Origin: an uncultured Methanosarcinales archaeon
Lineage (GTDB): Archaea > Nanobdellota > Nanobdellia > Woesearchaeales > DSVV01
Direction of reading: 5' to 3'
Length of the DNA: 64,000 bases
Assembly: GCA_964593285.1 (NCBI GenBank)
Contig: CAZQHZ010000004.1
Coordinates: 1-64,000, forward strand
A program made the translations under genes and the position numbers. Of the stretch, positions 1 to 64,000 are shown one piece after another. The stretch's first letter is position 1. Every line of letters starts with the position of its first letter. Under the pieces are notes generated by a model that made no database searches, was not told the origin of the DNA, and worked only from the letters and a program-made list of their open reading frames with translations.

Positions 1-9
1 TTTAATATT

Positions 10-333
10 TTGTGGTACATATTTATTTTGATATTAAGTGCAATTCCAATGAATATTGCAGTAAAATTTATGGGTGGTAGATCGTCTATTTTAAAAGTTT
101 TATTTGCAAATTTAGTTTATGCAGTATTATTTTTTTTAATTGAAATGTATGTTGATATTTGGACTATTTTTAGTTTTATTTTAATGATTTTTGTATATAA
201 AGTTATATTTGAAATGGGTTGGATTAGAACTATTTTAGCATGGCTTTTACAGTTTATAATCCTTGCAATTTTTGTAGTTATTTTAGGTTTGTTTGGTATT
301 ACTTTAACTACTGTTGGTTTTTTTATATTATAA
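10..333 (+). CDS. Small multi-pass membrane protein, possibly 5'-partial
   Basis: Hydrophobic 107-aa ORF with about 4 TM segments; frame is open to the window edge. Confidence 0.7.
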   Translation: MWYIFILILSAIPMNIAVKFMGGRSSILKVLFANLVYAVLFFLIEMYVDIWTIFSFILMIFVYKVIFEMGWIRTILAWLLQFIILAIFVVILGLFGITLTTVGFFIL

Positions 334-362
334 TTTTTTTTATGATATAAAAAAATAAAAAA

Positions 363-1538
363 TTAAGAAAAAAATTCTTTTAATTCATTAACTTTATCTG
401 TCTTTTCCCAAGAAAATTCTTCTCTTCCAAAATGTCCATATGCTGCTGTTTGTTTATATATTGGATTTTTTAATTTTAAATGGGTTATTATTCCTTTTGG
501 AGTTAATGGGAATATTTCGTTTATTGCTTTTGAAATTTCTTCACTTTTAAATTTTGATGTATTAAAAGTATTTACATAAATGGATACTGGTTTTGAAACA
601 CCTATTGCATATGCTAATTGAATTTCACATCTTTTTGCAATTTTTGCAGCAACGATATTTTTAGCAATATATCTTGTCATGTATGCAGCACTTCTATCAA
701 CTTTGCTTGGATCTTTTCCAGAAAATGCACCACCACCATGTCTTCCCATACCTCCGTATGTATCAACAATTATTTTTCTTCCAGTAAGTCCTGTATCTCC
801 ATGTGGCCCACCTATAACAAATTTGCCTGTAGGATTTATGTAAATTGTTGTTTCATCATCAAGTAAATTGCCAAGTACTGGTTTTATTATTTTTTCTGTT
901 ATATCTTTTTTTATTGTTTCATATTCAACATCTGGAGAATGCTGTGCTGATATTACTACTGCTGTAACTTTTATTGGTTTTAAATTTTCATCATATTCAA
1001 CTGTTACTTGACTTTTTCCATCAGGTCTTAGATAATCTATAATATTTTTTTTCCTAACTTCTGTTAATTTTTTAGTTAATTTATGTGCAAGCATTATTGG
1101 CATTGGCATTAATTCTTCTGTTTCATCTGTTGCATAACCAAACATCATACCTTGATCGCCTGCGCCTTGCTCTTTAAATAAACCATCTCCTTCACTAACA
1201 CCTTGAGAAATATCTGGGCTTTGACCTTCAACACAATTTAAAACACCACATGAATTACCATTAAGGCCTTTATTACCATCATCATAACCAATTTCAAGAA
1301 TTGTTTCTCTTACAATTTTTGGAATATCAACATATGTATCTGTTGTAACTTCTCCGCCTACTACAACTAAACCAGTTTTAGTAAATGTTTCAATTGCAAC
1401 TCTTGCATCTTTATCATGTGTTAATATGTCATCTAAAATTGAATCAGAAATAATATCGCACATTTTATCTGGATGTCCTTCAGTAACTGATTCAGAACTA
1501 AATAAAAAATTTCCATTTTCTACATTTTTTTCTTCTAT
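363..1538 (-). CDS. metK: S-adenosylmethionine synthetase, bacterial/eukaryotic type
   Basis: Motifs [13 protein letters not shown] (upstream of the track ATG at 1463), GAGDQG and GGGAFSGKD; frame is open to ATA at 1538, preceded by TAA and an AAGGTGA SD. Confidence 0.95.
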
Positions 1539-1606
1539 TTAAATCACCTTTTTAATTTTTTATATATTTAAATTTTTAAATAATATAAAAAACCTATTGA
1601 TAGTAA

Positions 1607-1622
1607 TATTCCAATTGGAATA
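1607..1622. promoter_or_regulatory. Perfect 16-bp palindrome, candidate operator between divergent metK and HTH-CBS gene
   Basis: TATTCCAATTGGAATA is its own reverse complement. Confidence 0.6.
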
Positions 1623-1654
1623 AATTTAAATAAAATAAATTACTCTTATAAATT

Positions 1655-2197
1655 ATGATTGAAGATATTAAAGACATAAAAAGAATTAGAAAAAACATTA
1701 ATATAACGCAAAAACAACTAGCAGAGTCTTCTCAAGTTTCACAATCCTTAATTGCAAAAATTGAATCTGGAAGAATTGATCCAGCTTATTCTAAGGTTAG
1801 AAAGATAAATCAGGCATTAATTTCATTAACTTCAAAAAATGAAAAAAAAGCAATTGATTTAATGAATAAAAAGATAATTACGTCAAATATAGATGATTCT
1901 ATAAAATATACTATTAAAAAAATGAAACAATATAATATTTCCCAAATTCCTGTTTTTCAAGATAGACAATTGATTGGAATAATTGCAGAACATGACATTT
2001 TAGATGCAATCACAAATAATTTTGATATTAATGAAAAAATAGAAAAAATAATAAATGAATCACCTCCAATTATTTCAAAAAATACGGGGATTAGAATAAT
2101 ACAAGAATTATTAAAGCAACACACATTAATTATGGTATTTGAAAAAGGAAGGTACATTGGGTTGATAACTAAAGTAGATTTATTGAATGTTTATTAA
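1655..2197 (+). CDS. XRE-HTH + CBS-pair transcriptional regulator (COG3620-like)
   Basis: TQKQLAESSQVSQSLIAKIESGRIDP HTH followed by two CBS repeats. Confidence 0.9.
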   Translation: MIEDIKDIKRIRKNINITQKQLAESSQVSQSLIAKIESGRIDPAYSKVRKINQALISLTSKNEKKAIDLMNKKIITSNIDDSIKYTIKKMKQYNISQIPVFQDRQLIGIIAEHDILDAITNNFDINEKIEKIINESPPIISKNTGIRIIQELLKQHTLIMVFEKGRYIGLITKVDLLNVY

Positions 2198-2257
2198 TTG
2201 AAAATTTTAATTAATTTTTAAAAAAATTTATTAATAAAATATACTTTCTAGATAATT

Positions 2258-3076
2258 ATGTATAAAGCTATTAGTAATTATAATGCTTGTAATGATTGTC
2301 TTAGTCATAAGTATTCTAAAGCATCATTACTACAACCATATAAAAAACTAGAAATGGATGCTTATTTAAATCAAACTCCAACATATAGTGCAATGCCATT
2401 AAAAACTGCAACGAATTATTTTTTAAACAACTATATTCGTAGTGCTTCAAAATTTTATAATACTACAAAAATAACTGATTTGCGAAAAAATTTAAATGTT
2501 ACACGTGAAGGATTGAGTAAAATAATTAAAAAGACAAATACTTCACTTGATGATATAGCAAAAACTGTAAATAATAGTGCCAATACAAATTATTTTACTA
2601 CTAATTTTACTACTAATTTTGTTACTAATTTTAAGAATGATATAAAAGATCCAATTGAAAGATATTTTGCTTTAAATGCAAGTAAAAATGGTTTTGATTT
2701 AAAAGAAGATACATCATTATTTAAACAAACTTATGCAAATAATGTGGCACGAACATTTGGATTTTATAATGCTGCAAAAGAATTTGGATATGATGTTGCA
2801 ATTGAATTAAAACAAAATGAAGTTATAAAACATGGTATTAATGATGCAGCAAAAGCTTTAAAAATTTCTACTAGAAGAATGCAAGATTTTGTTAAACAGT
2901 ATTATACTGGGGTAAAAGGTTCAATTGAAAAAATTATTACCGATGAAAATATTGATGAATTTAAAGCTGATTCTTTTAAACAAAAAGAAACCGAATTAGA
3001 AAAAGCAGAAAAACAACGAGTAAAAGAAATAAAGCAAAATGAGCAAAAGGAAAAAGAAAAAATTAAATATCTTTGA
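2258..3076 (+). CDS. Hypothetical protein with two possible HTH motifs
   Basis: ITDLRKNLNVTREGLSKIIK and INDAAKALKISTRRMQDFVK resemble Fis-like HTHs. Confidence 0.55.
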   Translation: MYKAISNYNACNDCLSHKYSKASLLQPYKKLEMDAYLNQTPTYSAMPLKTATNYFLNNYIRSASKFYNTTKITDLRKNLNVTREGLSKIIKKTNTSLDDIAKTVNNSANTNYFTTNFTTNFVTNFKNDIKDPIERYFALNASKNGFDLKEDTSLFKQTYANNVARTFGFYNAAKEFGYDVAIELKQNEVIKHGINDAAKALKISTRRMQDFVKQYYTGVKGSIEKIITDENIDEFKADSFKQKETELEKAEKQRVKEIKQNEQKEKEKIKYL

Positions 3077-3149
3077 TAATGATTTAAAAGCTGTTTGAGG
3101 AAATTTTGTTCACATCACTTTATAAACAAATTTTACTTTTCTATAAAAT

Positions 3150-4661
3150 ATGGAATCTATAAATAAATCTATTGACAATTCCTTTGGTCAAAAAAATTTA
3201 CAAATAGATTGTAGTATGTCAACTATTATGTATTCAATAAATTTTAATGAAGGAAAAGCACTTGGATGTCTTTTTTCTCCAGATAATAAAAATGTTTACA
3301 ATTTAATGTTTTTGTATAATGATTTAAATGATTTTAAAAAATTAAACAAGAGTTTTAATGCAGAAAATTTTTCACTATTAGAAGAGTTACTAAAAAAAGA
3401 AAAATCATTTCAATATTTTCCTATTAAAGATTTAACTATTAATAATAATGTAGATGATAAAAATAATTATAATTTTAATAATAAAAACAATTTATTAATT
3501 AATAATGTTTTAATTAATTATATGCAAAATATATTTAATTTAACTTACGATGGCAATTCTCATCAAAAAAAGAAAAATTTAACTACGAATTTGATTTCAG
3601 ATAATAAAAAAACACTAGAAAATTTGATAAAAATTCCAATAACAAATGAATATTCGATTCAAAAATTAAAATCTAGTAATAATTTGATGTATGATGAAAA
3701 TAATACTAAAAACAATAAAATTTTGAAAAATAATCTATATCAAACATTTAAACAAAACAATTTAGCTTATAATAATCTTGAAAATAGATTAATGAGTAAT
3801 GATCCAAAAAATCTTCAAAGCAATAAAAATGTTTATAAACTACCAAAAGCAGATTATAAAAATTCTATAAAATTACAAAAAACTCCAAAGCCAATTAATA
3901 ATCTTTTAAAAAATCAAACATATAAAAGTGATAAATTAAAAGTAATGCCTTATAAAGATAATAATTTATCTTATAAAAAGAATTTAGAAAATAAATTAGT
4001 AGCTAATTATAAAAAAAATAAAACACCTTATAGAGCTTTAAATCAAGCTAAAAAAGATAATATTTATGCATTACCAAAGATTGAAAGTAAAAATAAATTT
4101 GTAAAAGAAAAAATAAAATCAGATGATTTAATTAAAGAGTATAATGGTAAAAGTAACTATAATAATACAACTAAGCAAAATATAAAAAATTCTGTTTATA
4201 GCATTCCAAAAGCATATGATAGTGAAAAATTAAAAGTAAGACCTTATAAAAAAGACACTAAATCACAAACAAGTTATAATACTCAAAGCATTGTAGATAA
4301 ATTAAAAAATAATTATAATTCAATAAAAAAAGATAAAATGCCTAAAGCTTATAGCAGTGTAGATAAAATAATTTCAAATGATAAAAAACAAAAAGAAAAT
4401 TATTTTAAAAATTTAATACCAAAACCAAAATCTTCATCTAATTATAAAAATCCAATAATTGTTAAAAAAAATAATTATACAAAACCACAAAAAGCTTTAA
4501 TGCCTTATAATGCTAACAGTAATTTATATAATTTAAAGGCACTACCTCAAGGAAAACCATATCAAAAAGCACTGCCACCTTCTTTATCTAGTAATGTTTT
4601 AAATATGCCTAAAGCAAATTATGCTTTATCTACTGGATATAGCATTGGTGGTAAGAAATAA
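3150..4661 (+). CDS. Hypothetical Asn/Lys/Tyr-rich low-complexity protein
   Basis: 503-aa ORF with recurring short motifs (YxLPKA, KLKVxPY, KALP). Confidence 0.65.
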   Translation: MESINKSIDNSFGQKNLQIDCSMSTIMYSINFNEGKALGCLFSPDNKNVYNLMFLYNDLNDFKKLNKSFNAENFSLLEELLKKEKSFQYFPIKDLTINNNVDDKNNYNFNNKNNLLINNVLINYMQNIFNLTYDGNSHQKKKNLTTNLISDNKKTLENLIKIPITNEYSIQKLKSSNNLMYDENNTKNNKILKNNLYQTFKQNNLAYNNLENRLMSNDPKNLQSNKNVYKLPKADYKNSIKLQKTPKPINNLLKNQTYKSDKLKVMPYKDNNLSYKKNLENKLVANYKKNKTPYRALNQAKKDNIYALPKIESKNKFVKEKIKSDDLIKEYNGKSNYNNTTKQNIKNSVYSIPKAYDSEKLKVRPYKKDTKSQTSYNTQSIVDKLKNNYNSIKKDKMPKAYSSVDKIISNDKKQKENYFKNLIPKPKSSSNYKNPIIVKKNNYTKPQKALMPYNANSNLYNLKALPQGKPYQKALPPSLSSNVLNMPKANYALSTGYSIGGKK

Positions 4662-4711
4662 TTAATAAGTATTAATTAATAATTAAATAATAATTAAAAA
4701 AAATAAAAAAA

Positions 4712-5641
4712 TTATTCATATTTTTTCTTTTTTTTGGTTTTTTTAATGTCTTTTTCAAGTCCTAATTCATCTAATAATTCTTTATATCTGTTTCTTATAG
4801 TAACTTCAGTAACCCCAGCAACATCTGCAACTTCTCTTTGTGTTCGTTTTTCTCCATGTATTAATGAGGATACATATAATGCAGCAGCTGCAATTCCTGT
4901 TGGACCTCTACCTGATGTTAATTCAGATTTTTGAGCCATCTCTAAAATTTCAATAGATTTTGATTGAGTTTCAGGTGACAATTTTAATGATGATGAAAAT
5001 CTCGCAATGTAGTCTGCTGGATTACTTGGTAGGATTGTAATTCCTAATTCTCTTGTAATGAATCTATAAGTTCTTCCAATTTCTTTTTTTTCAATTCCAC
5101 TAGCTTCAGATAATTCATCTAATGTTCTTGGAACATCATGTCGTCTGCATGCAGCATATAAACTTCCTGCAACAACACTTTCCATGCTTCTTCCTCGAAC
5201 TAACCCACGCTGTACTGCCAATGTATAAACTCTTGCAGCTTCTTCTTCAACAGATTCTGGTAATTTTAAGTACGAACTAACTCTTTTTAATTCAGCAAGT
5301 GCTAATTTTAAATTTCGTTCAATTGCAGTTGATATTCTATATTGCCACTTTCTTAGTCTAAAGAATTTATTTCTATCTTTATTTTTTAATTGATATAAAT
5401 CAGCTTTTCGTCCAACTTCAGTTCCAAGACCTCTATCATATTGTGTATAAGTCATTGGAGCTCCAGTTCTTCTCTTTTTAGCTCCTTTATCATCGTCGAA
5501 TTCTCGCCATTCTTGACCAAAATCAACCATCTTATCTTCAATTACAAGTCCGCATTCTTTACAAATAACTTCACCTTTATCTTTATTCCAGAACAAATTT
5601 ATTCCAGCACATTCTGGACATTTTTTTACATAGTGACTCAT
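4712..5641 (-). CDS. tfb: Transcription initiation factor IIB
   Basis: Zn ribbon CPEC..CKECG, EWREF B-reader, cyclin repeats, GVTEVTIRNRYKEL. Confidence 0.97.
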   Translation of the reverse strand: MSHYVKKCPECAGINLFWNKDKGEVICKECGLVIEDKMVDFGQEWREFDDDKGAKKRRTGAPMTYTQYDRGLGTEVGRKADLYQLKNKDRNKFFRLRKWQYRISTAIERNLKLALAELKRVSSYLKLPESVEEEAARVYTLAVQRGLVRGRSMESVVAGSLYAACRRHDVPRTLDELSEASGIEKKEIGRTYRFITRELGITILPSNPADYIARFSSSLKLSPETQSKSIEILEMAQKSELTSGRGPTGIAAAALYVSSLIHGEKRTQREVADVAGVTEVTIRNRYKELLDELGLEKDIKKTKKKKKYE

Positions 5642-5890
5642 TTTAAATTACCCCCCAAATGTTTAAAATTATAATTTGAATATACTTTTTTCAAAAGTTA
5701 TATTAAAAATTAATTAAATTTATAAATAGAGTTGATTTTATATTTATAAATGTTTTGTTTTTTTGTTGAAAAATCATAATCTTTTTATATTACTTATTAA
5801 ATTAATTTATAAATATTTAGTAAAAAATTTTTTTTAATTTTTTATAATTAACTAATAACAAATTTTACTAAAAATAGGTGTGATTTAGAA

Positions 5891-7597
5891 ATGGAAGTTT
5901 TTTTAGAGCTTAGTATTTTAATAACTATTACAACAATTATTGCTATTCTAGTCAAGGTACTAAGGCAACCTTTAATTATTGGTTATATATTAACAGGTGT
6001 AATTGCAGGTCCATATTTGTTTAATATTATTAAATCCGAAGATATTATTTCAATTTTTTCTGAAATAGGAATTGCCTTATTGTTATTTATTGTAGGAATT
6101 CATCTAAATCCAAGGGTAATTAAAGAGGTTGGATTAGTTTCGTTAGTTACAGGAGTTGGACAAGTTTTATTTACTTCTATTATCGGTTTTTTTATAGGTA
6201 TGGCTCTTGGTTTAACAGTTATTGAATCTATTTTTGTAAGTATTGCATTTGCATTTAGTAGTACAATTGTTATTATGAAATTATTAACTGATAAAGGAGA
6301 TACTGAGAAATTATATGGTAAAATTGCAATTGGTTTTTTAATTGTGCAAGATTTTATTGCAATTTTTATTTTAATGATAATTACATCACTTGGTGGTGAT
6401 TTTACTTTTGCAAATTTTGCTTTTCATACATTATTAATTGGCACTATACTTTTAATTCTTTTAATTTTTATTAGTATATATGTTCTTCCTGGTTTAACAA
6501 AAATAATTGCAAAATCTCAAGAATTATTATTGTTATTTTCAATTAGCTGGGCATTAGCATTAGCATCACTTTTTTATTATTTTGGCTTTTCAATGGAAAT
6601 TGGAGCATTACTTGCTGGTATTACTTTATCTATGTCTCCATATAGACATGAAATTGGATTTAAAATGAGACCAATTAGAGATTTTTTTATTGTATTATTT
6701 TTTATATTTTTAGGCTTTAACATGGAATTTTCTAATTTACATGAATATTTATTGCATATTATTGTTTTTTCATTTTTTATATTGATTGGAAATCCGCTAA
6801 TAGTTATTATTTTGATGGGCTTACTTGGTTATACTAAAAGAAATTCATTTTTTGCAGGGTTAACTGTTGCACAAATTAGTGAATTTTCATTAATTGTAGT
6901 TTTAATGGCAATAAATCAAAATTTTTTAGATGAAAAAGTTTTATCTTTTATAACCGCAATTTTATTGATAACAATTGCAGGCTCTAGTTATATGATAATT
7001 TATAGTAATAAAATATATCCTTATATTTCAAATTTTCTTTCATTATTTGAACGAAAGGGTAGGAAAAAAGATCAGCATAATTTATATGAAGATAATTCAC
7101 ATGATATAATTTTATTTGGTTATGATAGAATAGGATTTAATCTAATGGAATCTTTTAAAAAAATAAGATCAAAATTTTTAATAATTGATCATAATCCAGA
7201 AAAAATAATCTCACTTGCAAAACAAAAAATAGATGCAAGATATGGTGATGCAACAGATGTTGAATTGTTAAATGATATTAATTTTAAAAATAGTAGAATG
7301 GTTGTATCAACTATAAACGATTTTGAGAGTAATTTGTTAATTACAACAAAAGTTAGACAAATTAATAAAAATATAATAATTATTGCAGTTTCCCATAGTA
7401 TTGATAATTCTATCGAATTATATTCAAAAGGTGCAACATATGTTATAATGCCTCATTTTTTAGGTGGAACTCATGCCTCAACTTTAATTGAAAAGTATAT
7501 GTTTGATCCAGATAAATTTATAAAGGAAAAAATTGAACATATAGAGCATTTAAAAAGACGAAGGCAAAAAGGTCATGAACATCCAAAGCATAAATAA
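5891..7597 (+). CDS. Kef-type CPA2 K+/H+ antiporter with C-terminal TrkA-N (RCK) domain
   Basis: IGIALLLFIVG, SSTIV, VQD, QISEFS motifs; C-terminal GYDRIG and YGDAT. Confidence 0.9.
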   Translation: MEVFLELSILITITTIIAILVKVLRQPLIIGYILTGVIAGPYLFNIIKSEDIISIFSEIGIALLLFIVGIHLNPRVIKEVGLVSLVTGVGQVLFTSIIGFFIGMALGLTVIESIFVSIAFAFSSTIVIMKLLTDKGDTEKLYGKIAIGFLIVQDFIAIFILMIITSLGGDFTFANFAFHTLLIGTILLILLIFISIYVLPGLTKIIAKSQELLLLFSISWALALASLFYYFGFSMEIGALLAGITLSMSPYRHEIGFKMRPIRDFFIVLFFIFLGFNMEFSNLHEYLLHIIVFSFFILIGNPLIVIILMGLLGYTKRNSFFAGLTVAQISEFSLIVVLMAINQNFLDEKVLSFITAILLITIAGSSYMIIYSNKIYPYISNFLSLFERKGRKKDQHNLYEDNSHDIILFGYDRIGFNLMESFKKIRSKFLIIDHNPEKIISLAKQKIDARYGDATDVELLNDINFKNSRMVVSTINDFESNLLITTKVRQINKNIIIIAVSHSIDNSIELYSKGATYVIMPHFLGGTHASTLIEKYMFDPDKFIKEKIEHIEHLKRRRQKGHEHPKHK

Positions 7598-7873
7598 TTA
7601 TAAAATATTATTAAATTTTAGTAACTAATATTGTTATTTTTATAAAATTTATAAATTGTTTTTTAAATTTTTGTATGTTTTCTGATATTGATTTATATTT
7701 TCTAATTTGAATTAATCATGAATCATTAAATACATATCCGTAAGGACTAATATTTTTTAGAAATATTTAGATATAGTTTTCTTAATTTATAATTTAATAA
7801 ATAGTTTTTTGATAAAAATAATTTTTAATTTTTTTATTTATCTTGCTATTTTTTTTTCAATTTATTAAATTGT

Positions 7874-8869
7874 TTATCGAAACATATTACTAACTAAAAA
7901 TCTTGCAATAAATAAAATTACTAAACTTGCAATCGTTATTAATGGAACATATCTAAGTCCGTGCGTTTTGTTTCCTTCTTCTAAAACTCCAATTAGAATC
8001 GATGCGAAAATTGATGTTGCAACTATCATAAATACAGACATCCAAAAAATAAATTTTGAAGATATTGCAATACCACCACCCATTAAACCTAAATCAAATT
8101 CATCTTCTGTTTCTATTTCTGTTTGTGTTTCGGGTTGATCTCCGCCCATACCCTCCATTATATCAACGAAATGAAGAGATACAGAATAAAGCATTGGTGC
8201 ACCAATAATTACTGTAAATAAAATAAACATAGTGTATGTTTTAGTTCCAGTTGCTAGTGCTTTTTTTAAAGATCTAGTTTCTGAAATGTCTTTTGCGGTT
8301 TCTTCCATTAAATCAGCCATGTGACTTCCTGCTTTCATTGATGTAATAAATAAAACAACAATTCTTGAAACTAATTTAGATTTTAATCTATTTGAAAATT
8401 CTAGTAATGAATTTTTAAAACTTTTCGCGCCAAGCGATTTAGTTGTTACAATTTCTATTTCTCTTTTTAATGGACCAAATTCTTCTCTTGCAGAAGATTT
8501 TAGTGCTTGGAAAGGGGTATAACCTGCACGCATGTTTGATGATACTAAATGCAAAAAATCAGGCATTACTTTTTCGATATGTTCTTTTCTATCTTCAACT
8601 TTAAAGTAAATCAATATATAATCAATAAAAATAATTGAAATGAATACAATAATTCCAATTGAAATAGACCAAATGAAATATTGATTAAAATAATAATAAA
8701 ATATAATATTGGTAGTTAAATAAATAAAAATTAAAAAGCAAAATAATTTTCCAAGTTTTATTTCAACATTATAATTTTTTTCAAGTAACTTAATAAAATC
8801 TTTATAATTATTTTTAAATTTAGCTGGAAAAAAACTACCAATTTTTCTAAAAAAATTTTCTAAAACCAT
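7874..8869 (-). CDS. Type IV pilus platform membrane protein (TadC/T2SSF family)
   Basis: MPDFLHLVSSNMRAG, EFGPLKREI, multiple TM helices; follows TadB-like gene. Confidence 0.88.
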   Translation of the reverse strand: MVLENFFRKIGSFFPAKFKNNYKDFIKLLEKNYNVEIKLGKLFCFLIFIYLTTNIIFYYYFNQYFIWSISIGIIVFISIIFIDYILIYFKVEDRKEHIEKVMPDFLHLVSSNMRAGYTPFQALKSSAREEFGPLKREIEIVTTKSLGAKSFKNSLLEFSNRLKSKLVSRIVVLFITSMKAGSHMADLMEETAKDISETRSLKKALATGTKTYTMFILFTVIIGAPMLYSVSLHFVDIMEGMGGDQPETQTEIETEDEFDLGLMGGGIAISSKFIFWMSVFMIVATSIFASILIGVLEEGNKTHGLRYVPLITIASLVILFIARFLVSNMFR

Positions 8870-8875
8870 TTTTTT

Positions 8876-9772
8876 TTACATATTAATTGCAGGTCTTCTT
8901 GATTGAATCAATCCAATTATTATAATTTGAACAAATAAGCACATAACTCCAAATGTAATAAATGTTATTTCATTTAATCCACCACCTGAAAAACTGGTTA
9001 AAATAAGCATTACTGTTGAACCAATAGTTGGGATTGCAACCGCAAATAACATGTAAATTAAAGACCACATATTAAGTTCTTGTGCATATCCTTTAATTTT
9101 ATCTTTATGATTTGAAAGCATATCATCAATAACAATTTTAAGAGCAGTTTTTAAATTACTACCAGATTTTATTACATTTAAAATTTGCCAGACAGTTCTT
9201 TTTAAAAAATCAGAGTTATTTCGTAAAACCATCTCTTCTAAAGCTTTTTCCATACTCATTCCAGATTGAACATTTTTTGCAGTTTTATCAAATTCTAAGC
9301 TAACTTGACCATAATTAGCTTTGCTTACAGCAACCATTGAATCAAATAAGGGTTTACCTGCACTTACTTGAAGTAATAAATCTTTTAGTGCAAAAACTAA
9401 ATTTTTTTCAATCTCTTCGGTTTTTTTACCTGCAATAATTGAAGGATATCTAATTGTTACAAGTAGTATTATAAAAAACAAAAAAAATCCAAGACCTAAT
9501 GCAAAGTAAATTGATTCAATAAAACTTCTAGCTTCAAGAATTATTAAAAGTGAAAATAAAAAAATTGAAATAAATATAAACCATAAAATTGAATTAAAGA
9601 ACATATGAGTAAAAAATTCATCTGTTTTGTATTTTAGATTTGTTGTTTTTAAAGCAAATTTAGTGTCAGGAAAAATTTTATTTAAAAAATTAGAAATAAA
9701 TTTTGCTCTTTTAGAAAAATTAACTGCAGGTTTTAGTGGAAAATAAACAAAAGGAATCCTTTCATTCTTCAT
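8876..9772 (-). CDS. Type IV pilus platform membrane protein (TadB/T2SSF family)
   Basis: IEKNLVFALKDLL..SAG, YGQVSLEF, TM helices; overlaps the ATPase stop. Confidence 0.88.
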   Translation of the reverse strand: MKNERIPFVYFPLKPAVNFSKRAKFISNFLNKIFPDTKFALKTTNLKYKTDEFFTHMFFNSILWFIFISIFLFSLLIILEARSFIESIYFALGLGFFLFFIILLVTIRYPSIIAGKKTEEIEKNLVFALKDLLLQVSAGKPLFDSMVAVSKANYGQVSLEFDKTAKNVQSGMSMEKALEEMVLRNNSDFLKRTVWQILNVIKSGSNLKTALKIVIDDMLSNHKDKIKGYAQELNMWSLIYMLFAVAIPTIGSTVMLILTSFSGGGLNEITFITFGVMCLFVQIIIIGLIQSRRPAINM

Positions 9773-11684
9773 TTTTTATAACCTCATTTAAAGTTGAATT
9801 TTTATTTATTGCAGTAAATAATTCATTTTTATTTCGATAATATACTTTCATTATTTTCCCAATTACATTTGTGTCATAAATTTCATTTTTAACTAACCAC
9901 TTTAAAACATTTTCTCGTTTTTTTAAATCCTCTTCAATTTCAGATGGTGTCATTCCTGTTCTTAAATTTAAATCTTCTAGTAATCTAATACTATTTTCTA
10001 TTTTTTCAAAAGTATCAGTTCTAGGTCTCCATCTATATAGATAGTTGATACTTAAATCATTGTCAAGTCTTCCTCCTCGTAAAATTTCTCCAATCTCAAG
10101 AGTTCTTCTTTTATTGTGTTGTCTGTCCCTATGTTGTACTAAAATTAAATGAAGTGCTTCAACTTCATTTTTTGGAATTGCAATTGGTGGCTCAACTAAT
10201 CTTCGAGTCATTTGTTCAACTGTATCTGCATGCATTGTAGTACAAACACTATGTCCTGTATGCATCGCTTCAAACATTGTTTCTGCTTGCTCTCGTGTTC
10301 TAACTTCTCCAACAATAATTCTATCAGGCCTCATTCTAAGGCTTGCAACAATTAAATCAAGCATGCTAATGCTTCCAAAACCTTCAATATTTTCTTTTTT
10401 ACTAACCATTGGAATCCAATTCCAGTTTAAATCTTCTGGTAAAATAAATTCTCGTGTATCTTCAATTGATACAATTCTTTGGTTTTTTGGAAGAAGTGCA
10501 CTTAATGCATTTAGTACTGAAGTTTTTCCAGATGCAGTTCCGCCGCAAACTAAAACATTTAATTCAAATTCAATAGCTTGCCATAAAAGAGCTGCAATTT
10601 CATAATTCATTACACCAAATTTAGGTGATACTAAATGCGTTATAGTCCATGGGCTTCTTGAAAAACGCCTAAATGTTATAGTATTTCCAGCAGAACTAAT
10701 TGGAAATAATGTTGCAGCAACTCGGTCGCCAGAAACTAAATGTGCATCCATTATTGGATTCAATCCATTTATGTCTCGCCCAACTTTTCGTCCAATCATT
10801 GAAGCATAATTATATGTTTCTTCTTCATCTTTTACATGGGTACAAGTTTTAACCCACCCATAATGTTTATGATAAACACATATTGGTTCATCAGATCTAT
10901 TGATACAAACTTCTTCTAAGAAATCATCAGACATTATAATATCTAAATCACCAAAACCATACATTTCTTGAACGATTAAGCCAGAAATTAATTTTTGTTC
11001 TTTTTGATTTAAATTTGGAAAGTATGTTTTTATTTTATTTAATGCATTTTTAAAAAATTTATTTCTTAGTTTAAATAATTTGTTAACATCTGTAATTTCA
11101 GAAATAGAAATATTTGTTTCATATGATAATTCATGTATTATATTTTCAACAACATATTTTGTGCATTCATCAAGTTTTGGTATAAATACTTTATATAGTG
11201 GCACATTTTCATTTTTAACATTATATATAACAATTAATGCTTTAACATCATCGCAAGTAACATTATAATATTCTAAAATCTCAATGGCTGTTGGTATTTT
11301 TGCTTTAATTTCTTGTAAACTAATTTGGTTTGTTGTTTCTTCATTTTTTGTAATAATATTTTTTGTATCTTGTTTATTATTTGCTTTATGTTCTCTTTTT
11401 TTTATATTAGGTGTTTTAATTGTTGTTGTATTTTTTTTTGAAATATTATTTTTATTTTTTAAAGTATTTTTGCTTTTTTTTTGTTTAATATTATTACTAG
11501 TTGCTTTTTTAATGCTTTGTTTTTTAATTTGCTTTACTATTTTTTTTTTAGTTAATTGTTTATTTACTTTTTTGTCTGCCTTTTTTATTATTTTTTTACT
11601 TTGTTTTTTAACGTTTTTTTTAGGTATAACTTTTTTTGCTTTAATTTTCTTAATTTTTTTCTTAGTTTTTTTTTGCGTTACCAT
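9762..11684 (-). CDS. Type IV pilus assembly ATPase (TadA/VirB11/CpaF family) with Lys-rich N-terminal extension
   Basis: Walker A GGTASGKT, SIEDTRE, LRMRPDRIIVGEVR, MHTGH. Confidence 0.95.
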   Translation of the reverse strand: MVTQKKTKKKIKKIKAKKVIPKKNVKKQSKKIIKKADKKVNKQLTKKKIVKQIKKQSIKKATSNNIKQKKSKNTLKNKNNISKKNTTTIKTPNIKKREHKANNKQDTKNIITKNEETTNQISLQEIKAKIPTAIEILEYYNVTCDDVKALIVIYNVKNENVPLYKVFIPKLDECTKYVVENIIHELSYETNISISEITDVNKLFKLRNKFFKNALNKIKTYFPNLNQKEQKLISGLIVQEMYGFGDLDIIMSDDFLEEVCINRSDEPICVYHKHYGWVKTCTHVKDEEETYNYASMIGRKVGRDINGLNPIMDAHLVSGDRVAATLFPISSAGNTITFRRFSRSPWTITHLVSPKFGVMNYEIAALLWQAIEFELNVLVCGGTASGKTSVLNALSALLPKNQRIVSIEDTREFILPEDLNWNWIPMVSKKENIEGFGSISMLDLIVASLRMRPDRIIVGEVRTREQAETMFEAMHTGHSVCTTMHADTVEQMTRRLVEPPIAIPKNEVEALHLILVQHRDRQHNKRRTLEIGEILRGGRLDNDLSINYLYRWRPRTDTFEKIENSIRLLEDLNLRTGMTPSEIEEDLKKRENVLKWLVKNEIYDTNVIGKIMKVYYRNKNELFTAINKNSTLNEVIKNEE

Positions 11685-11708
11685 TTTTTTTAAGTTTATA
11701 AGTTTTAT

Positions 11709-12128
<420 letters not shown>

Positions 12129-12136
12129 CCCTTTTT

Positions 12137-12976
12137 TTAGCCTTTGAGTAATAAAATAAAGCCTTCTTTTTTAATTTTTTCACTCCTAAATAAACTATCT
12201 GTGTTCGTTGTTATATAAATTTTTCTATCTAAATTATAAATTAATTTTTGATTTATTTTAGCATTTAAATTATTTGTAGTATTTATAATAAGATTTGATG
12301 ATTCAAAATTTATATTAAACTTTGGATTTGGCAGAGTATTATTAAATTCAAAATAAAAATTGTTTGATTTTGAAAAATTAATAAAATATTCATCTTTAGT
12401 TATAATTTCCTTGTTTTTATCAAGGATTGTTAATTTTAATAAATTCTCACCTGGATTTAAATTAAAATTTTTAATAGTAGAATGGTTATTTAAAGTATCT
12501 AACGTAATATTTAAATTAATTTGATTAATTTGATTAATTGTTATTTTTGTTTTAGTTTTATTTATAGAAACTGTTGTATTATATGGATTAATTAAAAAGC
12601 TTGGATTTAAATTTACTGACAGATTAGTATTTGAAATTTGTGAAAATTGATTATTTAAAAAATTTGAATAATTATCTAATAAATTTTTATAATCTAATTT
12701 TTCATTTGTTAAATTAAGATTAAATTTAACTATTTGGTTTGTTTGATTAAATTTTATATTTAAATCTTTTAAATCCATAATTTGTAAAAAATCATTTGCA
12801 ATAAATTTTTGGGCATTTTTAATTTTTGTTGGTTCTAATAAATTTAAAACCATTTCATTTCTAAATTCAACTCGATTTTTAAACCCTAAAATAAATAGAA
12901 TTAAAGTGCTAATTAAAAGAATGGTAATTACTGTAAATAAAACACCCTTTTTTGATTTAAATAACTTGGTATTCAT
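12137..12976 (-). CDS. Minor pilin-like protein (class III signal peptide)
   Basis: KSKKG|VLFTVITILLIS plus hydrophobic helix. Confidence 0.75.
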   Translation of the reverse strand: MNTKLFKSKKGVLFTVITILLISTLILFILGFKNRVEFRNEMVLNLLEPTKIKNAQKFIANDFLQIMDLKDLNIKFNQTNQIVKFNLNLTNEKLDYKNLLDNYSNFLNNQFSQISNTNLSVNLNPSFLINPYNTTVSINKTKTKITINQINQINLNITLDTLNNHSTIKNFNLNPGENLLKLTILDKNKEIITKDEYFINFSKSNNFYFEFNNTLPNPKFNINFESSNLIINTTNNLNAKINQKLIYNLDRKIYITTNTDSLFRSEKIKKEGFILLLKG

Positions 12977-13404
12977 TTATACCAACCTCTAATTTTTGTA
13001 ATATAAATTTCATCTTCATAAATTATCGGCTCATAGTATTGCATTGAATCAAGCAATATAAAATCTATACAATTGGTTTTTGTTGAATTTAAAATTTTTA
13101 TTTGATTATTATTTAAAATAGTTAATTCAATACAAAAATGATTTGGTAATATTTTGTAATATTTTTCAATATTTGAAATGTCATTATTTTTTATTGACTT
13201 TATAAATTCATTATTGTTTTTTAATAAATGAACAAAATCTGATGATATTTCATGCATTTCTAGATTATTATAACGCGGGAATTCTATTTTGTTTAAGTAA
13301 TAAAATATACTCGACATTAAAACAAAAGATATAAATAATGCAACTAGTGCATCTAAAGAAAATAAAATTGCTTTTTTTGTTAATTTTTTCATTCTAAAAT
13401 ACAC
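12973..13404 (-). CDS. Minor pilin-like protein (class III signal peptide)
   Basis: TKKA|ILFSLDALVAL. Confidence 0.75.
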   Translation of the reverse strand: MYFRMKKLTKKAILFSLDALVALFISFVLMSSIFYYLNKIEFPRYNNLEMHEISSDFVHLLKNNNEFIKSIKNNDISNIEKYYKILPNHFCIELTILNNNQIKILNSTKTNCIDFILLDSMQYYEPIIYEDEIYITKIRGWYK

Positions 13405-13913
13405 CCTGTAAATTTTATAAATGCAAAATTAGTATTATTTATTGGTTTAATTTTATTTAGAATAATTGAATGTGTACAATTATTTTTAAAACCATAATTT
13501 ATGTTATTGACAATATTTAAATTTTCGTTGTAAATTAAAAGATTTATCTTGAATTCATATCTTGGTCCAATTAAACCAATTAATTTTTTTGTTTCATTAT
13601 AATTTTCTTCTTTCATTAATTTATCTAATTTTTTTAAATTTAATTTATTATTTGAAATAACGCCTAGGCTTTTTGTTTCATTTAAATTATCTAATAAATA
13701 CCAATTTGAAGGATTTCCGGATGCTGAAAATATACCATTAAATGAATTTCTAATTACTAATTCAAAATCATTTCTGTTTTCATTATCATTTATTTTTGTA
13801 ACAGAATAATCCCATATTTTTGTAATAGATAAAAAAATGGTTATAAAAATGATTAATGCAATTATTGCATCTAGTGAATATGTTTGTGATTTTTTATATT
13901 TATTGATTAACAT
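13389..13913 (-). CDS. Minor pilin-like protein (class III signal peptide)
   Basis: YKKS|QTYSLDAIIALIIF. Confidence 0.78.
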   Translation of the reverse strand: MLINKYKKSQTYSLDAIIALIIFITIFLSITKIWDYSVTKINDNENRNDFELVIRNSFNGIFSASGNPSNWYLLDNLNETKSLGVISNNKLNLKKLDKLMKEENYNETKKLIGLIGPRYEFKINLLIYNENLNIVNNINYGFKNNCTHSIILNKIKPINNTNFAFIKFTGCILE

Positions 13914-14313
13914 AGATCTTACCTTGAATATTTGTAATATTTACTCGTCCACTTACCATTTTTTTATTATTTATATTTGAGGTTAAAATTGGGAAGTTGT
14001 ATCTTTTATGATCATAATTAATTTCAATTAACTTAGATTCATTATAAATTGTGATATTATAGTTCATTATTTTATTTAATCCATCTGGTAAATAAATGTA
14101 GCTTGAAAAACCATCACCGACTAAATGTGCACTATTTATAAGGAGTGCAAATTTTTCGGTTATTGCTTTTGCGTAAAATTCATCATTTTTTAGATTAAAT
14201 TGATTTTGTTTATTCATTGTAATTGAAAAAAAGATGGTAAAAAAAATTAATAACATAGATAAAATCATTATAAATTCAACATTTGCTTGGCTTTTTCTAT
14301 ATTTGTTTTTCAT
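13900..14313 (-). CDS. Pilin-like protein (class III signal peptide)
   Basis: YRKS|QANVEFIMILSMLL, Q+1 and E+5. Confidence 0.82.
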   Translation of the reverse strand: MKNKYRKSQANVEFIMILSMLLIFFTIFFSITMNKQNQFNLKNDEFYAKAITEKFALLINSAHLVGDGFSSYIYLPDGLNKIMNYNITIYNESKLIEINYDHKRYNFPILTSNINNKKMVSGRVNITNIQGKIYVNQ

Positions 14314-14399
14314 TGTAAAATTTATTTAAAGCATTAATTATTTTAAAACCTTATTTTTTACTAGTGTATTAAATTGATGCTACAGATTTTTGATTGATA

Positions 14400-17300
14400 T
14401 TAAATTTTTGTAATATCGCTTTCTTTATATCTAATTAATACGATTCCAGAGCCACCGCTACCACCATAAACTGTTTGAGGATTTTCACTTCCAGCACCAC
14501 CACCGCCACCACCAGTATTTGGTATGCCATCTTCGTCATAATATACATCATTTTGATTTGAACCATAACCAGAGCCACCACCACCTAGTCCTGCATTATC
14601 AATTTTTCCAGCATCATTTTCTGCAATACCAGCACCACCGCCACCAGCAAACCATCCATTATCACCATAGTCAGTTCCAAAATAATTACTAAAATCTAGT
14701 CCATCTCCACCACTTCCAGGTGCTATGGTACCAGTTTCACCAATACTGTCAGCACCACCGCCACCGCCAGCGTATGAATCTATAGTATCTCCTCCATCAT
14801 GACCTTGATTAGTTATACCACTACCTGAATCTAAATTACTATTGCTTCCAGCACCACCGCCACTACCGCCATTGCCACCAGCAATAGCACCATCTTTGTG
14901 TTTACCACCAAATCCACCACCTTCACTAGTAATTTCTGCAAAGGATGAATCTTCTCCTTTAGAATCTGGTAATCCACCATTTCCGATAATAACATTATGT
15001 TCTCCAGATGATAGCTGCAATTTAGTTGTTTCAACATTTGTTAATAATCCACCAGCACCACCGCCACCACCAGCAGATATAATTCCTCCTCCTCGGCCAC
15101 CTGGAGTTTTACCACCACTACCACCGCCGCCACCACCGGCAACGATTAAATATTCAACATCAACTTCAAAACCTTCAGGAATAGTAAAATTATCTATGCT
15201 CTCATTAGTAAATGCATGAATAATGTAGTCTTCAAAATAATAAATTTCTCCACCAATTGGATATTCTATTTCAATTGGATCTTCAATTATTGGTTCTGGC
15301 CCTATGTAATTTACATCATTAGATGTTATATTAGGTTCTGGAGTTATGTAACTTCTAGCATAAATTTGTCCAGGGAAATTATCTTTTGAAACTGTTTTAT
15401 AGATAAAATTATCATTTATACACATTTGAGATAATTGATTACCTGTTGCTTCTTGTTGAATATAATCAAACCAGTATGCTTTATTTGCTTCTAATTCTTT
15501 TGAATGCTGTGTTCCAGAAGTACCACAAGTTCCATCACCATGAGCACCATACCAATGAGCTACTACTTCATGTTCGCCATATGGCATAGTTGTTCTAAAA
15601 CCACCACTATAACCATCTTTTGGAAATATTGTAACTTCACTACCATCATCACTATTAGTTCCAAACCAATAAGTACCTGATGTTTTTGGAATAAACATAA
15701 ATCTATACCTAGAATAATATCTATCATCATCTCCGTATAAATTTAAATTATGATTTATTGTATTAACATAATCATAACCATCAATATCATATGGATTTAG
15801 ACCAATATTTGCTTTAATATGAGTTGCTTGTTCATGATTATCTAAATTACTGCAACCAATAGCACCAGAAGGACATCTTCCAGTAACTAAAAATATTTCA
15901 TCTTCTATGAAAACATTCTTAGCAGAACTTTTTGATACAGCATTATTATTACCATAATACAAATTAATTGTTGTTTCAAGTTCATTTATTTCATCATTAG
16001 TTTTAATCCAAACGTATGATTCATTATTTTCTAAATTGCATTCATCGATGTAATAGTCTAATTCAAAATCATCTGATGTAATAAATCTAAAATCCTTGCA
16101 TTCATTATCCCAATTATATGTATTGTTAAAGGTTGTATCATTTATATGTATTAATATTTGATAATTTTTTGGAATATATCCATTGTGTGCATTTATAGTT
16201 AATGGAACAAAATAATCCCATTGTTCAATTATTTCTTCAAATGGATCATCTGGTGGTAATTCATAATCAATTTCAACTATTGGTTCTAAAGTAGTATATT
16301 GTCTTGCATAAATTTGATCTGCAAAATTATTAATATTTAGTGTTTTATAACCAAAACCATCATCAATACATAATCTTGCTAATTGACCACCTGTAAATTC
16401 ATTTTGCATATAATCAATCCAGTAACCTTTATCTTTTTCTAAAATTATATTGCTAGTATCGCCTCCTGTTGTACAACCATTTCTTGCACCATGATTTCCA
16501 TACCAATTTGCAATTGTAAAATGTGGTCCAAATGGGTGTGATGTTTTAATCCCTCCACCATATCCATCTCCTGGAAAAAATGCAGCTTCACTACCATCAT
16601 CACTATTAGTTAAAAAAGTATATTCTCGTGTTTGCTTTGGAACAAATAAAAATCTATATCTTGAGTAATAATGATCATCATTTCCAAAAATATTCTCATC
16701 ATGATCTATTTTTTCAACATAGCCAAAATCATCAATATCATATGAATTAATGCCAATGTTTGCTCTAATATAATCAGCTTCAGCATGATTTGCAAAATTA
16801 TTACATCCAACATTTCCAGAAGGACATCTTCCAGTAACTAAGAAAATACTATCATTAATAAACACATTTGAAACGTTGCTTTCTGATTGTGCAAATTCAT
16901 TATCATAATACATTGTAATAGTTGTTCCATCTGTGGTTATTTCATCATTAATTTTAACCCAGACTTTTAATTCTTCTAAATCAGTATTGCAAGTTTCAAC
17001 CCAATAATCTACAACTTTTTTATTTTCATCAAAAAATCTAATATCATTACAATCATAACTCCAATTAAAATTATCAACTATAGTTGAATCTAAATTTACT
17101 AATACTTGATAATTTTTTGGTGTAGCTTCTGTTTGTGCTTTAATATGTATAGGTATTGAATGTTTCCATAATCCTTCTGCAAAACACATCATAGAGGGAC
17201 AATATACATCACATTCACTTTGTAGATTGTAAATATTTTTTATTTCTTCATCCATAAGGGTTCTATTCCAAATTGCGACTTCATCAATTAAACCATTTAA

Positions 17301-18914
17301 TATTTCATTATTAGGTCTTAATCCAAAATCATAATTATCACCATTGGTGCTAAAAGTTGTTTGACTATCACTTCCTGTATAAATTAATTGTGAATTTTTA
17401 TAAATTTTAGTAGTGCCTTCATCAAATACAAAAACCCAATGATTCCAAACATTTGTATCTAAAATATCAGGAATTATATGACTATTTCTCCAATTTCCTT
17501 GTAAATTCCATCGAACTCTTAAGTTACTTGGGCCTTGTGGATTTGCAAAAGTTGCTCCAAATTCAATTAAAACATTTCCATCTGCCCATAATAGATATTG
17601 GCTTTCTGATAATGAGTGTTGCATAACCCATGCGGCAATTGTAACTTGATTTTCTCCATTTAAAACATTAAAATTTTCAACTCTTAATCGATGATTATTT
17701 TCATTAAAGTATAGAGCTTTTCCAATTTTTCCATCAACATAATCTGCATTTGTAATTCCATTAAAATCATTTCCTGAATAATCTATAACATTAGAGGTTA
17801 AATCATTTAAATGAAATAATAATAAATTTTCACTCATATTAATTCCATTTTCTTTTGATAAAGATTCATCAACTCCAAAATTAGGTAATTCTCCACCAGA
17901 ATATATAAAATTTTGACATTTTGGATCAAAACAATCAATTAAGTCATCTGCATCGTTATCAATACCATCATCACAAGTTTCAATGCAAGTAGCACGTCCA
18001 TCAATACACATATTGTATTCATATCCTTCTTGTGTATCTCCTTCTTGTAATGAACATACAGGATTTGATTTTGCATAGTTACAGTTACCTGCGCCGTCAC
18101 AATATCCTTGGCTAGGTATTTTGCCACCACTATCATATCCATCATTTCCTGCAAAGGAACATTTAAAACTTGAATTGCATAAAGTTAATTTTTCCTCAAA
18201 CACACATTCATTATCAATACATGAAACACAATTTGAAGAACCTGGACAATCGGCTACATTATTGCAACAAATTCTATAATTTGGTCCATATAAACCTGTG
18301 CAATTATCATCAGAGCAGTCATCGCATGACCCAACACCATGTCCAGTACAACCACTTGTATCAAACATACAATTATCACTGCAACGTAAAATACCGCCAC
18401 TAAATTCTAAATCCATACATGTTTTTGAATTTAAATTTAAATTATCGCATTCTTCTCCTAGTTCAATAATACTATTTCCACAAACAGGTATATCATGAAT
18501 TTTTGAAATATTTGTGCTTATTAAAACAACATTATTTTGAGCTTCTATTTCAACATAATAACTCCCAACATTTGTTGGCAATTCTCCTAAAACATTATAA
18601 TTAAAATTTCTATATTTTGCAGTTCCACTAAAAAATGTTGCAGTAATTGTTTTATTTTTAATTGTAATATTTTCAATATTTTCTGGAACATCAATTAAAA
18701 CTTTTGTTTTTGCACCATCTCCTTGCTGATAAACCAAATTTGCTGCCATTACTATTTCATTTAATACAGAATCTGTTTTTTTTTGATCAATCATTGATTC
18801 ATATTGATTTAGAGATTTTTGACTTGTTTGAATAATAGTCATTAAAACTACTAAAGAAACAGCTAATAATACTAAGACTTCAATGCTACCTTGTGATCTT
18901 TTCTTAAAATACAA
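14400..18914 (-). CDS. Giant pilin-anchored adhesin: class III signal/pilin domain, Cys-rich repeats, LamG, 2x (DUF2341 + PA14-like), Gly-rich C-terminal domain
   Basis: KKRS|QGSIEVLVLL; CGNSIIELGEECD; CDDGIDNDADDLIDCFDPKC; TIAAWV..GLIDEVAIWNRTL; DIRFFD..YWVE..VWVK; TNSDDGS twice; YLIVAGGGGGG..GGSGIVLIRY. Confidence 0.85.
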   Translation of the reverse strand: MYFKKRSQGSIEVLVLLAVSLVVLMTIIQTSQKSLNQYESMIDQKKTDSVLNEIVMAANLVYQQGDGAKTKVLIDVPENIENITIKNKTITATFFSGTAKYRNFNYNVLGELPTNVGSYYVEIEAQNNVVLISTNISKIHDIPVCGNSIIELGEECDNLNLNSKTCMDLEFSGGILRCSDNCMFDTSGCTGHGVGSCDDCSDDNCTGLYGPNYRICCNNVADCPGSSNCVSCIDNECVFEEKLTLCNSSFKCSFAGNDGYDSGGKIPSQGYCDGAGNCNYAKSNPVCSLQEGDTQEGYEYNMCIDGRATCIETCDDGIDNDADDLIDCFDPKCQNFIYSGGELPNFGVDESLSKENGINMSENLLLFHLNDLTSNVIDYSGNDFNGITNADYVDGKIGKALYFNENNHRLRVENFNVLNGENQVTIAAWVMQHSLSESQYLLWADGNVLIEFGATFANPQGPSNLRVRWNLQGNWRNSHIIPDILDTNVWNHWVFVFDEGTTKIYKNSQLIYTGSDSQTTFSTNGDNYDFGLRPNNEILNGLIDEVAIWNRTLMDEEIKNIYNLQSECDVYCPSMMCFAEGLWKHSIPIHIKAQTEATPKNYQVLVNLDSTIVDNFNWSYDCNDIRFFDENKKVVDYWVETCNTDLEELKVWVKINDEITTDGTTITMYYDNEFAQSESNVSNVFINDSIFLVTGRCPSGNVGCNNFANHAEADYIRANIGINSYDIDDFGYVEKIDHDENIFGNDDHYYSRYRFLFVPKQTREYTFLTNSDDGSEAAFFPGDGYGGGIKTSHPFGPHFTIANWYGNHGARNGCTTGGDTSNIILEKDKGYWIDYMQNEFTGGQLARLCIDDGFGYKTLNINNFADQIYARQYTTLEPIVEIDYELPPDDPFEEIIEQWDYFVPLTINAHNGYIPKNYQILIHINDTTFNNTYNWDNECKDFRFITSDDFELDYYIDECNLENNESYVWIKTNDEINELETTINLYYGNNNAVSKSSAKNVFIEDEIFLVTGRCPSGAIGCSNLDNHEQATHIKANIGLNPYDIDGYDYVNTINHNLNLYGDDDRYYSRYRFMFIPKTSGTYWFGTNSDDGSEVTIFPKDGYSGGFRTTMPYGEHEVVAHWYGAHGDGTCGTSGTQHSKELEANKAYWFDYIQQEATGNQLSQMCINDNFIYKTVSKDNFPGQIYARSYITPEPNITSNDVNYIGPEPIIEDPIEIEYPIGGEIYYFEDYIIHAFTNESIDNFTIPEGFEVDVEYLIVAGGGGGGSGGKTPGGRGGGIISAGGGGGAGGLLTNVETTKLQLSSGEHNVIIGNGGLPDSKGEDSSFAEITSEGGGFGGKHKDGAIAGGNGGSGGGAGSNSNLDSGSGITNQGHDGGDTIDSYAGGGGGADSIGETGTIAPGSGGDGLDFSNYFGTDYGDNGWFAGGGGAGIAENDAGKIDNAGLGGGGSGYGSNQNDVYYDEDGIPNTGGGGGGAGSENPQTVYGGSGGSGIVLIRYKESDITKI
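15330..17175 (-). repeat. Internal duplication in the adhesin with 951-bp (317-aa) period; ends approximate
   Basis: GGACATCTTCCAGTAACTAA at 15871 and 16822; duplicated IFLVTGRCPSG, YYSRYRF, TNSDDGSE, QIYAR. Confidence 0.85.
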
Positions 18915-18953
18915 AAAGTTTCCACCCCTTTTTAATAAAATAAATATTAGTAA

Positions 18954-20010
18954 TTAATAAACGTTGTGTTCTGGATAAACAATTATTCCTTCAAATGTAA
19001 TTTTTAAAGGATTAATTTTTGTTGAATGATTAGTTCCACGCATTTTAAAAACTTCAATACTACGTTCTCTAACATCACCTTTTTTTATATTATACATAAA
19101 AATAACACCTTCAGATTGATATTCTTCAACAGTTGATACATGCTCTTCTGGATTTAGTGTTTGTTCTGAGACTAAAAGAGTTGTACAATCCCATTTTTTT
19201 AGTGTTTTAAATAAACTCATTAACGCTTTTCTTTGTTCATTTGATGTTTTATAAAGTAGAGTAAATGCAGTAACAGAATCAATAACCGCTCTTTTTGCAT
19301 TTATAGATTCAATAACTTCCCTTACAGGTCCACCACCAATTGCTATTACTCTATCAACTTGCTCTGGTGAAAAATATAATAATGCAATCTTTTTTTCCTT
19401 AATTTTTTTTTCAATATCAAAATCAAATCTTTTCATATCTTCAATTAAAGTTTCAGGTTCTTCCTCAAATGAAATATAAACACCATTTTCACCGCATTTA
19501 TCAATTCCATTAATTAAGTATTGCATTGCAAATATACTCTTACCACTCCCAGGGCCTCCACAAAGCAGTGTTACAGAATCCTTAACAAAACCACCCTCAA
19601 TAGTTTCATCAAAACCTTCAATTCCTGTCGCAACCCTATTTTCTGGTATTTTAATTTCTCCTTCATCTTGATCTTTTTCTCGAAGAGTATCTTTAATTGT
19701 AGCTTTTAGGAAAGCCATATCAAATTTTTTTGGTTTTTCTTTTTCTAAATCTTTAGACAAACTTTCTTTTAATGAAGCAAAAGGTGATTTTGATTTTTTT
19801 TTTGTAATGTCTTTTGAAATGTCTTCTTTAAGNNNNNNNNNNNNNNNNNNNNNNNNNNNNNNNNNNNNNNNNNNNNNNNNNNNNNNNNNNNNNNNNNNNN
19901 NNNNNNNNNNNNNNNNNNNNNNNNNNNNNNNNACTTTTCTTAGAATTATTTTTTGAATTAGGTTTAGTTTGTTTGTCATTAGTTTTTTTAATGTTTTTTG
20001 GTTTACTCAT
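18954..20010 (-). CDS. Single-domain KaiC/RecA-superfamily ATPase with Lys-rich N-terminus, spanning an assembly gap
   Basis: RVATGIEGFD, Walker A GGPGSGKS, ISFEE, Walker B AVIDS, KMRGTNH; probable start ATG 20010 upstream of the N-gap. Confidence 0.88.
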
Positions 20011-20078
20011 TTTAAATTAAATTTCTTGCCTAACTACATAAATAAATTAAATAAAAAAAAATTAAAAAGAAAAAAAAC

Positions 20079-20564
20079 TTAGATTGCACAGTTAGCTTCA
20101 TAATAATTTCCATCACCAGTTATTCTGTATTGACTACCTGTTTGTAAATCTGTATATGTTATTGTTAATGCAACGAAAAAATTTTGTTCAGCTGTACAAA
20201 ATCCATCCATGTCTATATCTATTTGTTGCTGTCCTCCAGGTGATAATGTTGGTAAATCTTGGTCAATGTATTCTATATCTGCGTCAGATGCTGCAGGAGG
20301 CTCTATTGAAATGTTGTTAATAATAACTGCATTTCGCATATTATTTCGTAAAGTTATTTGCCCTGTTCCTCCTTCATTTAAACTAAGTGACATTACACCA
20401 ACATCTTGAGTACTCCAATATGCCTGTGCACCTTGTGTTCCTACGTTACTCCCAATTCCTGGGAATCTTCCCATAGCAACAACTACAACTAATGCAATAA
20501 CAATAACTACTGCTAAAATTATTAAATATTCTGTAGCTGTCTGCCCTTTTCTAAAAAATTTCAT
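20079..20564 (-). CDS. Probable major type IV pilin (class III signal peptide)
   Basis: MKFFRKG|QTATEYLIILAVVIVIALVVV; strong AAGGAGGT SD; followed by T-rich tract. Confidence 0.85.
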   Translation of the reverse strand: MKFFRKGQTATEYLIILAVVIVIALVVVVAMGRFPGIGSNVGTQGAQAYWSTQDVGVMSLSLNEGGTGQITLRNNMRNAVIINNISIEPPAASDADIEYIDQDLPTLSPGGQQQIDIDMDGFCTAEQNFFVALTITYTDLQTGSQYRITGDGNYYEANCAI

Positions 20565-20578
20565 TTTTTCTACCTCCT

Positions 20579-21136
20579 TTATTCAATTCTGTATGTTTTG
20601 TCAACAAACATACTTATTTTTTCAATTAAATTAGCTTCATCTTTACCATCTAGGCAAATGAGTGTGAGTGTTGATTTACTTATTCTTATTTTATTAACTA
20701 AATCTTTTGTGAATTTTATAATCATTTGTTCTGGGTTATAAATAAGTAATGATGATAAACTATCAAATAGAATATATTTTGGCTCAGATGCTTCACTAAC
20801 TTTATTTATTGATATAGATAAACTAGTTAATGCAGAGGGCGAGTCAATAAATAAACAATTATCTGCATTTAAATCTTTACTTCCAGTCATTTTAGTTGAT
20901 GTATCAATAAAAAAGATAGAATCTGTATCAATTTTGATTTTTTCTAAAAAACCAACTAACGATTTAAAAGGTCTAGTTAGTGTAACATAGCAAGATACAT
21001 CTTTTTTAAAATTATTTTTTGAAAATTCTTTTATAAAATCTTGATATTTTTCAGGTTTTACAATAAATAAAGCTGCCTGGACTTCTTTGTCAATATTCAA
21101 ATTCCATTTCTTTTTATCAGGCATTTTATTTACCAC
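20579..21136 (-). CDS. Degenerate KaiC-like/RecA-fold protein lacking Walker A
   Basis: CYVTLTRP, IFFID, YILFDSLSSLLIYN, FVDK pattern; no GxxGxGK. Confidence 0.7.
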   Translation of the reverse strand: MVNKMPDKKKWNLNIDKEVQAALFIVKPEKYQDFIKEFSKNNFKKDVSCYVTLTRPFKSLVGFLEKIKIDTDSIFFIDTSTKMTGSKDLNADNCLFIDSPSALTSLSISINKVSEASEPKYILFDSLSSLLIYNPEQMIIKFTKDLVNKIRISKSTLTLICLDGKDEANLIEKISMFVDKTYRIE

Positions 21137-21752
21137 CAGATATTTTATTTATAATTCCAAGTAATCCATTAAATGATTTATGGCTTAGTAAAAGGATTAT
21201 TTGTCCATCTACTGTTTTTGATTTTGAAAGTTTAAATTTCATATCAACCTTTATTAAAATTCCTTTTTTATAATTTTCACTAATATTAAAATAAACATAA
21301 TCATAAATTTGATTTCCAAAAGATGGGACAACTGTTGGTGTTGAATGTACTGAATTTATACCTAAGAATTTATTTAAAACACCCAATATTTTTCCAGAAA
21401 CAACATTTCCAAGTTCAGATAATACATTTTTTACATCATCATCTACTAATTTTGTTTTTTTTCTTTTTTTTTTTAAAGCATCATATAAAGTTAACGCTGA
21501 ATCTTTTGGAAAAGTAATTACTATATTTCCATCTAAATCTCCTTTTGTTAAAGTAGAATAAATACCAAGCATCAAAACAGGAGCTTTGTCATCATGAGAG
21601 TCTTTATCATCAACAGATACAATTGTTTTAGCGTTAATATTTAATTCAACTGGTTTTTTTAGTAAATTAGATAAAGCGATTGCAGAATGATATGAGCACA
21701 TATTTGTAAATTCCATTAATGCATCTTCTTGTATCTTTGAAATTTTAACCAA
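21126..21752 (-). CDS. CheC-like response-regulator phosphatase
   Basis: DALMEFTN (D-x3-E-x2-N) and SELGN-x22-P; GDLDGNIVITFP. Confidence 0.85.
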   Translation of the reverse strand: MVKISKIQEDALMEFTNMCSYHSAIALSNLLKKPVELNINAKTIVSVDDKDSHDDKAPVLMLGIYSTLTKGDLDGNIVITFPKDSALTLYDALKKKRKKTKLVDDDVKNVLSELGNVVSGKILGVLNKFLGINSVHSTPTVVPSFGNQIYDYVYFNISENYKKGILIKVDMKFKLSKSKTVDGQIILLLSHKSFNGLLGIINKISGGK

Positions 21753-21758
21753 TTTTTT

Positions 21759-22130
21759 TTATTCACCTAAATTTTCATTAACTAATTTTATTAGTTCTTC
21801 TTCATCAAATGGTTTTTTTATATACCCTACAGCGCCTAACTTATATGCTTCATCTATTGTGTATTGTTGAGCGATTGATGAAACAATAATACATTTAATT
21901 TTTAATTTTTCTTCATTGACAAATTTTAATACATCAAACCCTGATGAATTTGGCATATTTAAATCTAAAAGCACTAAATTTGGTTTTTCTGTTTTTAATA
22001 ATTTTTTTGCTTCATCTCCAGATGATGTTTTTATAATATTTTTAAATCCTGCATTATTTAAAACTCTTTTTATTAATATTCTCATAAATTCTGAATCATC
22101 GACAATTAAAATTTCTTTCTCATTTGTCAT
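21759..22130 (-). CDS. CheY-like single-domain response regulator
   Basis: ILIVDD, LVLLDLNMP (phosphoacceptor D), IIVSS, YIKKPF. Confidence 0.93.
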   Translation of the reverse strand: MTNEKEILIVDDSEFMRILIKRVLNNAGFKNIIKTSSGDEAKKLLKTEKPNLVLLDLNMPNSSGFDVLKFVNEEKLKIKCIIVSSIAQQYTIDEAYKLGAVGYIKKPFDEEELIKLVNENLGE

Positions 22131-22172
22131 TTTATATATATATAATAAATAATAGAATTATTTTCTTTTACA

Positions 22173-22186
22173 TTTATAAATTTTTC
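22173..22186 (-). promoter_or_regulatory. Candidate BRE-TATA promoter of the CheY/pilus operon
   Basis: GAAAAA-TTTATAAA on the minus strand about 43 nt upstream of the receiver ATG; AT-rich background lowers specificity. Confidence 0.4.
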
Positions 22187-22238
22187 TTTTTTAAAAATAG
22201 TTATATTTATAAATAACCTCTTTTTCTACATTAACATT

Positions 22239-22547
22239 ATGAAAATTCCAAAAATAATCAAAAGGTTTTGCATATATTGTAGAAAACATACAGAGCAAAA
22301 AGTTGCTCAATCAAAAAAAGGGCAGCCAAGAACGCTTAGTCGTGGCTCAAAATATAGAGCAAAAGATAGAGGTCTTGCTAGGGGTGTTGGTGGATTTGGT
22401 AGATATTCTAAACCTGCAATTAGTAAGTGGAAAATGACCGGTTCAAAATTAACAAAAAAGACAGATTTAAGATATGAATGCAATGTATGTCATAAAAAAA
22501 TGTCACAGTCTAGTGGAATTCGGGCAAAAAAAGTTGAATTTATTTAA
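22239..22547 (+). CDS. rpl44e: 50S ribosomal protein L44e
   Basis: MKIPK..FCIYCRKHT..KKTDLRYECNVC. Confidence 0.95.
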   Translation: MKIPKIIKRFCIYCRKHTEQKVAQSKKGQPRTLSRGSKYRAKDRGLARGVGGFGRYSKPAISKWKMTGSKLTKKTDLRYECNVCHKKMSQSSGIRAKKVEFI

Positions 22548-22651
22548 TTTCTTTTATATATTTTTACAAAATATTTTTAAAACTATTTATAGTTTTATTA
22601 GTAATTAAACCAAAAAAAATAAAAAGATAAAATTACTTTATATGATTTAAG

Positions 22652-23227
22652 ATGTGGAAAAAAATAGTTGATTCAAAAGAGCTTTTAATTTATGAAAAAA
22701 AGATTAAAAATATTGTTATCAAGATAGAAGCTAGACTTTCTGAAAATAATGAATGGGAAATTTTTAAAAAATATTGTGCTAGTGATGATTTAAATTATGT
22801 TGAAAATTTTTTAGCAAAAACTACAACTGAATTAGATTTTATAATAAAAAATTTAATGAAAAAGAATTTAGGTAAAAAAGAATTAAAAGAAATTAAATTA
22901 AAAGAATCAAAAATTCCAAAATTGTCACTTAAAAGAGATTTTAAAGAATATTGTATGGAAAAATGGTTATTTACAATAGATATTGAAAAAATTGAAAATT
23001 TATTGTTTTTAAAATATGATGAAATTGTTGAAGTTGATATAATATTAAATGAAATTTATAAACCAATTTCATCAAAAATAATTGATGAAATAAAAAATAC
23101 TTTTTCATTAAAAGATGAACAAAGTAATTTAAAAATAAATGTTTACTATTTTTCTTCAAGAGAAGTTCTTGAAAATCTTAATCAGCAAAATCCTTTAGTT
23201 GGAAAATTTGAAATTGGATTTGAATAG
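22652..23227 (+). CDS. Hypothetical protein
   Basis: 191-aa ORF with typical coding composition; no recognised motif. Confidence 0.7.
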   Translation: MWKKIVDSKELLIYEKKIKNIVIKIEARLSENNEWEIFKKYCASDDLNYVENFLAKTTTELDFIIKNLMKKNLGKKELKEIKLKESKIPKLSLKRDFKEYCMEKWLFTIDIEKIENLLFLKYDEIVEVDIILNEIYKPISSKIIDEIKNTFSLKDEQSNLKINVYYFSSREVLENLNQQNPLVGKFEIGFE

Positions 23228-23282
23228 TTAAATAATCTTTTTCAAAACATTTAATAAGGTTATATTTCTTTAATATAAAAAA

Positions 23283-24377
23283 ATGGCTAATAAAGAGAAA
23301 ATTAAAGATTTACAAGAAGAGTTATCTAATACTAAATATAATAAAAAAACACAACATCATATTGGCTTAATTAAAGCAAAAATTGCAAAATTAAAAGAAA
23401 AGGAAATTCAAAGAAGTTCAAAAAAGGGAGATACAACTGGTTTTAGTGTTAAAAAATCTGGTGATGCAACTGTTGTGTTACTTGGATTTCCATCTGTTGG
23501 AAAATCAACTTTATTAAATAAAATTACAAACGCAAATTCTGAAGTTGGTGATTATGAATTTACAACATTAGATATTATTCCTGGTTTATTTGAATATAAA
23601 AATTCTAAAGTTCAAATATTAGATGTTCCAGGAATTGTTGAAGGTGCTGCAACTGGACGAGGTCGTGGTCGAGAAGTTTTAGCAGTTCTTAGAAATGCTG
23701 ATTTAGTTTTAATCTTAGTAGATGTAAATCAGCCTTTGCAATATAAAGCAGTACTGCGAGAAGCGTATGATGCAGGTCTTAGATTAAATAAAACAAAACC
23801 TGACGTAAAAATTACAAAAACTCAAAAAGGTGGGCTAAATATTGGTTCGACTGTAAAATTAACAAAAATTAATAAATTAACAATTCAAGCAATATTAAAA
23901 GAATATAAAATTATGAATGCTGAAGTAGTTGTTCGAACAAATATTGATGAAGATGAATTTATAGATATAATTGAAGATAATAAAAAATATGTTCGAAGTG
24001 TTACTGTAGTTACTAAGGCTGATACAGTTTCAATTGAAGAATTAAAAAAAATTAAAGAAACAATTAAACCAAATTTAGTAGTATCAGCACATACTGGTTT
24101 GAATATAGATAAATTAAAAGATGCAATTTATGATTCATTGGATTTTATTAGAATATATTGTAAACAAGTTAATGAAAAACCAGATTTAGATGTACCGTTA
24201 ATTATGCAAAAGCCTGCAACAATTAAAGATATGTGTTTTAAGTTACATAAAGATTTTTATGATAAATTTAGATTTGCTAAAGTTTGGGGAAAATCTGCGA
24301 AATTTGATGGACAAATATTTCATAAGCCCAATCATACTTTAAAAGATAAAGATATAGTTGAGTTACATATAAAATAA
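23283..24377 (+). CDS. DRG/Rbg1-family Obg GTPase with TGS domain
   Basis: GFPSVGKSTLL, YEFTT, DVPGIVEGA, TKAD, WGKSAKFDGQ. Confidence 0.95.
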   Translation: MANKEKIKDLQEELSNTKYNKKTQHHIGLIKAKIAKLKEKEIQRSSKKGDTTGFSVKKSGDATVVLLGFPSVGKSTLLNKITNANSEVGDYEFTTLDIIPGLFEYKNSKVQILDVPGIVEGAATGRGRGREVLAVLRNADLVLILVDVNQPLQYKAVLREAYDAGLRLNKTKPDVKITKTQKGGLNIGSTVKLTKINKLTIQAILKEYKIMNAEVVVRTNIDEDEFIDIIEDNKKYVRSVTVVTKADTVSIEELKKIKETIKPNLVVSAHTGLNIDKLKDAIYDSLDFIRIYCKQVNEKPDLDVPLIMQKPATIKDMCFKLHKDFYDKFRFAKVWGKSAKFDGQIFHKPNHTLKDKDIVELHIK

Positions 24378-24395
24378 TAAATTATAGAATTTTAC

Positions 24396-25730
24396 TTATT
24401 TTTTATTAATACTTTGAAATGCAAGTAAATCAGTTGTTGTTAATTTTTTACCTTTCTTAATTTTTTGTTCAACTTCGCTATGCTTTTCTTTTAGTGTTTT
24501 TTTTTCTTGGATTAATTTGAATTTATGCTCTTTTTCTTTTTTCTTTTTAACATGTCCTTTGATAATATTTAAGCTAGAATAATGATCTTTTAATTTTGAA
24601 TTTAATAAATTAAATTCTTTTTTTAATTCTGAAAATTTTTTAAATGCTTCTTCTTCATTTTTTTTTAATTCATCAACTTCTTTTGATAATTCTATCATTT
24701 TTGTATGATATTTTTGTGATTGTGATGCATTTTTTTTAATAAAATTAGTATAATCAGATCTGTTTTTTTTAATTTCTTTTAATTCTTTATTGACATTTTT
24801 TATTTTTTCATTAATTTCATTTACAACTTTAAAATCTTTTAATTTAGATTTTAATTCATTAATTTGTTTCATTATTTTTTTTTCTTTATCAAATGATACA
24901 ACTTCAGTTTCGATTTGTTTTTCTAAATTTTTTATTTTGCTTGTAATTAAATCTGGATTTCCAGATAAATTGTGTTTTTTATAAATAGAATTTCGTTCAT
25001 CTTTAACTTCGTTTAATTTTTTTAAAATTTTTTCTATTTCTTTTTCTAGTGGTTCTTTTTGAATTTTTTTTTCTTTAACTAATTTAGTTAATTCATCTCT
25101 TTTAGTTTTAAACTCTTTAATTTCATTTATTTTGGTTTTTATTTCTTTACTATATTTTTCTTTTTCTTTAAACCAACTTTCTTTTTTAGTATTTAATTCA
25201 TCTAATTGTTTTTTTAATTCATCTATATTTTCTTTATTTTTTGTTAAATCTTCTTCAACTTTTTTCTCTTTAACTATATCTGTAGAATCTTTTTTATCAA
25301 TATTAGAATCATTTTTTTCTTCATTGCTAGAAGATTTTATAGGATTAGTATTTTTTTCATTTATAGATGAATCATTTTGTTTTTCTAATTCAACTTCTTT
25401 TGTATCATCATTTTTTTCAGATTTAATTTCATCTGTAGAATTTTTTTTATCAATATTAGAATCACTTTTTTCTTCATCGCTAGAAGATTTGTTAGGATTA
25501 ATATTTTTTTTGTTTATAGATGAATCATTTTGTTTTTCTAATTCAACTTCTTTTGTATCATCATTTTTTTCAGATTTAATTTCATCTGTAGAATTTTTTT
25601 TGTTAATATTAGAATCACTTTTTTCTTCATCGCTAGAAGATTGTATAGGATTAGTATTTTGTTTAGTTGTCGAATCTTCAGTTCGACATTCATTTTCATT
25701 TGTTTTTTTTTCAGTCATTAACATTAACAC
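24396..25730 (-). CDS. Archaeal coiled-coil protein (COG1340-like) with N-terminal tandem repeats
   Basis: KRDELT, IETEVVSFDKEKKIM, SQKYH, KKGKKLTTTDLL; true start is probably one of the downstream ATGs. Confidence 0.75.
   Translation of the reverse strand: MLMLMTEKKTNENECRTEDSTTKQNTNPIQSSSDEEKSDSNINKKNSTDEIKSEKNDDTKEVELEKQNDSSINKKNINPNKSSSDEEKSDSNIDKKNSTDEIKSEKNDDTKEVELEKQNDSSINEKNTNPIKSSSNEEKNDSNIDKKDSTDIVKEKKVEEDLTKNKENIDELKKQLDELNTKKESWFKEKEKYSKEIKTKINEIKEFKTKRDELTKLVKEKKIQKEPLEKEIEKILKKLNEVKDERNSIYKKHNLSGNPDLITSKIKNLEKQIETEVVSFDKEKKIMKQINELKSKLKDFKVVNEINEKIKNVNKELKEIKKNRSDYTNFIKKNASQSQKYHTKMIELSKEVDELKKNEEEAFKKFSELKKEFNLLNSKLKDHYSSLNIIKGHVKKKKEKEHKFKLIQEKKTLKEKHSEVEQKIKKGKKLTTTDLLAFQSINKK
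25280..25661 (-). repeat. 153-bp (51-aa) in-frame tandem repeat, about 2.5 copies
   Basis: CTAGAAGA at 25327, 25480 and 25633; near-identical SSSDEEKSDSNI..STDEIKSEKNDDTKEVELEKQNDSSIN. Confidence 0.92.
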
Positions 25731-25782
25731 CTATCTATTAAATTAAAATAAAAAAAGAAAAATGCCAAAAAAATGGCAAAAT

Positions 25783-26094
25783 TTAACCAAATAACGCTCC
25801 AAGTCCAGCAGCTGCTTCTTCATTAGATTTTTTTTCATCTTCTTTGCTTTCTTCCTTTTTGTCATCTTCTGGTTTTTTATCTTCAGTTGTAGCTTGGCTA
25901 CTAACAGGTGCAGCAGTAACTGCAGCTTGTTTTATAGCTTCTTCAATATCAACTCCATCGAGTGCAGCAACTAAAGCTTTAAGTCTTGAATCATCAACAG
26001 TTACACCAGCAGCTTCTAAAACTTTTTTAACAGCCGCCTCTTCTATTTTTTTATTTGCTTTATGTAAAAGCATTGCAGCATATACATATTCCAT
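25783..26094 (-). CDS. rpl12p: 50S ribosomal protein L12/P1 stalk
   Basis: [21 protein letters not shown]. Confidence 0.97.
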
Positions 26095-26171
26095 TTTTAC
26101 CCTCCTTGAAACCTTTAAAAAATCGGTTTTGTTTATTACTTTTATTAATTTTTTTTGAAAAAATTTAAAAT

Positions 26172-27029
26172 TTAACTAATTATATTTTTAAGCACATTCA
26201 TTTCTCTTTCAGCTTTTGAAATTAAAATATTTGTTGTTTCATCTGTTAAAATTTCTGAATTTACTGCTAAATTAATAGCTTCTTTTTGTGCCTTCAAAAT
26301 AAGCATTTCTTTTACTTCACTTGCAGGATATACTGAATAAACAGCTAAATTTATAGCTTCCATTGCAAGTTTTTTAATATTGTCTATATATTCTTGTTCA
26401 TCAATTGCTAAAACATCTTTCTTTAAAATAATTTCATTTTCATATATTGCAAGTACATTAAGACCCATTTCCATAGGTTCAATTCCAAGCCTTGTTAAAA
26501 TTTCAGCTAATTTTGGTGTTATTTCATCACCTTCTTTTGCAACAACTGTATCACTTTTAATTGCAACTTTACCATTTTCAATACCTGTTTTAATTTTAAA
26601 TGCACCAAGTTCACCAATTATTGGACCTGGTGAAAAAGTTGTTGGTCCTGCTGGAACAACTATATCTTTTGGTGCAATTTGTCCAGCTTTTGCCGGCATA
26701 CTACTTTTATTTTTTTCAAGAGTTTTATATAATGAAAATGGATTTTTTTTAGTAAATAATAATGCTGGCATTCCAATTAAATTTTCATTTAATTGTTCAA
26801 TACCTTTTTTTTCATTTTTAATTTCATTAATTGCAATTTTAATTAAGTTAATTTTATTCATCTTAATTACTGCAGTATCCCTTAGAGTTTCTCGCATATT
26901 TTGCATTTGTTTTGCTGGAACTGATTCTAAATTTACAATTCCTACAATAGGATATTCCTTTAAAAGTTTAATTAACTCTGTAACTCTATCTTTTTTCCAG
27001 TTTGCAATTTTAGGTTTTATTTCGTTCAT
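26172..27029 (-). CDS. rplP0: 50S ribosomal protein L10/P0
   Basis: [33 protein letters not shown]. Confidence 0.96.
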
Positions 27030-27685
27030 TTTAAAATCTCTATTGGTTTACTCATTGTTAATTTTAAATACATCCTTGATATATTATTTTCATGATTTAT
27101 TAAATGTGAAATTAATTGTTTTACAACATCCAATGCATTTATTGCAATTTCTTCATCTTTTAAATCTTCATTTCCAACAGTAGTTTGTATCATTAAATTA
27201 TTTTTTGTTATTATTCTTGCAGTTTTTTGAAGATTAGAATATAATTGGTCAAGATTTGAACCTTTTGGTGGTATAACGCAACCTGCTTTAGGATTTGGCA
27301 TTTTTCCCCTAGATCCAAGTATCTTACCAAAATGTTTTGCAACTTGTGGCATAATATTTGCTTGTGCAACAAAATAATCATAATTTTCAGCTAATTTTTT
27401 TGCACTTTTTTTATCTGTATATTTTTCAAATTCTTCAGGTAATAATACCAAATCAAAAACTTTTTTTGCACTTTCATATAACTGCATATCAACAAATGCA
27501 GCAATTTTTAATTTTTTACCTTTACTATGATGAAGTACTGTATAGAAATCAACTTTTTGTTCTGGTTTTTTTAAATCCAGATTTTTTAAAGTTATTATTA
27601 AATCATAATTTTGAATAAAATTTCTTTTTTTTGAATTTTTTTTTAACTCAGTTATAGCAGTTAAAATGTTTTTTTTATCTATCAT
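27026..27685 (-). CDS. rpl1: 50S ribosomal protein L1
   Basis: KKRNFIQNYDL, GKILGSRGKMP, YLKLTMS. Confidence 0.96.
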   Translation of the reverse strand: MIDKKNILTAITELKKNSKKRNFIQNYDLIITLKNLDLKKPEQKVDFYTVLHHSKGKKLKIAAFVDMQLYESAKKVFDLVLLPEEFEKYTDKKSAKKLAENYDYFVAQANIMPQVAKHFGKILGSRGKMPNPKAGCVIPPKGSNLDQLYSNLQKTARIITKNNLMIQTTVGNEDLKDEEIAINALDVVKQLISHLINHENNISRMYLKLTMSKPIEILK

Positions 27686-27695
27686 TTAATCCTCC

Positions 27696-27730
27696 ACCCT
27701 CCTATTAAATATTAAAATAGTTAACGGGAT
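27696..27730 (-). promoter_or_regulatory. Candidate L1-binding autoregulatory RNA element
   Basis: Minus strand CCC-GUUAA-CUAUU-loop-AAUAG-GA-GGG directly before the GGAGG SD of rpl1. Confidence 0.55.
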
Positions 27731-27809
27731 AATTATTATAAATTTAAATTAATAGGTTATATATAAAGTTTATTATTTTAAATAAAATAAAGTATTGTTA
27801 ATGAAATTG

Positions 27810-28121
27810 TTAAACATCAATCATTTCAATTTCAATGTTTAGTCCTTCAGGAATTGGAACTCTCATTACTAATCTTAATGCTCTTTCATCAATTCCAAGA
27901 TCAATTAAACGTTTGTGTACTCTCATTTCAAACCTATCCCAAGAAGCTTTACCTTCACCATCTGGACTTTTTCGTGTAGTTATTTTTAACTTTTTGGTAG
28001 GTAGTGGTATAGGTCCTCTGATCTCTACACCAGTTTTATCTGCGATATCTTTGATATAATTGCACACTTGATTAATTTTATCAATTTCAGTACATGCTAT
28101 TTTTATTCTTGCTTTCTGCAT
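27810..28121 (-). CDS. rps10: 30S ribosomal protein S10
   Basis: [26 protein letters not shown]. Confidence 0.97.
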
Positions 28122-28192
28122 TTTTCTTCTCCAATAGGTTTAATTACATGATAAATTAAATTTACCATGATAAAAATTAAAATAAAAAAAAA

Positions 28193-29476
28193 TTAATTTT
28201 TCTTAACTAAATCAATACACATACCAGCTGCAACAGTTGCTCCAGAATCTCTGATAGCAAATCTTGATAATTGTGGTATTTCCTTTTGTTTTTCTATAAC
28301 TAAAGGTTGTATTGGTTTTAATTTAACAATTGCTGCATCTCCATTTTTAATAAAATCTGGATTTTCTTGCAATACTTCTCCTGTTGCAGGGTTTAATTTT
28401 TTCTCAATTGCAACAACTTGGCATGCAACCTGTGCTGTATGTATGTGAAATACAGGTGTATATCCAACTGTTATAACGGATGGATGATTTAATACAACAA
28501 TTTGTGCAGTAAATTCTGTAGCAAGTGATGGTATGTTTGAAGAATGACCTAAAACATCACCTCTTGCAATATCTTTTTTACCAAAGCCTCTAACACTAAA
28601 TCCAATATTGTCTCCAGGTTCTGCTTCTTTTACCATTTCATGGTGCATTTCAATTGTTTTAACTTCTCCTGAAATTCCTTTACCGTCTCTACCTGGAACT
28701 GCAGTTATTTTATCACCAACTTTCATAACACCAGTTTCAACTCTTCCAACTGGAACGACACCAATTCCTGTAATGTTATATACATCTTGGATTGGAACTC
28801 TTAATGGTAAGTTAGTTGGTTTTTCTGGAACAGTTAATGAATCTAATGCTTCAAGTAATGTTTCTCCAGTATACCATGGCATATTTTCTGATTTTTTAAC
28901 AACATTATCTCCAACTAATGATGCAATTGGTATGAATTTAATATCATCTGGTTTATAACCAACAGTTTTTAATAATGCAGAAACATCTTCTTTTACTTTT
29001 TTATATTTTGCTTCATCATATTTTACTATATCCATCTTATTAACTGCAATAATTATTTGTCCAACACCAAGTGTTCTAGATAAGAAAATATGTTCTTTTG
29101 TTTGCGCCATAACGCTATCATTACCAGCAACTACAACAACAGCAGCATCTGCTTGTGAAGCACCTGTAATCATATTTTTAATAAAATCCTTGTGCCCTGG
29201 TGCATCAATAATTGTAAAGTTGTACTTATCAGTATCAAACTTTTTATGAGCTAAATCTATTGTAACTCCTCTTTCTCTTTCTTCTTTTAAGTTGTCCATA
29301 ACAAACGCGAACTCAAATCCGCCCTTACCTAACTCTTGTGCTTTTTCTTTTAATTTTCTCATTGCTTGTTCTGGAATATTACCTGAATCAAACATTAATC
29401 TTCCAACTGAGGTAGATTTACCGTGATCAACGTGACCTACAAAAACAAGGTTCATATGTGGTTTTTCTCTTGCCAT
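28193..29476 (-). CDS. tuf: Elongation factor 1-alpha
   Basis: [27 protein letters not shown]. Confidence 0.98.
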
Positions 29477-29643
29477 TTTTATTAATCCTCCATAATTTTT
29501 TAATTTTTATCCTTTTATTTATTTAACATGCAATAAATTATTTAAATGCAATTGTATTGGAAAAATCATTCATTTATAAAATTAACGATTTATATAAATT
29601 ATTAAAATAATATATATAAATATTAATTAAATAAATTTTGAAA

Positions 29644-31830
29644 TTATTCGTTTTTACTTCCAAGCATTGCATCACTTAATCCTTTTCTTTGTTTAATTTG
29701 CTCGATTACTTTTTGTTGAAGTTCATCTGGCATTTTTTCAAAAGACTGATCTACTAATGAAGAGCTACCTCTACCACCTGTTGCAGATCTTAAATCATTT
29801 GATAAACCAAACATGTCACCAACAGGCATTTTAGCTTTTACAACAATTCTTGTGGATTCTTGTTCCATTTCTAGTAGTTGTCCTCGTTTATTTGAAATTA
29901 ATTTTGAAATTTCACCCATATATTCTTCTGGTGCTTCAAAAAGTAATGTTTGTATTGGTTCATACATTATAGGACCAGCATCCATTACAGCTGCACGAAT
30001 ACCATCTCTTACAGCAGGATATACCTGAGCAGGTCCCCTATGGATTGCATCTTCATGTAATTTTGCATCCATTAGCATAACTTTCATTTTAAATCCAGGT
30101 TCTTTTGCTAAAGGTCCTGCATTCATTACATCTTCAAACATATCAAGAACCATTTCTATAATTTCTCCAAGATGTACTAATCCTCGTGTCATATCTAAAA
30201 ATACATTACCATTATAAATTTGTTTAACTCTTGGACTAATTTTTGAATCCCATCCTAAATTATTTAAAATATCTCTAACTTCAATTTGTTGTTCTTTTTT
30301 CTTTATTCGTCCTTCTGGAAGTTCATTATTTCTAATAGCTTCAATAACTTCTTTTTCAAGCGGTTCCACTTTAAAAAACAATTGGTTATGTTTGTTTGGA
30401 GATTTACCCATCTGTGTTTCGGAAGGTTTTGTTACAGTTTCTCTGTAAACAACAATTGGTGGAGATGTTTTAATGTCAATATTTTTTTCAGTTGTAATTC
30501 TATTTTCTATAACTTCTAAGTGAAGTTCACCCATACCATGCATTAAATGCTCTCCTGTTTCTTCATTTAATTCAATTTTAATTGATGGATCTTCTTTTTG
30601 AATAACTCTCATTATTTCAATCAATCTTGGTAAGTCGCTTGGTTTTTTAGCTTCCACTGCTTTTGTTACAACTGGTTCAAATATGTGTGATATTTTTTCA
30701 AAAGGTTCAGCTGGTTTTAATGTAATGGTTTCACCAGGAATTGCTTTTAATCCTGCAACTCCAACAATATTACCTGCACTAGCATAATTAACAATTTCTC
30801 GCTTAGCACCATTGTAAACAAAAACTTGCTGAACTCTCATATCCATATTTGCAATATTTAAATGTGCTGTTGTTCCTTTTTTAATTGTACCAGAAAATAT
30901 TCTACCTGTTGCAATTTCACCAGCTTGTGGATCTACAATTATTTTTGTAATAACTAAAAATAAAGGGCCTTTTGGATTACATTCAAGTAATGATTTACCA
31001 TCTTCACTTTCAACTTCACCTTTCCATATTTTTGGAATTCTATATTTTTGAGCATCTTTTGGATTTGGTAAGTGTTTAATTACTGCATTTAATACAACTT
31101 CATGTAATGGTGCTTTTTTTTTTAATTCTTTCCAACTATCATCGCTTCCTTGGTATGCTTCAATAACATCTTTAAATGAAAGATTTTTTTTCTGCATATA
31201 ATCAACGCTCATTGCCCAGTTGTGAAATGCACTTCCAAAGCAAACACTACCATCCATAACATTTACTTCCCATGGTGTTTGTCCTTTAGGTGTTATTTCT
31301 TTAATAAGTTTATTTACATGAGCGATTATTTTTACAAATCGCTCTTGCATTTTTTCTGGTGTTAATTGTAATTCTTTTATCAGTCTATCTACTTTATTAA
31401 TAAATAGAATAGGTTTAACATTTTCTTTTAATGATTGCCTTAAAACTGTTTCAGTTTGAGGCATTACTCCCTCTGATGCACAAACTAAAACAATACTTCC
31501 ATCAACAGCTCTCATAGCTCTAGTTACATCACCACCAAAATCAACGTGACCTGGTGTATCTATTAAATTAATTAAATAATCTTTTTCATCAAATGTATGT
31601 ACCATTGAAACTGCTGCAGAATCAATAGTAATTCCTCTATCTTGTTCATCTTTATGAAAATCTAATACTCTTGCACTTCCAGCTAAATCTTCAGACATCA
31701 TACCTGCACCTGCAAGTAAATTATCTGAAAAGGTAGTTTTTCCATGATCTATGTGAGCACAGATTGCTATATTACGAATTTGAACATAATTTTCCATTAA
31801 ATTAAATACTTTATCAACCATTTTTGCCAT
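29644..31830 (-). CDS. fusA: Elongation factor 2
   Basis: AHIDHGKTT, DTPGHVDF, diphthamide loop HEDAIHRGPAQ; start moved to ATG 31830 after a GGTGA SD. Confidence 0.97.
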   Translation of the reverse strand: MAKMVDKVFNLMENYVQIRNIAICAHIDHGKTTFSDNLLAGAGMMSEDLAGSARVLDFHKDEQDRGITIDSAAVSMVHTFDEKDYLINLIDTPGHVDFGGDVTRAMRAVDGSIVLVCASEGVMPQTETVLRQSLKENVKPILFINKVDRLIKELQLTPEKMQERFVKIIAHVNKLIKEITPKGQTPWEVNVMDGSVCFGSAFHNWAMSVDYMQKKNLSFKDVIEAYQGSDDSWKELKKKAPLHEVVLNAVIKHLPNPKDAQKYRIPKIWKGEVESEDGKSLLECNPKGPLFLVITKIIVDPQAGEIATGRIFSGTIKKGTTAHLNIANMDMRVQQVFVYNGAKREIVNYASAGNIVGVAGLKAIPGETITLKPAEPFEKISHIFEPVVTKAVEAKKPSDLPRLIEIMRVIQKEDPSIKIELNEETGEHLMHGMGELHLEVIENRITTEKNIDIKTSPPIVVYRETVTKPSETQMGKSPNKHNQLFFKVEPLEKEVIEAIRNNELPEGRIKKKEQQIEVRDILNNLGWDSKISPRVKQIYNGNVFLDMTRGLVHLGEIIEMVLDMFEDVMNAGPLAKEPGFKMKVMLMDAKLHEDAIHRGPAQVYPAVRDGIRAAVMDAGPIMYEPIQTLLFEAPEEYMGEISKLISNKRGQLLEMEQESTRIVVKAKMPVGDMFGLSNDLRSATGGRGSSSLVDQSFEKMPDELQQKVIEQIKQRKGLSDAMLGSKNE

Positions 31831-31864
31831 TTTTTTATCACCTTTAAAATTAAAAAATAAATTA

Positions 31865-32356
31865 TTAAAATGTATGCATTTCATGAACTGTTTTATAGCT
31901 ATGCAATTCTTTATCAGTAAACCATAATGCGATTTCTTCATCAGCTTCGGTGGTATTTCCTGATGCATGTATTAGATTTTTTACAGCAATGTTTTTACTA
32001 TCCGCATATGAATAACTAACATGTGCATAATCTCCTCTAATAGTTCCTGGAAGTGCAGATTTTGGTTCAGTTCCACCAACCATTTTTCGAACTAAATCGA
32101 CAGCATCAATGCCTTCAATTGCCATAGCAACAACAGGGCCTTCTGTAATCATAGTTTCAAGACCTATGTAAAATTTTTTATCAATATGTGCTTTATAGTG
32201 TTTTTTTGAAAATTCACTATCAACCCATACCATTTTCATTCCTACTATTTTTAATCCTGCTTTTTCAAACCTTGATATAATTTCACCTATTAATCCTCGC
32301 TGCACTCCATCTGGTTTAATTAAAACAAGTGTTGTATCAATGTGTTGTGTACTCAT
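31865..32356 (-). CDS. ndk: Nucleoside diphosphate kinase
   Basis: TLVLIKPDGVQRGL, PGTIRGD, NLIHASGN; start set at ATG 32356 overlapping the rpl24e stop. Confidence 0.95.
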   Translation of the reverse strand: MSTQHIDTTLVLIKPDGVQRGLIGEIISRFEKAGLKIVGMKMVWVDSEFSKKHYKAHIDKKFYIGLETMITEGPVVAMAIEGIDAVDLVRKMVGGTEPKSALPGTIRGDYAHVSYSYADSKNIAVKNLIHASGNTTEADEEIALWFTDKELHSYKTVHEMHTF

Positions 32357-32541
32357 TTTACAATTCCTCTCTTTTTCTTTGAAGCTTCTGTCCAATTAAT
32401 ATTCCAAGGTTTTCTGTTTAATTTAAGCATATTTTTTTCACATTTATTAGAGCAAAAGTTAATAACTTTTCCATCTTTTTTAACAAACATTTTGCCAGTA
32501 CCGCTTGGTATTGTGGTACCACAAAAGTCACATTTATCCAT
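32353..32541 (-). CDS. rpl24e: 50S ribosomal protein L24e
   Basis: CDFCG..GTGKMFVKKDG..FCSNKC. Confidence 0.96.
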   Translation of the reverse strand: MDKCDFCGTTIPSGTGKMFVKKDGKVINFCSNKCEKNMLKLNRKPWNINWTEASKKKRGIVK

Positions 32542-32574
32542 TTTATATCACCATTTAATTTTATTTTTTAATTA

Positions 32575-32859
32575 TTAATTAGTTCCTCTATCAGCCTTAT
32601 TTAATTGATTTGCTTCAATTTCTGTTTCTCGAAGCATTAAAACATCTCCTTTTTGTACAGGGCCTTTAACATTTCGTCTAATTATTTTATTTTGATCTCT
32701 GCCTTCAAGAATTTTACATCTAACTTGAGTTGCTTCTCCTCTTGAACCTGTTCTTCCAACAATTTCTTCAACACTTGCAGGAAAACTTTGTGAAAATGAA
32801 ACAGCTCCTTTTTTTACATCTTCTTGAGCAGTAGTTTTTGATTGTTTTTTAGTTGCCAT
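32575..32859 (-). CDS. rps28e: 30S ribosomal protein S28e
   Basis: [24 protein letters not shown]. Confidence 0.95.
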
Positions 32860-32875
32860 TTTACCTCATAATTAT

Positions 32876-33211
32876 TTAATTTTCAAGTAATTCTGAAACA
32901 ATGTCTTTTGCATCTCCTTCTTTAACAATTGCAACTGCAGAAGTTGAAACAGGAAGTCCAGCTGCAACACCTAATTCTTCTTTTGAAGTTATTTGAAAAT
33001 GTTTTATTCCTTTTTCTTTTGCAAGTAATGGAATGTGCATAATTACCTCAGGTGGAGTAACATCTTTTGCAGTTACAACAATTTTTGCATTTCCTTTTTC
33101 TATGCTTTTTGTAACTTCGTTTCCACCTTTTCGAATTTTTCCACTTGTTTTTGCAATTTCTATTGCTTGTAGTACTTTTTCATTTAATTCTTTACTTAAT
33201 TCTTCAGCCAT
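32876..33211 (-). CDS. rpl7ae: 50S ribosomal protein L7Ae
   Basis: GKIRKGGNEVTK, DVTPPEV, ELGVAAGL. Confidence 0.96.
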   Translation of the reverse strand: MAEELSKELNEKVLQAIEIAKTSGKIRKGGNEVTKSIEKGNAKIVVTAKDVTPPEVIMHIPLLAKEKGIKHFQITSKEELGVAAGLPVSTSAVAIVKEGDAKDIVSELLEN

Positions 33212-33324
33212 TTTTAAAATCCTCCTTAAATATCAATTTAAACCAATAAAATAATATTTTTAATTATGATAATTTTAAGCAAAAAGAAGTAAAATATTAA
33301 TTACATAAATTTATGTAATAAACC

Positions 33325-33372
33325 ATTAACCTCCTTTTAGCATAAAAAAGCCATCATAAATCATTGGTTAAT
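33325..33372 (-). promoter_or_regulatory. Candidate kink-turn in the rpl7ae leader
   Basis: AUUAACC-AAU-GA.../...GA-GGUUAAU: 7-bp C-stem, 3-nt bulge, tandem GA. Confidence 0.6.
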
Positions 33373-33478
33373 TTTGTTAGAAAAAGAAGTTATTTTTAAA
33401 TATTGTTATTTGTTTAAAATAAATATATTGTGTTTTAAATTTATGTTAATTAAAAAATAAAATAGAAAATAAACAAAT

Positions 33479-33646
33479 TTATTCTTTTTCTTCTTCATCA
33501 TCATCTTCATCATAGTAGCCTTGCATGAATGCTTCTTCTTCTGGAGATATTTCATCATTTTCAACTAATTCATCTCTAGACTTTTTTTTATATACATTCA
33601 TTTCAGTATCTTCAACGAAGTGATCTTCATCATATTTTTCATCCAT
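33479..33646 (-). CDS. Small acidic protein, 55 aa (not in ORF track)
   Basis: Manual translation MDEKYDEDHFVEDTEMNVYKKKSRDELVENDEISPEEEAFMQGYYDEDDDEEEKE. Confidence 0.7.
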   Translation of the reverse strand: MDEKYDEDHFVEDTEMNVYKKKSRDELVENDEISPEEEAFMQGYYDEDDDEEEKE

Positions 33647-33722
33647 TGTAGTGTAATTATGTAATGTAAATATTTAAATTTTGTGTTTTTTTAGTTTGAA
33701 AATAATTTTTTTATAATTAATT

Positions 33723-33902
33723 TTATTTTAAATTGTATTTTGGTTGAACAAATTTGATGAATATATATATAATTAATACAGTTAGTGCAAAAACAAACCA
33801 ATTTATTTTTTGAAATATCCATAAATTAACTGCAATTATAATTATAATTATGAAAATTACAGAAAATAATTTGTTTAAAAGATCTTTGCTTATGTTATCC
33901 AT
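33723..33902 (-). CDS. Small two-TM membrane protein, 59 aa (not in ORF track)
   Basis: GAGGA SD, MDNISKDLLNKLFSVIFIIIIIIAVNLWIFQKINWFVFALTVLIIYIFIKF... Confidence 0.6.
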   Translation of the reverse strand: MDNISKDLLNKLFSVIFIIIIIIAVNLWIFQKINWFVFALTVLIIYIFIKFVQPKYNLK

Positions 33903-33929
33903 TTTAAAATCCTCACAATTTTAGAGATG

Positions 33930-34722
<793 letters not shown>

Positions 34723-35239
34723 TTTTTTATTAAATATAATCTAATTAATAAATTTTTGTATAGATTTTTGACACATTTAAGAATCTTAATTATAATTTTG
34801 CTTAGAATAAAAAAATAAAAAAAAGAAACACCAACTCTCTATCCTTTGGTGATTCTAACCGCCCCCAAAACTATATCCTTTTTTAATCTACTTATTTAAA
34901 AAGTTTGTTATTTTTAATATACCATTTTTCCATACTAAAATATATAAAATTAATAAAAATAAATATTTGATAGAAAATTTTAGTAAAAATTTTGATAATT
35001 TTTATCATTATTTTTGCTTCTTAAAATTAATTTTATTTAGTTAAAAACAGTTATTTTATTTAGTTAAATTTAGTAAATTATCATNNNNNNNNNNNNNNNN
35101 NNNNNNNNNNNNNNNNNNNNNNNNNNNNNNNNNNNNNNNNNNNNNNNNNNNNNNNNNNNNNNNNNNNNNNNNNNNNNNNNNNNNATTTTATTTAGTTAAA
35201 AACAGTTATTTTATTTAGTTAAATTTAGTAAATTATCAT

Positions 35240-35321
35240 GTAAAATTATGTAATTTTACGATTAAAACTTTTAATCAAAAAGGAAAACTTTTAATTATTT
35301 TGGCGATTAAAAGTTTTAATT
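35240..35321. promoter_or_regulatory. Cluster of palindromes and repeated boxes
   Basis: GTAAAATTA-TG-TAATTTTAC (35240-35259); GATTAAAACTTTTAATC (35260-35276); AAAACTTTTAAT (35284); GATTAAAAGTTTTAATT (35305-35321). Confidence 0.55.
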
Positions 35322-35397
35322 AAATATTAAAATATGTAAGTATTTATTTTAAAAAACAAAAACTTTAAATATAAATTAGTTACTACTAAGTAATAAA

Positions 35398-35625
35398 ATG
35401 ATAAATGAAAATTCCATTAAGCAATCTTTTAGTAATGTAAAAAAAGATATTTTTGAAATTAATCAAAATTTAACTAATTTATCTGTTTCAAATAAAATTG
35501 AAAAACAAAATTTTAATGATTGGATTTTAAAAATTTTAGAGCGACAAAATAATTTGGAACAAGAAATTAACTCACTAAAAGAGAAATTTACATATCTTGA
35601 AAATCCAAAAAAATTTGTTTTTTAA
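35398..35625 (+). CDS. Small coiled-coil hypothetical protein
   Basis: 75 aa, heptad pattern, TATA-like box about 30 nt upstream. Confidence 0.6.
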   Translation: MINENSIKQSFSNVKKDIFEINQNLTNLSVSNKIEKQNFNDWILKILERQNNLEQEINSLKEKFTYLENPKKFVF

Positions 35626-36099
35626 GTTTTTAGCTTTAAAATTTTGAATTTTTATCTAAAATTTTCTTAAGTTAAAAATATACATATTTTCTATACTAGT
35701 GCTTGGCTGTCGGCATTATCTATGAATTAAACATAAAACTATCTAAATTTACACTAAAACATAAGATTTGAATTGTTTAAGGGGGGTTATAGGAAATAGT
35801 GTTCTAAAACTATTTTGTCGGGATTTTCTCCAAAAAACAAGTTGTTTTCGGTATTATATCTTACTAGACGGAATAATGCCATAATCGATACATTTTGCTC
35901 GGTGCCTTATTTTCGGGAAAATATCGAATATAAAAAAAACTAAAAATTTTAAGCTTTTTTTCTTTATTTTAGCAATGGTTTTGTACTATAAAAATAAAAA
36001 TTGAATATAAAGCATATAAAAAAAAATTATAAAAACTTTTAAGCATTGCTTAATAAGTTTACTTTTAATTATTTTTATTAATTAATTCTTTTTTCAATT

Positions 36100-36344
<245 letters not shown>

Positions 36345-36517
36345 ATTTTCTATATTAAAATTTTAGAAATAGTATTTATTTAACAAATTTTTTTTTTATA
36401 TCTAAAAAAATTAAAACTTTTAGTTTTTGCTAAAATGTTTTTAGATGTTGTTTCGACAGATGTCGATAAAATAGCAAAACATATAAAGTAATAAACATTT
36501 TAATATAATAAATTGAG

Positions 36518-37024
36518 GTGATAAAAGTAGCTGAAACAAAAATAATTTTAAAAGATAATGAACCAGATATTAATGCTAGCTCTGAAGAATTATCAAAAGT
36601 TATTATTGAGCGCCTTGGGTTAATGCCAAGAAAAAAAGGTTCCACTGAAAATATGTATAAAGTAATTATTGAACTTTATGAAAGGGCAAAAAATGCATCA
36701 CAAAAAAAAACACCAAATACTGCTATAATGACTGTTGAAGAGATGGGTTTTTTTGCAGGAATTACAAGGCAAACGATGTATGATTATTTAAAGCGATGGC
36801 TTGATATTGATTTAATAACAAAAGTGAGTTATATAGATATAAATAATAATGTAGTTATTGGTTATAGGCTTAATGGTAATACAATTGAGCAAGCATTTGA
36901 TAAAACACGAGTTAAAATTACTAATAATTTAGATTTTACATTAAAATATATACGGGAATTACAGCGTTTAGTTAAGAATGAAAAAATAAAAAATTCACAA
37001 AAAACAATAAAAGAAACAGATTAA
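36518..37024 (+). CDS. Winged-helix/HTH DNA-binding-like hypothetical protein
   Basis: MTVEEMGFFAGITRQTMYDYLKRWLDIDLI followed by a beta-wing-like segment. Confidence 0.7.
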   Translation: MIKVAETKIILKDNEPDINASSEELSKVIIERLGLMPRKKGSTENMYKVIIELYERAKNASQKKTPNTAIMTVEEMGFFAGITRQTMYDYLKRWLDIDLITKVSYIDINNNVVIGYRLNGNTIEQAFDKTRVKITNNLDFTLKYIRELQRLVKNEKIKNSQKTIKETD

Positions 37025-37138
37025 GTGATTTTACTGTTTTTATTTTTTATTTTATCGAATAGATAAATAATTTTTTTAAAAAAATGTCCTTATTTATTCG
37101 AAATATGTAAGCTAAAATATAATATATGTTTCAAATAA

Positions 37139-37177
37139 TTTAAACAATTGTTGATATAATGTCTACAATTGTTTGAA
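37139..37177. other. Inverted repeat / hairpin
   Basis: AAACAATTGT...ACAATTGTTT arms, each containing palindromic ACAATTGT. Confidence 0.5.
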
Positions 37178-37216
37178 ACTTAATTTTCGTTTTATTTGTT
37201 TTTTTATAAAAATTAC

Positions 37217-37388
37217 TAAAAGTGAGAGTTAATTTTTGTAAAAAATGGGTTAGAAATTTTTTGAAAAGTGAAAAAATAAAAATAAAGATATAAAATAAAA
37301 ATTATTCTAAAAATTGTATATTTATTTATTTATTCTAAAAAATTTTCCTTGGTGTTTTAGGATAAATATAGTTAAAAGTGAGAGTTAA
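37217..37388 (+). repeat. 16-bp perfect direct repeat TAAAAGTGAGAGTTAA, 2 copies
   Basis: Copies at 37217-37232 and 37373-37388 flanking an AT-rich spacer. Confidence 0.75.
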
Positions 37389-37470
37389 AAAATTAAATTT
37401 AATGTATAATTTATAAAGAAAATAATACATAAAGAATAACTTTTTAAAGTAATATTTTATCTTTTAAAAA

Positions 37471-38202
37471 ATGAATAGAAAAAAATTATTAAATGAACTT
37501 TATGAGAAAAATCTTATTGAAACAAAAAAAAAAATTAAAGATTCTATATCAGAGGATAATTTAATCAGTCAGACAATTAATTGTATTGAAGAATTGAATA
37601 AAACAGCAAATTTAAATTCAAAAAGACTTCGTGAATGGTTTGCATTGTATAATCCTGAAAAAACGAAAGAGATAACAGATAATTGTGCATTGGCTAAATA
37701 CGTTATTTTAAATAAAAATGAAAAAATATCTAATTCTATGGGCAGAGATTTTGATTGCCAAGATTTAGATGTTATTATTAAATTAGCAAATCATGTAAAT
37801 GAAATATACAAATTGATTGATTTTTACAAAAAATATCTTGATTATATAATGGATAAAAAATGTCCTAATTTAAAAGAAATCTGTGGTAGTTTAGTTGGGG
37901 CAAAATTAATTGAACATTGTGGTTCTATTAAAAAATTAGCAACAATGACTGCATCAACTATACAGCTTTTAGGTGCTGAAAAAGCATTATTTAGGCATTT
38001 AAAAACTGGATCAAAAGTTCCAAAGCACGGTTTAATACTTCAGCATCAATATGTTTCAAATGCAAAACAAAAAGATAAAGGAAAAGTAGCTAGAGCACTT
38101 GCTGATAAAATTGCAATTTGCGCGCGAGTTGATTTTTTTAAAGGAGAATTTATTGGAAAAAAATATAGAGAAGATTTTGAAGCAAGATTTAACATAAAAT
38201 AA
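37471..38202 (+). CDS. nop5: Nop5 (Nop56/58) C/D-box RNP protein
   Basis: LREW, CPNL, ASTIQLLGAEKALFRHL, PKHG, RVDFFKG. Confidence 0.93.
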   Translation: MNRKKLLNELYEKNLIETKKKIKDSISEDNLISQTINCIEELNKTANLNSKRLREWFALYNPEKTKEITDNCALAKYVILNKNEKISNSMGRDFDCQDLDVIIKLANHVNEIYKLIDFYKKYLDYIMDKKCPNLKEICGSLVGAKLIEHCGSIKKLATMTASTIQLLGAEKALFRHLKTGSKVPKHGLILQHQYVSNAKQKDKGKVARALADKIAICARVDFFKGEFIGKKYREDFEARFNIK

Positions 38203-38386
38203 AATTTTATTATTCTTTAATTGTTTTCTAACTTATTTATTTTGTTTTTATTTTGTTAAAATGCGTTTGTAAAAATTAGTAATATATTATATATATAAAA
38301 TAGCAAGCTTTAAATATAACCTTTTTTTTTCTATTATAAACTGCTTCTTATCATTCATATAGAGGTAGAATTGAGAGTTAAAGAAA

Positions 38387-39118
38387 ATGATAAAAGAAAA
38401 AGACATGATTGAAATTGAATTTACTGCAAAAACAAAAGATGATAACTTAGTTTTTGATACTACAAATGAAAAAATTGCAAAGGAAAATAATCTTGATACT
38501 AAAAATAATCAATTTAAACCAATTACTGTGATTTTAGGACAAAATCAGTTAGTAAAAGGTTTAGAAGATGATATGATTGGAAAAGAGATAAATAAAGATT
38601 ATGTAGTTGAAATAGTACCAGAAAATGGTTTTGGAAAAAAATCTGCAAAATTAATTAAATTAATTCCAACAAAAGTTTTCTACAAGCAAAAAATTAATCC
38701 AGTTCCTGGTTTACAGGTAAATATTGATAATTCAGTAGGTATTGTAAAAACTGTTACTGGTGGTAGAACTTTGGTTGATTTTAATCATCCATTATCTTCA
38801 AAAGATTTAATTTATGAATATAAAATAATTAAAATAATAACCGATATTACAGAAAAAGCAAAAAAATATGTTCAAAATGTTTTAGGAATTCCATGTGATG
38901 TTACTTTTTTAGATAATAAATTAACCCTTAAAGTTAATTTCCCACTAAATAAGGAAATTAAAGATAAAATTTCAGAAAACATTAAAGAAGTGATAAGTGA
39001 AATAAAAGAAGTTGATTTTGTTGAAAATCAAGAAAAAAAAACAAATAAAACTATAAAAAACGATAGTAAAGCAGAAATAAAAGAACAAAAACTATTAAAA
39101 GAAAACAAAAATAATTAG
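38387..39118 (+). CDS. FKBP-type peptidyl-prolyl isomerase (SlyD-like, long archaeal type)
   Basis: VFDTT, GQNQLVKGLE, PENGFG, VDFNHPL. Confidence 0.92.
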   Translation: MIKEKDMIEIEFTAKTKDDNLVFDTTNEKIAKENNLDTKNNQFKPITVILGQNQLVKGLEDDMIGKEINKDYVVEIVPENGFGKKSAKLIKLIPTKVFYKQKINPVPGLQVNIDNSVGIVKTVTGGRTLVDFNHPLSSKDLIYEYKIIKIITDITEKAKKYVQNVLGIPCDVTFLDNKLTLKVNFPLNKEIKDKISENIKEVISEIKEVDFVENQEKKTNKTIKNDSKAEIKEQKLLKENKNN

Positions 39119-39219
39119 TTACTAACCTTTAATGGCTAAATTTTTCGAAGAATTTATATATAAGTTAAATATGAATTAATAATTAAAAACAACTAAATTG
39201 TAATATAAGTGGGGTTAAA

Positions 39220-40404
39220 ATGAATGATTTTATAAAAATGGTTGGTGGAAATTCAAATTATGATAAAGAAAATTTTGAAAAAAGTCAAAATATGAATAAT
39301 GATTATTCTGAAAATGTTGAAGAAAAATCAGATAATGAACCAAAAATTTCAAAAAAGCATCAAATGGATGCTGAACTTGAAGCTATGATTTCAAGCCAAA
39401 AAGCTTCAATTAAAGTTATTGGAGCTGGTGGTGGTGGAAATAATACAATTAATAGAATTTCTGAAGTTGGAATTAAAGGAACAGATATAGTTGCAATAAA
39501 TACAGATGCTCAAGATTTATTATATACTACAGCTGATACAAAAATTTTAATTGGAAAAGAAATAACTGGCGGACTTGGTGCGGGTTCAATTCCAAAAATT
39601 GGCGAAGAAGCTGCACGAGAAAGCGAGCATGAAATTAAAGAATCAATCACTGGAGCTGATATGGTATTTATTACATGTGGACTTGGTGGTGGTACAGGTA
39701 CAGGTTCTGTTCCAGTTGTTGCTGAAATTGCAAAAAAATTAGGTGCATTAACTATCGGTATAGTTACAATGCCTTTTGCAATGGAAGGAAATAGACGATA
39801 TGAAAATGCATTGATTGGTCTTGAAAAATTAGAGCATATTGTTGATACTTTAATTGTTATTCCTAATGATAAACTACTTGAATTAGCACCAGAACTTCCA
39901 ATTCAAACAGCATTTAAAGTAGCTGATGAGATTTTAACCAATGCTGTTAAAGGAATTGCAGAACTTGTAACTAAAGCGGGATTAGTTAATTTAGATTTTG
40001 CTGATATTCGTGCTGTTATGGGAAAGGGAGGAGTTGCATTAATTGGAGTTGGAGAATCTGATTCTGAAAATCGGGCTGTGGAAGCTGTTCAAAAAGCTAT
40101 TGAAAACCCATTATTAGATGTTGATATATCAGGTGCTAATGGTGCTTTAATAAACATCATTGGTGGTAATGATATGACTTTAGATGAAGCAAGAAGAGTA
40201 GTTGAAACTATTTCAAATAAATTAGATGAGGATGCACGAGTTATTTGGGGTGCACAAATTAGTGAAGATATGCAAAATACACTTCGAACTATGCTTATTG
40301 TTACAGGTGTTAAATCATCTCAAATTTTTGGTAAAACACGGCGTAAAGCTGATGAACAAAAAGAAGAAATGGAGTCAGAATTAGGAATTGAATTTGTTGA
40401 TTAA
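39220..40404 (+). CDS. ftsZ: Cell division protein FtsZ (FtsZ1-type context)
   Basis: [23 protein letters not shown]; upstream of secE-spt5. Confidence 0.98.
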
Positions 40405-40405
40405 A

Positions 40406-40585
40406 ATGAATAAATTAGATAAATTAAAAATTAAATTTAATGAATATATGAGGGTTTTAAGAGTTACAAAAAAACCTGATAGTTATGAATTTAAAACAAT
40501 TGTTAAAGTTACAGGTATTGGTATTTTAATAATTGGAATTTTAGGATTTTTAATACAAAACATAAAATATTTATTTGGATTTTAA
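40406..40585 (+). CDS. secE: Protein translocase SecE/Sec61-gamma
   Basis: EYMRVLRVTKKP..EF..GILIIGILGF. Confidence 0.93.
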   Translation: MNKLDKLKIKFNEYMRVLRVTKKPDSYEFKTIVKVTGIGILIIGILGFLIQNIKYLFGF

Positions 40586-40594
40586 AGGTAAAAA

Positions 40595-41077
40595 ATGGAA
40601 ACAGAAACAAAAAAAGAACCGATAATTTATGCATTACGAACAACTGCAAATAGAGAAGATCAAGTTATGGATTTTCTTGGATCAAACATTATTAAAAAAA
40701 AGGTTAATGTTTATAGTGTAATTAGACCTCATGGTATGAGAGGTTATGTTTTTTTAGAAGCTGAATCTTTAATTGATGCAGAGCAGGCTATATTTAACAT
40801 CCCATATGCAAGAGGAATTTTAAAAAAACCAGTTAAATATTCTGAAATTGAACATTTATTAGAACAAGTTAAAAAAGAAATAAATATTAAAATTAATGAT
40901 ATTGCAGAAATTATTTCAGGTCCTTTTAAGATGGAAAAATGTAAAATTAAAAGGATTGATAAAGCAAAAGAAGAAGTCATTGTTGAATTATTAGAAGCTG
41001 CTGTTCCAATTCCTATAACATTAAAAATAGATGCTATTAAAGTTATTAGAAGAGATAGCGACGAAGATGAAGAATAA
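40595..41077 (+). CDS. spt5: Transcription elongation factor Spt5/NusG
   Basis: GYVFLEA NGN domain; ISGPFK KOW; AVPIPITL. Confidence 0.95.
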   Translation: METETKKEPIIYALRTTANREDQVMDFLGSNIIKKKVNVYSVIRPHGMRGYVFLEAESLIDAEQAIFNIPYARGILKKPVKYSEIEHLLEQVKKEINIKINDIAEIISGPFKMEKCKIKRIDKAKEEVIVELLEAAVPIPITLKIDAIKVIRRDSDEDEE

Positions 41078-41162
41078 TTCTTTTATTTTTTTTTGTTTTT
41101 TTTATTAAATTTATTTTTAAATTATATCTTAAATATAATAAAAAAATATTTTTTGAAAAAAG

Positions 41163-41624
41163 TTAATAATTTCTTTTATATTCGTCTTCTGCAAGCATTT
41201 CTAGAGCTTTTACTTTTTCTGCAACTCTTAAAAATTCGTGTAAACTCATCTTTTTTTTAATAGGAACATTTAAACTTATTCCTTCGCCTAAATCTATTAT
41301 TATTCCATCGATATTGTCCATATTTAATCCCTCTTTATTTTTAAAAATATTATTACTATTATCATTATTGATATTTGTAATATTTTCATCTTTTAAATTA
41401 TTATTTTCATTATTTACAACGTTATTTATTGGCTCATTATCTTGTTTTGGTATATTTTGAGCTGGTTTTGGTGCTGGCGGTGTTGGTGGAATTGGAGGTG
41501 TTGGTGGGATTGGTGCTGGTTTTGAAGGTTTTAAATTTTCTTGATTTAAATTATTATTAACATTCGCTTTTTGCTCATTTATATTATCTTGTATATTCAA
41601 TTTACCCATCAATTCTTTAATCAT
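41163..41624 (-). CDS. Hypothetical protein with Pro-rich linker
   Basis: PAPIPPTPPIPPTPPAP and small globular C-terminus. Confidence 0.65.
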   Translation of the reverse strand: MIKELMGKLNIQDNINEQKANVNNNLNQENLKPSKPAPIPPTPPIPPTPPAPKPAQNIPKQDNEPINNVVNNENNNLKDENITNINNDNSNNIFKNKEGLNMDNIDGIIIDLGEGISLNVPIKKKMSLHEFLRVAEKVKALEMLAEDEYKRNY

Positions 41625-41714
41625 TTATTCCCACCTTATTTTTTAATTATTAATACAATATAAAAACTTTATTTTTCATTTTAAAATAGTTATTTTTTTA
41701 TTTTTTATATTATC

Positions 41715-42505
41715 TTATATTTTATTTTTGATTGAATTTAAAATTTTTTCATTATACTTTTCTTCAATTCTCTGTTTTATTTTTTCATTTAATTTATTGA
41801 AATGTTCATCATCACAATTATATTTTTTTTCAATTGGCTCTTTATTTGAATTATTTTTAATATTAAATTGGTCTTGATTTTTTTCTGTTTGTAATTTTAA
41901 TTCTTCTATTTTTTCATTATATTTTTCTTCTAATTTTTTTATTATTAAATTTATATCAGTTGAATTTAAATTATTATTTATTTTAGTTTCTTTTGGATAA
42001 ATATGTTGATTTTTTGTATTATTATTATTATTATTATTATTATCATTATCAATTATAGAAAACCCTTTGTGGATTATTTTTTCATATTCTTTATTTAATA
42101 ATTCTTTTCTGTTTTCTAATTCTAATAATCTAAATTTAAGATATGATTCTTTTTGATTAATTTCTTCTTTTTTTTTTGAAATTATTTTTATTAAATTGTT
42201 TTTTATTGATAGATCTGGACTAGTAGTTGTTAAATTTTTNNNNNNNNNNNNNNNNNNNNNNNNNNNNNNNNNNNNNNNNNNNNNNNNNNNNNNNNNNNNN
42301 NNNNNNNNNNNNNNNNNNNNNNNNNNNNNNNNNNNNNNNTATTATTATTATTATTATTAAGAATTTTATTAGTATCATTTAAACTATGATGTTTTGAATT
42401 TATTTTATTTTTAGAAAATTTTATAGAATAATGATTATTTTTTTCAAGAGAATCTAATATAAAAGCCTTATCTGCAAAAAGTTTTTTTGGTTTTATTTTA
42501 AACAT
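41715..42505 (-). CDS. Asn-rich coiled-coil hypothetical protein split by an assembly gap
   Basis: Open frame before the gap; after the gap manual translation KNLTTTSPDL... runs to TAA at 41717-41715. Confidence 0.55.
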
Positions 42506-42508
42506 TTT

Positions 42509-43495
<987 letters not shown>

Positions 43496-43503
43496 CTTTT
43501 TAC

Positions 43504-45342
43504 CTATAAATTTTTTAATTTGAATTCATTTTCTAAAATTTTAATATTATAATTTATTTTTTCTTTATCATTTGAATTTAAAAAACTTTTATTTAATTGC
43601 TTTTTTATTTCAGCAAGTTTTTCATAAGCTGTTTTCAAATTATTTTTTTCAATGTATGTATTACAATTTTTAATCATTTGATTAAATTTATTGATATTTG
43701 TATTATTTATTTTTTTATCATCAATTTTGTTATTAAAATTTTCATAATTTGTTTTGATATTATTTTTAATATAATTTACTGGTTTATTATATGTGGTATT
43801 TTCCTCTCTTTGTTTTTTTTCTTTTAATAATTCATAATCATTTTTTAAATTTTGGAGCATTTTTTCATATTCTTTAATTTTTGAAATGATTCTTGTTCCT
43901 TCTTTTATTTTTAGCTCGTTAGATTTTAAATTATTATTTAATATTTCAATATCTTTTATTTTTTTGTCACATTCTTTATTAATTTGTAATAATATTTTCT
44001 CTTTTTTATCATTTTCATCTTTTTGTTTTTTAATTAAATTATTTTTTGTGTCTAAATTTTTTTCTTTTGTTTCAATATTTTTTATTAAATTTTTAATTTG
44101 TTTTATTCTATCAGAAATAATTTTTTCTTTTTCATTTAGTTCATTTGTTTTTTTTTCTAAAAATATTTTTTTTTCTTTTATCAATTTGTATTCTTTTTTT
44201 ATATTTTCTTTATTTTTTTCATTTAGCTGTTTTATTTTTATTTTTTCTTGATTAATTTCATCTTTTAAATTTTTTAATTCTGTTTCTTTATTTTCTTTAG
44301 TTTTGTTTTCATTATTTTCTTTTAATTTTTCAAAATATTTAATTTTTTCATCTATTTTGTTTTCTTTTATTAAAAGTTCATTTGCTATTTTTTTTTGCTC
44401 TTTTATAGTTTCAATTAAAGTTTCATTTTTTATTTTTATTTCTTGATTTTCAATTTCAAGATTTTCTTTTTTTTGTTTTAATTCGTTTTTTTCTTTTAAA
44501 AATTCTTCATTTTCTTGTTTTAATTTTTTTATTTTATTTTCTAATTCTGCTCTTAAATCATTATTTATTTTTTCTTTCTTTGTTATATTTTCATATTTTA
44601 ATTTTAATTCATTTTGAGTTTCATTTAATTTTTTTTCTTTTAAATTCAATTCATTTTTTTTAGTCTCTAATTCTTTTAATTTGTTAGCAAGATTTTTTTC
44701 TTTTTCTAAAACTTTATTTTGGAAAATTTTTTCTTTTTCATCAAAATTGTTTTTAAGTTCGTTTATGCTTGCATAAATTTTTTTTAAATCATTTTCTTTT
44801 TTAGTAATTAATGATATTTTTTCTTCATGTTCTTTATTTAATTGAATTACAAAATCAGTTTTTTTAGTTATTTTTTCATTTAATTCATTTAGTTTATTTT
44901 TTTTTAATTCTAAATCATTTAAAATATTAAGATTCTCATTTTTAATTTTTATTTCATTTTTTAATTTTTTATCAATTTCTTTTTCTTTTTTTAAAATTGT
45001 TTTTTCTTTTTCATTTATTTGATCTTTGAGTATTTTAAATTCATCAATTTTTTTATTGTATTCGTCTATTTTTAGTTTTAGATTATTTGTTTTTTTTTCA
45101 AGTTCTTCTTGAGTTTTTTCAAATTTTAAAATTATATCTTGATTTTTTTTCTCTTCTTTTTGTAGTGCAATAATCTTTTTTTTAATTGAATCTTCTTTAT
45201 TTTCTATCTCGTTTTTTTTATTAATTAGTTCAGATTTTTTTTTTTTAATTTGAATTTCTTTTTGATCTATCCATTTACTTAATTCTTCTAAATTAATGTT
45301 TTCATTTTCAATATTATCAAAAGATATTTTTTCTGTGTCCAT
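43504..45342 (-). CDS. Long coiled-coil protein
   Basis: About 500 aa of K/E heptads and a small helical C-terminal domain. Confidence 0.75.
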   Translation of the reverse strand: MDTEKISFDNIENENINLEELSKWIDQKEIQIKKKKSELINKKNEIENKEDSIKKKIIALQKEEKKNQDIILKFEKTQEELEKKTNNLKLKIDEYNKKIDEFKILKDQINEKEKTILKKEKEIDKKLKNEIKIKNENLNILNDLELKKNKLNELNEKITKKTDFVIQLNKEHEEKISLITKKENDLKKIYASINELKNNFDEKEKIFQNKVLEKEKNLANKLKELETKKNELNLKEKKLNETQNELKLKYENITKKEKINNDLRAELENKIKKLKQENEEFLKEKNELKQKKENLEIENQEIKIKNETLIETIKEQKKIANELLIKENKIDEKIKYFEKLKENNENKTKENKETELKNLKDEINQEKIKIKQLNEKNKENIKKEYKLIKEKKIFLEKKTNELNEKEKIISDRIKQIKNLIKNIETKEKNLDTKNNLIKKQKDENDKKEKILLQINKECDKKIKDIEILNNNLKSNELKIKEGTRIISKIKEYEKMLQNLKNDYELLKEKKQREENTTYNKPVNYIKNNIKTNYENFNNKIDDKKINNTNINKFNQMIKNCNTYIEKNNLKTAYEKLAEIKKQLNKSFLNSNDKEKINYNIKILENEFKLKNL

Positions 45343-45493
45343 TTTTTTAAATTTAAAACTATTTTATAAATAAGTTTAACCCCTTTTTTAAAAAATTTAT
45401 AAATAATAGTCATTATATAGTTTAAAAAACTTTGTTGTAACTTAAGGATTAGTACAATTAATGTTTGATTAGAATTTATTAATTTTTTAATAA

Positions 45494-45961
45494 TTATAAA
45501 GCAGTGATTGTAAGTCTTCTTGGTTTTGAAACGTTGTTAATTATTTTTCCTTCTTTTAATTTTGCAGAGCCAATAAAATCATCATTATATTTTAAAATAA
45601 TAAATTTTGATTCATCAGATAATGTTTCTATATCTTCTCCTGTAAGCCATAACTTTAATTCATCATGTGTTAAATTTAATATATTTTTATCACAAAATTT
45701 TCCAAGTAATTGACTTCCTTCAATAGTTAAAACAATTCCATCACTAAATTCTTTACCAATTTTTAGACCAATTGTATCAATTTTTAGAAAAGAAGTATCA
45801 ATTCTATCAATATCTTTTGTACAAATTTTTATTGAAAGGTCATTTTTTTTTAAAAAAACAGCATAATCTTTTAAAATTTTTGAATTGAACCCAAATTGTT
45901 CGTTTAATTTATTTATTAATAATTTTTTTTTTTTGCTGTTTAAAATTTCTAATTTTTCCAT
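45494..45961 (-). CDS. NIP7/RsmF C-terminal (pre-PUA/PUA-like) RNA-binding protein
   Basis: GLKIG, LTIEGSQLLG, WLTGEDI, FIGSAK, NNVSKPRR. Confidence 0.75.
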   Translation of the reverse strand: MEKLEILNSKKKKLLINKLNEQFGFNSKILKDYAVFLKKNDLSIKICTKDIDRIDTSFLKIDTIGLKIGKEFSDGIVLTIEGSQLLGKFCDKNILNLTHDELKLWLTGEDIETLSDESKFIILKYNDDFIGSAKLKEGKIINNVSKPRRLTITAL

Positions 45962-47731
45962 TTAAATTCCCCATAAATGGTTATTTTTTCTTTTTATTTC
46001 AGCAATTTCTTTTAGCATTTCAATTTCTTCATTTGACAGATGTTTTTTGTATTCTTTTAATAATCTAAATTCTAGTTCTGTTAAATCAGAATATAATATA
46101 TCACCTTCATGGATTTGTCTACCAACAGTTACATTATCAATAGAAACTGCAACTTGTTTTCCTTTTTCTGCTTTTTTAAGATTATCTTGTTCGTGTTGAA
46201 TAGATTTAATAAAACCTAATTTAACACCATCATTTTTCATAAAATTTGATTTTTGTTTTAATAATCCATCTAATACTTCAACTCCAACAACAGCGGGATT
46301 ATTTTGTCTAAAAACCATTCCTTTTAAAATTTCAATTTTAAATGGTTTTGGTAATTTTTCTATCTCTGTTTTTTTTATTTTTTCTTCTTCATTGTTTTTC
46401 CATTGTTCATAATCTTCAAGTAGCCTATAAATAACTTGGTTAGTCCATACAACAACATTAGAAGTTTCTTTATATTCAATTGCATCTTTTACAATTTTTA
46501 CATTAAATCCTAAAATTACAGCATTTAAATGATTTTCCTTTAAATTACTTTTCGCATCAGTTATATCTTTTTTGGTAATATCACCAACAGATGCTTTTCT
46601 TATTGGAATATTTTTTTCTTTTAGTAATGTAACTAAAGCTTCAAGACTTCCAAGACTATCTGCTTTTAAAATAATGCCATCTTTATCAGTTTCTATTATT
46701 ACTTCATTTACTGCATTTAAAATTTCTTTTTTTATTTTTTCAATGTTTTCTTTATTTGCAACCATTATAGGCATTCCTGAAAAAACTTCTTCTAAATTTG
46801 GTGCTCCAATTTTAACTCCAATTGCTGCAGATGCACTTTTAATTGACTTAAAATTATTTTTTTTATCTCGAATTTCAGATAATGCAGCTGGTTCAAATAA
46901 ACATCTAACTTTTGTTTCAATAGTTTTGTTAATCCCACCAATAATTATTGTATCTCCAATTTTTATTGAACCGTTGTAAATTATAGTATCAAGTGTTTTT
47001 CCAATTCCTTGTTCTTCTTTTACTTCAATAATTGTTCCTTTTCCAGCACCTTTAGTGTCGCATTCAAGGCAAGTATTTAAAAATTTTTGAGCAAGGCCTG
47101 TAAGTAGCATTAATAGTTCTGGGATTCCTTCACCTGTTTTTGCACATGTTGGAACTATTGCTATTTGTTTTGTATGATCTGTTATTCTATCAAACCTTTC
47201 TGCTTGTAAATTTAATTCAAATAATTTACCAACAATTTCATACATTTTTTGATCTAATAAAGATTTTACTTGTTCAGATAAAGAATTAATGTTTTCAATT
47301 AAAGTATCGCTAGTTGTTTTCCAACCAGAAACTAAATCAACTTTATTTAGTGCAATAACAAAAGGTGTTTTATATTTTTTTAATATTTCAATGGCTTCAA
47401 GGGTTTGTGGTTTTAAGCCATCGTTTATATCTATTACAAGTATTGCAATATCAGCTAAATTTCCCCCACGTTTTCGTAAATTACTAAATGCTGCATGTCC
47501 TGGAGTGTCAATGAATAAAAGCCCTGGAAGAGTTATTTTCATATTAATTTTTTTTAGTAAATTTCCACAAAGCCTTTCAATAGTTTCAAGTGGAACAATT
47601 GAAGCACCAATTGCTTGAGTTATTGCACCCGCTTCCCTTTCTGCAACAGTTGATTTTCTGATAGTGTCAAGTATTTTGGTTTTACCATGATCAACATGTC
47701 CCATTATTGTAACAATTGGTTTTCTAATCAT
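45962..47731 (-). CDS. infB: Translation initiation factor aIF5B (IF-2)
   Basis: GHVDHGKT, REAGAITQAIGA, DTPGHAAF, KADSLGSLEAL. Confidence 0.97.
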   Translation of the reverse strand: MIRKPIVTIMGHVDHGKTKILDTIRKSTVAEREAGAITQAIGASIVPLETIERLCGNLLKKINMKITLPGLLFIDTPGHAAFSNLRKRGGNLADIAILVIDINDGLKPQTLEAIEILKKYKTPFVIALNKVDLVSGWKTTSDTLIENINSLSEQVKSLLDQKMYEIVGKLFELNLQAERFDRITDHTKQIAIVPTCAKTGEGIPELLMLLTGLAQKFLNTCLECDTKGAGKGTIIEVKEEQGIGKTLDTIIYNGSIKIGDTIIIGGINKTIETKVRCLFEPAALSEIRDKKNNFKSIKSASAAIGVKIGAPNLEEVFSGMPIMVANKENIEKIKKEILNAVNEVIIETDKDGIILKADSLGSLEALVTLLKEKNIPIRKASVGDITKKDITDAKSNLKENHLNAVILGFNVKIVKDAIEYKETSNVVVWTNQVIYRLLEDYEQWKNNEEEKIKKTEIEKLPKPFKIEILKGMVFRQNNPAVVGVEVLDGLLKQKSNFMKNDGVKLGFIKSIQHEQDNLKKAEKGKQVAVSIDNVTVGRQIHEGDILYSDLTELEFRLLKEYKKHLSNEEIEMLKEIAEIKRKNNHLWGI

Positions 47732-47776
47732 TTTTAAATGTAAGAAAAAAAGATTTATTCTTAAATTTTACTACTT

Positions 47777-48241
47777 TTAAAACTTTAAATATTCTTTAGC
47801 TAAATCGCCAACTATAGGTATTGTTTTTTTTTCACTATTAATTGCATGAATTAATCCGATTAACCACAATATAAAAATAAATATACTAAAAAAAGGTAGT
47901 AAAAACCACCCAAATACTGGAATTAATCCAAGAGCAATTTTTCCAAGAATGCTTATAAATAATAAATTTAAAGCTTGTTTTGCATGAAAATTTGCAATTT
48001 TGCTATTTTTCATATTTTCATCTGCAAAATACCAAATTATCCCAATAATAAAGTAAGTTAAAATTGCAACTAATCGTTCGTTTTCTATAGGTTTTTGGAT
48101 TATTTTTTTTGCTTTAGATGAAGATTTTTTATTTACTGTACTTGTTTTTTTAACTTTAGGTTGTGATTTTTTATTTGTACTAGTATTTTTTTTTGTAGTA
48201 CTAATTTTATTTTTTTTAGTAATCTTTTTTGTATTTTTCAT
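47777..48241 (-). CDS. DUF4870-family membrane protein with Lys-rich N-terminus
   Basis: AILTYFIIGIIW..FHAKQAL..IPIVG. Confidence 0.85.
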   Translation of the reverse strand: MKNTKKITKKNKISTTKKNTSTNKKSQPKVKKTSTVNKKSSSKAKKIIQKPIENERLVAILTYFIIGIIWYFADENMKNSKIANFHAKQALNLLFISILGKIALGLIPVFGWFLLPFFSIFIFILWLIGLIHAINSEKKTIPIVGDLAKEYLKF

Positions 48242-48520
48242 TTTTTTATTTTGTTGTTAATTAATAATTTAAAAATTTTTTGCTAATTTGGCTTAATATA
48301 GTTTTAAAGTTGTTAAAATGTATTGTAAAGCAAAAATTAATAGTTAAAAAAATATATGCTAAATTGTATTAATGTCACACTTTTTATTACATCATTTATT
48401 AAACCTTTAAAGAGTTTTTCGCAGTATTTTAAGATTTATATTAATTTTTGTTAGTTGTAATTTTTGAGTTGATCTAGATATTATAAAAAACAAGAATTTA
48501 TTCAGCAAATTATTTAAAGT

Positions 48521-48898
48521 ATGACTTTATTTCCATTTAATATGGAGAAACAATATAAAACTCTTGGTACATTAATCGAAAAATTTGGATTTGAAGAAGC
48601 TATATCCCACAAGTTTTTGGAAATAAGAGATAGATTTCCACTAGCAAATAGATTATTTACTGGATTAATAAGAGGCCATTTTAATTCGTCTGTTTACTCT
48701 GGAAGTTATATTGCTTATTGGGCTGATAAAGGAAATTTAGCCTATTTTAACCCAAATCCAAATTATCCAGAAGATTTTAGACCTATTAATCCTGAAACTT
48801 TTAAACCAATGCCTAGATTAACTGATGAAGAATTAAGAGAAAGATTTCCTACTGAATTTGCTCATACTGTTTCTCAAATATTACCTTATAAAAAATAA
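48521..48898 (+). CDS. Hypothetical protein
   Basis: 125-aa ORF between two DUF4870 paralogs; no recognised motif. Confidence 0.55.
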   Translation: MTLFPFNMEKQYKTLGTLIEKFGFEEAISHKFLEIRDRFPLANRLFTGLIRGHFNSSVYSGSYIAYWADKGNLAYFNPNPNYPEDFRPINPETFKPMPRLTDEELRERFPTEFAHTVSQILPYKK

Positions 48899-49157
48899 AT
48901 TTTTGCTCTAAATTTTTTAATATAATGATCAATAGATTGTCAATTCAAAAACTATTCCACCAGTCAGTCGACTTGTAGCTTCAAACAAGGATTCTACTGT
49001 TTTTGGAGGAATAACATTTATAATTTGTTTTACACATTACAATTTATTCTTAAAATATGTATTTCATGTTAATTCCTTAATATATACCTAATTAAGACTT
49101 TTTGTAACTGTGATATAATTATGTTTTAGAATAAGTTAAAAAAATAAAAAAAATAAT

Positions 49158-49487
49158 TTAAAAAGTTAAATATTTTTTAGCAAATTGCCCAATTATTGGA
49201 ATTTCTTTTTCTTTTTCATTTATTGCATGAATTAATCCAATTACCCATAAAATAAGCATAAATAATGTCCAAAGAGGAATTAATAACCAACCAAGAAAAA
49301 TAATAATCGATAAAATAAAATTTCCAACAAAACTAATTAAAAGTAAATTTAATGATTGTTTTACATGAAATTTTACCAATTTACTTGATTTAATTTTTTC
49401 ATCTACAAAATACCAAATTATTCCAATTAAAAAATAACTTAAAATAGTAACTAATTTTTCATTTTCTTGTTTTTTTGTTTTTACCAT
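49158..49487 (-). CDS. DUF4870-family membrane protein (paralog of 47777-48241)
   Basis: ILSYFLIGIIW..FHVKQSL..IPIIG. Confidence 0.85.
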   Translation of the reverse strand: MVKTKKQENEKLVTILSYFLIGIIWYFVDEKIKSSKLVKFHVKQSLNLLLISFVGNFILSIIIFLGWLLIPLWTLFMLILWVIGLIHAINEKEKEIPIIGQFAKKYLTF

Positions 49488-49596
49488 TTTTTTATACCTC
49501 TAAAATTATATTATTAAAAAGGTATAATTTAATATATTTATTAAATTATTTGTTTTTTTATTAAAATTTTATAAATATTAAAAAATTGCTAATTTT

Positions 49597-50769
49597 ATGT
49601 TAAATTCAATAATTGCACATATTGACATGGATTGTTTTTTTTGTTCATGTGAAATTAAGCGAAATGAGGAATTTAAAGGAAAACCAGTTATTGTTGGTGG
49701 CTTAAATTTTCGAAGTGTTGTATCTGCTGCAAATTATGAAGCACGAAAGTTTAATGTTCATTCTGCACTGCCAATTAGTACTGCAAAAAGGTTATGCCCA
49801 GAAGGTATTTTTTTACCTGTTGATATGGCTTATTATAAATTAGAATCAAAAAAAATAATGGATTTATTAAAAACAATAACTAATGAAATTCATCAAGTTT
49901 CAGTTGATGAAGCTTATTTAGATTTAACAGAGTATTTTAAAAAATTTTCTGATTTAAATGAAATGGCTAAATTTATTCAAAAAAAAATAAAAGATGAAAC
50001 TAAACTTGATTGTTCAATTGGTATAAGTGAATCAAAAATAGTTTCAAAAATTGCATCAGATTATAATAAGCCAAAAGGTGTAACTGTTGTTTTAGATCAA
50101 AAAGAATTTTTAAAAAATTTACCGATAAATAAAATTCCAGGGATTGGAAAGGTAAGTTTAAAATATTATATTGAAAAAGGAATAAAAACCATTGGTGATT
50201 TAGTAAATAAAGATAAATTTTGGATACTTGATAATTTTGGAATGAGTGGGATAAATTTTCAAAATATAGCAAAAGGGCTAGATAAAAGTAAACTTGAAAA
50301 AAAAGAAATAATAAAATCCATTAGTCGAGAAACAACATTAATTGAGGATACTTTTGATAAAAAAATTCTTGAAAATGAATTGGTTGAATTAATAAATAAA
50401 GTTTATGAAGATTTGAAAAATAGATATTTTAAAACATTGAGTATTAAAATTAGATATTCAAATTTTAACACAATTACAAGGGATATAACACTAAAAACAC
50501 CTGTTAATTCAAAAAAAATAATTATTGAAAATACACTAAAACTTTTTAATGTATCTTATAGTAGTCAAAATAAAAAAATTACTAATACAAAAAATAATTA
50601 TACTAATAATTACAATAGTATTAGTAATAATGTTACTAAAAATTTTAATATTGTTAATGATGATAATACTACGAATAGTGGTTATAATAAAATAAGGCTT
50701 TTAGGAATAAAATTGAGTAATTTGATGAATGAAAAAGAAATTCAAACGAATTTGTTAGACTTTTTTTAA
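49597..50769 (+). CDS. dinB: Y-family DNA polymerase IV
   Basis: HIDMDCFF, SAANYEAR, SVDEAYLD, SKIASDYNKPKG, IPGIG. Confidence 0.95.
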   Translation: MLNSIIAHIDMDCFFCSCEIKRNEEFKGKPVIVGGLNFRSVVSAANYEARKFNVHSALPISTAKRLCPEGIFLPVDMAYYKLESKKIMDLLKTITNEIHQVSVDEAYLDLTEYFKKFSDLNEMAKFIQKKIKDETKLDCSIGISESKIVSKIASDYNKPKGVTVVLDQKEFLKNLPINKIPGIGKVSLKYYIEKGIKTIGDLVNKDKFWILDNFGMSGINFQNIAKGLDKSKLEKKEIIKSISRETTLIEDTFDKKILENELVELINKVYEDLKNRYFKTLSIKIRYSNFNTITRDITLKTPVNSKKIIIENTLKLFNVSYSSQNKKITNTKNNYTNNYNSISNNVTKNFNIVNDDNTTNSGYNKIRLLGIKLSNLMNEKEIQTNLLDFF

Positions 50770-50794
50770 TTTATATTAAATTTTAATAATAATA

Positions 50795-51640
50795 TTAAAA
50801 AGGAATGAAACATAAAAGTCCTGTAATAATTAAAACAATTGAAATTATTTTTTGTAATAATTCTTGATTTATTTTATAGATAATTTTTGTTCCAACAAAT
50901 GCACCTAAAATAACACCTGGGACTGCAAAGATTAAAATATCAAATGCTAAATATAAATCATTAATATTTGTTGTGAATAAATGGTAAAAGTGAGTTAAAG
51001 AAGTTGCTAATGTAGTAATTGCTATTATAAAAACAGTTGTTGATACTATTGTTCTTAAATTAGAATTTGTTTTTTTAATTAAATTATATCCAAGTAATTC
51101 ACCAAGACCTGCAGAAGTCATACCTAAAAATAAACTTCCAATAGATGTATTAGCAATACATTTTTTTAAATCTTTTTCCTTTAATATAATTGATTTATCT
51201 GTTCTTTTAATACCAAATTTGATATCTGTAATTTTTTGACCCTTTTTAGTAATTGAAATAATATTTTTTAATAGTAATTTATAACCAATAAAAATTACAA
51301 TAATTCCAAGCAAAATTCTAATAAAATATGGTGGAATGATTGTTGATAAATAAGAACCAATTATTGCATATGGAATTGTTATTAATAAAAGAAAAATTCC
51401 TATATTATAATCTATTGTATTTTTTTTAATATATCTTAAAAGACCAGTAGTAAATCCAAAAAATTGAATCATTAAAGCTGATGCAATTGCAATATGGGGT
51501 TGTAATTTTAAAACTAAAATAAAAAAAGGAGAAAAAAAAGTTGCTCCACCAACTAAAGTTGACATTGCAATTGTTGCAATAATCATGCCTACTGGAAACA
51601 TAAACCAATATTCAAAACTAACCATAAATTGTAATAACAA
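50795..51640 (-). CDS. TauE/SafE (TSUP) family permease
   Basis: VGGATFFSP, AGLGE, AVPGVILGAFVG; about 8 TM. Confidence 0.85.
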   Translation of the reverse strand: MLLQFMVSFEYWFMFPVGMIIATIAMSTLVGGATFFSPFFILVLKLQPHIAIASALMIQFFGFTTGLLRYIKKNTIDYNIGIFLLLITIPYAIIGSYLSTIIPPYFIRILLGIIVIFIGYKLLLKNIISITKKGQKITDIKFGIKRTDKSIILKEKDLKKCIANTSIGSLFLGMTSAGLGELLGYNLIKKTNSNLRTIVSTTVFIIAITTLATSLTHFYHLFTTNINDLYLAFDILIFAVPGVILGAFVGTKIIYKINQELLQKIISIVLIITGLLCFIPF

Positions 51641-51778
51641 GGCTACATTTAAATAATTTTTTCAAAAAATGATGTTATTTTAAAATAGTAAAACAAAAAA
51701 TTTATTAATTATTAATTAAATTTATTTTATTTAAGGTGGGAAAATATTTGGTAATTTATTTAATATCAATAATTTAAA

Positions 51779-53560
51779 ATGGAAAATGAAAATAATAGTA
51801 CTGGATTTGAAAAAAATACTGATCTTGAAACAATACTTAAAATAAATTTTCCAGAAAATGTAATTCATGGAACTTTTCTTTGCGATATAAATCAAAATAC
51901 AATTTTTATAAATGATGAATTTTCTAAAATTACAGGATATAGTAAAGAAGAAATAATAGGAAAAAAAATATTAAATGAAAATTTATGGTTTAAAAAAGAA
52001 GATAGAAAAGAATATTTAAAAATACTTGATGAATTTGGACGAGTAGATAAAGCAGTGGGTTATTTTAAAAAAAAAGATGATAAAATAATTCCAGTAACAA
52101 TTTCTAGCACTTTTAATAAAACAAAAAAAAATGAAACACTAGGCTATCAAGGGATTTTACAGGATTATAGTGAAATTTTAAATAATTTTTTTAAAATACA
52201 ACTAGATAGATTAATGGAAAAACAAATCAATATTTTAGATACTTTTACTTCAACAGATAATTTAGATGAATTAATTAAAGAAACAAATTATTGGCTTTCA
52301 AAAATTTTTTATGCAAAATCAAGTTCTATTTTTTTATATGATTATGAACATAATAATTTTTTTTTAAAAAATGAAAATTATAAAAGGCTTGATGAAAAAT
52401 TAATAATTAAACACGATAAAAATTCAAGAACGCCAATTAATTATGCCATTAGAATGAACAAACCCTTAGTTGTATTAAATGGAAAAGCTTTAGTAAAAGA
52501 AAATAGAGAATCCATTGTTGAAAAGTCTAGAAAAATAATTAAGTCAAATGAATCATATGAAAATATAATTTTAAAATCTCTTTTAAATGAAACTAATGAG
52601 AGTAATTATAAAATTTTAAAATTAGATGATTTATCACTTGAATTAAATGGTAATGAATATTATGAAAAACCAGAAAATTTTATTATAATACCACATGTTA
52701 TAAAACAGCCAATTAATAAATTAACAGGTGTTATATGTTTATCAAATATTAATTCAAATGAAATATTTACATATATAAATCAACTTGAAAATAATCCAAA
52801 AGGAATTGGTAGTGCTAAAAAATTTGCACAAGAATTTTTTGTTGATGAGTCATATCAAAATAGCATTCATAATTTTTTTTTGAAAATGGCAAATCGAGTA
52901 GCGACAAATATTGGAACAAAAATTAAATCTGCTCAAAATTATTCTATAATATTGGATCAATCAGAGCGAGATCATTTAACAGGACTTTATAATCAACGAA
53001 AAATGCATGAAATATTATCAAAAGATTTCAACAAAGTTAAAAAACACAATAATATAAAATGTGAAAAAAGAAAAGGTATTAAAAAAGATTTATCTTTAAT
53101 CATGCTTGATTTAGATGATTTTAAAGAAATAAATGATAGGTATGGTCATGATATTGGCGATTTAACTTTGAAAAAAATAGGGAATAGACTTTATGAATGT
53201 GTTAGAGATGATGATTATATATTTAGATACGGTGGAGAAGAATTTTTAATTTCATTATATAATGCAGATTTAAATGTTAGTAAAAAAATATCTAAAAGAC
53301 TATTAGATACAATTTCTAAATATGTTTCATTAGACATAAAAAAAGATTTATTAAATAAATGTGTTGATGAAAAAAAATTAGATGAGTTAATTCCAAGACA
53401 AATAACTGCAAGTATTGGAATTTCTAATTATAATGAAAATAAAGTAAAAACATATCAAGAATTAATAAAAAATGCAGATCTTGCTTTATATAATTCTAAA
53501 AAATGTGGTAAAAATAGGTTTTGTTGTTATGATAAAACTTTGGTAGAAAAATTAAAATAA
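51779..53560 (+). CDS. PAS-(GAF-like)-GGDEF diguanylate cyclase
   Basis: PAS INDEFSKITGYSKEEIIGK; DHLTGLYN, DLDDFKEINDRYGHDIGD, RDDDYIFRYGGEEF, TASIG, ADLALYNSKKCGKNR. Confidence 0.93.
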   Translation: MENENNSTGFEKNTDLETILKINFPENVIHGTFLCDINQNTIFINDEFSKITGYSKEEIIGKKILNENLWFKKEDRKEYLKILDEFGRVDKAVGYFKKKDDKIIPVTISSTFNKTKKNETLGYQGILQDYSEILNNFFKIQLDRLMEKQINILDTFTSTDNLDELIKETNYWLSKIFYAKSSSIFLYDYEHNNFFLKNENYKRLDEKLIIKHDKNSRTPINYAIRMNKPLVVLNGKALVKENRESIVEKSRKIIKSNESYENIILKSLLNETNESNYKILKLDDLSLELNGNEYYEKPENFIIIPHVIKQPINKLTGVICLSNINSNEIFTYINQLENNPKGIGSAKKFAQEFFVDESYQNSIHNFFLKMANRVATNIGTKIKSAQNYSIILDQSERDHLTGLYNQRKMHEILSKDFNKVKKHNNIKCEKRKGIKKDLSLIMLDLDDFKEINDRYGHDIGDLTLKKIGNRLYECVRDDDYIFRYGGEEFLISLYNADLNVSKKISKRLLDTISKYVSLDIKKDLLNKCVDEKKLDELIPRQITASIGISNYNENKVKTYQELIKNADLALYNSKKCGKNRFCCYDKTLVEKLK

Positions 53561-53561
53561 A

Positions 53562-54266
53562 TTATATTTTATAAACATATAAGATATCATTTTTATTTTC
53601 TTTATCACTTAATATATCAAAGGTTGCGATAGGTTTTATTTTTGAATATGGATTCATTATTTTTGCAGTTGGATTTTTATCACCATTAACACTTAATAGA
53701 TAACCATTTTTAGATACTGCATAGGGTTTTGAAGCACAGCCACATGATAAAACAACTTGTAAATCAACCTTTTTGATTCCATCATCATATAATGATTTAT
53801 ATTCATTGTCCCTACAAATTTCAATTCCGCAAGTTTTTATATTTTTAAAATTTAAATCAAAAATTCCTGTTTTTTCTCCTTTAAAAAATTTTTTTTTAAC
53901 ATCATAATTAAAATGATCATCTTCACCATAATCTTTCCTTGCACAAAGATTTTTTTTATCATATTCAAAAATAATTTCTCCATTTAGTGCAACATGGGCT
54001 CTATTATGGGTTATATATTTATTGTTTTCTTTTTCTCCTAAAATAAAACTAGTTCCAGGTATTAACAATAAATCTTTTTTTAATTTACTCAAAGATTTAA
54101 TCTCATCTACTGAAATATTTGTATATTCTGATGAAACAAGCATGTCAAGATTAATTGTTTTATTCGAAGAATTTTTCAATTCGTTTGTTAAAATTTTATG
54201 AATACCTTTACTTGCATTGGTATTTTTTTTCCCAAATGTTTGATAAGCATAAAGTCCTATGTACAT
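53562..54266 (-). CDS. Carbon-nitrogen hydrolase (nitrilase superfamily)-like protein
   Basis: Candidate E-K-C triad: SSEY, YDKK, GIEICRD. Confidence 0.65.
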   Translation of the reverse strand: MYIGLYAYQTFGKKNTNASKGIHKILTNELKNSSNKTINLDMLVSSEYTNISVDEIKSLSKLKKDLLLIPGTSFILGEKENNKYITHNRAHVALNGEIIFEYDKKNLCARKDYGEDDHFNYDVKKKFFKGEKTGIFDLNFKNIKTCGIEICRDNEYKSLYDDGIKKVDLQVVLSCGCASKPYAVSKNGYLLSVNGDKNPTAKIMNPYSKIKPIATFDILSDKENKNDILYVYKI

Positions 54267-54388
54267 AATTAACTTTTAGTATAAGTAGTATTTAAAGTTT
54301 TTGATTTTTACTACTTTTTAGTAATTTAATTTAGAATTAGTTGGTGAAATGATAAAATTATTATATAAAGACGAAATATTCTATAAAA

Positions 54389-55051
54389 ATGACGATTAAA
54401 GAAAATTTGGATTTTATTAATAAACAAATTAGAGAAACTTGCGTTATTTCTGATAGAAATTATGATGATGTTAAATTAATAGCAGTTACAAAATCTGCAT
54501 CAATTGATAAAATAAATGAATTAATTAAATGTGGTGTTAAAAGAATTGCCGAATCAAGAGTTAAACGAGCAAAAGAAATTTTTGAAAATTTATCGTCTAA
54601 TTTTGGATATGATATTGAAAAGCATATGATTGGGCATTTACAATCAAATAAAGTTAAAACTGCTGTTGAAATTTTTGATGTAATACAAAGTGTTGATTCA
54701 TTAAAATTAGCAAATAAAATTAACAAAACCGCATTTGAAATGCAAAAAGTGATTAAAATTATGCTACAAGTAAATATTTCAAATGAGAAGCAAAAGTTTG
54801 GTTTTAATAGTGAAGAAATATTTGAAATTTATAAAAAAATGCTTAAATTTACTAATTTAAAGATAATTGGAATAATGGCTATGGCACCTTTTACTAAAAA
54901 AGAAAATACTAGAAAATATTTTAGTGAAGCAAAAAAAATATTTGATGAATTAAAATTAAAGGAATTATCCATTGGTATGAGTAATGATTTTGATATTGCA
55001 ATAGAGGAAGGTGCAACTATGATTCGAGTTGGACGAATGATATTTAATTAA
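54389..55051 (+). CDS. yggS: PLP homeostasis protein YggS/PLPBP
   Basis: LIAVTK, HMIGHLQSNKVK, IQSVDS, LSIGMSNDF, ATMIRVG. Confidence 0.95.
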   Translation: MTIKENLDFINKQIRETCVISDRNYDDVKLIAVTKSASIDKINELIKCGVKRIAESRVKRAKEIFENLSSNFGYDIEKHMIGHLQSNKVKTAVEIFDVIQSVDSLKLANKINKTAFEMQKVIKIMLQVNISNEKQKFGFNSEEIFEIYKKMLKFTNLKIIGIMAMAPFTKKENTRKYFSEAKKIFDELKLKELSIGMSNDFDIAIEEGATMIRVGRMIFN

Positions 55052-55054
55052 TTT

Positions 55055-55900
55055 TTATTTTAGATTTATTCTATTTATACTACGTGAAATAATATTTATA
55101 TCTAAAACATGAGGATTTAATGAATTATTGTGATTTCCTGGGGCTGTAGAAATAGTGTCTTTAATTCTGTCAATAAAATTACCACTTTTTTCAACTGTTT
55201 CATGAATGTGACCATGTAGCGTTAAATAAGGTTGATAATTTTCAATAGCCATTCTAATTGCAAGACTTCCAATATGTTCATTTGAGTATGCTAAATCTAA
55301 GTTAGTATTATAAGGAGGAGAGTGAAAAACATAAATTGTTTTTTGTGGTTTTGATAAATTAAATAATTCTTTCATGTCATTTTCTATTGAATCTTCATCA
55401 GTGTAATTAAAAATTTTAGATTCATACCTCATATTTACTGTAGTAACACCAGTTAATAAAATTTCTTTTTTTGTATCAAAAATATTTCTTAATTTTATGT
55501 TTTCTAAATCCCATTTTTCAAAATCTTTTAATTTAAATGGGCTAATAGGCACATAAGGGTAGCCTGCAATAGAGAAGTTATTATCTAATTTTATAACTTT
55601 ATTTATAATAATATTAAATAAATCATCATCATATTTATTAAAAATATCCATAATTCCAGCATAATCTTCATTACCTGGGATTAAAAAAATTTTAATTTTT
55701 CTATTAATTTTTTTTAATTCTTTAAGATTTGGAATAAAAAAGGTTTCAAGAAAATCACGTTGTTCATTCATACTTTTAGTTAAGCCTTTTTGGCAAATAT
55801 CACCGCCAAATACTAAATAATCAAAATTTTTAGCATAATTAAAAATTTTATTATATTGAAAAGTATTTCCATGAATATCTGCACAAAATAGTAATCTCAT
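55055..55900 (-). CDS. Calcineurin-like metallophosphoesterase
   Basis: ADIHGN, GGD, PGNED, HSPP, HGHIHE; start moved to ATG 55900 after a GAGGTG SD. Confidence 0.88.
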   Translation of the reverse strand: MRLLFCADIHGNTFQYNKIFNYAKNFDYLVFGGDICQKGLTKSMNEQRDFLETFFIPNLKELKKINRKIKIFLIPGNEDYAGIMDIFNKYDDDLFNIIINKVIKLDNNFSIAGYPYVPISPFKLKDFEKWDLENIKLRNIFDTKKEILLTGVTTVNMRYESKIFNYTDEDSIENDMKELFNLSKPQKTIYVFHSPPYNTNLDLAYSNEHIGSLAIRMAIENYQPYLTLHGHIHETVEKSGNFIDRIKDTISTAPGNHNNSLNPHVLDINIISRSINRINLK

Positions 55901-55987
55901 AAAAAATACACCTCTTTTTATATATATTTTATTTATTTTTATTTTAAATAAATAAATATTTATATAAATGTTGTTTTTTAACAAAAT

Positions 55988-56143
55988 ATGAAATGTGATA
56001 TTTGTGGTAAAAAAATAGAACAAAATTTCCTTGATAAATTTTTTGGAACTTATGTTAAAAATTCAAAAAATAAAAAAAAAATAATTTGCAATCAATGTCA
56101 AAAAAATTTATCAAAAGAAGAAATTTTAGAAAAAATAAATTAA
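55988..56143 (+). CDS. Small CxxC..CxxC zinc-finger protein, 51 aa (not in ORF track)
   Basis: MKCDICGKKIEQNFLDKFFGTYVKNSKNKKKIICNQCQKNLSKEEILEKIN; its stop abuts the tRNA. Confidence 0.75.
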   Translation: MKCDICGKKIEQNFLDKFFGTYVKNSKNKKKIICNQCQKNLSKEEILEKIN

Positions 56144-56247
56144 GCCCTTGTAGCATAGAAGCCATTGCGGCAGATTAAGTATAATTTGTTTAACTTAAGT
56201 CGAATTTCGTAAACTGCAGGTCGTGAGTGCAATTCTCACCAAGGGCT
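56144..56247 (+). tRNA. tRNA-Thr(CGT) with 31-nt intron (56174-56204) at position 30/31
   Basis: Acceptor GCCCTTG/CAAGGGC, T-stem GTGAG/CTCAC, spliced anticodon stem GCAGT/ACTGC with loop TTCGTAA, U73, no encoded CCA. Confidence 0.88.
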
Positions 56248-56279
56248 TTTCTAATAATTAATAAAAAATAAATTTTCAA

Positions 56280-57113
56280 ATGCAATCTGAAAACATAAAG
56301 GAAAAAATTGTGAATTCAAAAAAAATAATTTCAAGTTTTATTAATCATAAACATATTTTTTTAAAATCAAGAGGAAATTGTGCAATTTTAGATTCATTAA
56401 ATTATGTTACGAAAATTAGTAAAAAAAAGAATATTTTAATACAAGATCAAGGTGGGTGGCTTACTTATAAAAAATATCCAAAAAAATGTGATTTAAAAGT
56501 TTTAGAGTTAAAAACAGATTATGGGATTATTAATTTAAATGAATTAGAAAAAAAAGCAAAAATTGCGGCTGCAATACTTTATCAAAATCCTGCTGGGTAT
56601 ATTGCAAATCAGCCTATTAAAGAGATTTATGAAATTTGTAAAAAAAATAATTGTAAAGTTATATTAGATGTTACAGGCTGCATTGGTGATAAAAATTTAT
56701 GTAATGGGTTATATGCTGATGTTATTGTTTCAAGTTTTGGTACTGGAAAAATTGTTAATTTAGGTTATGGAGGATTTATTTCGTTTTTAACAGAAAATAA
56801 ATTTGATATTTTAGAAGATTTTGACAGTAAATATTTCGAAGAATTAGTTGATAAATTAAATAATGCAAAAAATCGGCTTGATAAATTGTATAAATTGTCT
56901 ATAAATGTAAAAAAAGATTTAAAAAAATTAAATTTAAATATAGTTCATCATGAAAAAATTGGAATAAATGTTGTTGTATTGTTTAATAATATATTTGAAA
57001 AAGAAAAAATATTAAATTATTGTAAAAATAAAAATTTTGAATATACAATTTGCCCAAGATATATAAGAATTTTAGATGATGCAATTTCTATTGAATTAAA
57101 ACGTATTTTGTAA
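56280..57113 (+). CDS. PLP-dependent aminotransferase-fold protein (DegT/class V-like)
   Basis: QDQGGW, NPAGY, VILDVTG, SFGTGKIVNLGYGG. Confidence 0.75.
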   Translation: MQSENIKEKIVNSKKIISSFINHKHIFLKSRGNCAILDSLNYVTKISKKKNILIQDQGGWLTYKKYPKKCDLKVLELKTDYGIINLNELEKKAKIAAAILYQNPAGYIANQPIKEIYEICKKNNCKVILDVTGCIGDKNLCNGLYADVIVSSFGTGKIVNLGYGGFISFLTENKFDILEDFDSKYFEELVDKLNNAKNRLDKLYKLSINVKKDLKKLNLNIVHHEKIGINVVVLFNNIFEKEKILNYCKNKNFEYTICPRYIRILDDAISIELKRIL

Positions 57114-57135
57114 ATTTTTTTGGCATATAAATTTT

Positions 57136-57327
57136 TTATTCTTTTGAATCAAGATTATGTCCAATTAAACTTAATAAAGAAGTGATACCTATTACAAACA
57201 ATCCTGTATTTTTATAAAAATAGCCCAAAGTAATTCCTGATGCTGCACCAATTATGCAAAAAGTAATTAAAAATTTATTTCGTTTTAATAAATTTAAAAA
57301 TTTATTTTCTTTTTTTTTATAGTACAT
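57136..57327 (-). CDS. Small two-TM membrane protein
   Basis: 63 aa, two hydrophobic helices. Confidence 0.55.
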   Translation of the reverse strand: MYYKKKENKFLNLLKRNKFLITFCIIGAASGITLGYFYKNTGLFVIGITSLLSLIGHNLDSKE

Positions 57328-57453
57328 ATAAAAATTAATATATTAATCATTTATAAGTTTTTTGAAAAATAAAATTACTATTTTTGAGTGTTTTTTAAAA
57401 ATAAAAACAAAAAACATTTAAATGGTTTGATTTTTCTGACAAATTGATTAAAT

Positions 57454-57834
57454 ATGGGAATTTCACAAGCAAAATCAAAAAGAAGTCCAACAGGAAAAAG
57501 ATTAAACGATTATCGGAAAAAAAAACAATTTGAAACCGGTAAGTTACCAGTTTTAACAAAAATTGGACAAACTAAAAAAAAAATAACCAGAACAATTGGT
57601 GGAAATAGCAAAGAAATGCTTTTAAATGCAGAATTTGTTAATGTTTTAGATCCAAAAAATAAAACATCTAGTAAAACTAAATTGTTAAATGTTTTAGAAA
57701 ATGAAGCTAATAGAAACTTTATTAGAAGAAATATTTTAACAAAAGGAACAATTGTTAAAACAGAAAAAGGAAAAGTTAAAATAACTAATAGACCAGGTCA
57801 AGAAGGAACAGTTAATGGTATTTTAGTTGAATAA
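57454..57834 (+). CDS. rps8e: 30S ribosomal protein S8e
   Basis: SKRSPTG..RRNILTKG..RPGQEGTVNG. Confidence 0.97.
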   Translation: MGISQAKSKRSPTGKRLNDYRKKKQFETGKLPVLTKIGQTKKKITRTIGGNSKEMLLNAEFVNVLDPKNKTSSKTKLLNVLENEANRNFIRRNILTKGTIVKTEKGKVKITNRPGQEGTVNGILVE

Positions 57835-57836
57835 AA

Positions 57837-58286
57837 TTAAATTATTTCTTTTTTTAAATCATTTAATATAATATTTCTTCCAATCAATTTAATATTTTTG
57901 TTATTTATTGTTATTTTTTTAAAAAATTTAGTTTTAACAATTAAATAATCTATTTCTTTATTTTCATCAATCATTGCTACATTGACTATTTTTCCAATAT
58001 AGTCTCCTTTTCTATCAAATACTAATAAACCTAAATATTTTGTTTTTGGAGTGTGAGAAATGAAAACCGTGTCAATTCCAAAATTTATTATTAGATTAAT
58101 ACCAACAAAAAGCGTTGCTTTTAAAAAACCAGTATCTATGCTCATTCCAATTATTTTTTTCTTTTTTTTGTCTATGTGAAGTTTAGTTATAATACCAATT
58201 AAATTTCCTTTTGAATCGATAACATCTTTACCTAATATATCATCTGAAGTTATTATAAATTTATCAAATAATTCTTTTTCTTCCAT
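57837..58286 (-). CDS. Tandem PRC-barrel domain protein
   Basis: ILGKDVIDSKGNLIG and LGLLVFDRKGDYIGKI repeats. Confidence 0.8.
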   Translation of the reverse strand: MEEKELFDKFIITSDDILGKDVIDSKGNLIGIITKLHIDKKKKKIIGMSIDTGFLKATLFVGINLIINFGIDTVFISHTPKTKYLGLLVFDRKGDYIGKIVNVAMIDENKEIDYLIVKTKFFKKITINNKNIKLIGRNIILNDLKKEII

Positions 58287-58414
58287 TATTTAATTAAATT
58301 TTATCTATAATATAAATTTTTTGATTGTTATTTTCTAAATAATTAAAAAAATTACTAATTTTAATTAGTTTTTACAAAAAATATTAAAATAAATTGTAAA
58401 ACCTCTTAGTTTGT

Positions 58415-60427
58415 ATGGATAATAAAACTAATACAAAGTTAAAAAAAAGGGAATTAAATAAAGATTTAAAAACAGTTAATTCGCAAAAAAAAGCTAATAA
58501 TACAAAAAAAGAATCTAAAAATACTACTATTACTAAAGATTCAGATTTTAATTTTACTACTACTAAAGATATAACAGTAGATAAAGAAATTGTTAATCAG
58601 GTTGTAGGGCAAGAAAATGCCTGTAAAGTTATCAAAAAAGCTGCTAAAAAAAGAAGACATGTTTTTTTGATTGGTGAGCCTGGAACTGGAAAATCTATGC
58701 TTGGTTTAGCATTAGCTGAATTAATGCCTAAAGAAAAATTAGTAGATATTGTTTCTTTTAATAATCCAAATGATGAGAATAATCCTTTAATTAGAACTTT
58801 AACTGCAGGAAAGGGTAGAGAATTTGTTGCAAGATCAAAATTTCAAACAGGAGGATTATTTAAAGGACAAACTCTATTGTTAATATTTATATTACTATTG
58901 GCTTTTATAGGGCCAATTTGGGCATTTAGATACTATACTGCAGAATATTCTGCTGTTGTTGGAGCAATTATTTTTGCTGCACTTTCTGTTGGAAGTATTT
59001 TTTTTATTGCTGCAATAATTTTTATTATGAATTTTGGTTCTAGATTAGCAAAAGTTGATAAATCTAATTCACCAAAATTAATAGTTGATAATTTTAGTAA
59101 AATACAAGCACCTTATTTAGATGCAACTGGTGCTCATGCCGGTGCATTACTTGGTGATGTATTACATGATCCCTTTCAATCAGGTGGTCTTGGAACACCA
59201 GCTCATGAGCGAGTGGTTGCTGGGATGATTCATAAAGCACATATGGGTGTTTTATTTATTGATGAAGTTTCAACATTAAAACCTCATACACAGCAAGAAT
59301 TATTAACTGCTCTGCAAGAAGGAAAATATTCAATCACTGGTCAAAGTGAGCGAAGTGCTGGTGCTATGGTTAGAACAGAACCTGTGCCTTGTAATTTTGT
59401 ATTGGTAATTGCAGGAAATTTAGAAACATTAAAACATATGCATCCTGCACTTAGATCCAGAATTAGAGGTTATGGTTATGAAGTTTATATGGATGAAACT
59501 ATGCTTGATAATAATGAGAATAGAATGAAAATTGCAAGATTTGTAGCTCAGGAAGTAAATAAAGATAAAACAATACCTCATTTTACAAAAAATGCAGTAC
59601 TTGAAATCATTGAAGAAGCAAAACGAATGGCTAATAGAAAAGGTCATTTAACTCTTCGATTGCGAGAACTTGGAGGGATTGTTCGTGCTGCTGGTGATAT
59701 TGCATCAGAAGAAGAAAGTGAATTTGTTAGAACACACCATATTCCTATTGCAAAAAAGATTGCAAAAACATTAGAAAAACAAATAGCTGATAAACATATT
59801 GAACGAAAAAAAGAATATGAAGTAATTAACATAAGTGGACAAAAAATTGGTAGAGTTAATGGACTTGCAGTACTTGGTGGTTCAAATTCATTTTCAGGAA
59901 TAATTTTACCAATTGAATCACAAATAACTCCTGGTGGAAAAGAACAACAAATTATTGCAACTGGTAAGCTTGGTGAAATTGCAAAAGAAGCAGTAACTAA
60001 TGTTAGTGCGATTATTAAAAAATATTTTGGGTTAGATATTAAAGAAAAACATGACATATATTTACAATTTTTACAAACATATGAAGGGGTTGAAGGAGAT
60101 TCTGCAAGTATTGCTATAGCTGTTGCTATTATTTCAGCGCTTAAAAAATTACCAATCAAGCAAGACTATGCAATGACTGGTAGTTTATCTGTTAGAGGTG
60201 AGGTATTACCTGTTGGTGGGGTTAGCTCAAAAGTTGAAGCTGCAATTAATACTGGTATAAAAAATGTAATTGTTCCGCATTCAAACCTAAAAGATATAAT
60301 AATTAAAAAAGAAAAATTAAAATTAATCAATATAATTCCAGTAAATAAAATAGCTGAAGTTTTAGAACATGCAATTGATTGGACAGGTAATGAAGATATT
60401 TTAAATTCTATTAAAAAAAATAAATAA
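58415..60427 (+). CDS. lonB: Membrane-anchored archaeal Lon protease
   Basis: GEPGTGKS, two TM helices, LFIDE, EGDSAS catalytic Ser, GGVSSK. Confidence 0.96.
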
Positions 60428-60518
60428 TTTTTTCATTTTTTTAAAAATTTTTGATTTTTTTATTTTTTAAATAATTATAACAAATATTTATAAACATTAA
60501 ATGGGATTATTGTAAAAA

Positions 60519-61226
60519 ATGGCAAAAAAACGAAAAGAAAGCTGGAAAATAATGGATAACGTATTTGATGAATTTACTTTAAATACTGTTAAAAAGTTAA
60601 TTACTAAAGGAATTATTGAAGGGATAAAAAGCCCTATAATGATTGGAAAGGAAGCTAATGTTTTTACTGCTGTAACTAAAGATATGCAAGTTAGAATTAT
60701 TAAAATTTATCGACTTGAATCTTGTAATTTTAATAAAATGTATAGTTATATAATATCAGATCCAAGGTTTATGGATGTTAAAAACCAACGAAGACAAGTA
60801 ATATTTAATTGGACTAAACGCGAATTTAAAAATTTATCAATTGCAAGAAAATCACAAGTTAATTGTCCAATGCCAATAGCTTTTTTAAATCATGTTATTG
60901 TTATGGAACTTATTGGAAATTTAGAACCTGCAAAGCAATTAAAAAACAAATATCCTATAGATATTGATAAGTTTTTTAATGAATTAATTAAAAACTTGAA
61001 AAAATTATATAAAAATGGTGAAATTGTTCATGCAGATTTGTCTGAATTTAATATTTTAAATCATAATGACATACCATATTTGATTGATTTTTCCCAATCA
61101 ACTTCTATTAAGGATCATGAATCAATAAATTATCTTAAACGTGATATTGCAAATTTAAAAAGGTTTTTCTTGAAATTAAACTATGAAATAGATGTTGATG
61201 AAACAATTGAAAGAATTATACATTAA
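60519..61226 (+). CDS. rio1: RIO1-family Ser/Thr kinase
   Basis: GKEANVF, IKIY, VHADLSEFNIL, IDFSQ. Confidence 0.95.
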   Translation: MAKKRKESWKIMDNVFDEFTLNTVKKLITKGIIEGIKSPIMIGKEANVFTAVTKDMQVRIIKIYRLESCNFNKMYSYIISDPRFMDVKNQRRQVIFNWTKREFKNLSIARKSQVNCPMPIAFLNHVIVMELIGNLEPAKQLKNKYPIDIDKFFNELIKNLKKLYKNGEIVHADLSEFNILNHNDIPYLIDFSQSTSIKDHESINYLKRDIANLKRFFLKLNYEIDVDETIERIIH

Positions 61227-61298
61227 AATTATAAAATAATATGTTTTGTCACTATTTGATAAAAAAATTTATAAATAATTATTTTTTTTTATGAAAAA

Positions 61299-61712
61299 AT
61301 GAAAAAAGTAATAGGTATTTGTGCATTTTTATTAACTTTAACTGCTAATGACTGTAATGATTCTAAATATTATAAAAATATAAATCAAGTCGAAAATAAT
61401 ATTTATCAAACTACATTAAATGAATTAACTAATGAAACTGATATTACTGCTCGTTTAGATGAAAGAATAAATTTGAAATTACAATATATTGAGAATAAAA
61501 TTGTTGAACATTATAAAATAGTTCCCTCAATTGAAAAACGATGTGAGTTTGTTAAAAATTTATATGAAACTGTAAAATTAGAGAATTTAAAAGATTGGCA
61601 AAAAAATTCAGGATTAATTGCGATCGATGGATATAATAATTTTTGTAAAAATTTAGGGTTATATAAAAATTTTAATTCTAGTCATGTACCTAAAGCAGAA
61701 ACGCAAAAATAA
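61299..61712 (+). CDS. Hypothetical secreted or lipoprotein-like protein
   Basis: MKKVIGICAFLLTLTANDC signal-like N-terminus. Confidence 0.6.
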   Translation: MKKVIGICAFLLTLTANDCNDSKYYKNINQVENNIYQTTLNELTNETDITARLDERINLKLQYIENKIVEHYKIVPSIEKRCEFVKNLYETVKLENLKDWQKNSGLIAIDGYNNFCKNLGLYKNFNSSHVPKAETQK

Positions 61713-61789
61713 AATTTTTGTATGTTATTAATGAATTTCATTTTAAATATCAAAAGCTTTAAAAACAAATCAATTTTTTAAAAAAATAT

Positions 61790-62359
61790 ATGGAAGAATA
61801 TTCTTATGAATTAAAAATACCAAAAGAGAGAATTGCTGTTTTGATTGGAACTAAAGGAAAAGTAAAAAAAGAAATAGAAGATATTACAAACACTAAAATA
61901 GTTATTGATTCAAAAGATGGTGATGTAAACGTTATTGGTGAAGATTCTGTTGTTATTTTTAATGTAAAAGAAGTAATTAAGGCAATCGCTAGAGGTTTTA
62001 ATCCAAATACTGCACTACTTTTACTAAAGCAAGATTATTGTTTGGAATTAATTGAAATTAGTGATTATGTTAAAAGTAAAAATCAATTTTTACGACAAAA
62101 GGGTAGAATTATTGGGCGCGAAGGAAAAGCTAGAAAAAATATCGAACATTTAACTGATACAGATATTTGTGTTTATGGAAAAACCATTGGAATTATTGGT
62201 AGGTATGAAAATGCAAATATTTCAAGAAGAGCTCTTGATTCATTGCTTTCTGGAAGTCCACATGCTACTGTTTATAAATGGCTTGAGAAAAAAAGAAGAG
62301 AATTAACTAGTATGGATTTTGAGTTGAAAAAAGATGGAACAAAAGACTTTATCAAATGA
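61790..62359 (+). CDS. KH-domain pre-rRNA processing protein (Dim2/Pno1)
   Basis: VLIGTKG, AIARGF, GRIIGREGK, GSPHATVY. Confidence 0.93.
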   Translation: MEEYSYELKIPKERIAVLIGTKGKVKKEIEDITNTKIVIDSKDGDVNVIGEDSVVIFNVKEVIKAIARGFNPNTALLLLKQDYCLELIEISDYVKSKNQFLRQKGRIIGREGKARKNIEHLTDTDICVYGKTIGIIGRYENANISRRALDSLLSGSPHATVYKWLEKKRRELTSMDFELKKDGTKDFIK

Positions 62360-64000
62360 AAATATTAAACCAAAAGAAAAAATTATTGCAAATGAACTAG
62401 CAAAAGGACAACGTGATATTGGTATTGCAGAATTTTTTGCACGAAATAGACATTTATTAGGATTTGATAATAAAAAAAAAGCTTTAATGACCACAATTAA
62501 GGAAGCTGTGGATAATTCTCTTGATGCATGCGAAGAAGCAAGTATATTACCTGAAATTTCTGTTGAAATTGTTCAAATGGGTGATAGTAGATTTAGAGTT
62601 ATAATTGAAGATAATGGCCCTGGGATTGTTAAAAAACAAATACCTAATATTTTTGGAAAACTGCTTTATGGATCAAAGTTTCATAGATTAAAAATGTCTA
62701 GAGGACAGCAGGGTATAGGAATTTCTGCATCTGTTATGTATGGTCAATTAACTACTGGAAGAAATGCAAAAATTGTTTCTAAAATACATAAAGATAAATC
62801 AGCACAATATTATGAATTAAAAATTGATACTAAAAAAAATGTACCTGTAATTGTAAATGAAAAAGAAATTCATATAGATAAAGAAACAGGAACTAAAATT
62901 GAAATAGATTTGGAAGCTAGTTATTCTGGTGGTGTTCAATCTGTAGATCAATATTTAAAACAAACAGCAATTACAAATCCTCATGCAACTTTTATTTATA
63001 CAAATCCAAAAGCACAGCAGTATATTTTTCCAAGAGCAACAGAAAAGTTGCCAAAACAAACAAAAGAGATAAAACCACATCCTTATGGTGTTGAATTAGG
63101 TGTACTTTTAGATTTACTTGCAACTACAAAAGCAAAAACATTGCAGCAATTTTTAACAATGGATTTTTCAAGAATAAGTCAAAATGTTGCAAAACAAATT
63201 TGCGAAAAAGCATTGATTTCACCAAATACAAAACCAAAAGCAATTTCACAACAAGTAGTTGAAAAATTAATCAAAGCAATACATGATACAAAAATCATGG
63301 CACCATCAACTGATTGTATTGCACCTATAAAAAAAGAATTAATTGAAAAAGGATTAAAAAAAGAAATTAATGCAGAATTTTATTGTAGTGCAACAAGACC
63401 TCCAAATGTTTATAGGGGTAATCCTTTTATTATTGAAGCAGGGATTGCATATGGTGGGGATCAACAAAGTGAAGGACAGGTTAATATTATGAGATTTGCA
63501 AATCGTGTACCTCTATTATATCAACAAGGTGCATGTGCTGCTACAAAATCAATTATTGGAACAAACTGGAGACCGTATGGACTTAGTCAAAGCAGTAATG
63601 CAATACCCCAAGGCCCATGTTCAATAATGGTTCATATTGCATCGGTTTGGGTTCCATTTACATCTGAAAGTAAAGAAGCTATTGCTCATTATCCTGAAAT
63701 TATTAAAGAAATAAAGCTTGCACTCCAAGAATGTGGAAGACAGCTTGGAAGTTATATTAATAAAAAAAAACGAGTTAAAGATGAATTAAAAAAGCGAGGT
63801 TATATTGAAAAATATATCCCTCATGTTGCAGAAGCTTTAGTTAAGTTATTAACTTTAAATAAAGATAACAAAAATAGTATTGAAGATTCATTAAAAATTA
63901 TTCTTGAAAAAAAACGTGGTAAAATTGATGAAATTAAATTTGATCCAAATAACAATGAAGAATATGATGCAGAATTTGCAAAAATTGGAAAAGAAGTTTT
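62334..64000 (+). CDS. top6B: DNA topoisomerase VI subunit B, 3'-partial (not in ORF track)
   Basis: Manual translation from ATG 62334: AEFFARNRHLLGFD, KEAVDNSLDACEE, EDNGPG, SRGQQGIG, RFANRVPL; conserved rio1-KH-top6B order. Confidence 0.95.
   Translation, partial: MEQKTLSNENIKPKEKIIANELAKGQRDIGIAEFFARNRHLLGFDNKKKALMTTIKEAVDNSLDACEEASILPEISVEIVQMGDSRFRVIIEDNGPGIVKKQIPNIFGKLLYGSKFHRLKMSRGQQGIGISASVMYGQLTTGRNAKIVSKIHKDKSAQYYELKIDTKKNVPVIVNEKEIHIDKETGTKIEIDLEASYSGGVQSVDQYLKQTAITNPHATFIYTNPKAQQYIFPRATEKLPKQTKEIKPHPYGVELGVLLDLLATTKAKTLQQFLTMDFSRISQNVAKQICEKALISPNTKPKAISQQVVEKLIKAIHDTKIMAPSTDCIAPIKKELIEKGLKKEINAEFYCSATRPPNVYRGNPFIIEAGIAYGGDQQSEGQVNIMRFANRVPLLYQQGACAATKSIIGTNWRPYGLSQSSNAIPQGPCSIMVHIASVWVPFTSESKEAIAHYPEIIKEIKLALQECGRQLGSYINKKKRVKDELKKRGYIEKYIPHVAEALVKLLTLNKDNKNSIEDSLKIILEKKRGKIDEIKFDPNNNEEYDAEFAKIGKEV

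Follow-up and report, generated by a model that had tools for sequence, protein, structure and literature searches.

A type IV pilus operon headed by a chemotaxis-type CheY–CheC pair and an inactive KaiC-like protein in a Woesearchaeales archaeon

The pilus operon and its head module

What does a chemotaxis-type phospho-switch do at the head of a pilus operon? Archaeal chemotaxis has so far been described only as a route from CheY through CheF to the archaellum; in euryarchaea, CheY-P acts on CheF, which acts on ArlCDE and through these on ArlH/I/J (PMC9126983, PMC10117864). The window analysed here, a stretch of 64,000 nucleotides, belongs to a Woesearchaeales archaeon (genome G000; 95.9% complete, 38 contigs), confirming the DPANN lineage assumed in an earlier reading made from the sequence alone (the sequence-only reading). 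That reading had described 14 co-oriented genes, and we recovered all 14 ORFs on the minus strand between 7874 and 22130, in the order then given: cheY–cheC–pseudo-KaiC–pilin–KaiC–adhesin–minor pilins–wHTH–ATPase–two platforms. We refer to the first three genes as the head module. The absence of archaellin, CheA, CheW, CheF and chemoreceptor (MCP) genes from the locus was borne out as well, with no matches among the 14 operon proteins and the 16 flanking proteins scanned. The features are as follows.

22173..22191, minus strand: BRE-TATA promoter-like element, about 45–60 nt upstream of cheY; block AAA..AAA.TTT[AT]TAAA
21759..22130, minus strand: CheY-type stand-alone receiver, 123 aa (PF00072, 2e-28)
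21126..21752, minus strand: CheC-family phosphatase, 208 aa (CheC/CheX Pfam 9e-08 / 4e-11; PDB CheC 3e-11)
20579..21136, minus strand: inactive KaiC-like protein (iKaiC, DUF7504/DUF835-like; predicted KaiC/RecA fold, no Walker A)
20079..20564, minus strand: probable major pilin, 161 aa, class III signal RKGQ|TATEY (PF04021 7e-4, below the cut-off)
20040..20078, minus strand: T-rich, putatively terminator-like tract 3' of the pilin gene
18954..20010, minus strand: single-domain KaiC-family ATPase with a low-complexity N-terminus (PF06745 5e-63; TIGR03880 152 bits)
14400..18914, minus strand: adhesin with a pilin-type N-terminus, 1504 aa (two DUF2341, LamG, Gly_rich_2, weak PA14; KRSQ motif)
13900..14313, minus strand: minor pilin-like protein 1 (RKSQ and a hydrophobic helix; syntenic homologues)
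13389..13913, minus strand: minor pilin-like protein 2 (KKSQ and a hydrophobic helix; syntenic homologues)
12973..13404, minus strand: minor pilin-like protein 3 (non-canonical KKAI site and one hydrophobic helix)
12137..12976, minus strand: minor pilin-like protein 4, 279 aa (KKGV site and one hydrophobic helix)
11709..12128, minus strand: small protein whose N-terminal domain is probably a winged HTH (IclR 0.002 by profile, HTH_24 0.025)
9762..11684, minus strand: pilus assembly ATPase, VirB11/TadA type (T2SSE 5e-30; Walker and Asp/His boxes intact)
8876..9772, minus strand: platform protein 1, TadB-like (T2SSF 2e-15)
7874..8869, minus strand: platform protein 2, TadC-like (T2SSF 8e-14)

The receiver stands alone and has the acidic pocket, phospho-Asp, Ser/Thr and Lys of a CheY, with D11, D12, D56 and K106 invariant across orthologues. 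The active-site motif of CheC is D/S-x3-E-x2-N-x22-P. The second site of the pilus CheC is complete, with N at the first motif position, and the first reads D-x3-E-x2-N without the proline; E14/N17 and E113/N116/P139 are invariant in all nine sequences. Both proteins thus keep their catalytic residues. The third gene, whose probable start is the ATG at 21124, 1 nt past the CheC stop, encodes a protein without a P-loop (Walker A) motif, as had been noticed before. Its Pfam matches were weak. Its predicted structure (pLDDT 87.9) matched PH0284 (Z 16.3) and KaiC (Z 14.7) in a fold search, and Atlas placed it in KaiC/DUF7504 clusters (0.97), which gives it the KaiC/RecA fold, lacking Walker A, of an iKaiC. 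As a profile comparison with the operon KaiC was not significant (E 0.11), the relationship between the two rests on the fold search.

The KaiC gene, probably starting at the ATG at 20010, encodes Walker A (GGPGSGKS), SFEE and KMR motifs. The sequence-only reading had called this ATPase intact, which applies to its motifs but not to the assembled gene, as a 100-N scaffold gap (19833–19932) interrupts it between the head module and the remaining operon. This gap is spanned by a contig from another study's run (X2), three relatives are contiguous across the region, and the real gap is probably longer than 100 nt. Neither this KaiC nor the operon ATPase could be assigned to an archaellum motor. 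The KaiC scored 54 bits against the ArlH model (cut-off 215), and the ATPase, considered as a missing ArlI, scored 261 bits (cut-off 550; true ArlI of relatives 650–730) and is 31% identical to ArlI of the relative G010.

The downstream genes encode a pilus, with the TadA-like ATPase, TadB and TadC supported as such by their T2SSE and T2SSF matches. The probable major pilin has one N-terminal hydrophobic helix and relatives at similar loci in other families. The adhesin (DUF2341, 6e-24) varies in length, with 279 aa in G022 and 1299 aa in G010. Of the four minor pilins originally proposed, two have a [KR][GAS]Q motif; the other two have only KKAI or KKGV, and none of the four has a pilin-family match in Pfam. 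A24 prepilin peptidase matches lie off-locus, on contigs C22 (6e-16) and C13 (3e-4; 379 aa, 8 hydrophobic segments). The locus resembles archaeal T4F system 1, the Epd pilus of Methanococcus maripaludis (PMC4858521, PMC13705601), in having a single secretion ATPase with two platform genes, class III signals, an adhesin with DUF2341 and a set of several minor pilins. System 1 is recognised by a DUF2341 adhesin with at least three minor pilins, and four pilin-like genes are present here; the two platform genes beside one ATPase are also found in clade 2 and 4B and are not diagnostic. Unlike system 1, the in-operon major pilin is a 161 aa protein with a globular part rather than the short arCOG06620 type, an EppA gene is absent from the locus, and the operon adds KaiC, pseudo-KaiC, CheY and CheC. 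By gene content, the pilus thus appears to be system-1-like. System 1 pilins have been reported in 1990 Nanobdellati genomes (PMC13705601); the main text of that study contains neither 'CheY' nor 'KaiC', and its supplementary tables mention KaiC with the archaellum and with subsystem 4B but nowhere else.

The genes from cheY to the pilin are separated by 6, about 1 and 14 nt. The columns of the promoter-like block upstream of cheY are invariant in all five aligned upstream regions, and a conserved promoter appears to be shared by cheY–cheC and the major pilin gene, in support of the sequence-only reading. A scan for sigma-70 promoters and hairpin terminators, ill-suited to archaea, gave chance levels. 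The T-rich tract after the major pilin gene was found in all four genomes inspected (G000, G010, G018 and G022) and may split the head module from the KaiC–ATPase part. The CheY/pseudo-KaiC/KaiC relay could act on the wHTH protein or on read-through past the pilin gene, setting the amount of pilus rather than its dynamics. This transcriptional output, which we judge to be highly unlikely, would fit the tract and the conservation of a probable wHTH gene before the ATPase in relatives. CirA is a KaiC-like protein. In Haloferax it is reported to lower arl transcription (PMC10983859), which lends this output some further plausibility. However, the wHTH assignment is weak, and a homologue also precedes the ATPase at a second pilus locus of G000 with no KaiC or receiver nearby. 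CheY/CheC pairs, moreover, normally act on fast time-scales.

Receiver phylogeny and distribution of the head module

To place the pilus receiver, we used a tree of 60 receiver sequences. A branch with values of 99/97 separates kinase-linked and pseudo-KaiC-linked receivers, including four of G000's own, from the che-cluster CheYs and the pilus CheYs; within the che group, the placement of the pilus CheYs is weak (26/29). The pilus CheY has the signature DDSxFM, and D-S-x-[FLM] occurs in 6/6 pilus receivers, 20/20 che receivers and 1/26 other pseudo-KaiC-adjacent receivers, the single exception being itself a che-cluster CheY. The pilus receiver therefore seems to group with chemotaxis CheYs, apart from kinase-linked receivers, with a loose position among the former. 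It has diverged faster than the main chemotaxis CheY: pilus CheYs are 41–46% identical across genera, whereas the main CheY is 80–84% identical to that of genus g11 and 61% to that of G008.

This grouping bears on the source of the phosphate. The module may regulate the pilus while being fed by an ordinary HisKA sensor kinase instead of CheA, with CheC merely a recruited phosphatase. Kinases do occur in such settings: G051, from another family, has receiver–pseudo-KaiC–histidine kinase–KaiC, followed by the same set of genes for adhesin, minor pilins, ATPase and platforms, and in G031 a kinase lies directly upstream of KaiC–adhesin. Most pseudo-KaiC relatives accompany receivers (a receiver gene adjoins a family member in 13 of the 27 loci inspected) and often kinases. 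G000 itself has at least two HisKA kinases typed by Pfam, another three HATPase_c genes (contigs C5 and C8) and 12 receiver domains. Against this, the pilus receiver falls outside the kinase-linked clade and has the che-type signature, and CheA is encoded in all carriers of the module, which makes feeding by a HisKA kinase quite unlikely.

The head module with the pilin was found in 4 of 60 relatives, from two other genera, and on one metagenome contig. In all four relatives, as well as on that contig, which holds an orthologue, cheY–cheC is tied to the pilus, in agreement with the linkage that the sequence-only reading had claimed. G010 and G022 have the entire operon. All carriers belong to one family, and as they are close kin, one ancestral event may explain all of them. 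Orthologous DNA between the carrier genera is about 66–73% identical. A metagenome scan with the CheC alignment gave 12 loci, one of them the orthologue and the other 11 distant (19–33% identity). Of 23 loci with the KaiC orthologue in other families, 15 place it next to pilus genes, and a receiver or CheC was found within 1.5 kb of it in none of the 23; this pilus type thus appears usually to do without the head module.

A fragment with cheY, cheC and pseudo-KaiC could therefore have landed once upstream of a KaiC-pilus operon in a small clade, as a functionally unlinked hitch-hiker. The single family of carriers, the single 50%-identity cluster formed by the CheC orthologues and the KaiC-pilus loci without the module would all be expected from such an event. 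We nevertheless give it very little probability, as gene order, tight spacing and promoter are conserved over three genera despite differing neighbour genes. Pseudo-KaiC is also strongly conserved: its 63–68% identity between genera is similar to that of KaiC and the ATPase and higher than that of CheY. In addition, the pseudo-KaiCs of G053, G197 and G051 belong to separate clades and adjoin the KaiC of the same pilus type. In a third family (G159 and G246), CheC–pseudo-KaiC–KaiC abuts the che cluster, and neither ArlH nor archaellin was found in these two genomes. The pilus CheC grouped with the pseudo-KaiC-adjacent CheC of G159 and G246 (SH-aLRT 91), but on long branches, and this grouping is not relied on.

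Chemosensory and archaellum genes elsewhere in the genome

The sequence-only reading had named a complete che/archaellum system elsewhere in the genome as evidence against itself, and half of such a system is present. Other contigs of G000 encode a complete che cluster (CheA/B/C/D/R/W), two chemoreceptors, five archaellins and ArlC. CheA (C7:29695–31674) is a five-domain protein with P2, and the archaellins (PF01917) are confined to contigs C5, C8 and C9, outside the pilus locus. As these genes lie on other contigs, the head module is no orphan switch; most likely, it is a branch of the genome's che pathway. All five carriers encode CheA, CheB, CheR and CheC. The other half was not found in G000: searches with PF04283 (CheF), where a very divergent CheF could escape a profile, and with PF04659 (ArlD/E) gave nothing, ArlF/G/H/I/J were not detected in the 95.9% complete assembly, and tblastn with ArlF, ArlG and ArlJ of G010 gave nothing below E 0.19. 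The motor genes of G000 may simply be unassembled, given the five intact archaellins and ArlC. CheF was found in none of 61 genomes in a profile search with three positive controls. Among the 14 CheW-bearing genomes tested, nine lacked ArlH and archaellin, and CheA was seen in six of these nine.

The module could also be co-expressed with the pilus and have another target; it might stand in for CheF or brake the archaellum, through ArlC or ArlH, in a swim-to-stick switch. Such a role would fit the lack of CheF matches in all 61 genomes and the archaellin matches in all five carriers (the two of G008 are partial). In G010 and G018 the module coexists with an intact arlGFHIJ cluster, so that their che system has a conventional target, and in G010 the pilus operon converges on this cluster. 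Pilins and CirA are also reported to regulate archaellum motility in Haloferax (PMC10983859). On the other hand, the module is missing from 14 relatives that have archaellins, and che genes are present in four of these (G021, G025, G046 and G057). A better candidate for a CheF substitute closes the che cluster itself (C7:36286–37458). The motor was not found in 3/5 carriers compared with 0/19 other archaellin-bearing genomes (Fisher p 0.005, weakened by kinship and by the 68% completeness of G022). An action on the archaellum is thus unlikely.

A proposed chemosensory branch to the pilus

The reading we prefer, to which we assign slightly less than an even chance, is that the operon encodes a type IV pilus that bears an adhesin and is not an archaellum, and that the head module is a satellite output of the chemoreceptor–CheA pathway, regulating this pilus through pseudo-KaiC and KaiC. 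We infer each protein contact and phosphotransfer step from gene context and homology. CheA would phosphorylate the pilus CheY, and the dedicated CheC would strip the phosphate from CheY-P. CheY-P would bind pseudo-KaiC, an adaptor in place of CheF, which would in turn alter the intact KaiC in its oligomeric state or its ATPase activity. KaiC could then act on the pilus ATPase as ArlH does on ArlI; ArlH, itself homologous to KaiC, is reported to bind ArlI and to regulate it (10.1101/2021.03.19.436134). Chemical cues would in this way set the timing of extension and withdrawal of the adhesive pili, by assembly or retraction, with attachment to a host or a surface as the most plausible purpose. 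An adaptor role for pseudo-KaiC would fit its conservation, the receiver genes beside members of its family and the published REC-iKaiC fusions, and the parallel arrangements in G051 and in G159 and G246 point the same way. Weighing against this reading are the many KaiC-pilus loci without the module, the faster divergence of the pilus CheYs and their loose place in the tree, the HisKA kinases of G000, the conventional target in G010 and G018, the T-rich tract and the kinship of the carriers, as well as the fact that pilus-linked pseudo-KaiCs do not form one clade (5 changes). A broader version, in which Woesearchaeales chemotaxis as a whole was rewired without CheF, seems rather unlikely. Here, the dead KaiC would pass the signal from CheY-P to the KaiC ATPase and the pilus motor, the archaellum motor would have been lost, and the whole chemoreceptor–CheA pathway would steer adhesive pili. 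If true, this would give archaea their first counterpart of bacterial Pil-Chp, with which a symbiont may find or grip its host.

The preferred reading, a chemosensory branch to the pilus, shares with euryarchaeal chemotaxis the CheY and CheC types, the CheA/B/C/D/R/W cluster, the MCPs and a KaiC-family protein beside a type IV filament ATPase. It differs in that CheF and ArlD/E were not found, that the ATPase and the KaiC are distinct from ArlI and ArlH, respectively, that the platform consists of two single-domain genes instead of a single two-domain ArlJ, and that an extra CheY–CheC pair lies inside the pilus operon. In the bacterial Tfp class (Pseudomonas Pil-Chp, cyanobacterial Tax1), a chemosensory pathway with CheY-type receivers likewise regulates a type IV pilus motor. 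The operon does not appear to be a member of this class: its pilus is archaeal, with a single ATPase, its CheA has five domains with P2 and is accompanied by CheC and CheD, and its output is predicted to run via KaiC-family proteins. KaiC ATPases beside T4P loci are known from subsystem 4B and clade 2 (PMC5847659; PMC4858521), and REC-iKaiC fusions have been published (PMC5847659). In contrast to known iKaiCs (DUF835, MEDS), the one described here is flanked by a chemotaxis-type CheY and CheC, within a pilus operon that also encodes an intact KaiC, an arrangement for which no description was found in the literature examined.

Control of pilus-based attachment by a chemotaxis pathway is likewise a link that we did not find in the literature searched. 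A 2016 survey saw no evidence for chemotaxis regulating other pili in archaea (PMC4858521), and a 2022 survey recorded no chemotaxis system for DPANN (PMC9680633); CheABCD expression was later noted for one Woesearchaeota MAG (PMC11606122). Experimental evidence for KaiC-family proteins as archaeal signalling hubs is described as missing (PMC10117864). CheA, CheY, CheC, pseudo-KaiC, KaiC and the pilus ATPase form a small, soluble and testable set of proteins that bears both on such KaiC-family hubs and on the control of attachment in DPANN symbionts.

Conservation of the pilus operon

The window comprises bases 1–64000 of contig C4 of genome G000 (1.18 Mb in 38 contigs, rated 95.9% complete), and the runs that best represent this stretch are microbial mat metagenomes from two studies, one of which may be the source. 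Archaeal genes flank the operon (TFIIB, L44e, EF-1A and EF-2 in a domain scan of window proteins), and close homologues of the operon proteins are labelled Nanobdellota or Woesearchaeota. All 14 ORFs that the sequence-only reading had placed here were found in the claimed order, and their domain assignments hold on profile scan. In the G000 assembly, the sole junction of the signalling head (cheY-cheC-pseudoKaiC-pilin) and the remaining pilus genes is a scaffold gap of 100 N within the KaiC gene, which probably starts at the ATG at 20010; the sequence-only reading had overlooked this weak point. This gap is bridged by one contig from run X2, whose study differs from that of the probable source run, and the matching position is uninterrupted in the related genomes G010, G018 and G022. 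Contigs from three runs have one extra base in the A-run at window 20563, just 5' of the pilin start codon, which leaves the frame unaffected.

CheC matched in eight of 60 relatives, with an orthologue in four (G008, G010, G018 and G022; 53–59% identity); these belong to the same family, in two other genera. The link between cheY-cheC and pilus genes that had been read from the window is real, as all four relatives have the order cheY-cheC-pseudoKaiC-pilin. The whole operon lies on one contig in G010 and G022; it is contiguous as far as the adhesin in G018, and head and tail are split over two contigs in G008. The head through KaiC is repeated on one metagenome contig. Four close loci from a separate homologue search were not added to the four-relative count. 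Relatives of pseudo-KaiC numbered 15 in a protein search, not counting the protein of the window itself; 13 had 61–87% identity, and the operon CheC group forms one 50%-identity cluster. Judged by these sequences, the pseudo-KaiC/CheC head is a narrow clade. The operon system is real and conserved, and we find it very improbable that the module is hitch-hiking.

A BRE-TATA block upstream of cheY is kept in 5/5 aligned sequences, and a T-rich tract lies 3' of the major pilin gene in all four genomes printed. As this tract comes after the pilin gene, the head may be transcribed more strongly than the remainder of the operon. Control of expression as the output of the module is a very doubtful reading.

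Chemotaxis and archaellum genes elsewhere in the genome

The sequence-only reading had noted that the locus has no chemotaxis partners or archaellum genes. This holds for the locus but does not extend to the rest of the genome: on contig C7 lie cheY-cheY-cheB-Hpt-cheA-cheC-cheC-cheD-cheR-cheW-CBS-cheC-like together with two chemoreceptors, and five archaellins and one ArlC are spread over C5, C8 and C9. The pilus module is therefore no orphan. CheA, CheB, CheR and CheC clusters are found in all five carriers of the head.

A profile search of G000 gave no match for CheF or ArlD/E, and the ArlJ and ArlI models matched pilus proteins only, all below cut-off. With a relative's proteins as queries, no G000 orthologue of ArlF, G, H, I or J was found. 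CheF was found in none of the 61 genomes, whereas three control genomes matched. In G010, G018 and G021, arlB-arlC continues directly into arlG-F-H-I-J; in G000 a helicase-like gene comes next, and the junction is free of gaps. At this site (G000:C8:13871-16473), the helicase-like gene directly follows an archaellin and ArlC, a repeat of which is interrupted by an N gap. Either loss of the motor or a block missing from the assembly would explain this arrangement. As the arlG-F-H-I-J block stands apart from arlB-arlC in G014, G015 and G024, it is possibly unassembled in G000. Archaellins occur in 19 of the 61 genomes and ArlI exceeds the cut-off in 15, plus a split match in G060; the archaellin-bearing genomes without ArlI are G000, G008 and G022, all carriers. 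The motor was not found in 3/5 carriers versus 0/19 others (p 0.005; five further genomes having both archaellins and ArlH are included), which is a hint only, since the genomes are related, G022 is 68% complete and G008 is split into about 100 contigs. Action of the module on the archaellum or another target is unlikely.

Several other G000 loci touch on these systems. The che cluster ends with a 390-aa protein (C7:36286-37458) whose CheC/FliM-like core is framed by helical ends and which is kept in G018, G022, G025 and G046; it is a candidate stand-in for CheF. An orphan divergent CheC (C11:35988-36862) is preceded by a 73-aa protein, and the pair is kept in G025. The two chemoreceptor genes (C7:14560-27212) are interleaved with other genes, presumably, from their motifs, hydrogenase-maturation (hyp) and NikR genes; the che cluster of G010 and G022 has the same neighbours on its flanks. 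A 6581-aa protein (C9:23767-43512) is strongly similar to the operon adhesin (6e-117), and its homologue adjoins the archaellum operon in relatives. At a second pilus locus (C1:44436-51253), an ATPase, two platform genes and a wHTH homologue accompany three pilin-like genes, with no KaiC or receivers. G000 also has two prepilin-peptidase candidates.

Possible working of the signalling head

As the most likely of the readings considered, we tentatively infer a scheme, contacts included, in which chemoreceptors and CheA would phosphorylate the operon's extra CheY, and the operon CheC would reset CheY-P. CheY-P would bind pseudo-KaiC, and the pseudoKaiC/KaiC pair would gate the pilus ATPase, modelled on ArlH gating ArlI; of the sequence-only reading's two outcomes, assembly or retraction, either would fit. 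Adhesin domains and the DPANN lifestyle suggest host attachment as the role of the pilus.

When 60 receivers were placed in an unrooted tree, 25 pseudoKaiC-adjacent ones grouped with four G000 receivers from C9, C10 and C22 on a branch with 99/97 support. The six pilus receivers and 20 CheYs from che clusters fell outside it, with no resolution among these, and the acidic-pocket signature agrees with this split. Two observations speak against CheA as the source of phosphate: the pilus CheY is only 41–46% identical between genera, and HisKA kinases are available in G000. Input from a HisKA kinase is quite unlikely in our view.

The claim that the protein lacking Walker A is KaiC-like was upheld by its predicted KaiC-type fold, Pfam matches being weak. 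The best structural matches of the model (pLDDT 87.9, from a 15-row alignment) were PH0284, an archaeal KaiC-like ATPase (Z 16.3, rmsd 2.7, 167 aligned), and KaiC (Z 14.7); such a predicted common fold demonstrates no function. Pseudo-KaiC has no P-loop and is conserved at 63–68%, on par with both ATPases, which would fit a binding hub. At the site that we take to correspond to the phospho-Ser/Thr position of cyanobacterial KaiC CII, Glu-Glu is present in the intact KaiC, and we therefore do not propose an autophosphorylation clock. Both CheC sites retain E and N in 9/9 sequences, and the second retains the proline.

Distribution in the order and known systems

We surveyed 251 genomes of the order, each at least 90% complete. 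CheW occurs in 17; among 14 of these examined, five have ArlH and archaellins and nine have neither. Loci were read in eight of the nine, showing CheA in six and MCP plus CheW only in two. Archaellum-free chemosensory systems therefore recur in the order. The pseudo-KaiC family occurs in 75 genomes (three unpublished ones included), and 27 loci read had an adjoining receiver gene in 13 cases, a TadC-like gene in three and CheC at a che-cluster edge in two. A KaiC orthologue passes 1e-60 in 26 genomes (one unpublished). Within 1.5 kb of it, the 23 loci read contained pilus genes in 15, pseudo-KaiC in four, a kinase in one, and a receiver or CheC in none. Pilus loci of this type therefore regularly include KaiC, and the head with CheY and CheC is an addition specific to the lineage.

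There are two independent echoes of the head. G051 has the order receiver-pseudoKaiC-kinase-KaiC-adhesin-minor pilins-ATPase-platforms. G159 and G246 have CheC-pseudoKaiC-small protein-long KaiC followed by giant surface-type proteins (3700–3900 aa), adjoining a che cluster (loci L129, L132, L143 and L144); no pilus ATPase was found in the stretch examined there, nor ArlH or archaellin in these genomes.

The operon would work like a chemosensory-controlled type IV pilus and is not an archaellum. In the features found it is system-1-like, a likeness that falls short of showing membership of system 1. Its parts are already known: bacterial chemosensory control of pili, KaiC beside archaeal pili (PMC4858521), REC-iKaiC fusions (PMC5847659) and system 1 pili in DPANN (PMC13705601). 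No title or abstract that we found describes an archaeal pilus operon with a CheY-CheC module, in a search that left subscription papers largely uncovered; novelty may also depend on the 2017 mBio KaiC-hub paper and on supplementary files to PMC4858521, PMC5847659 and PMC10782961. The combination in one archaeal operon is apparently undescribed in the literature searched, which further included accessible parts of PMC9680633, PMC9938205, PMC10782961, PMC9126983, PMC11606122, PMC10117864, PMC6393860, 10.1101/2021.03.19.436134 and PMC10983859.

Elsewhere in the window, an S-adenosylmethionine synthetase (363-1463, minus strand) matched three Pfam domains of bacterial/eukaryotic type. Most archaea use another type of this enzyme. 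Translations of window 51779-53560 (plus strand) and G000:C11:34159-35124 each contain a GGEEF motif, and we take both proteins to resemble diguanylate cyclases, which would be unusual for an archaeon.
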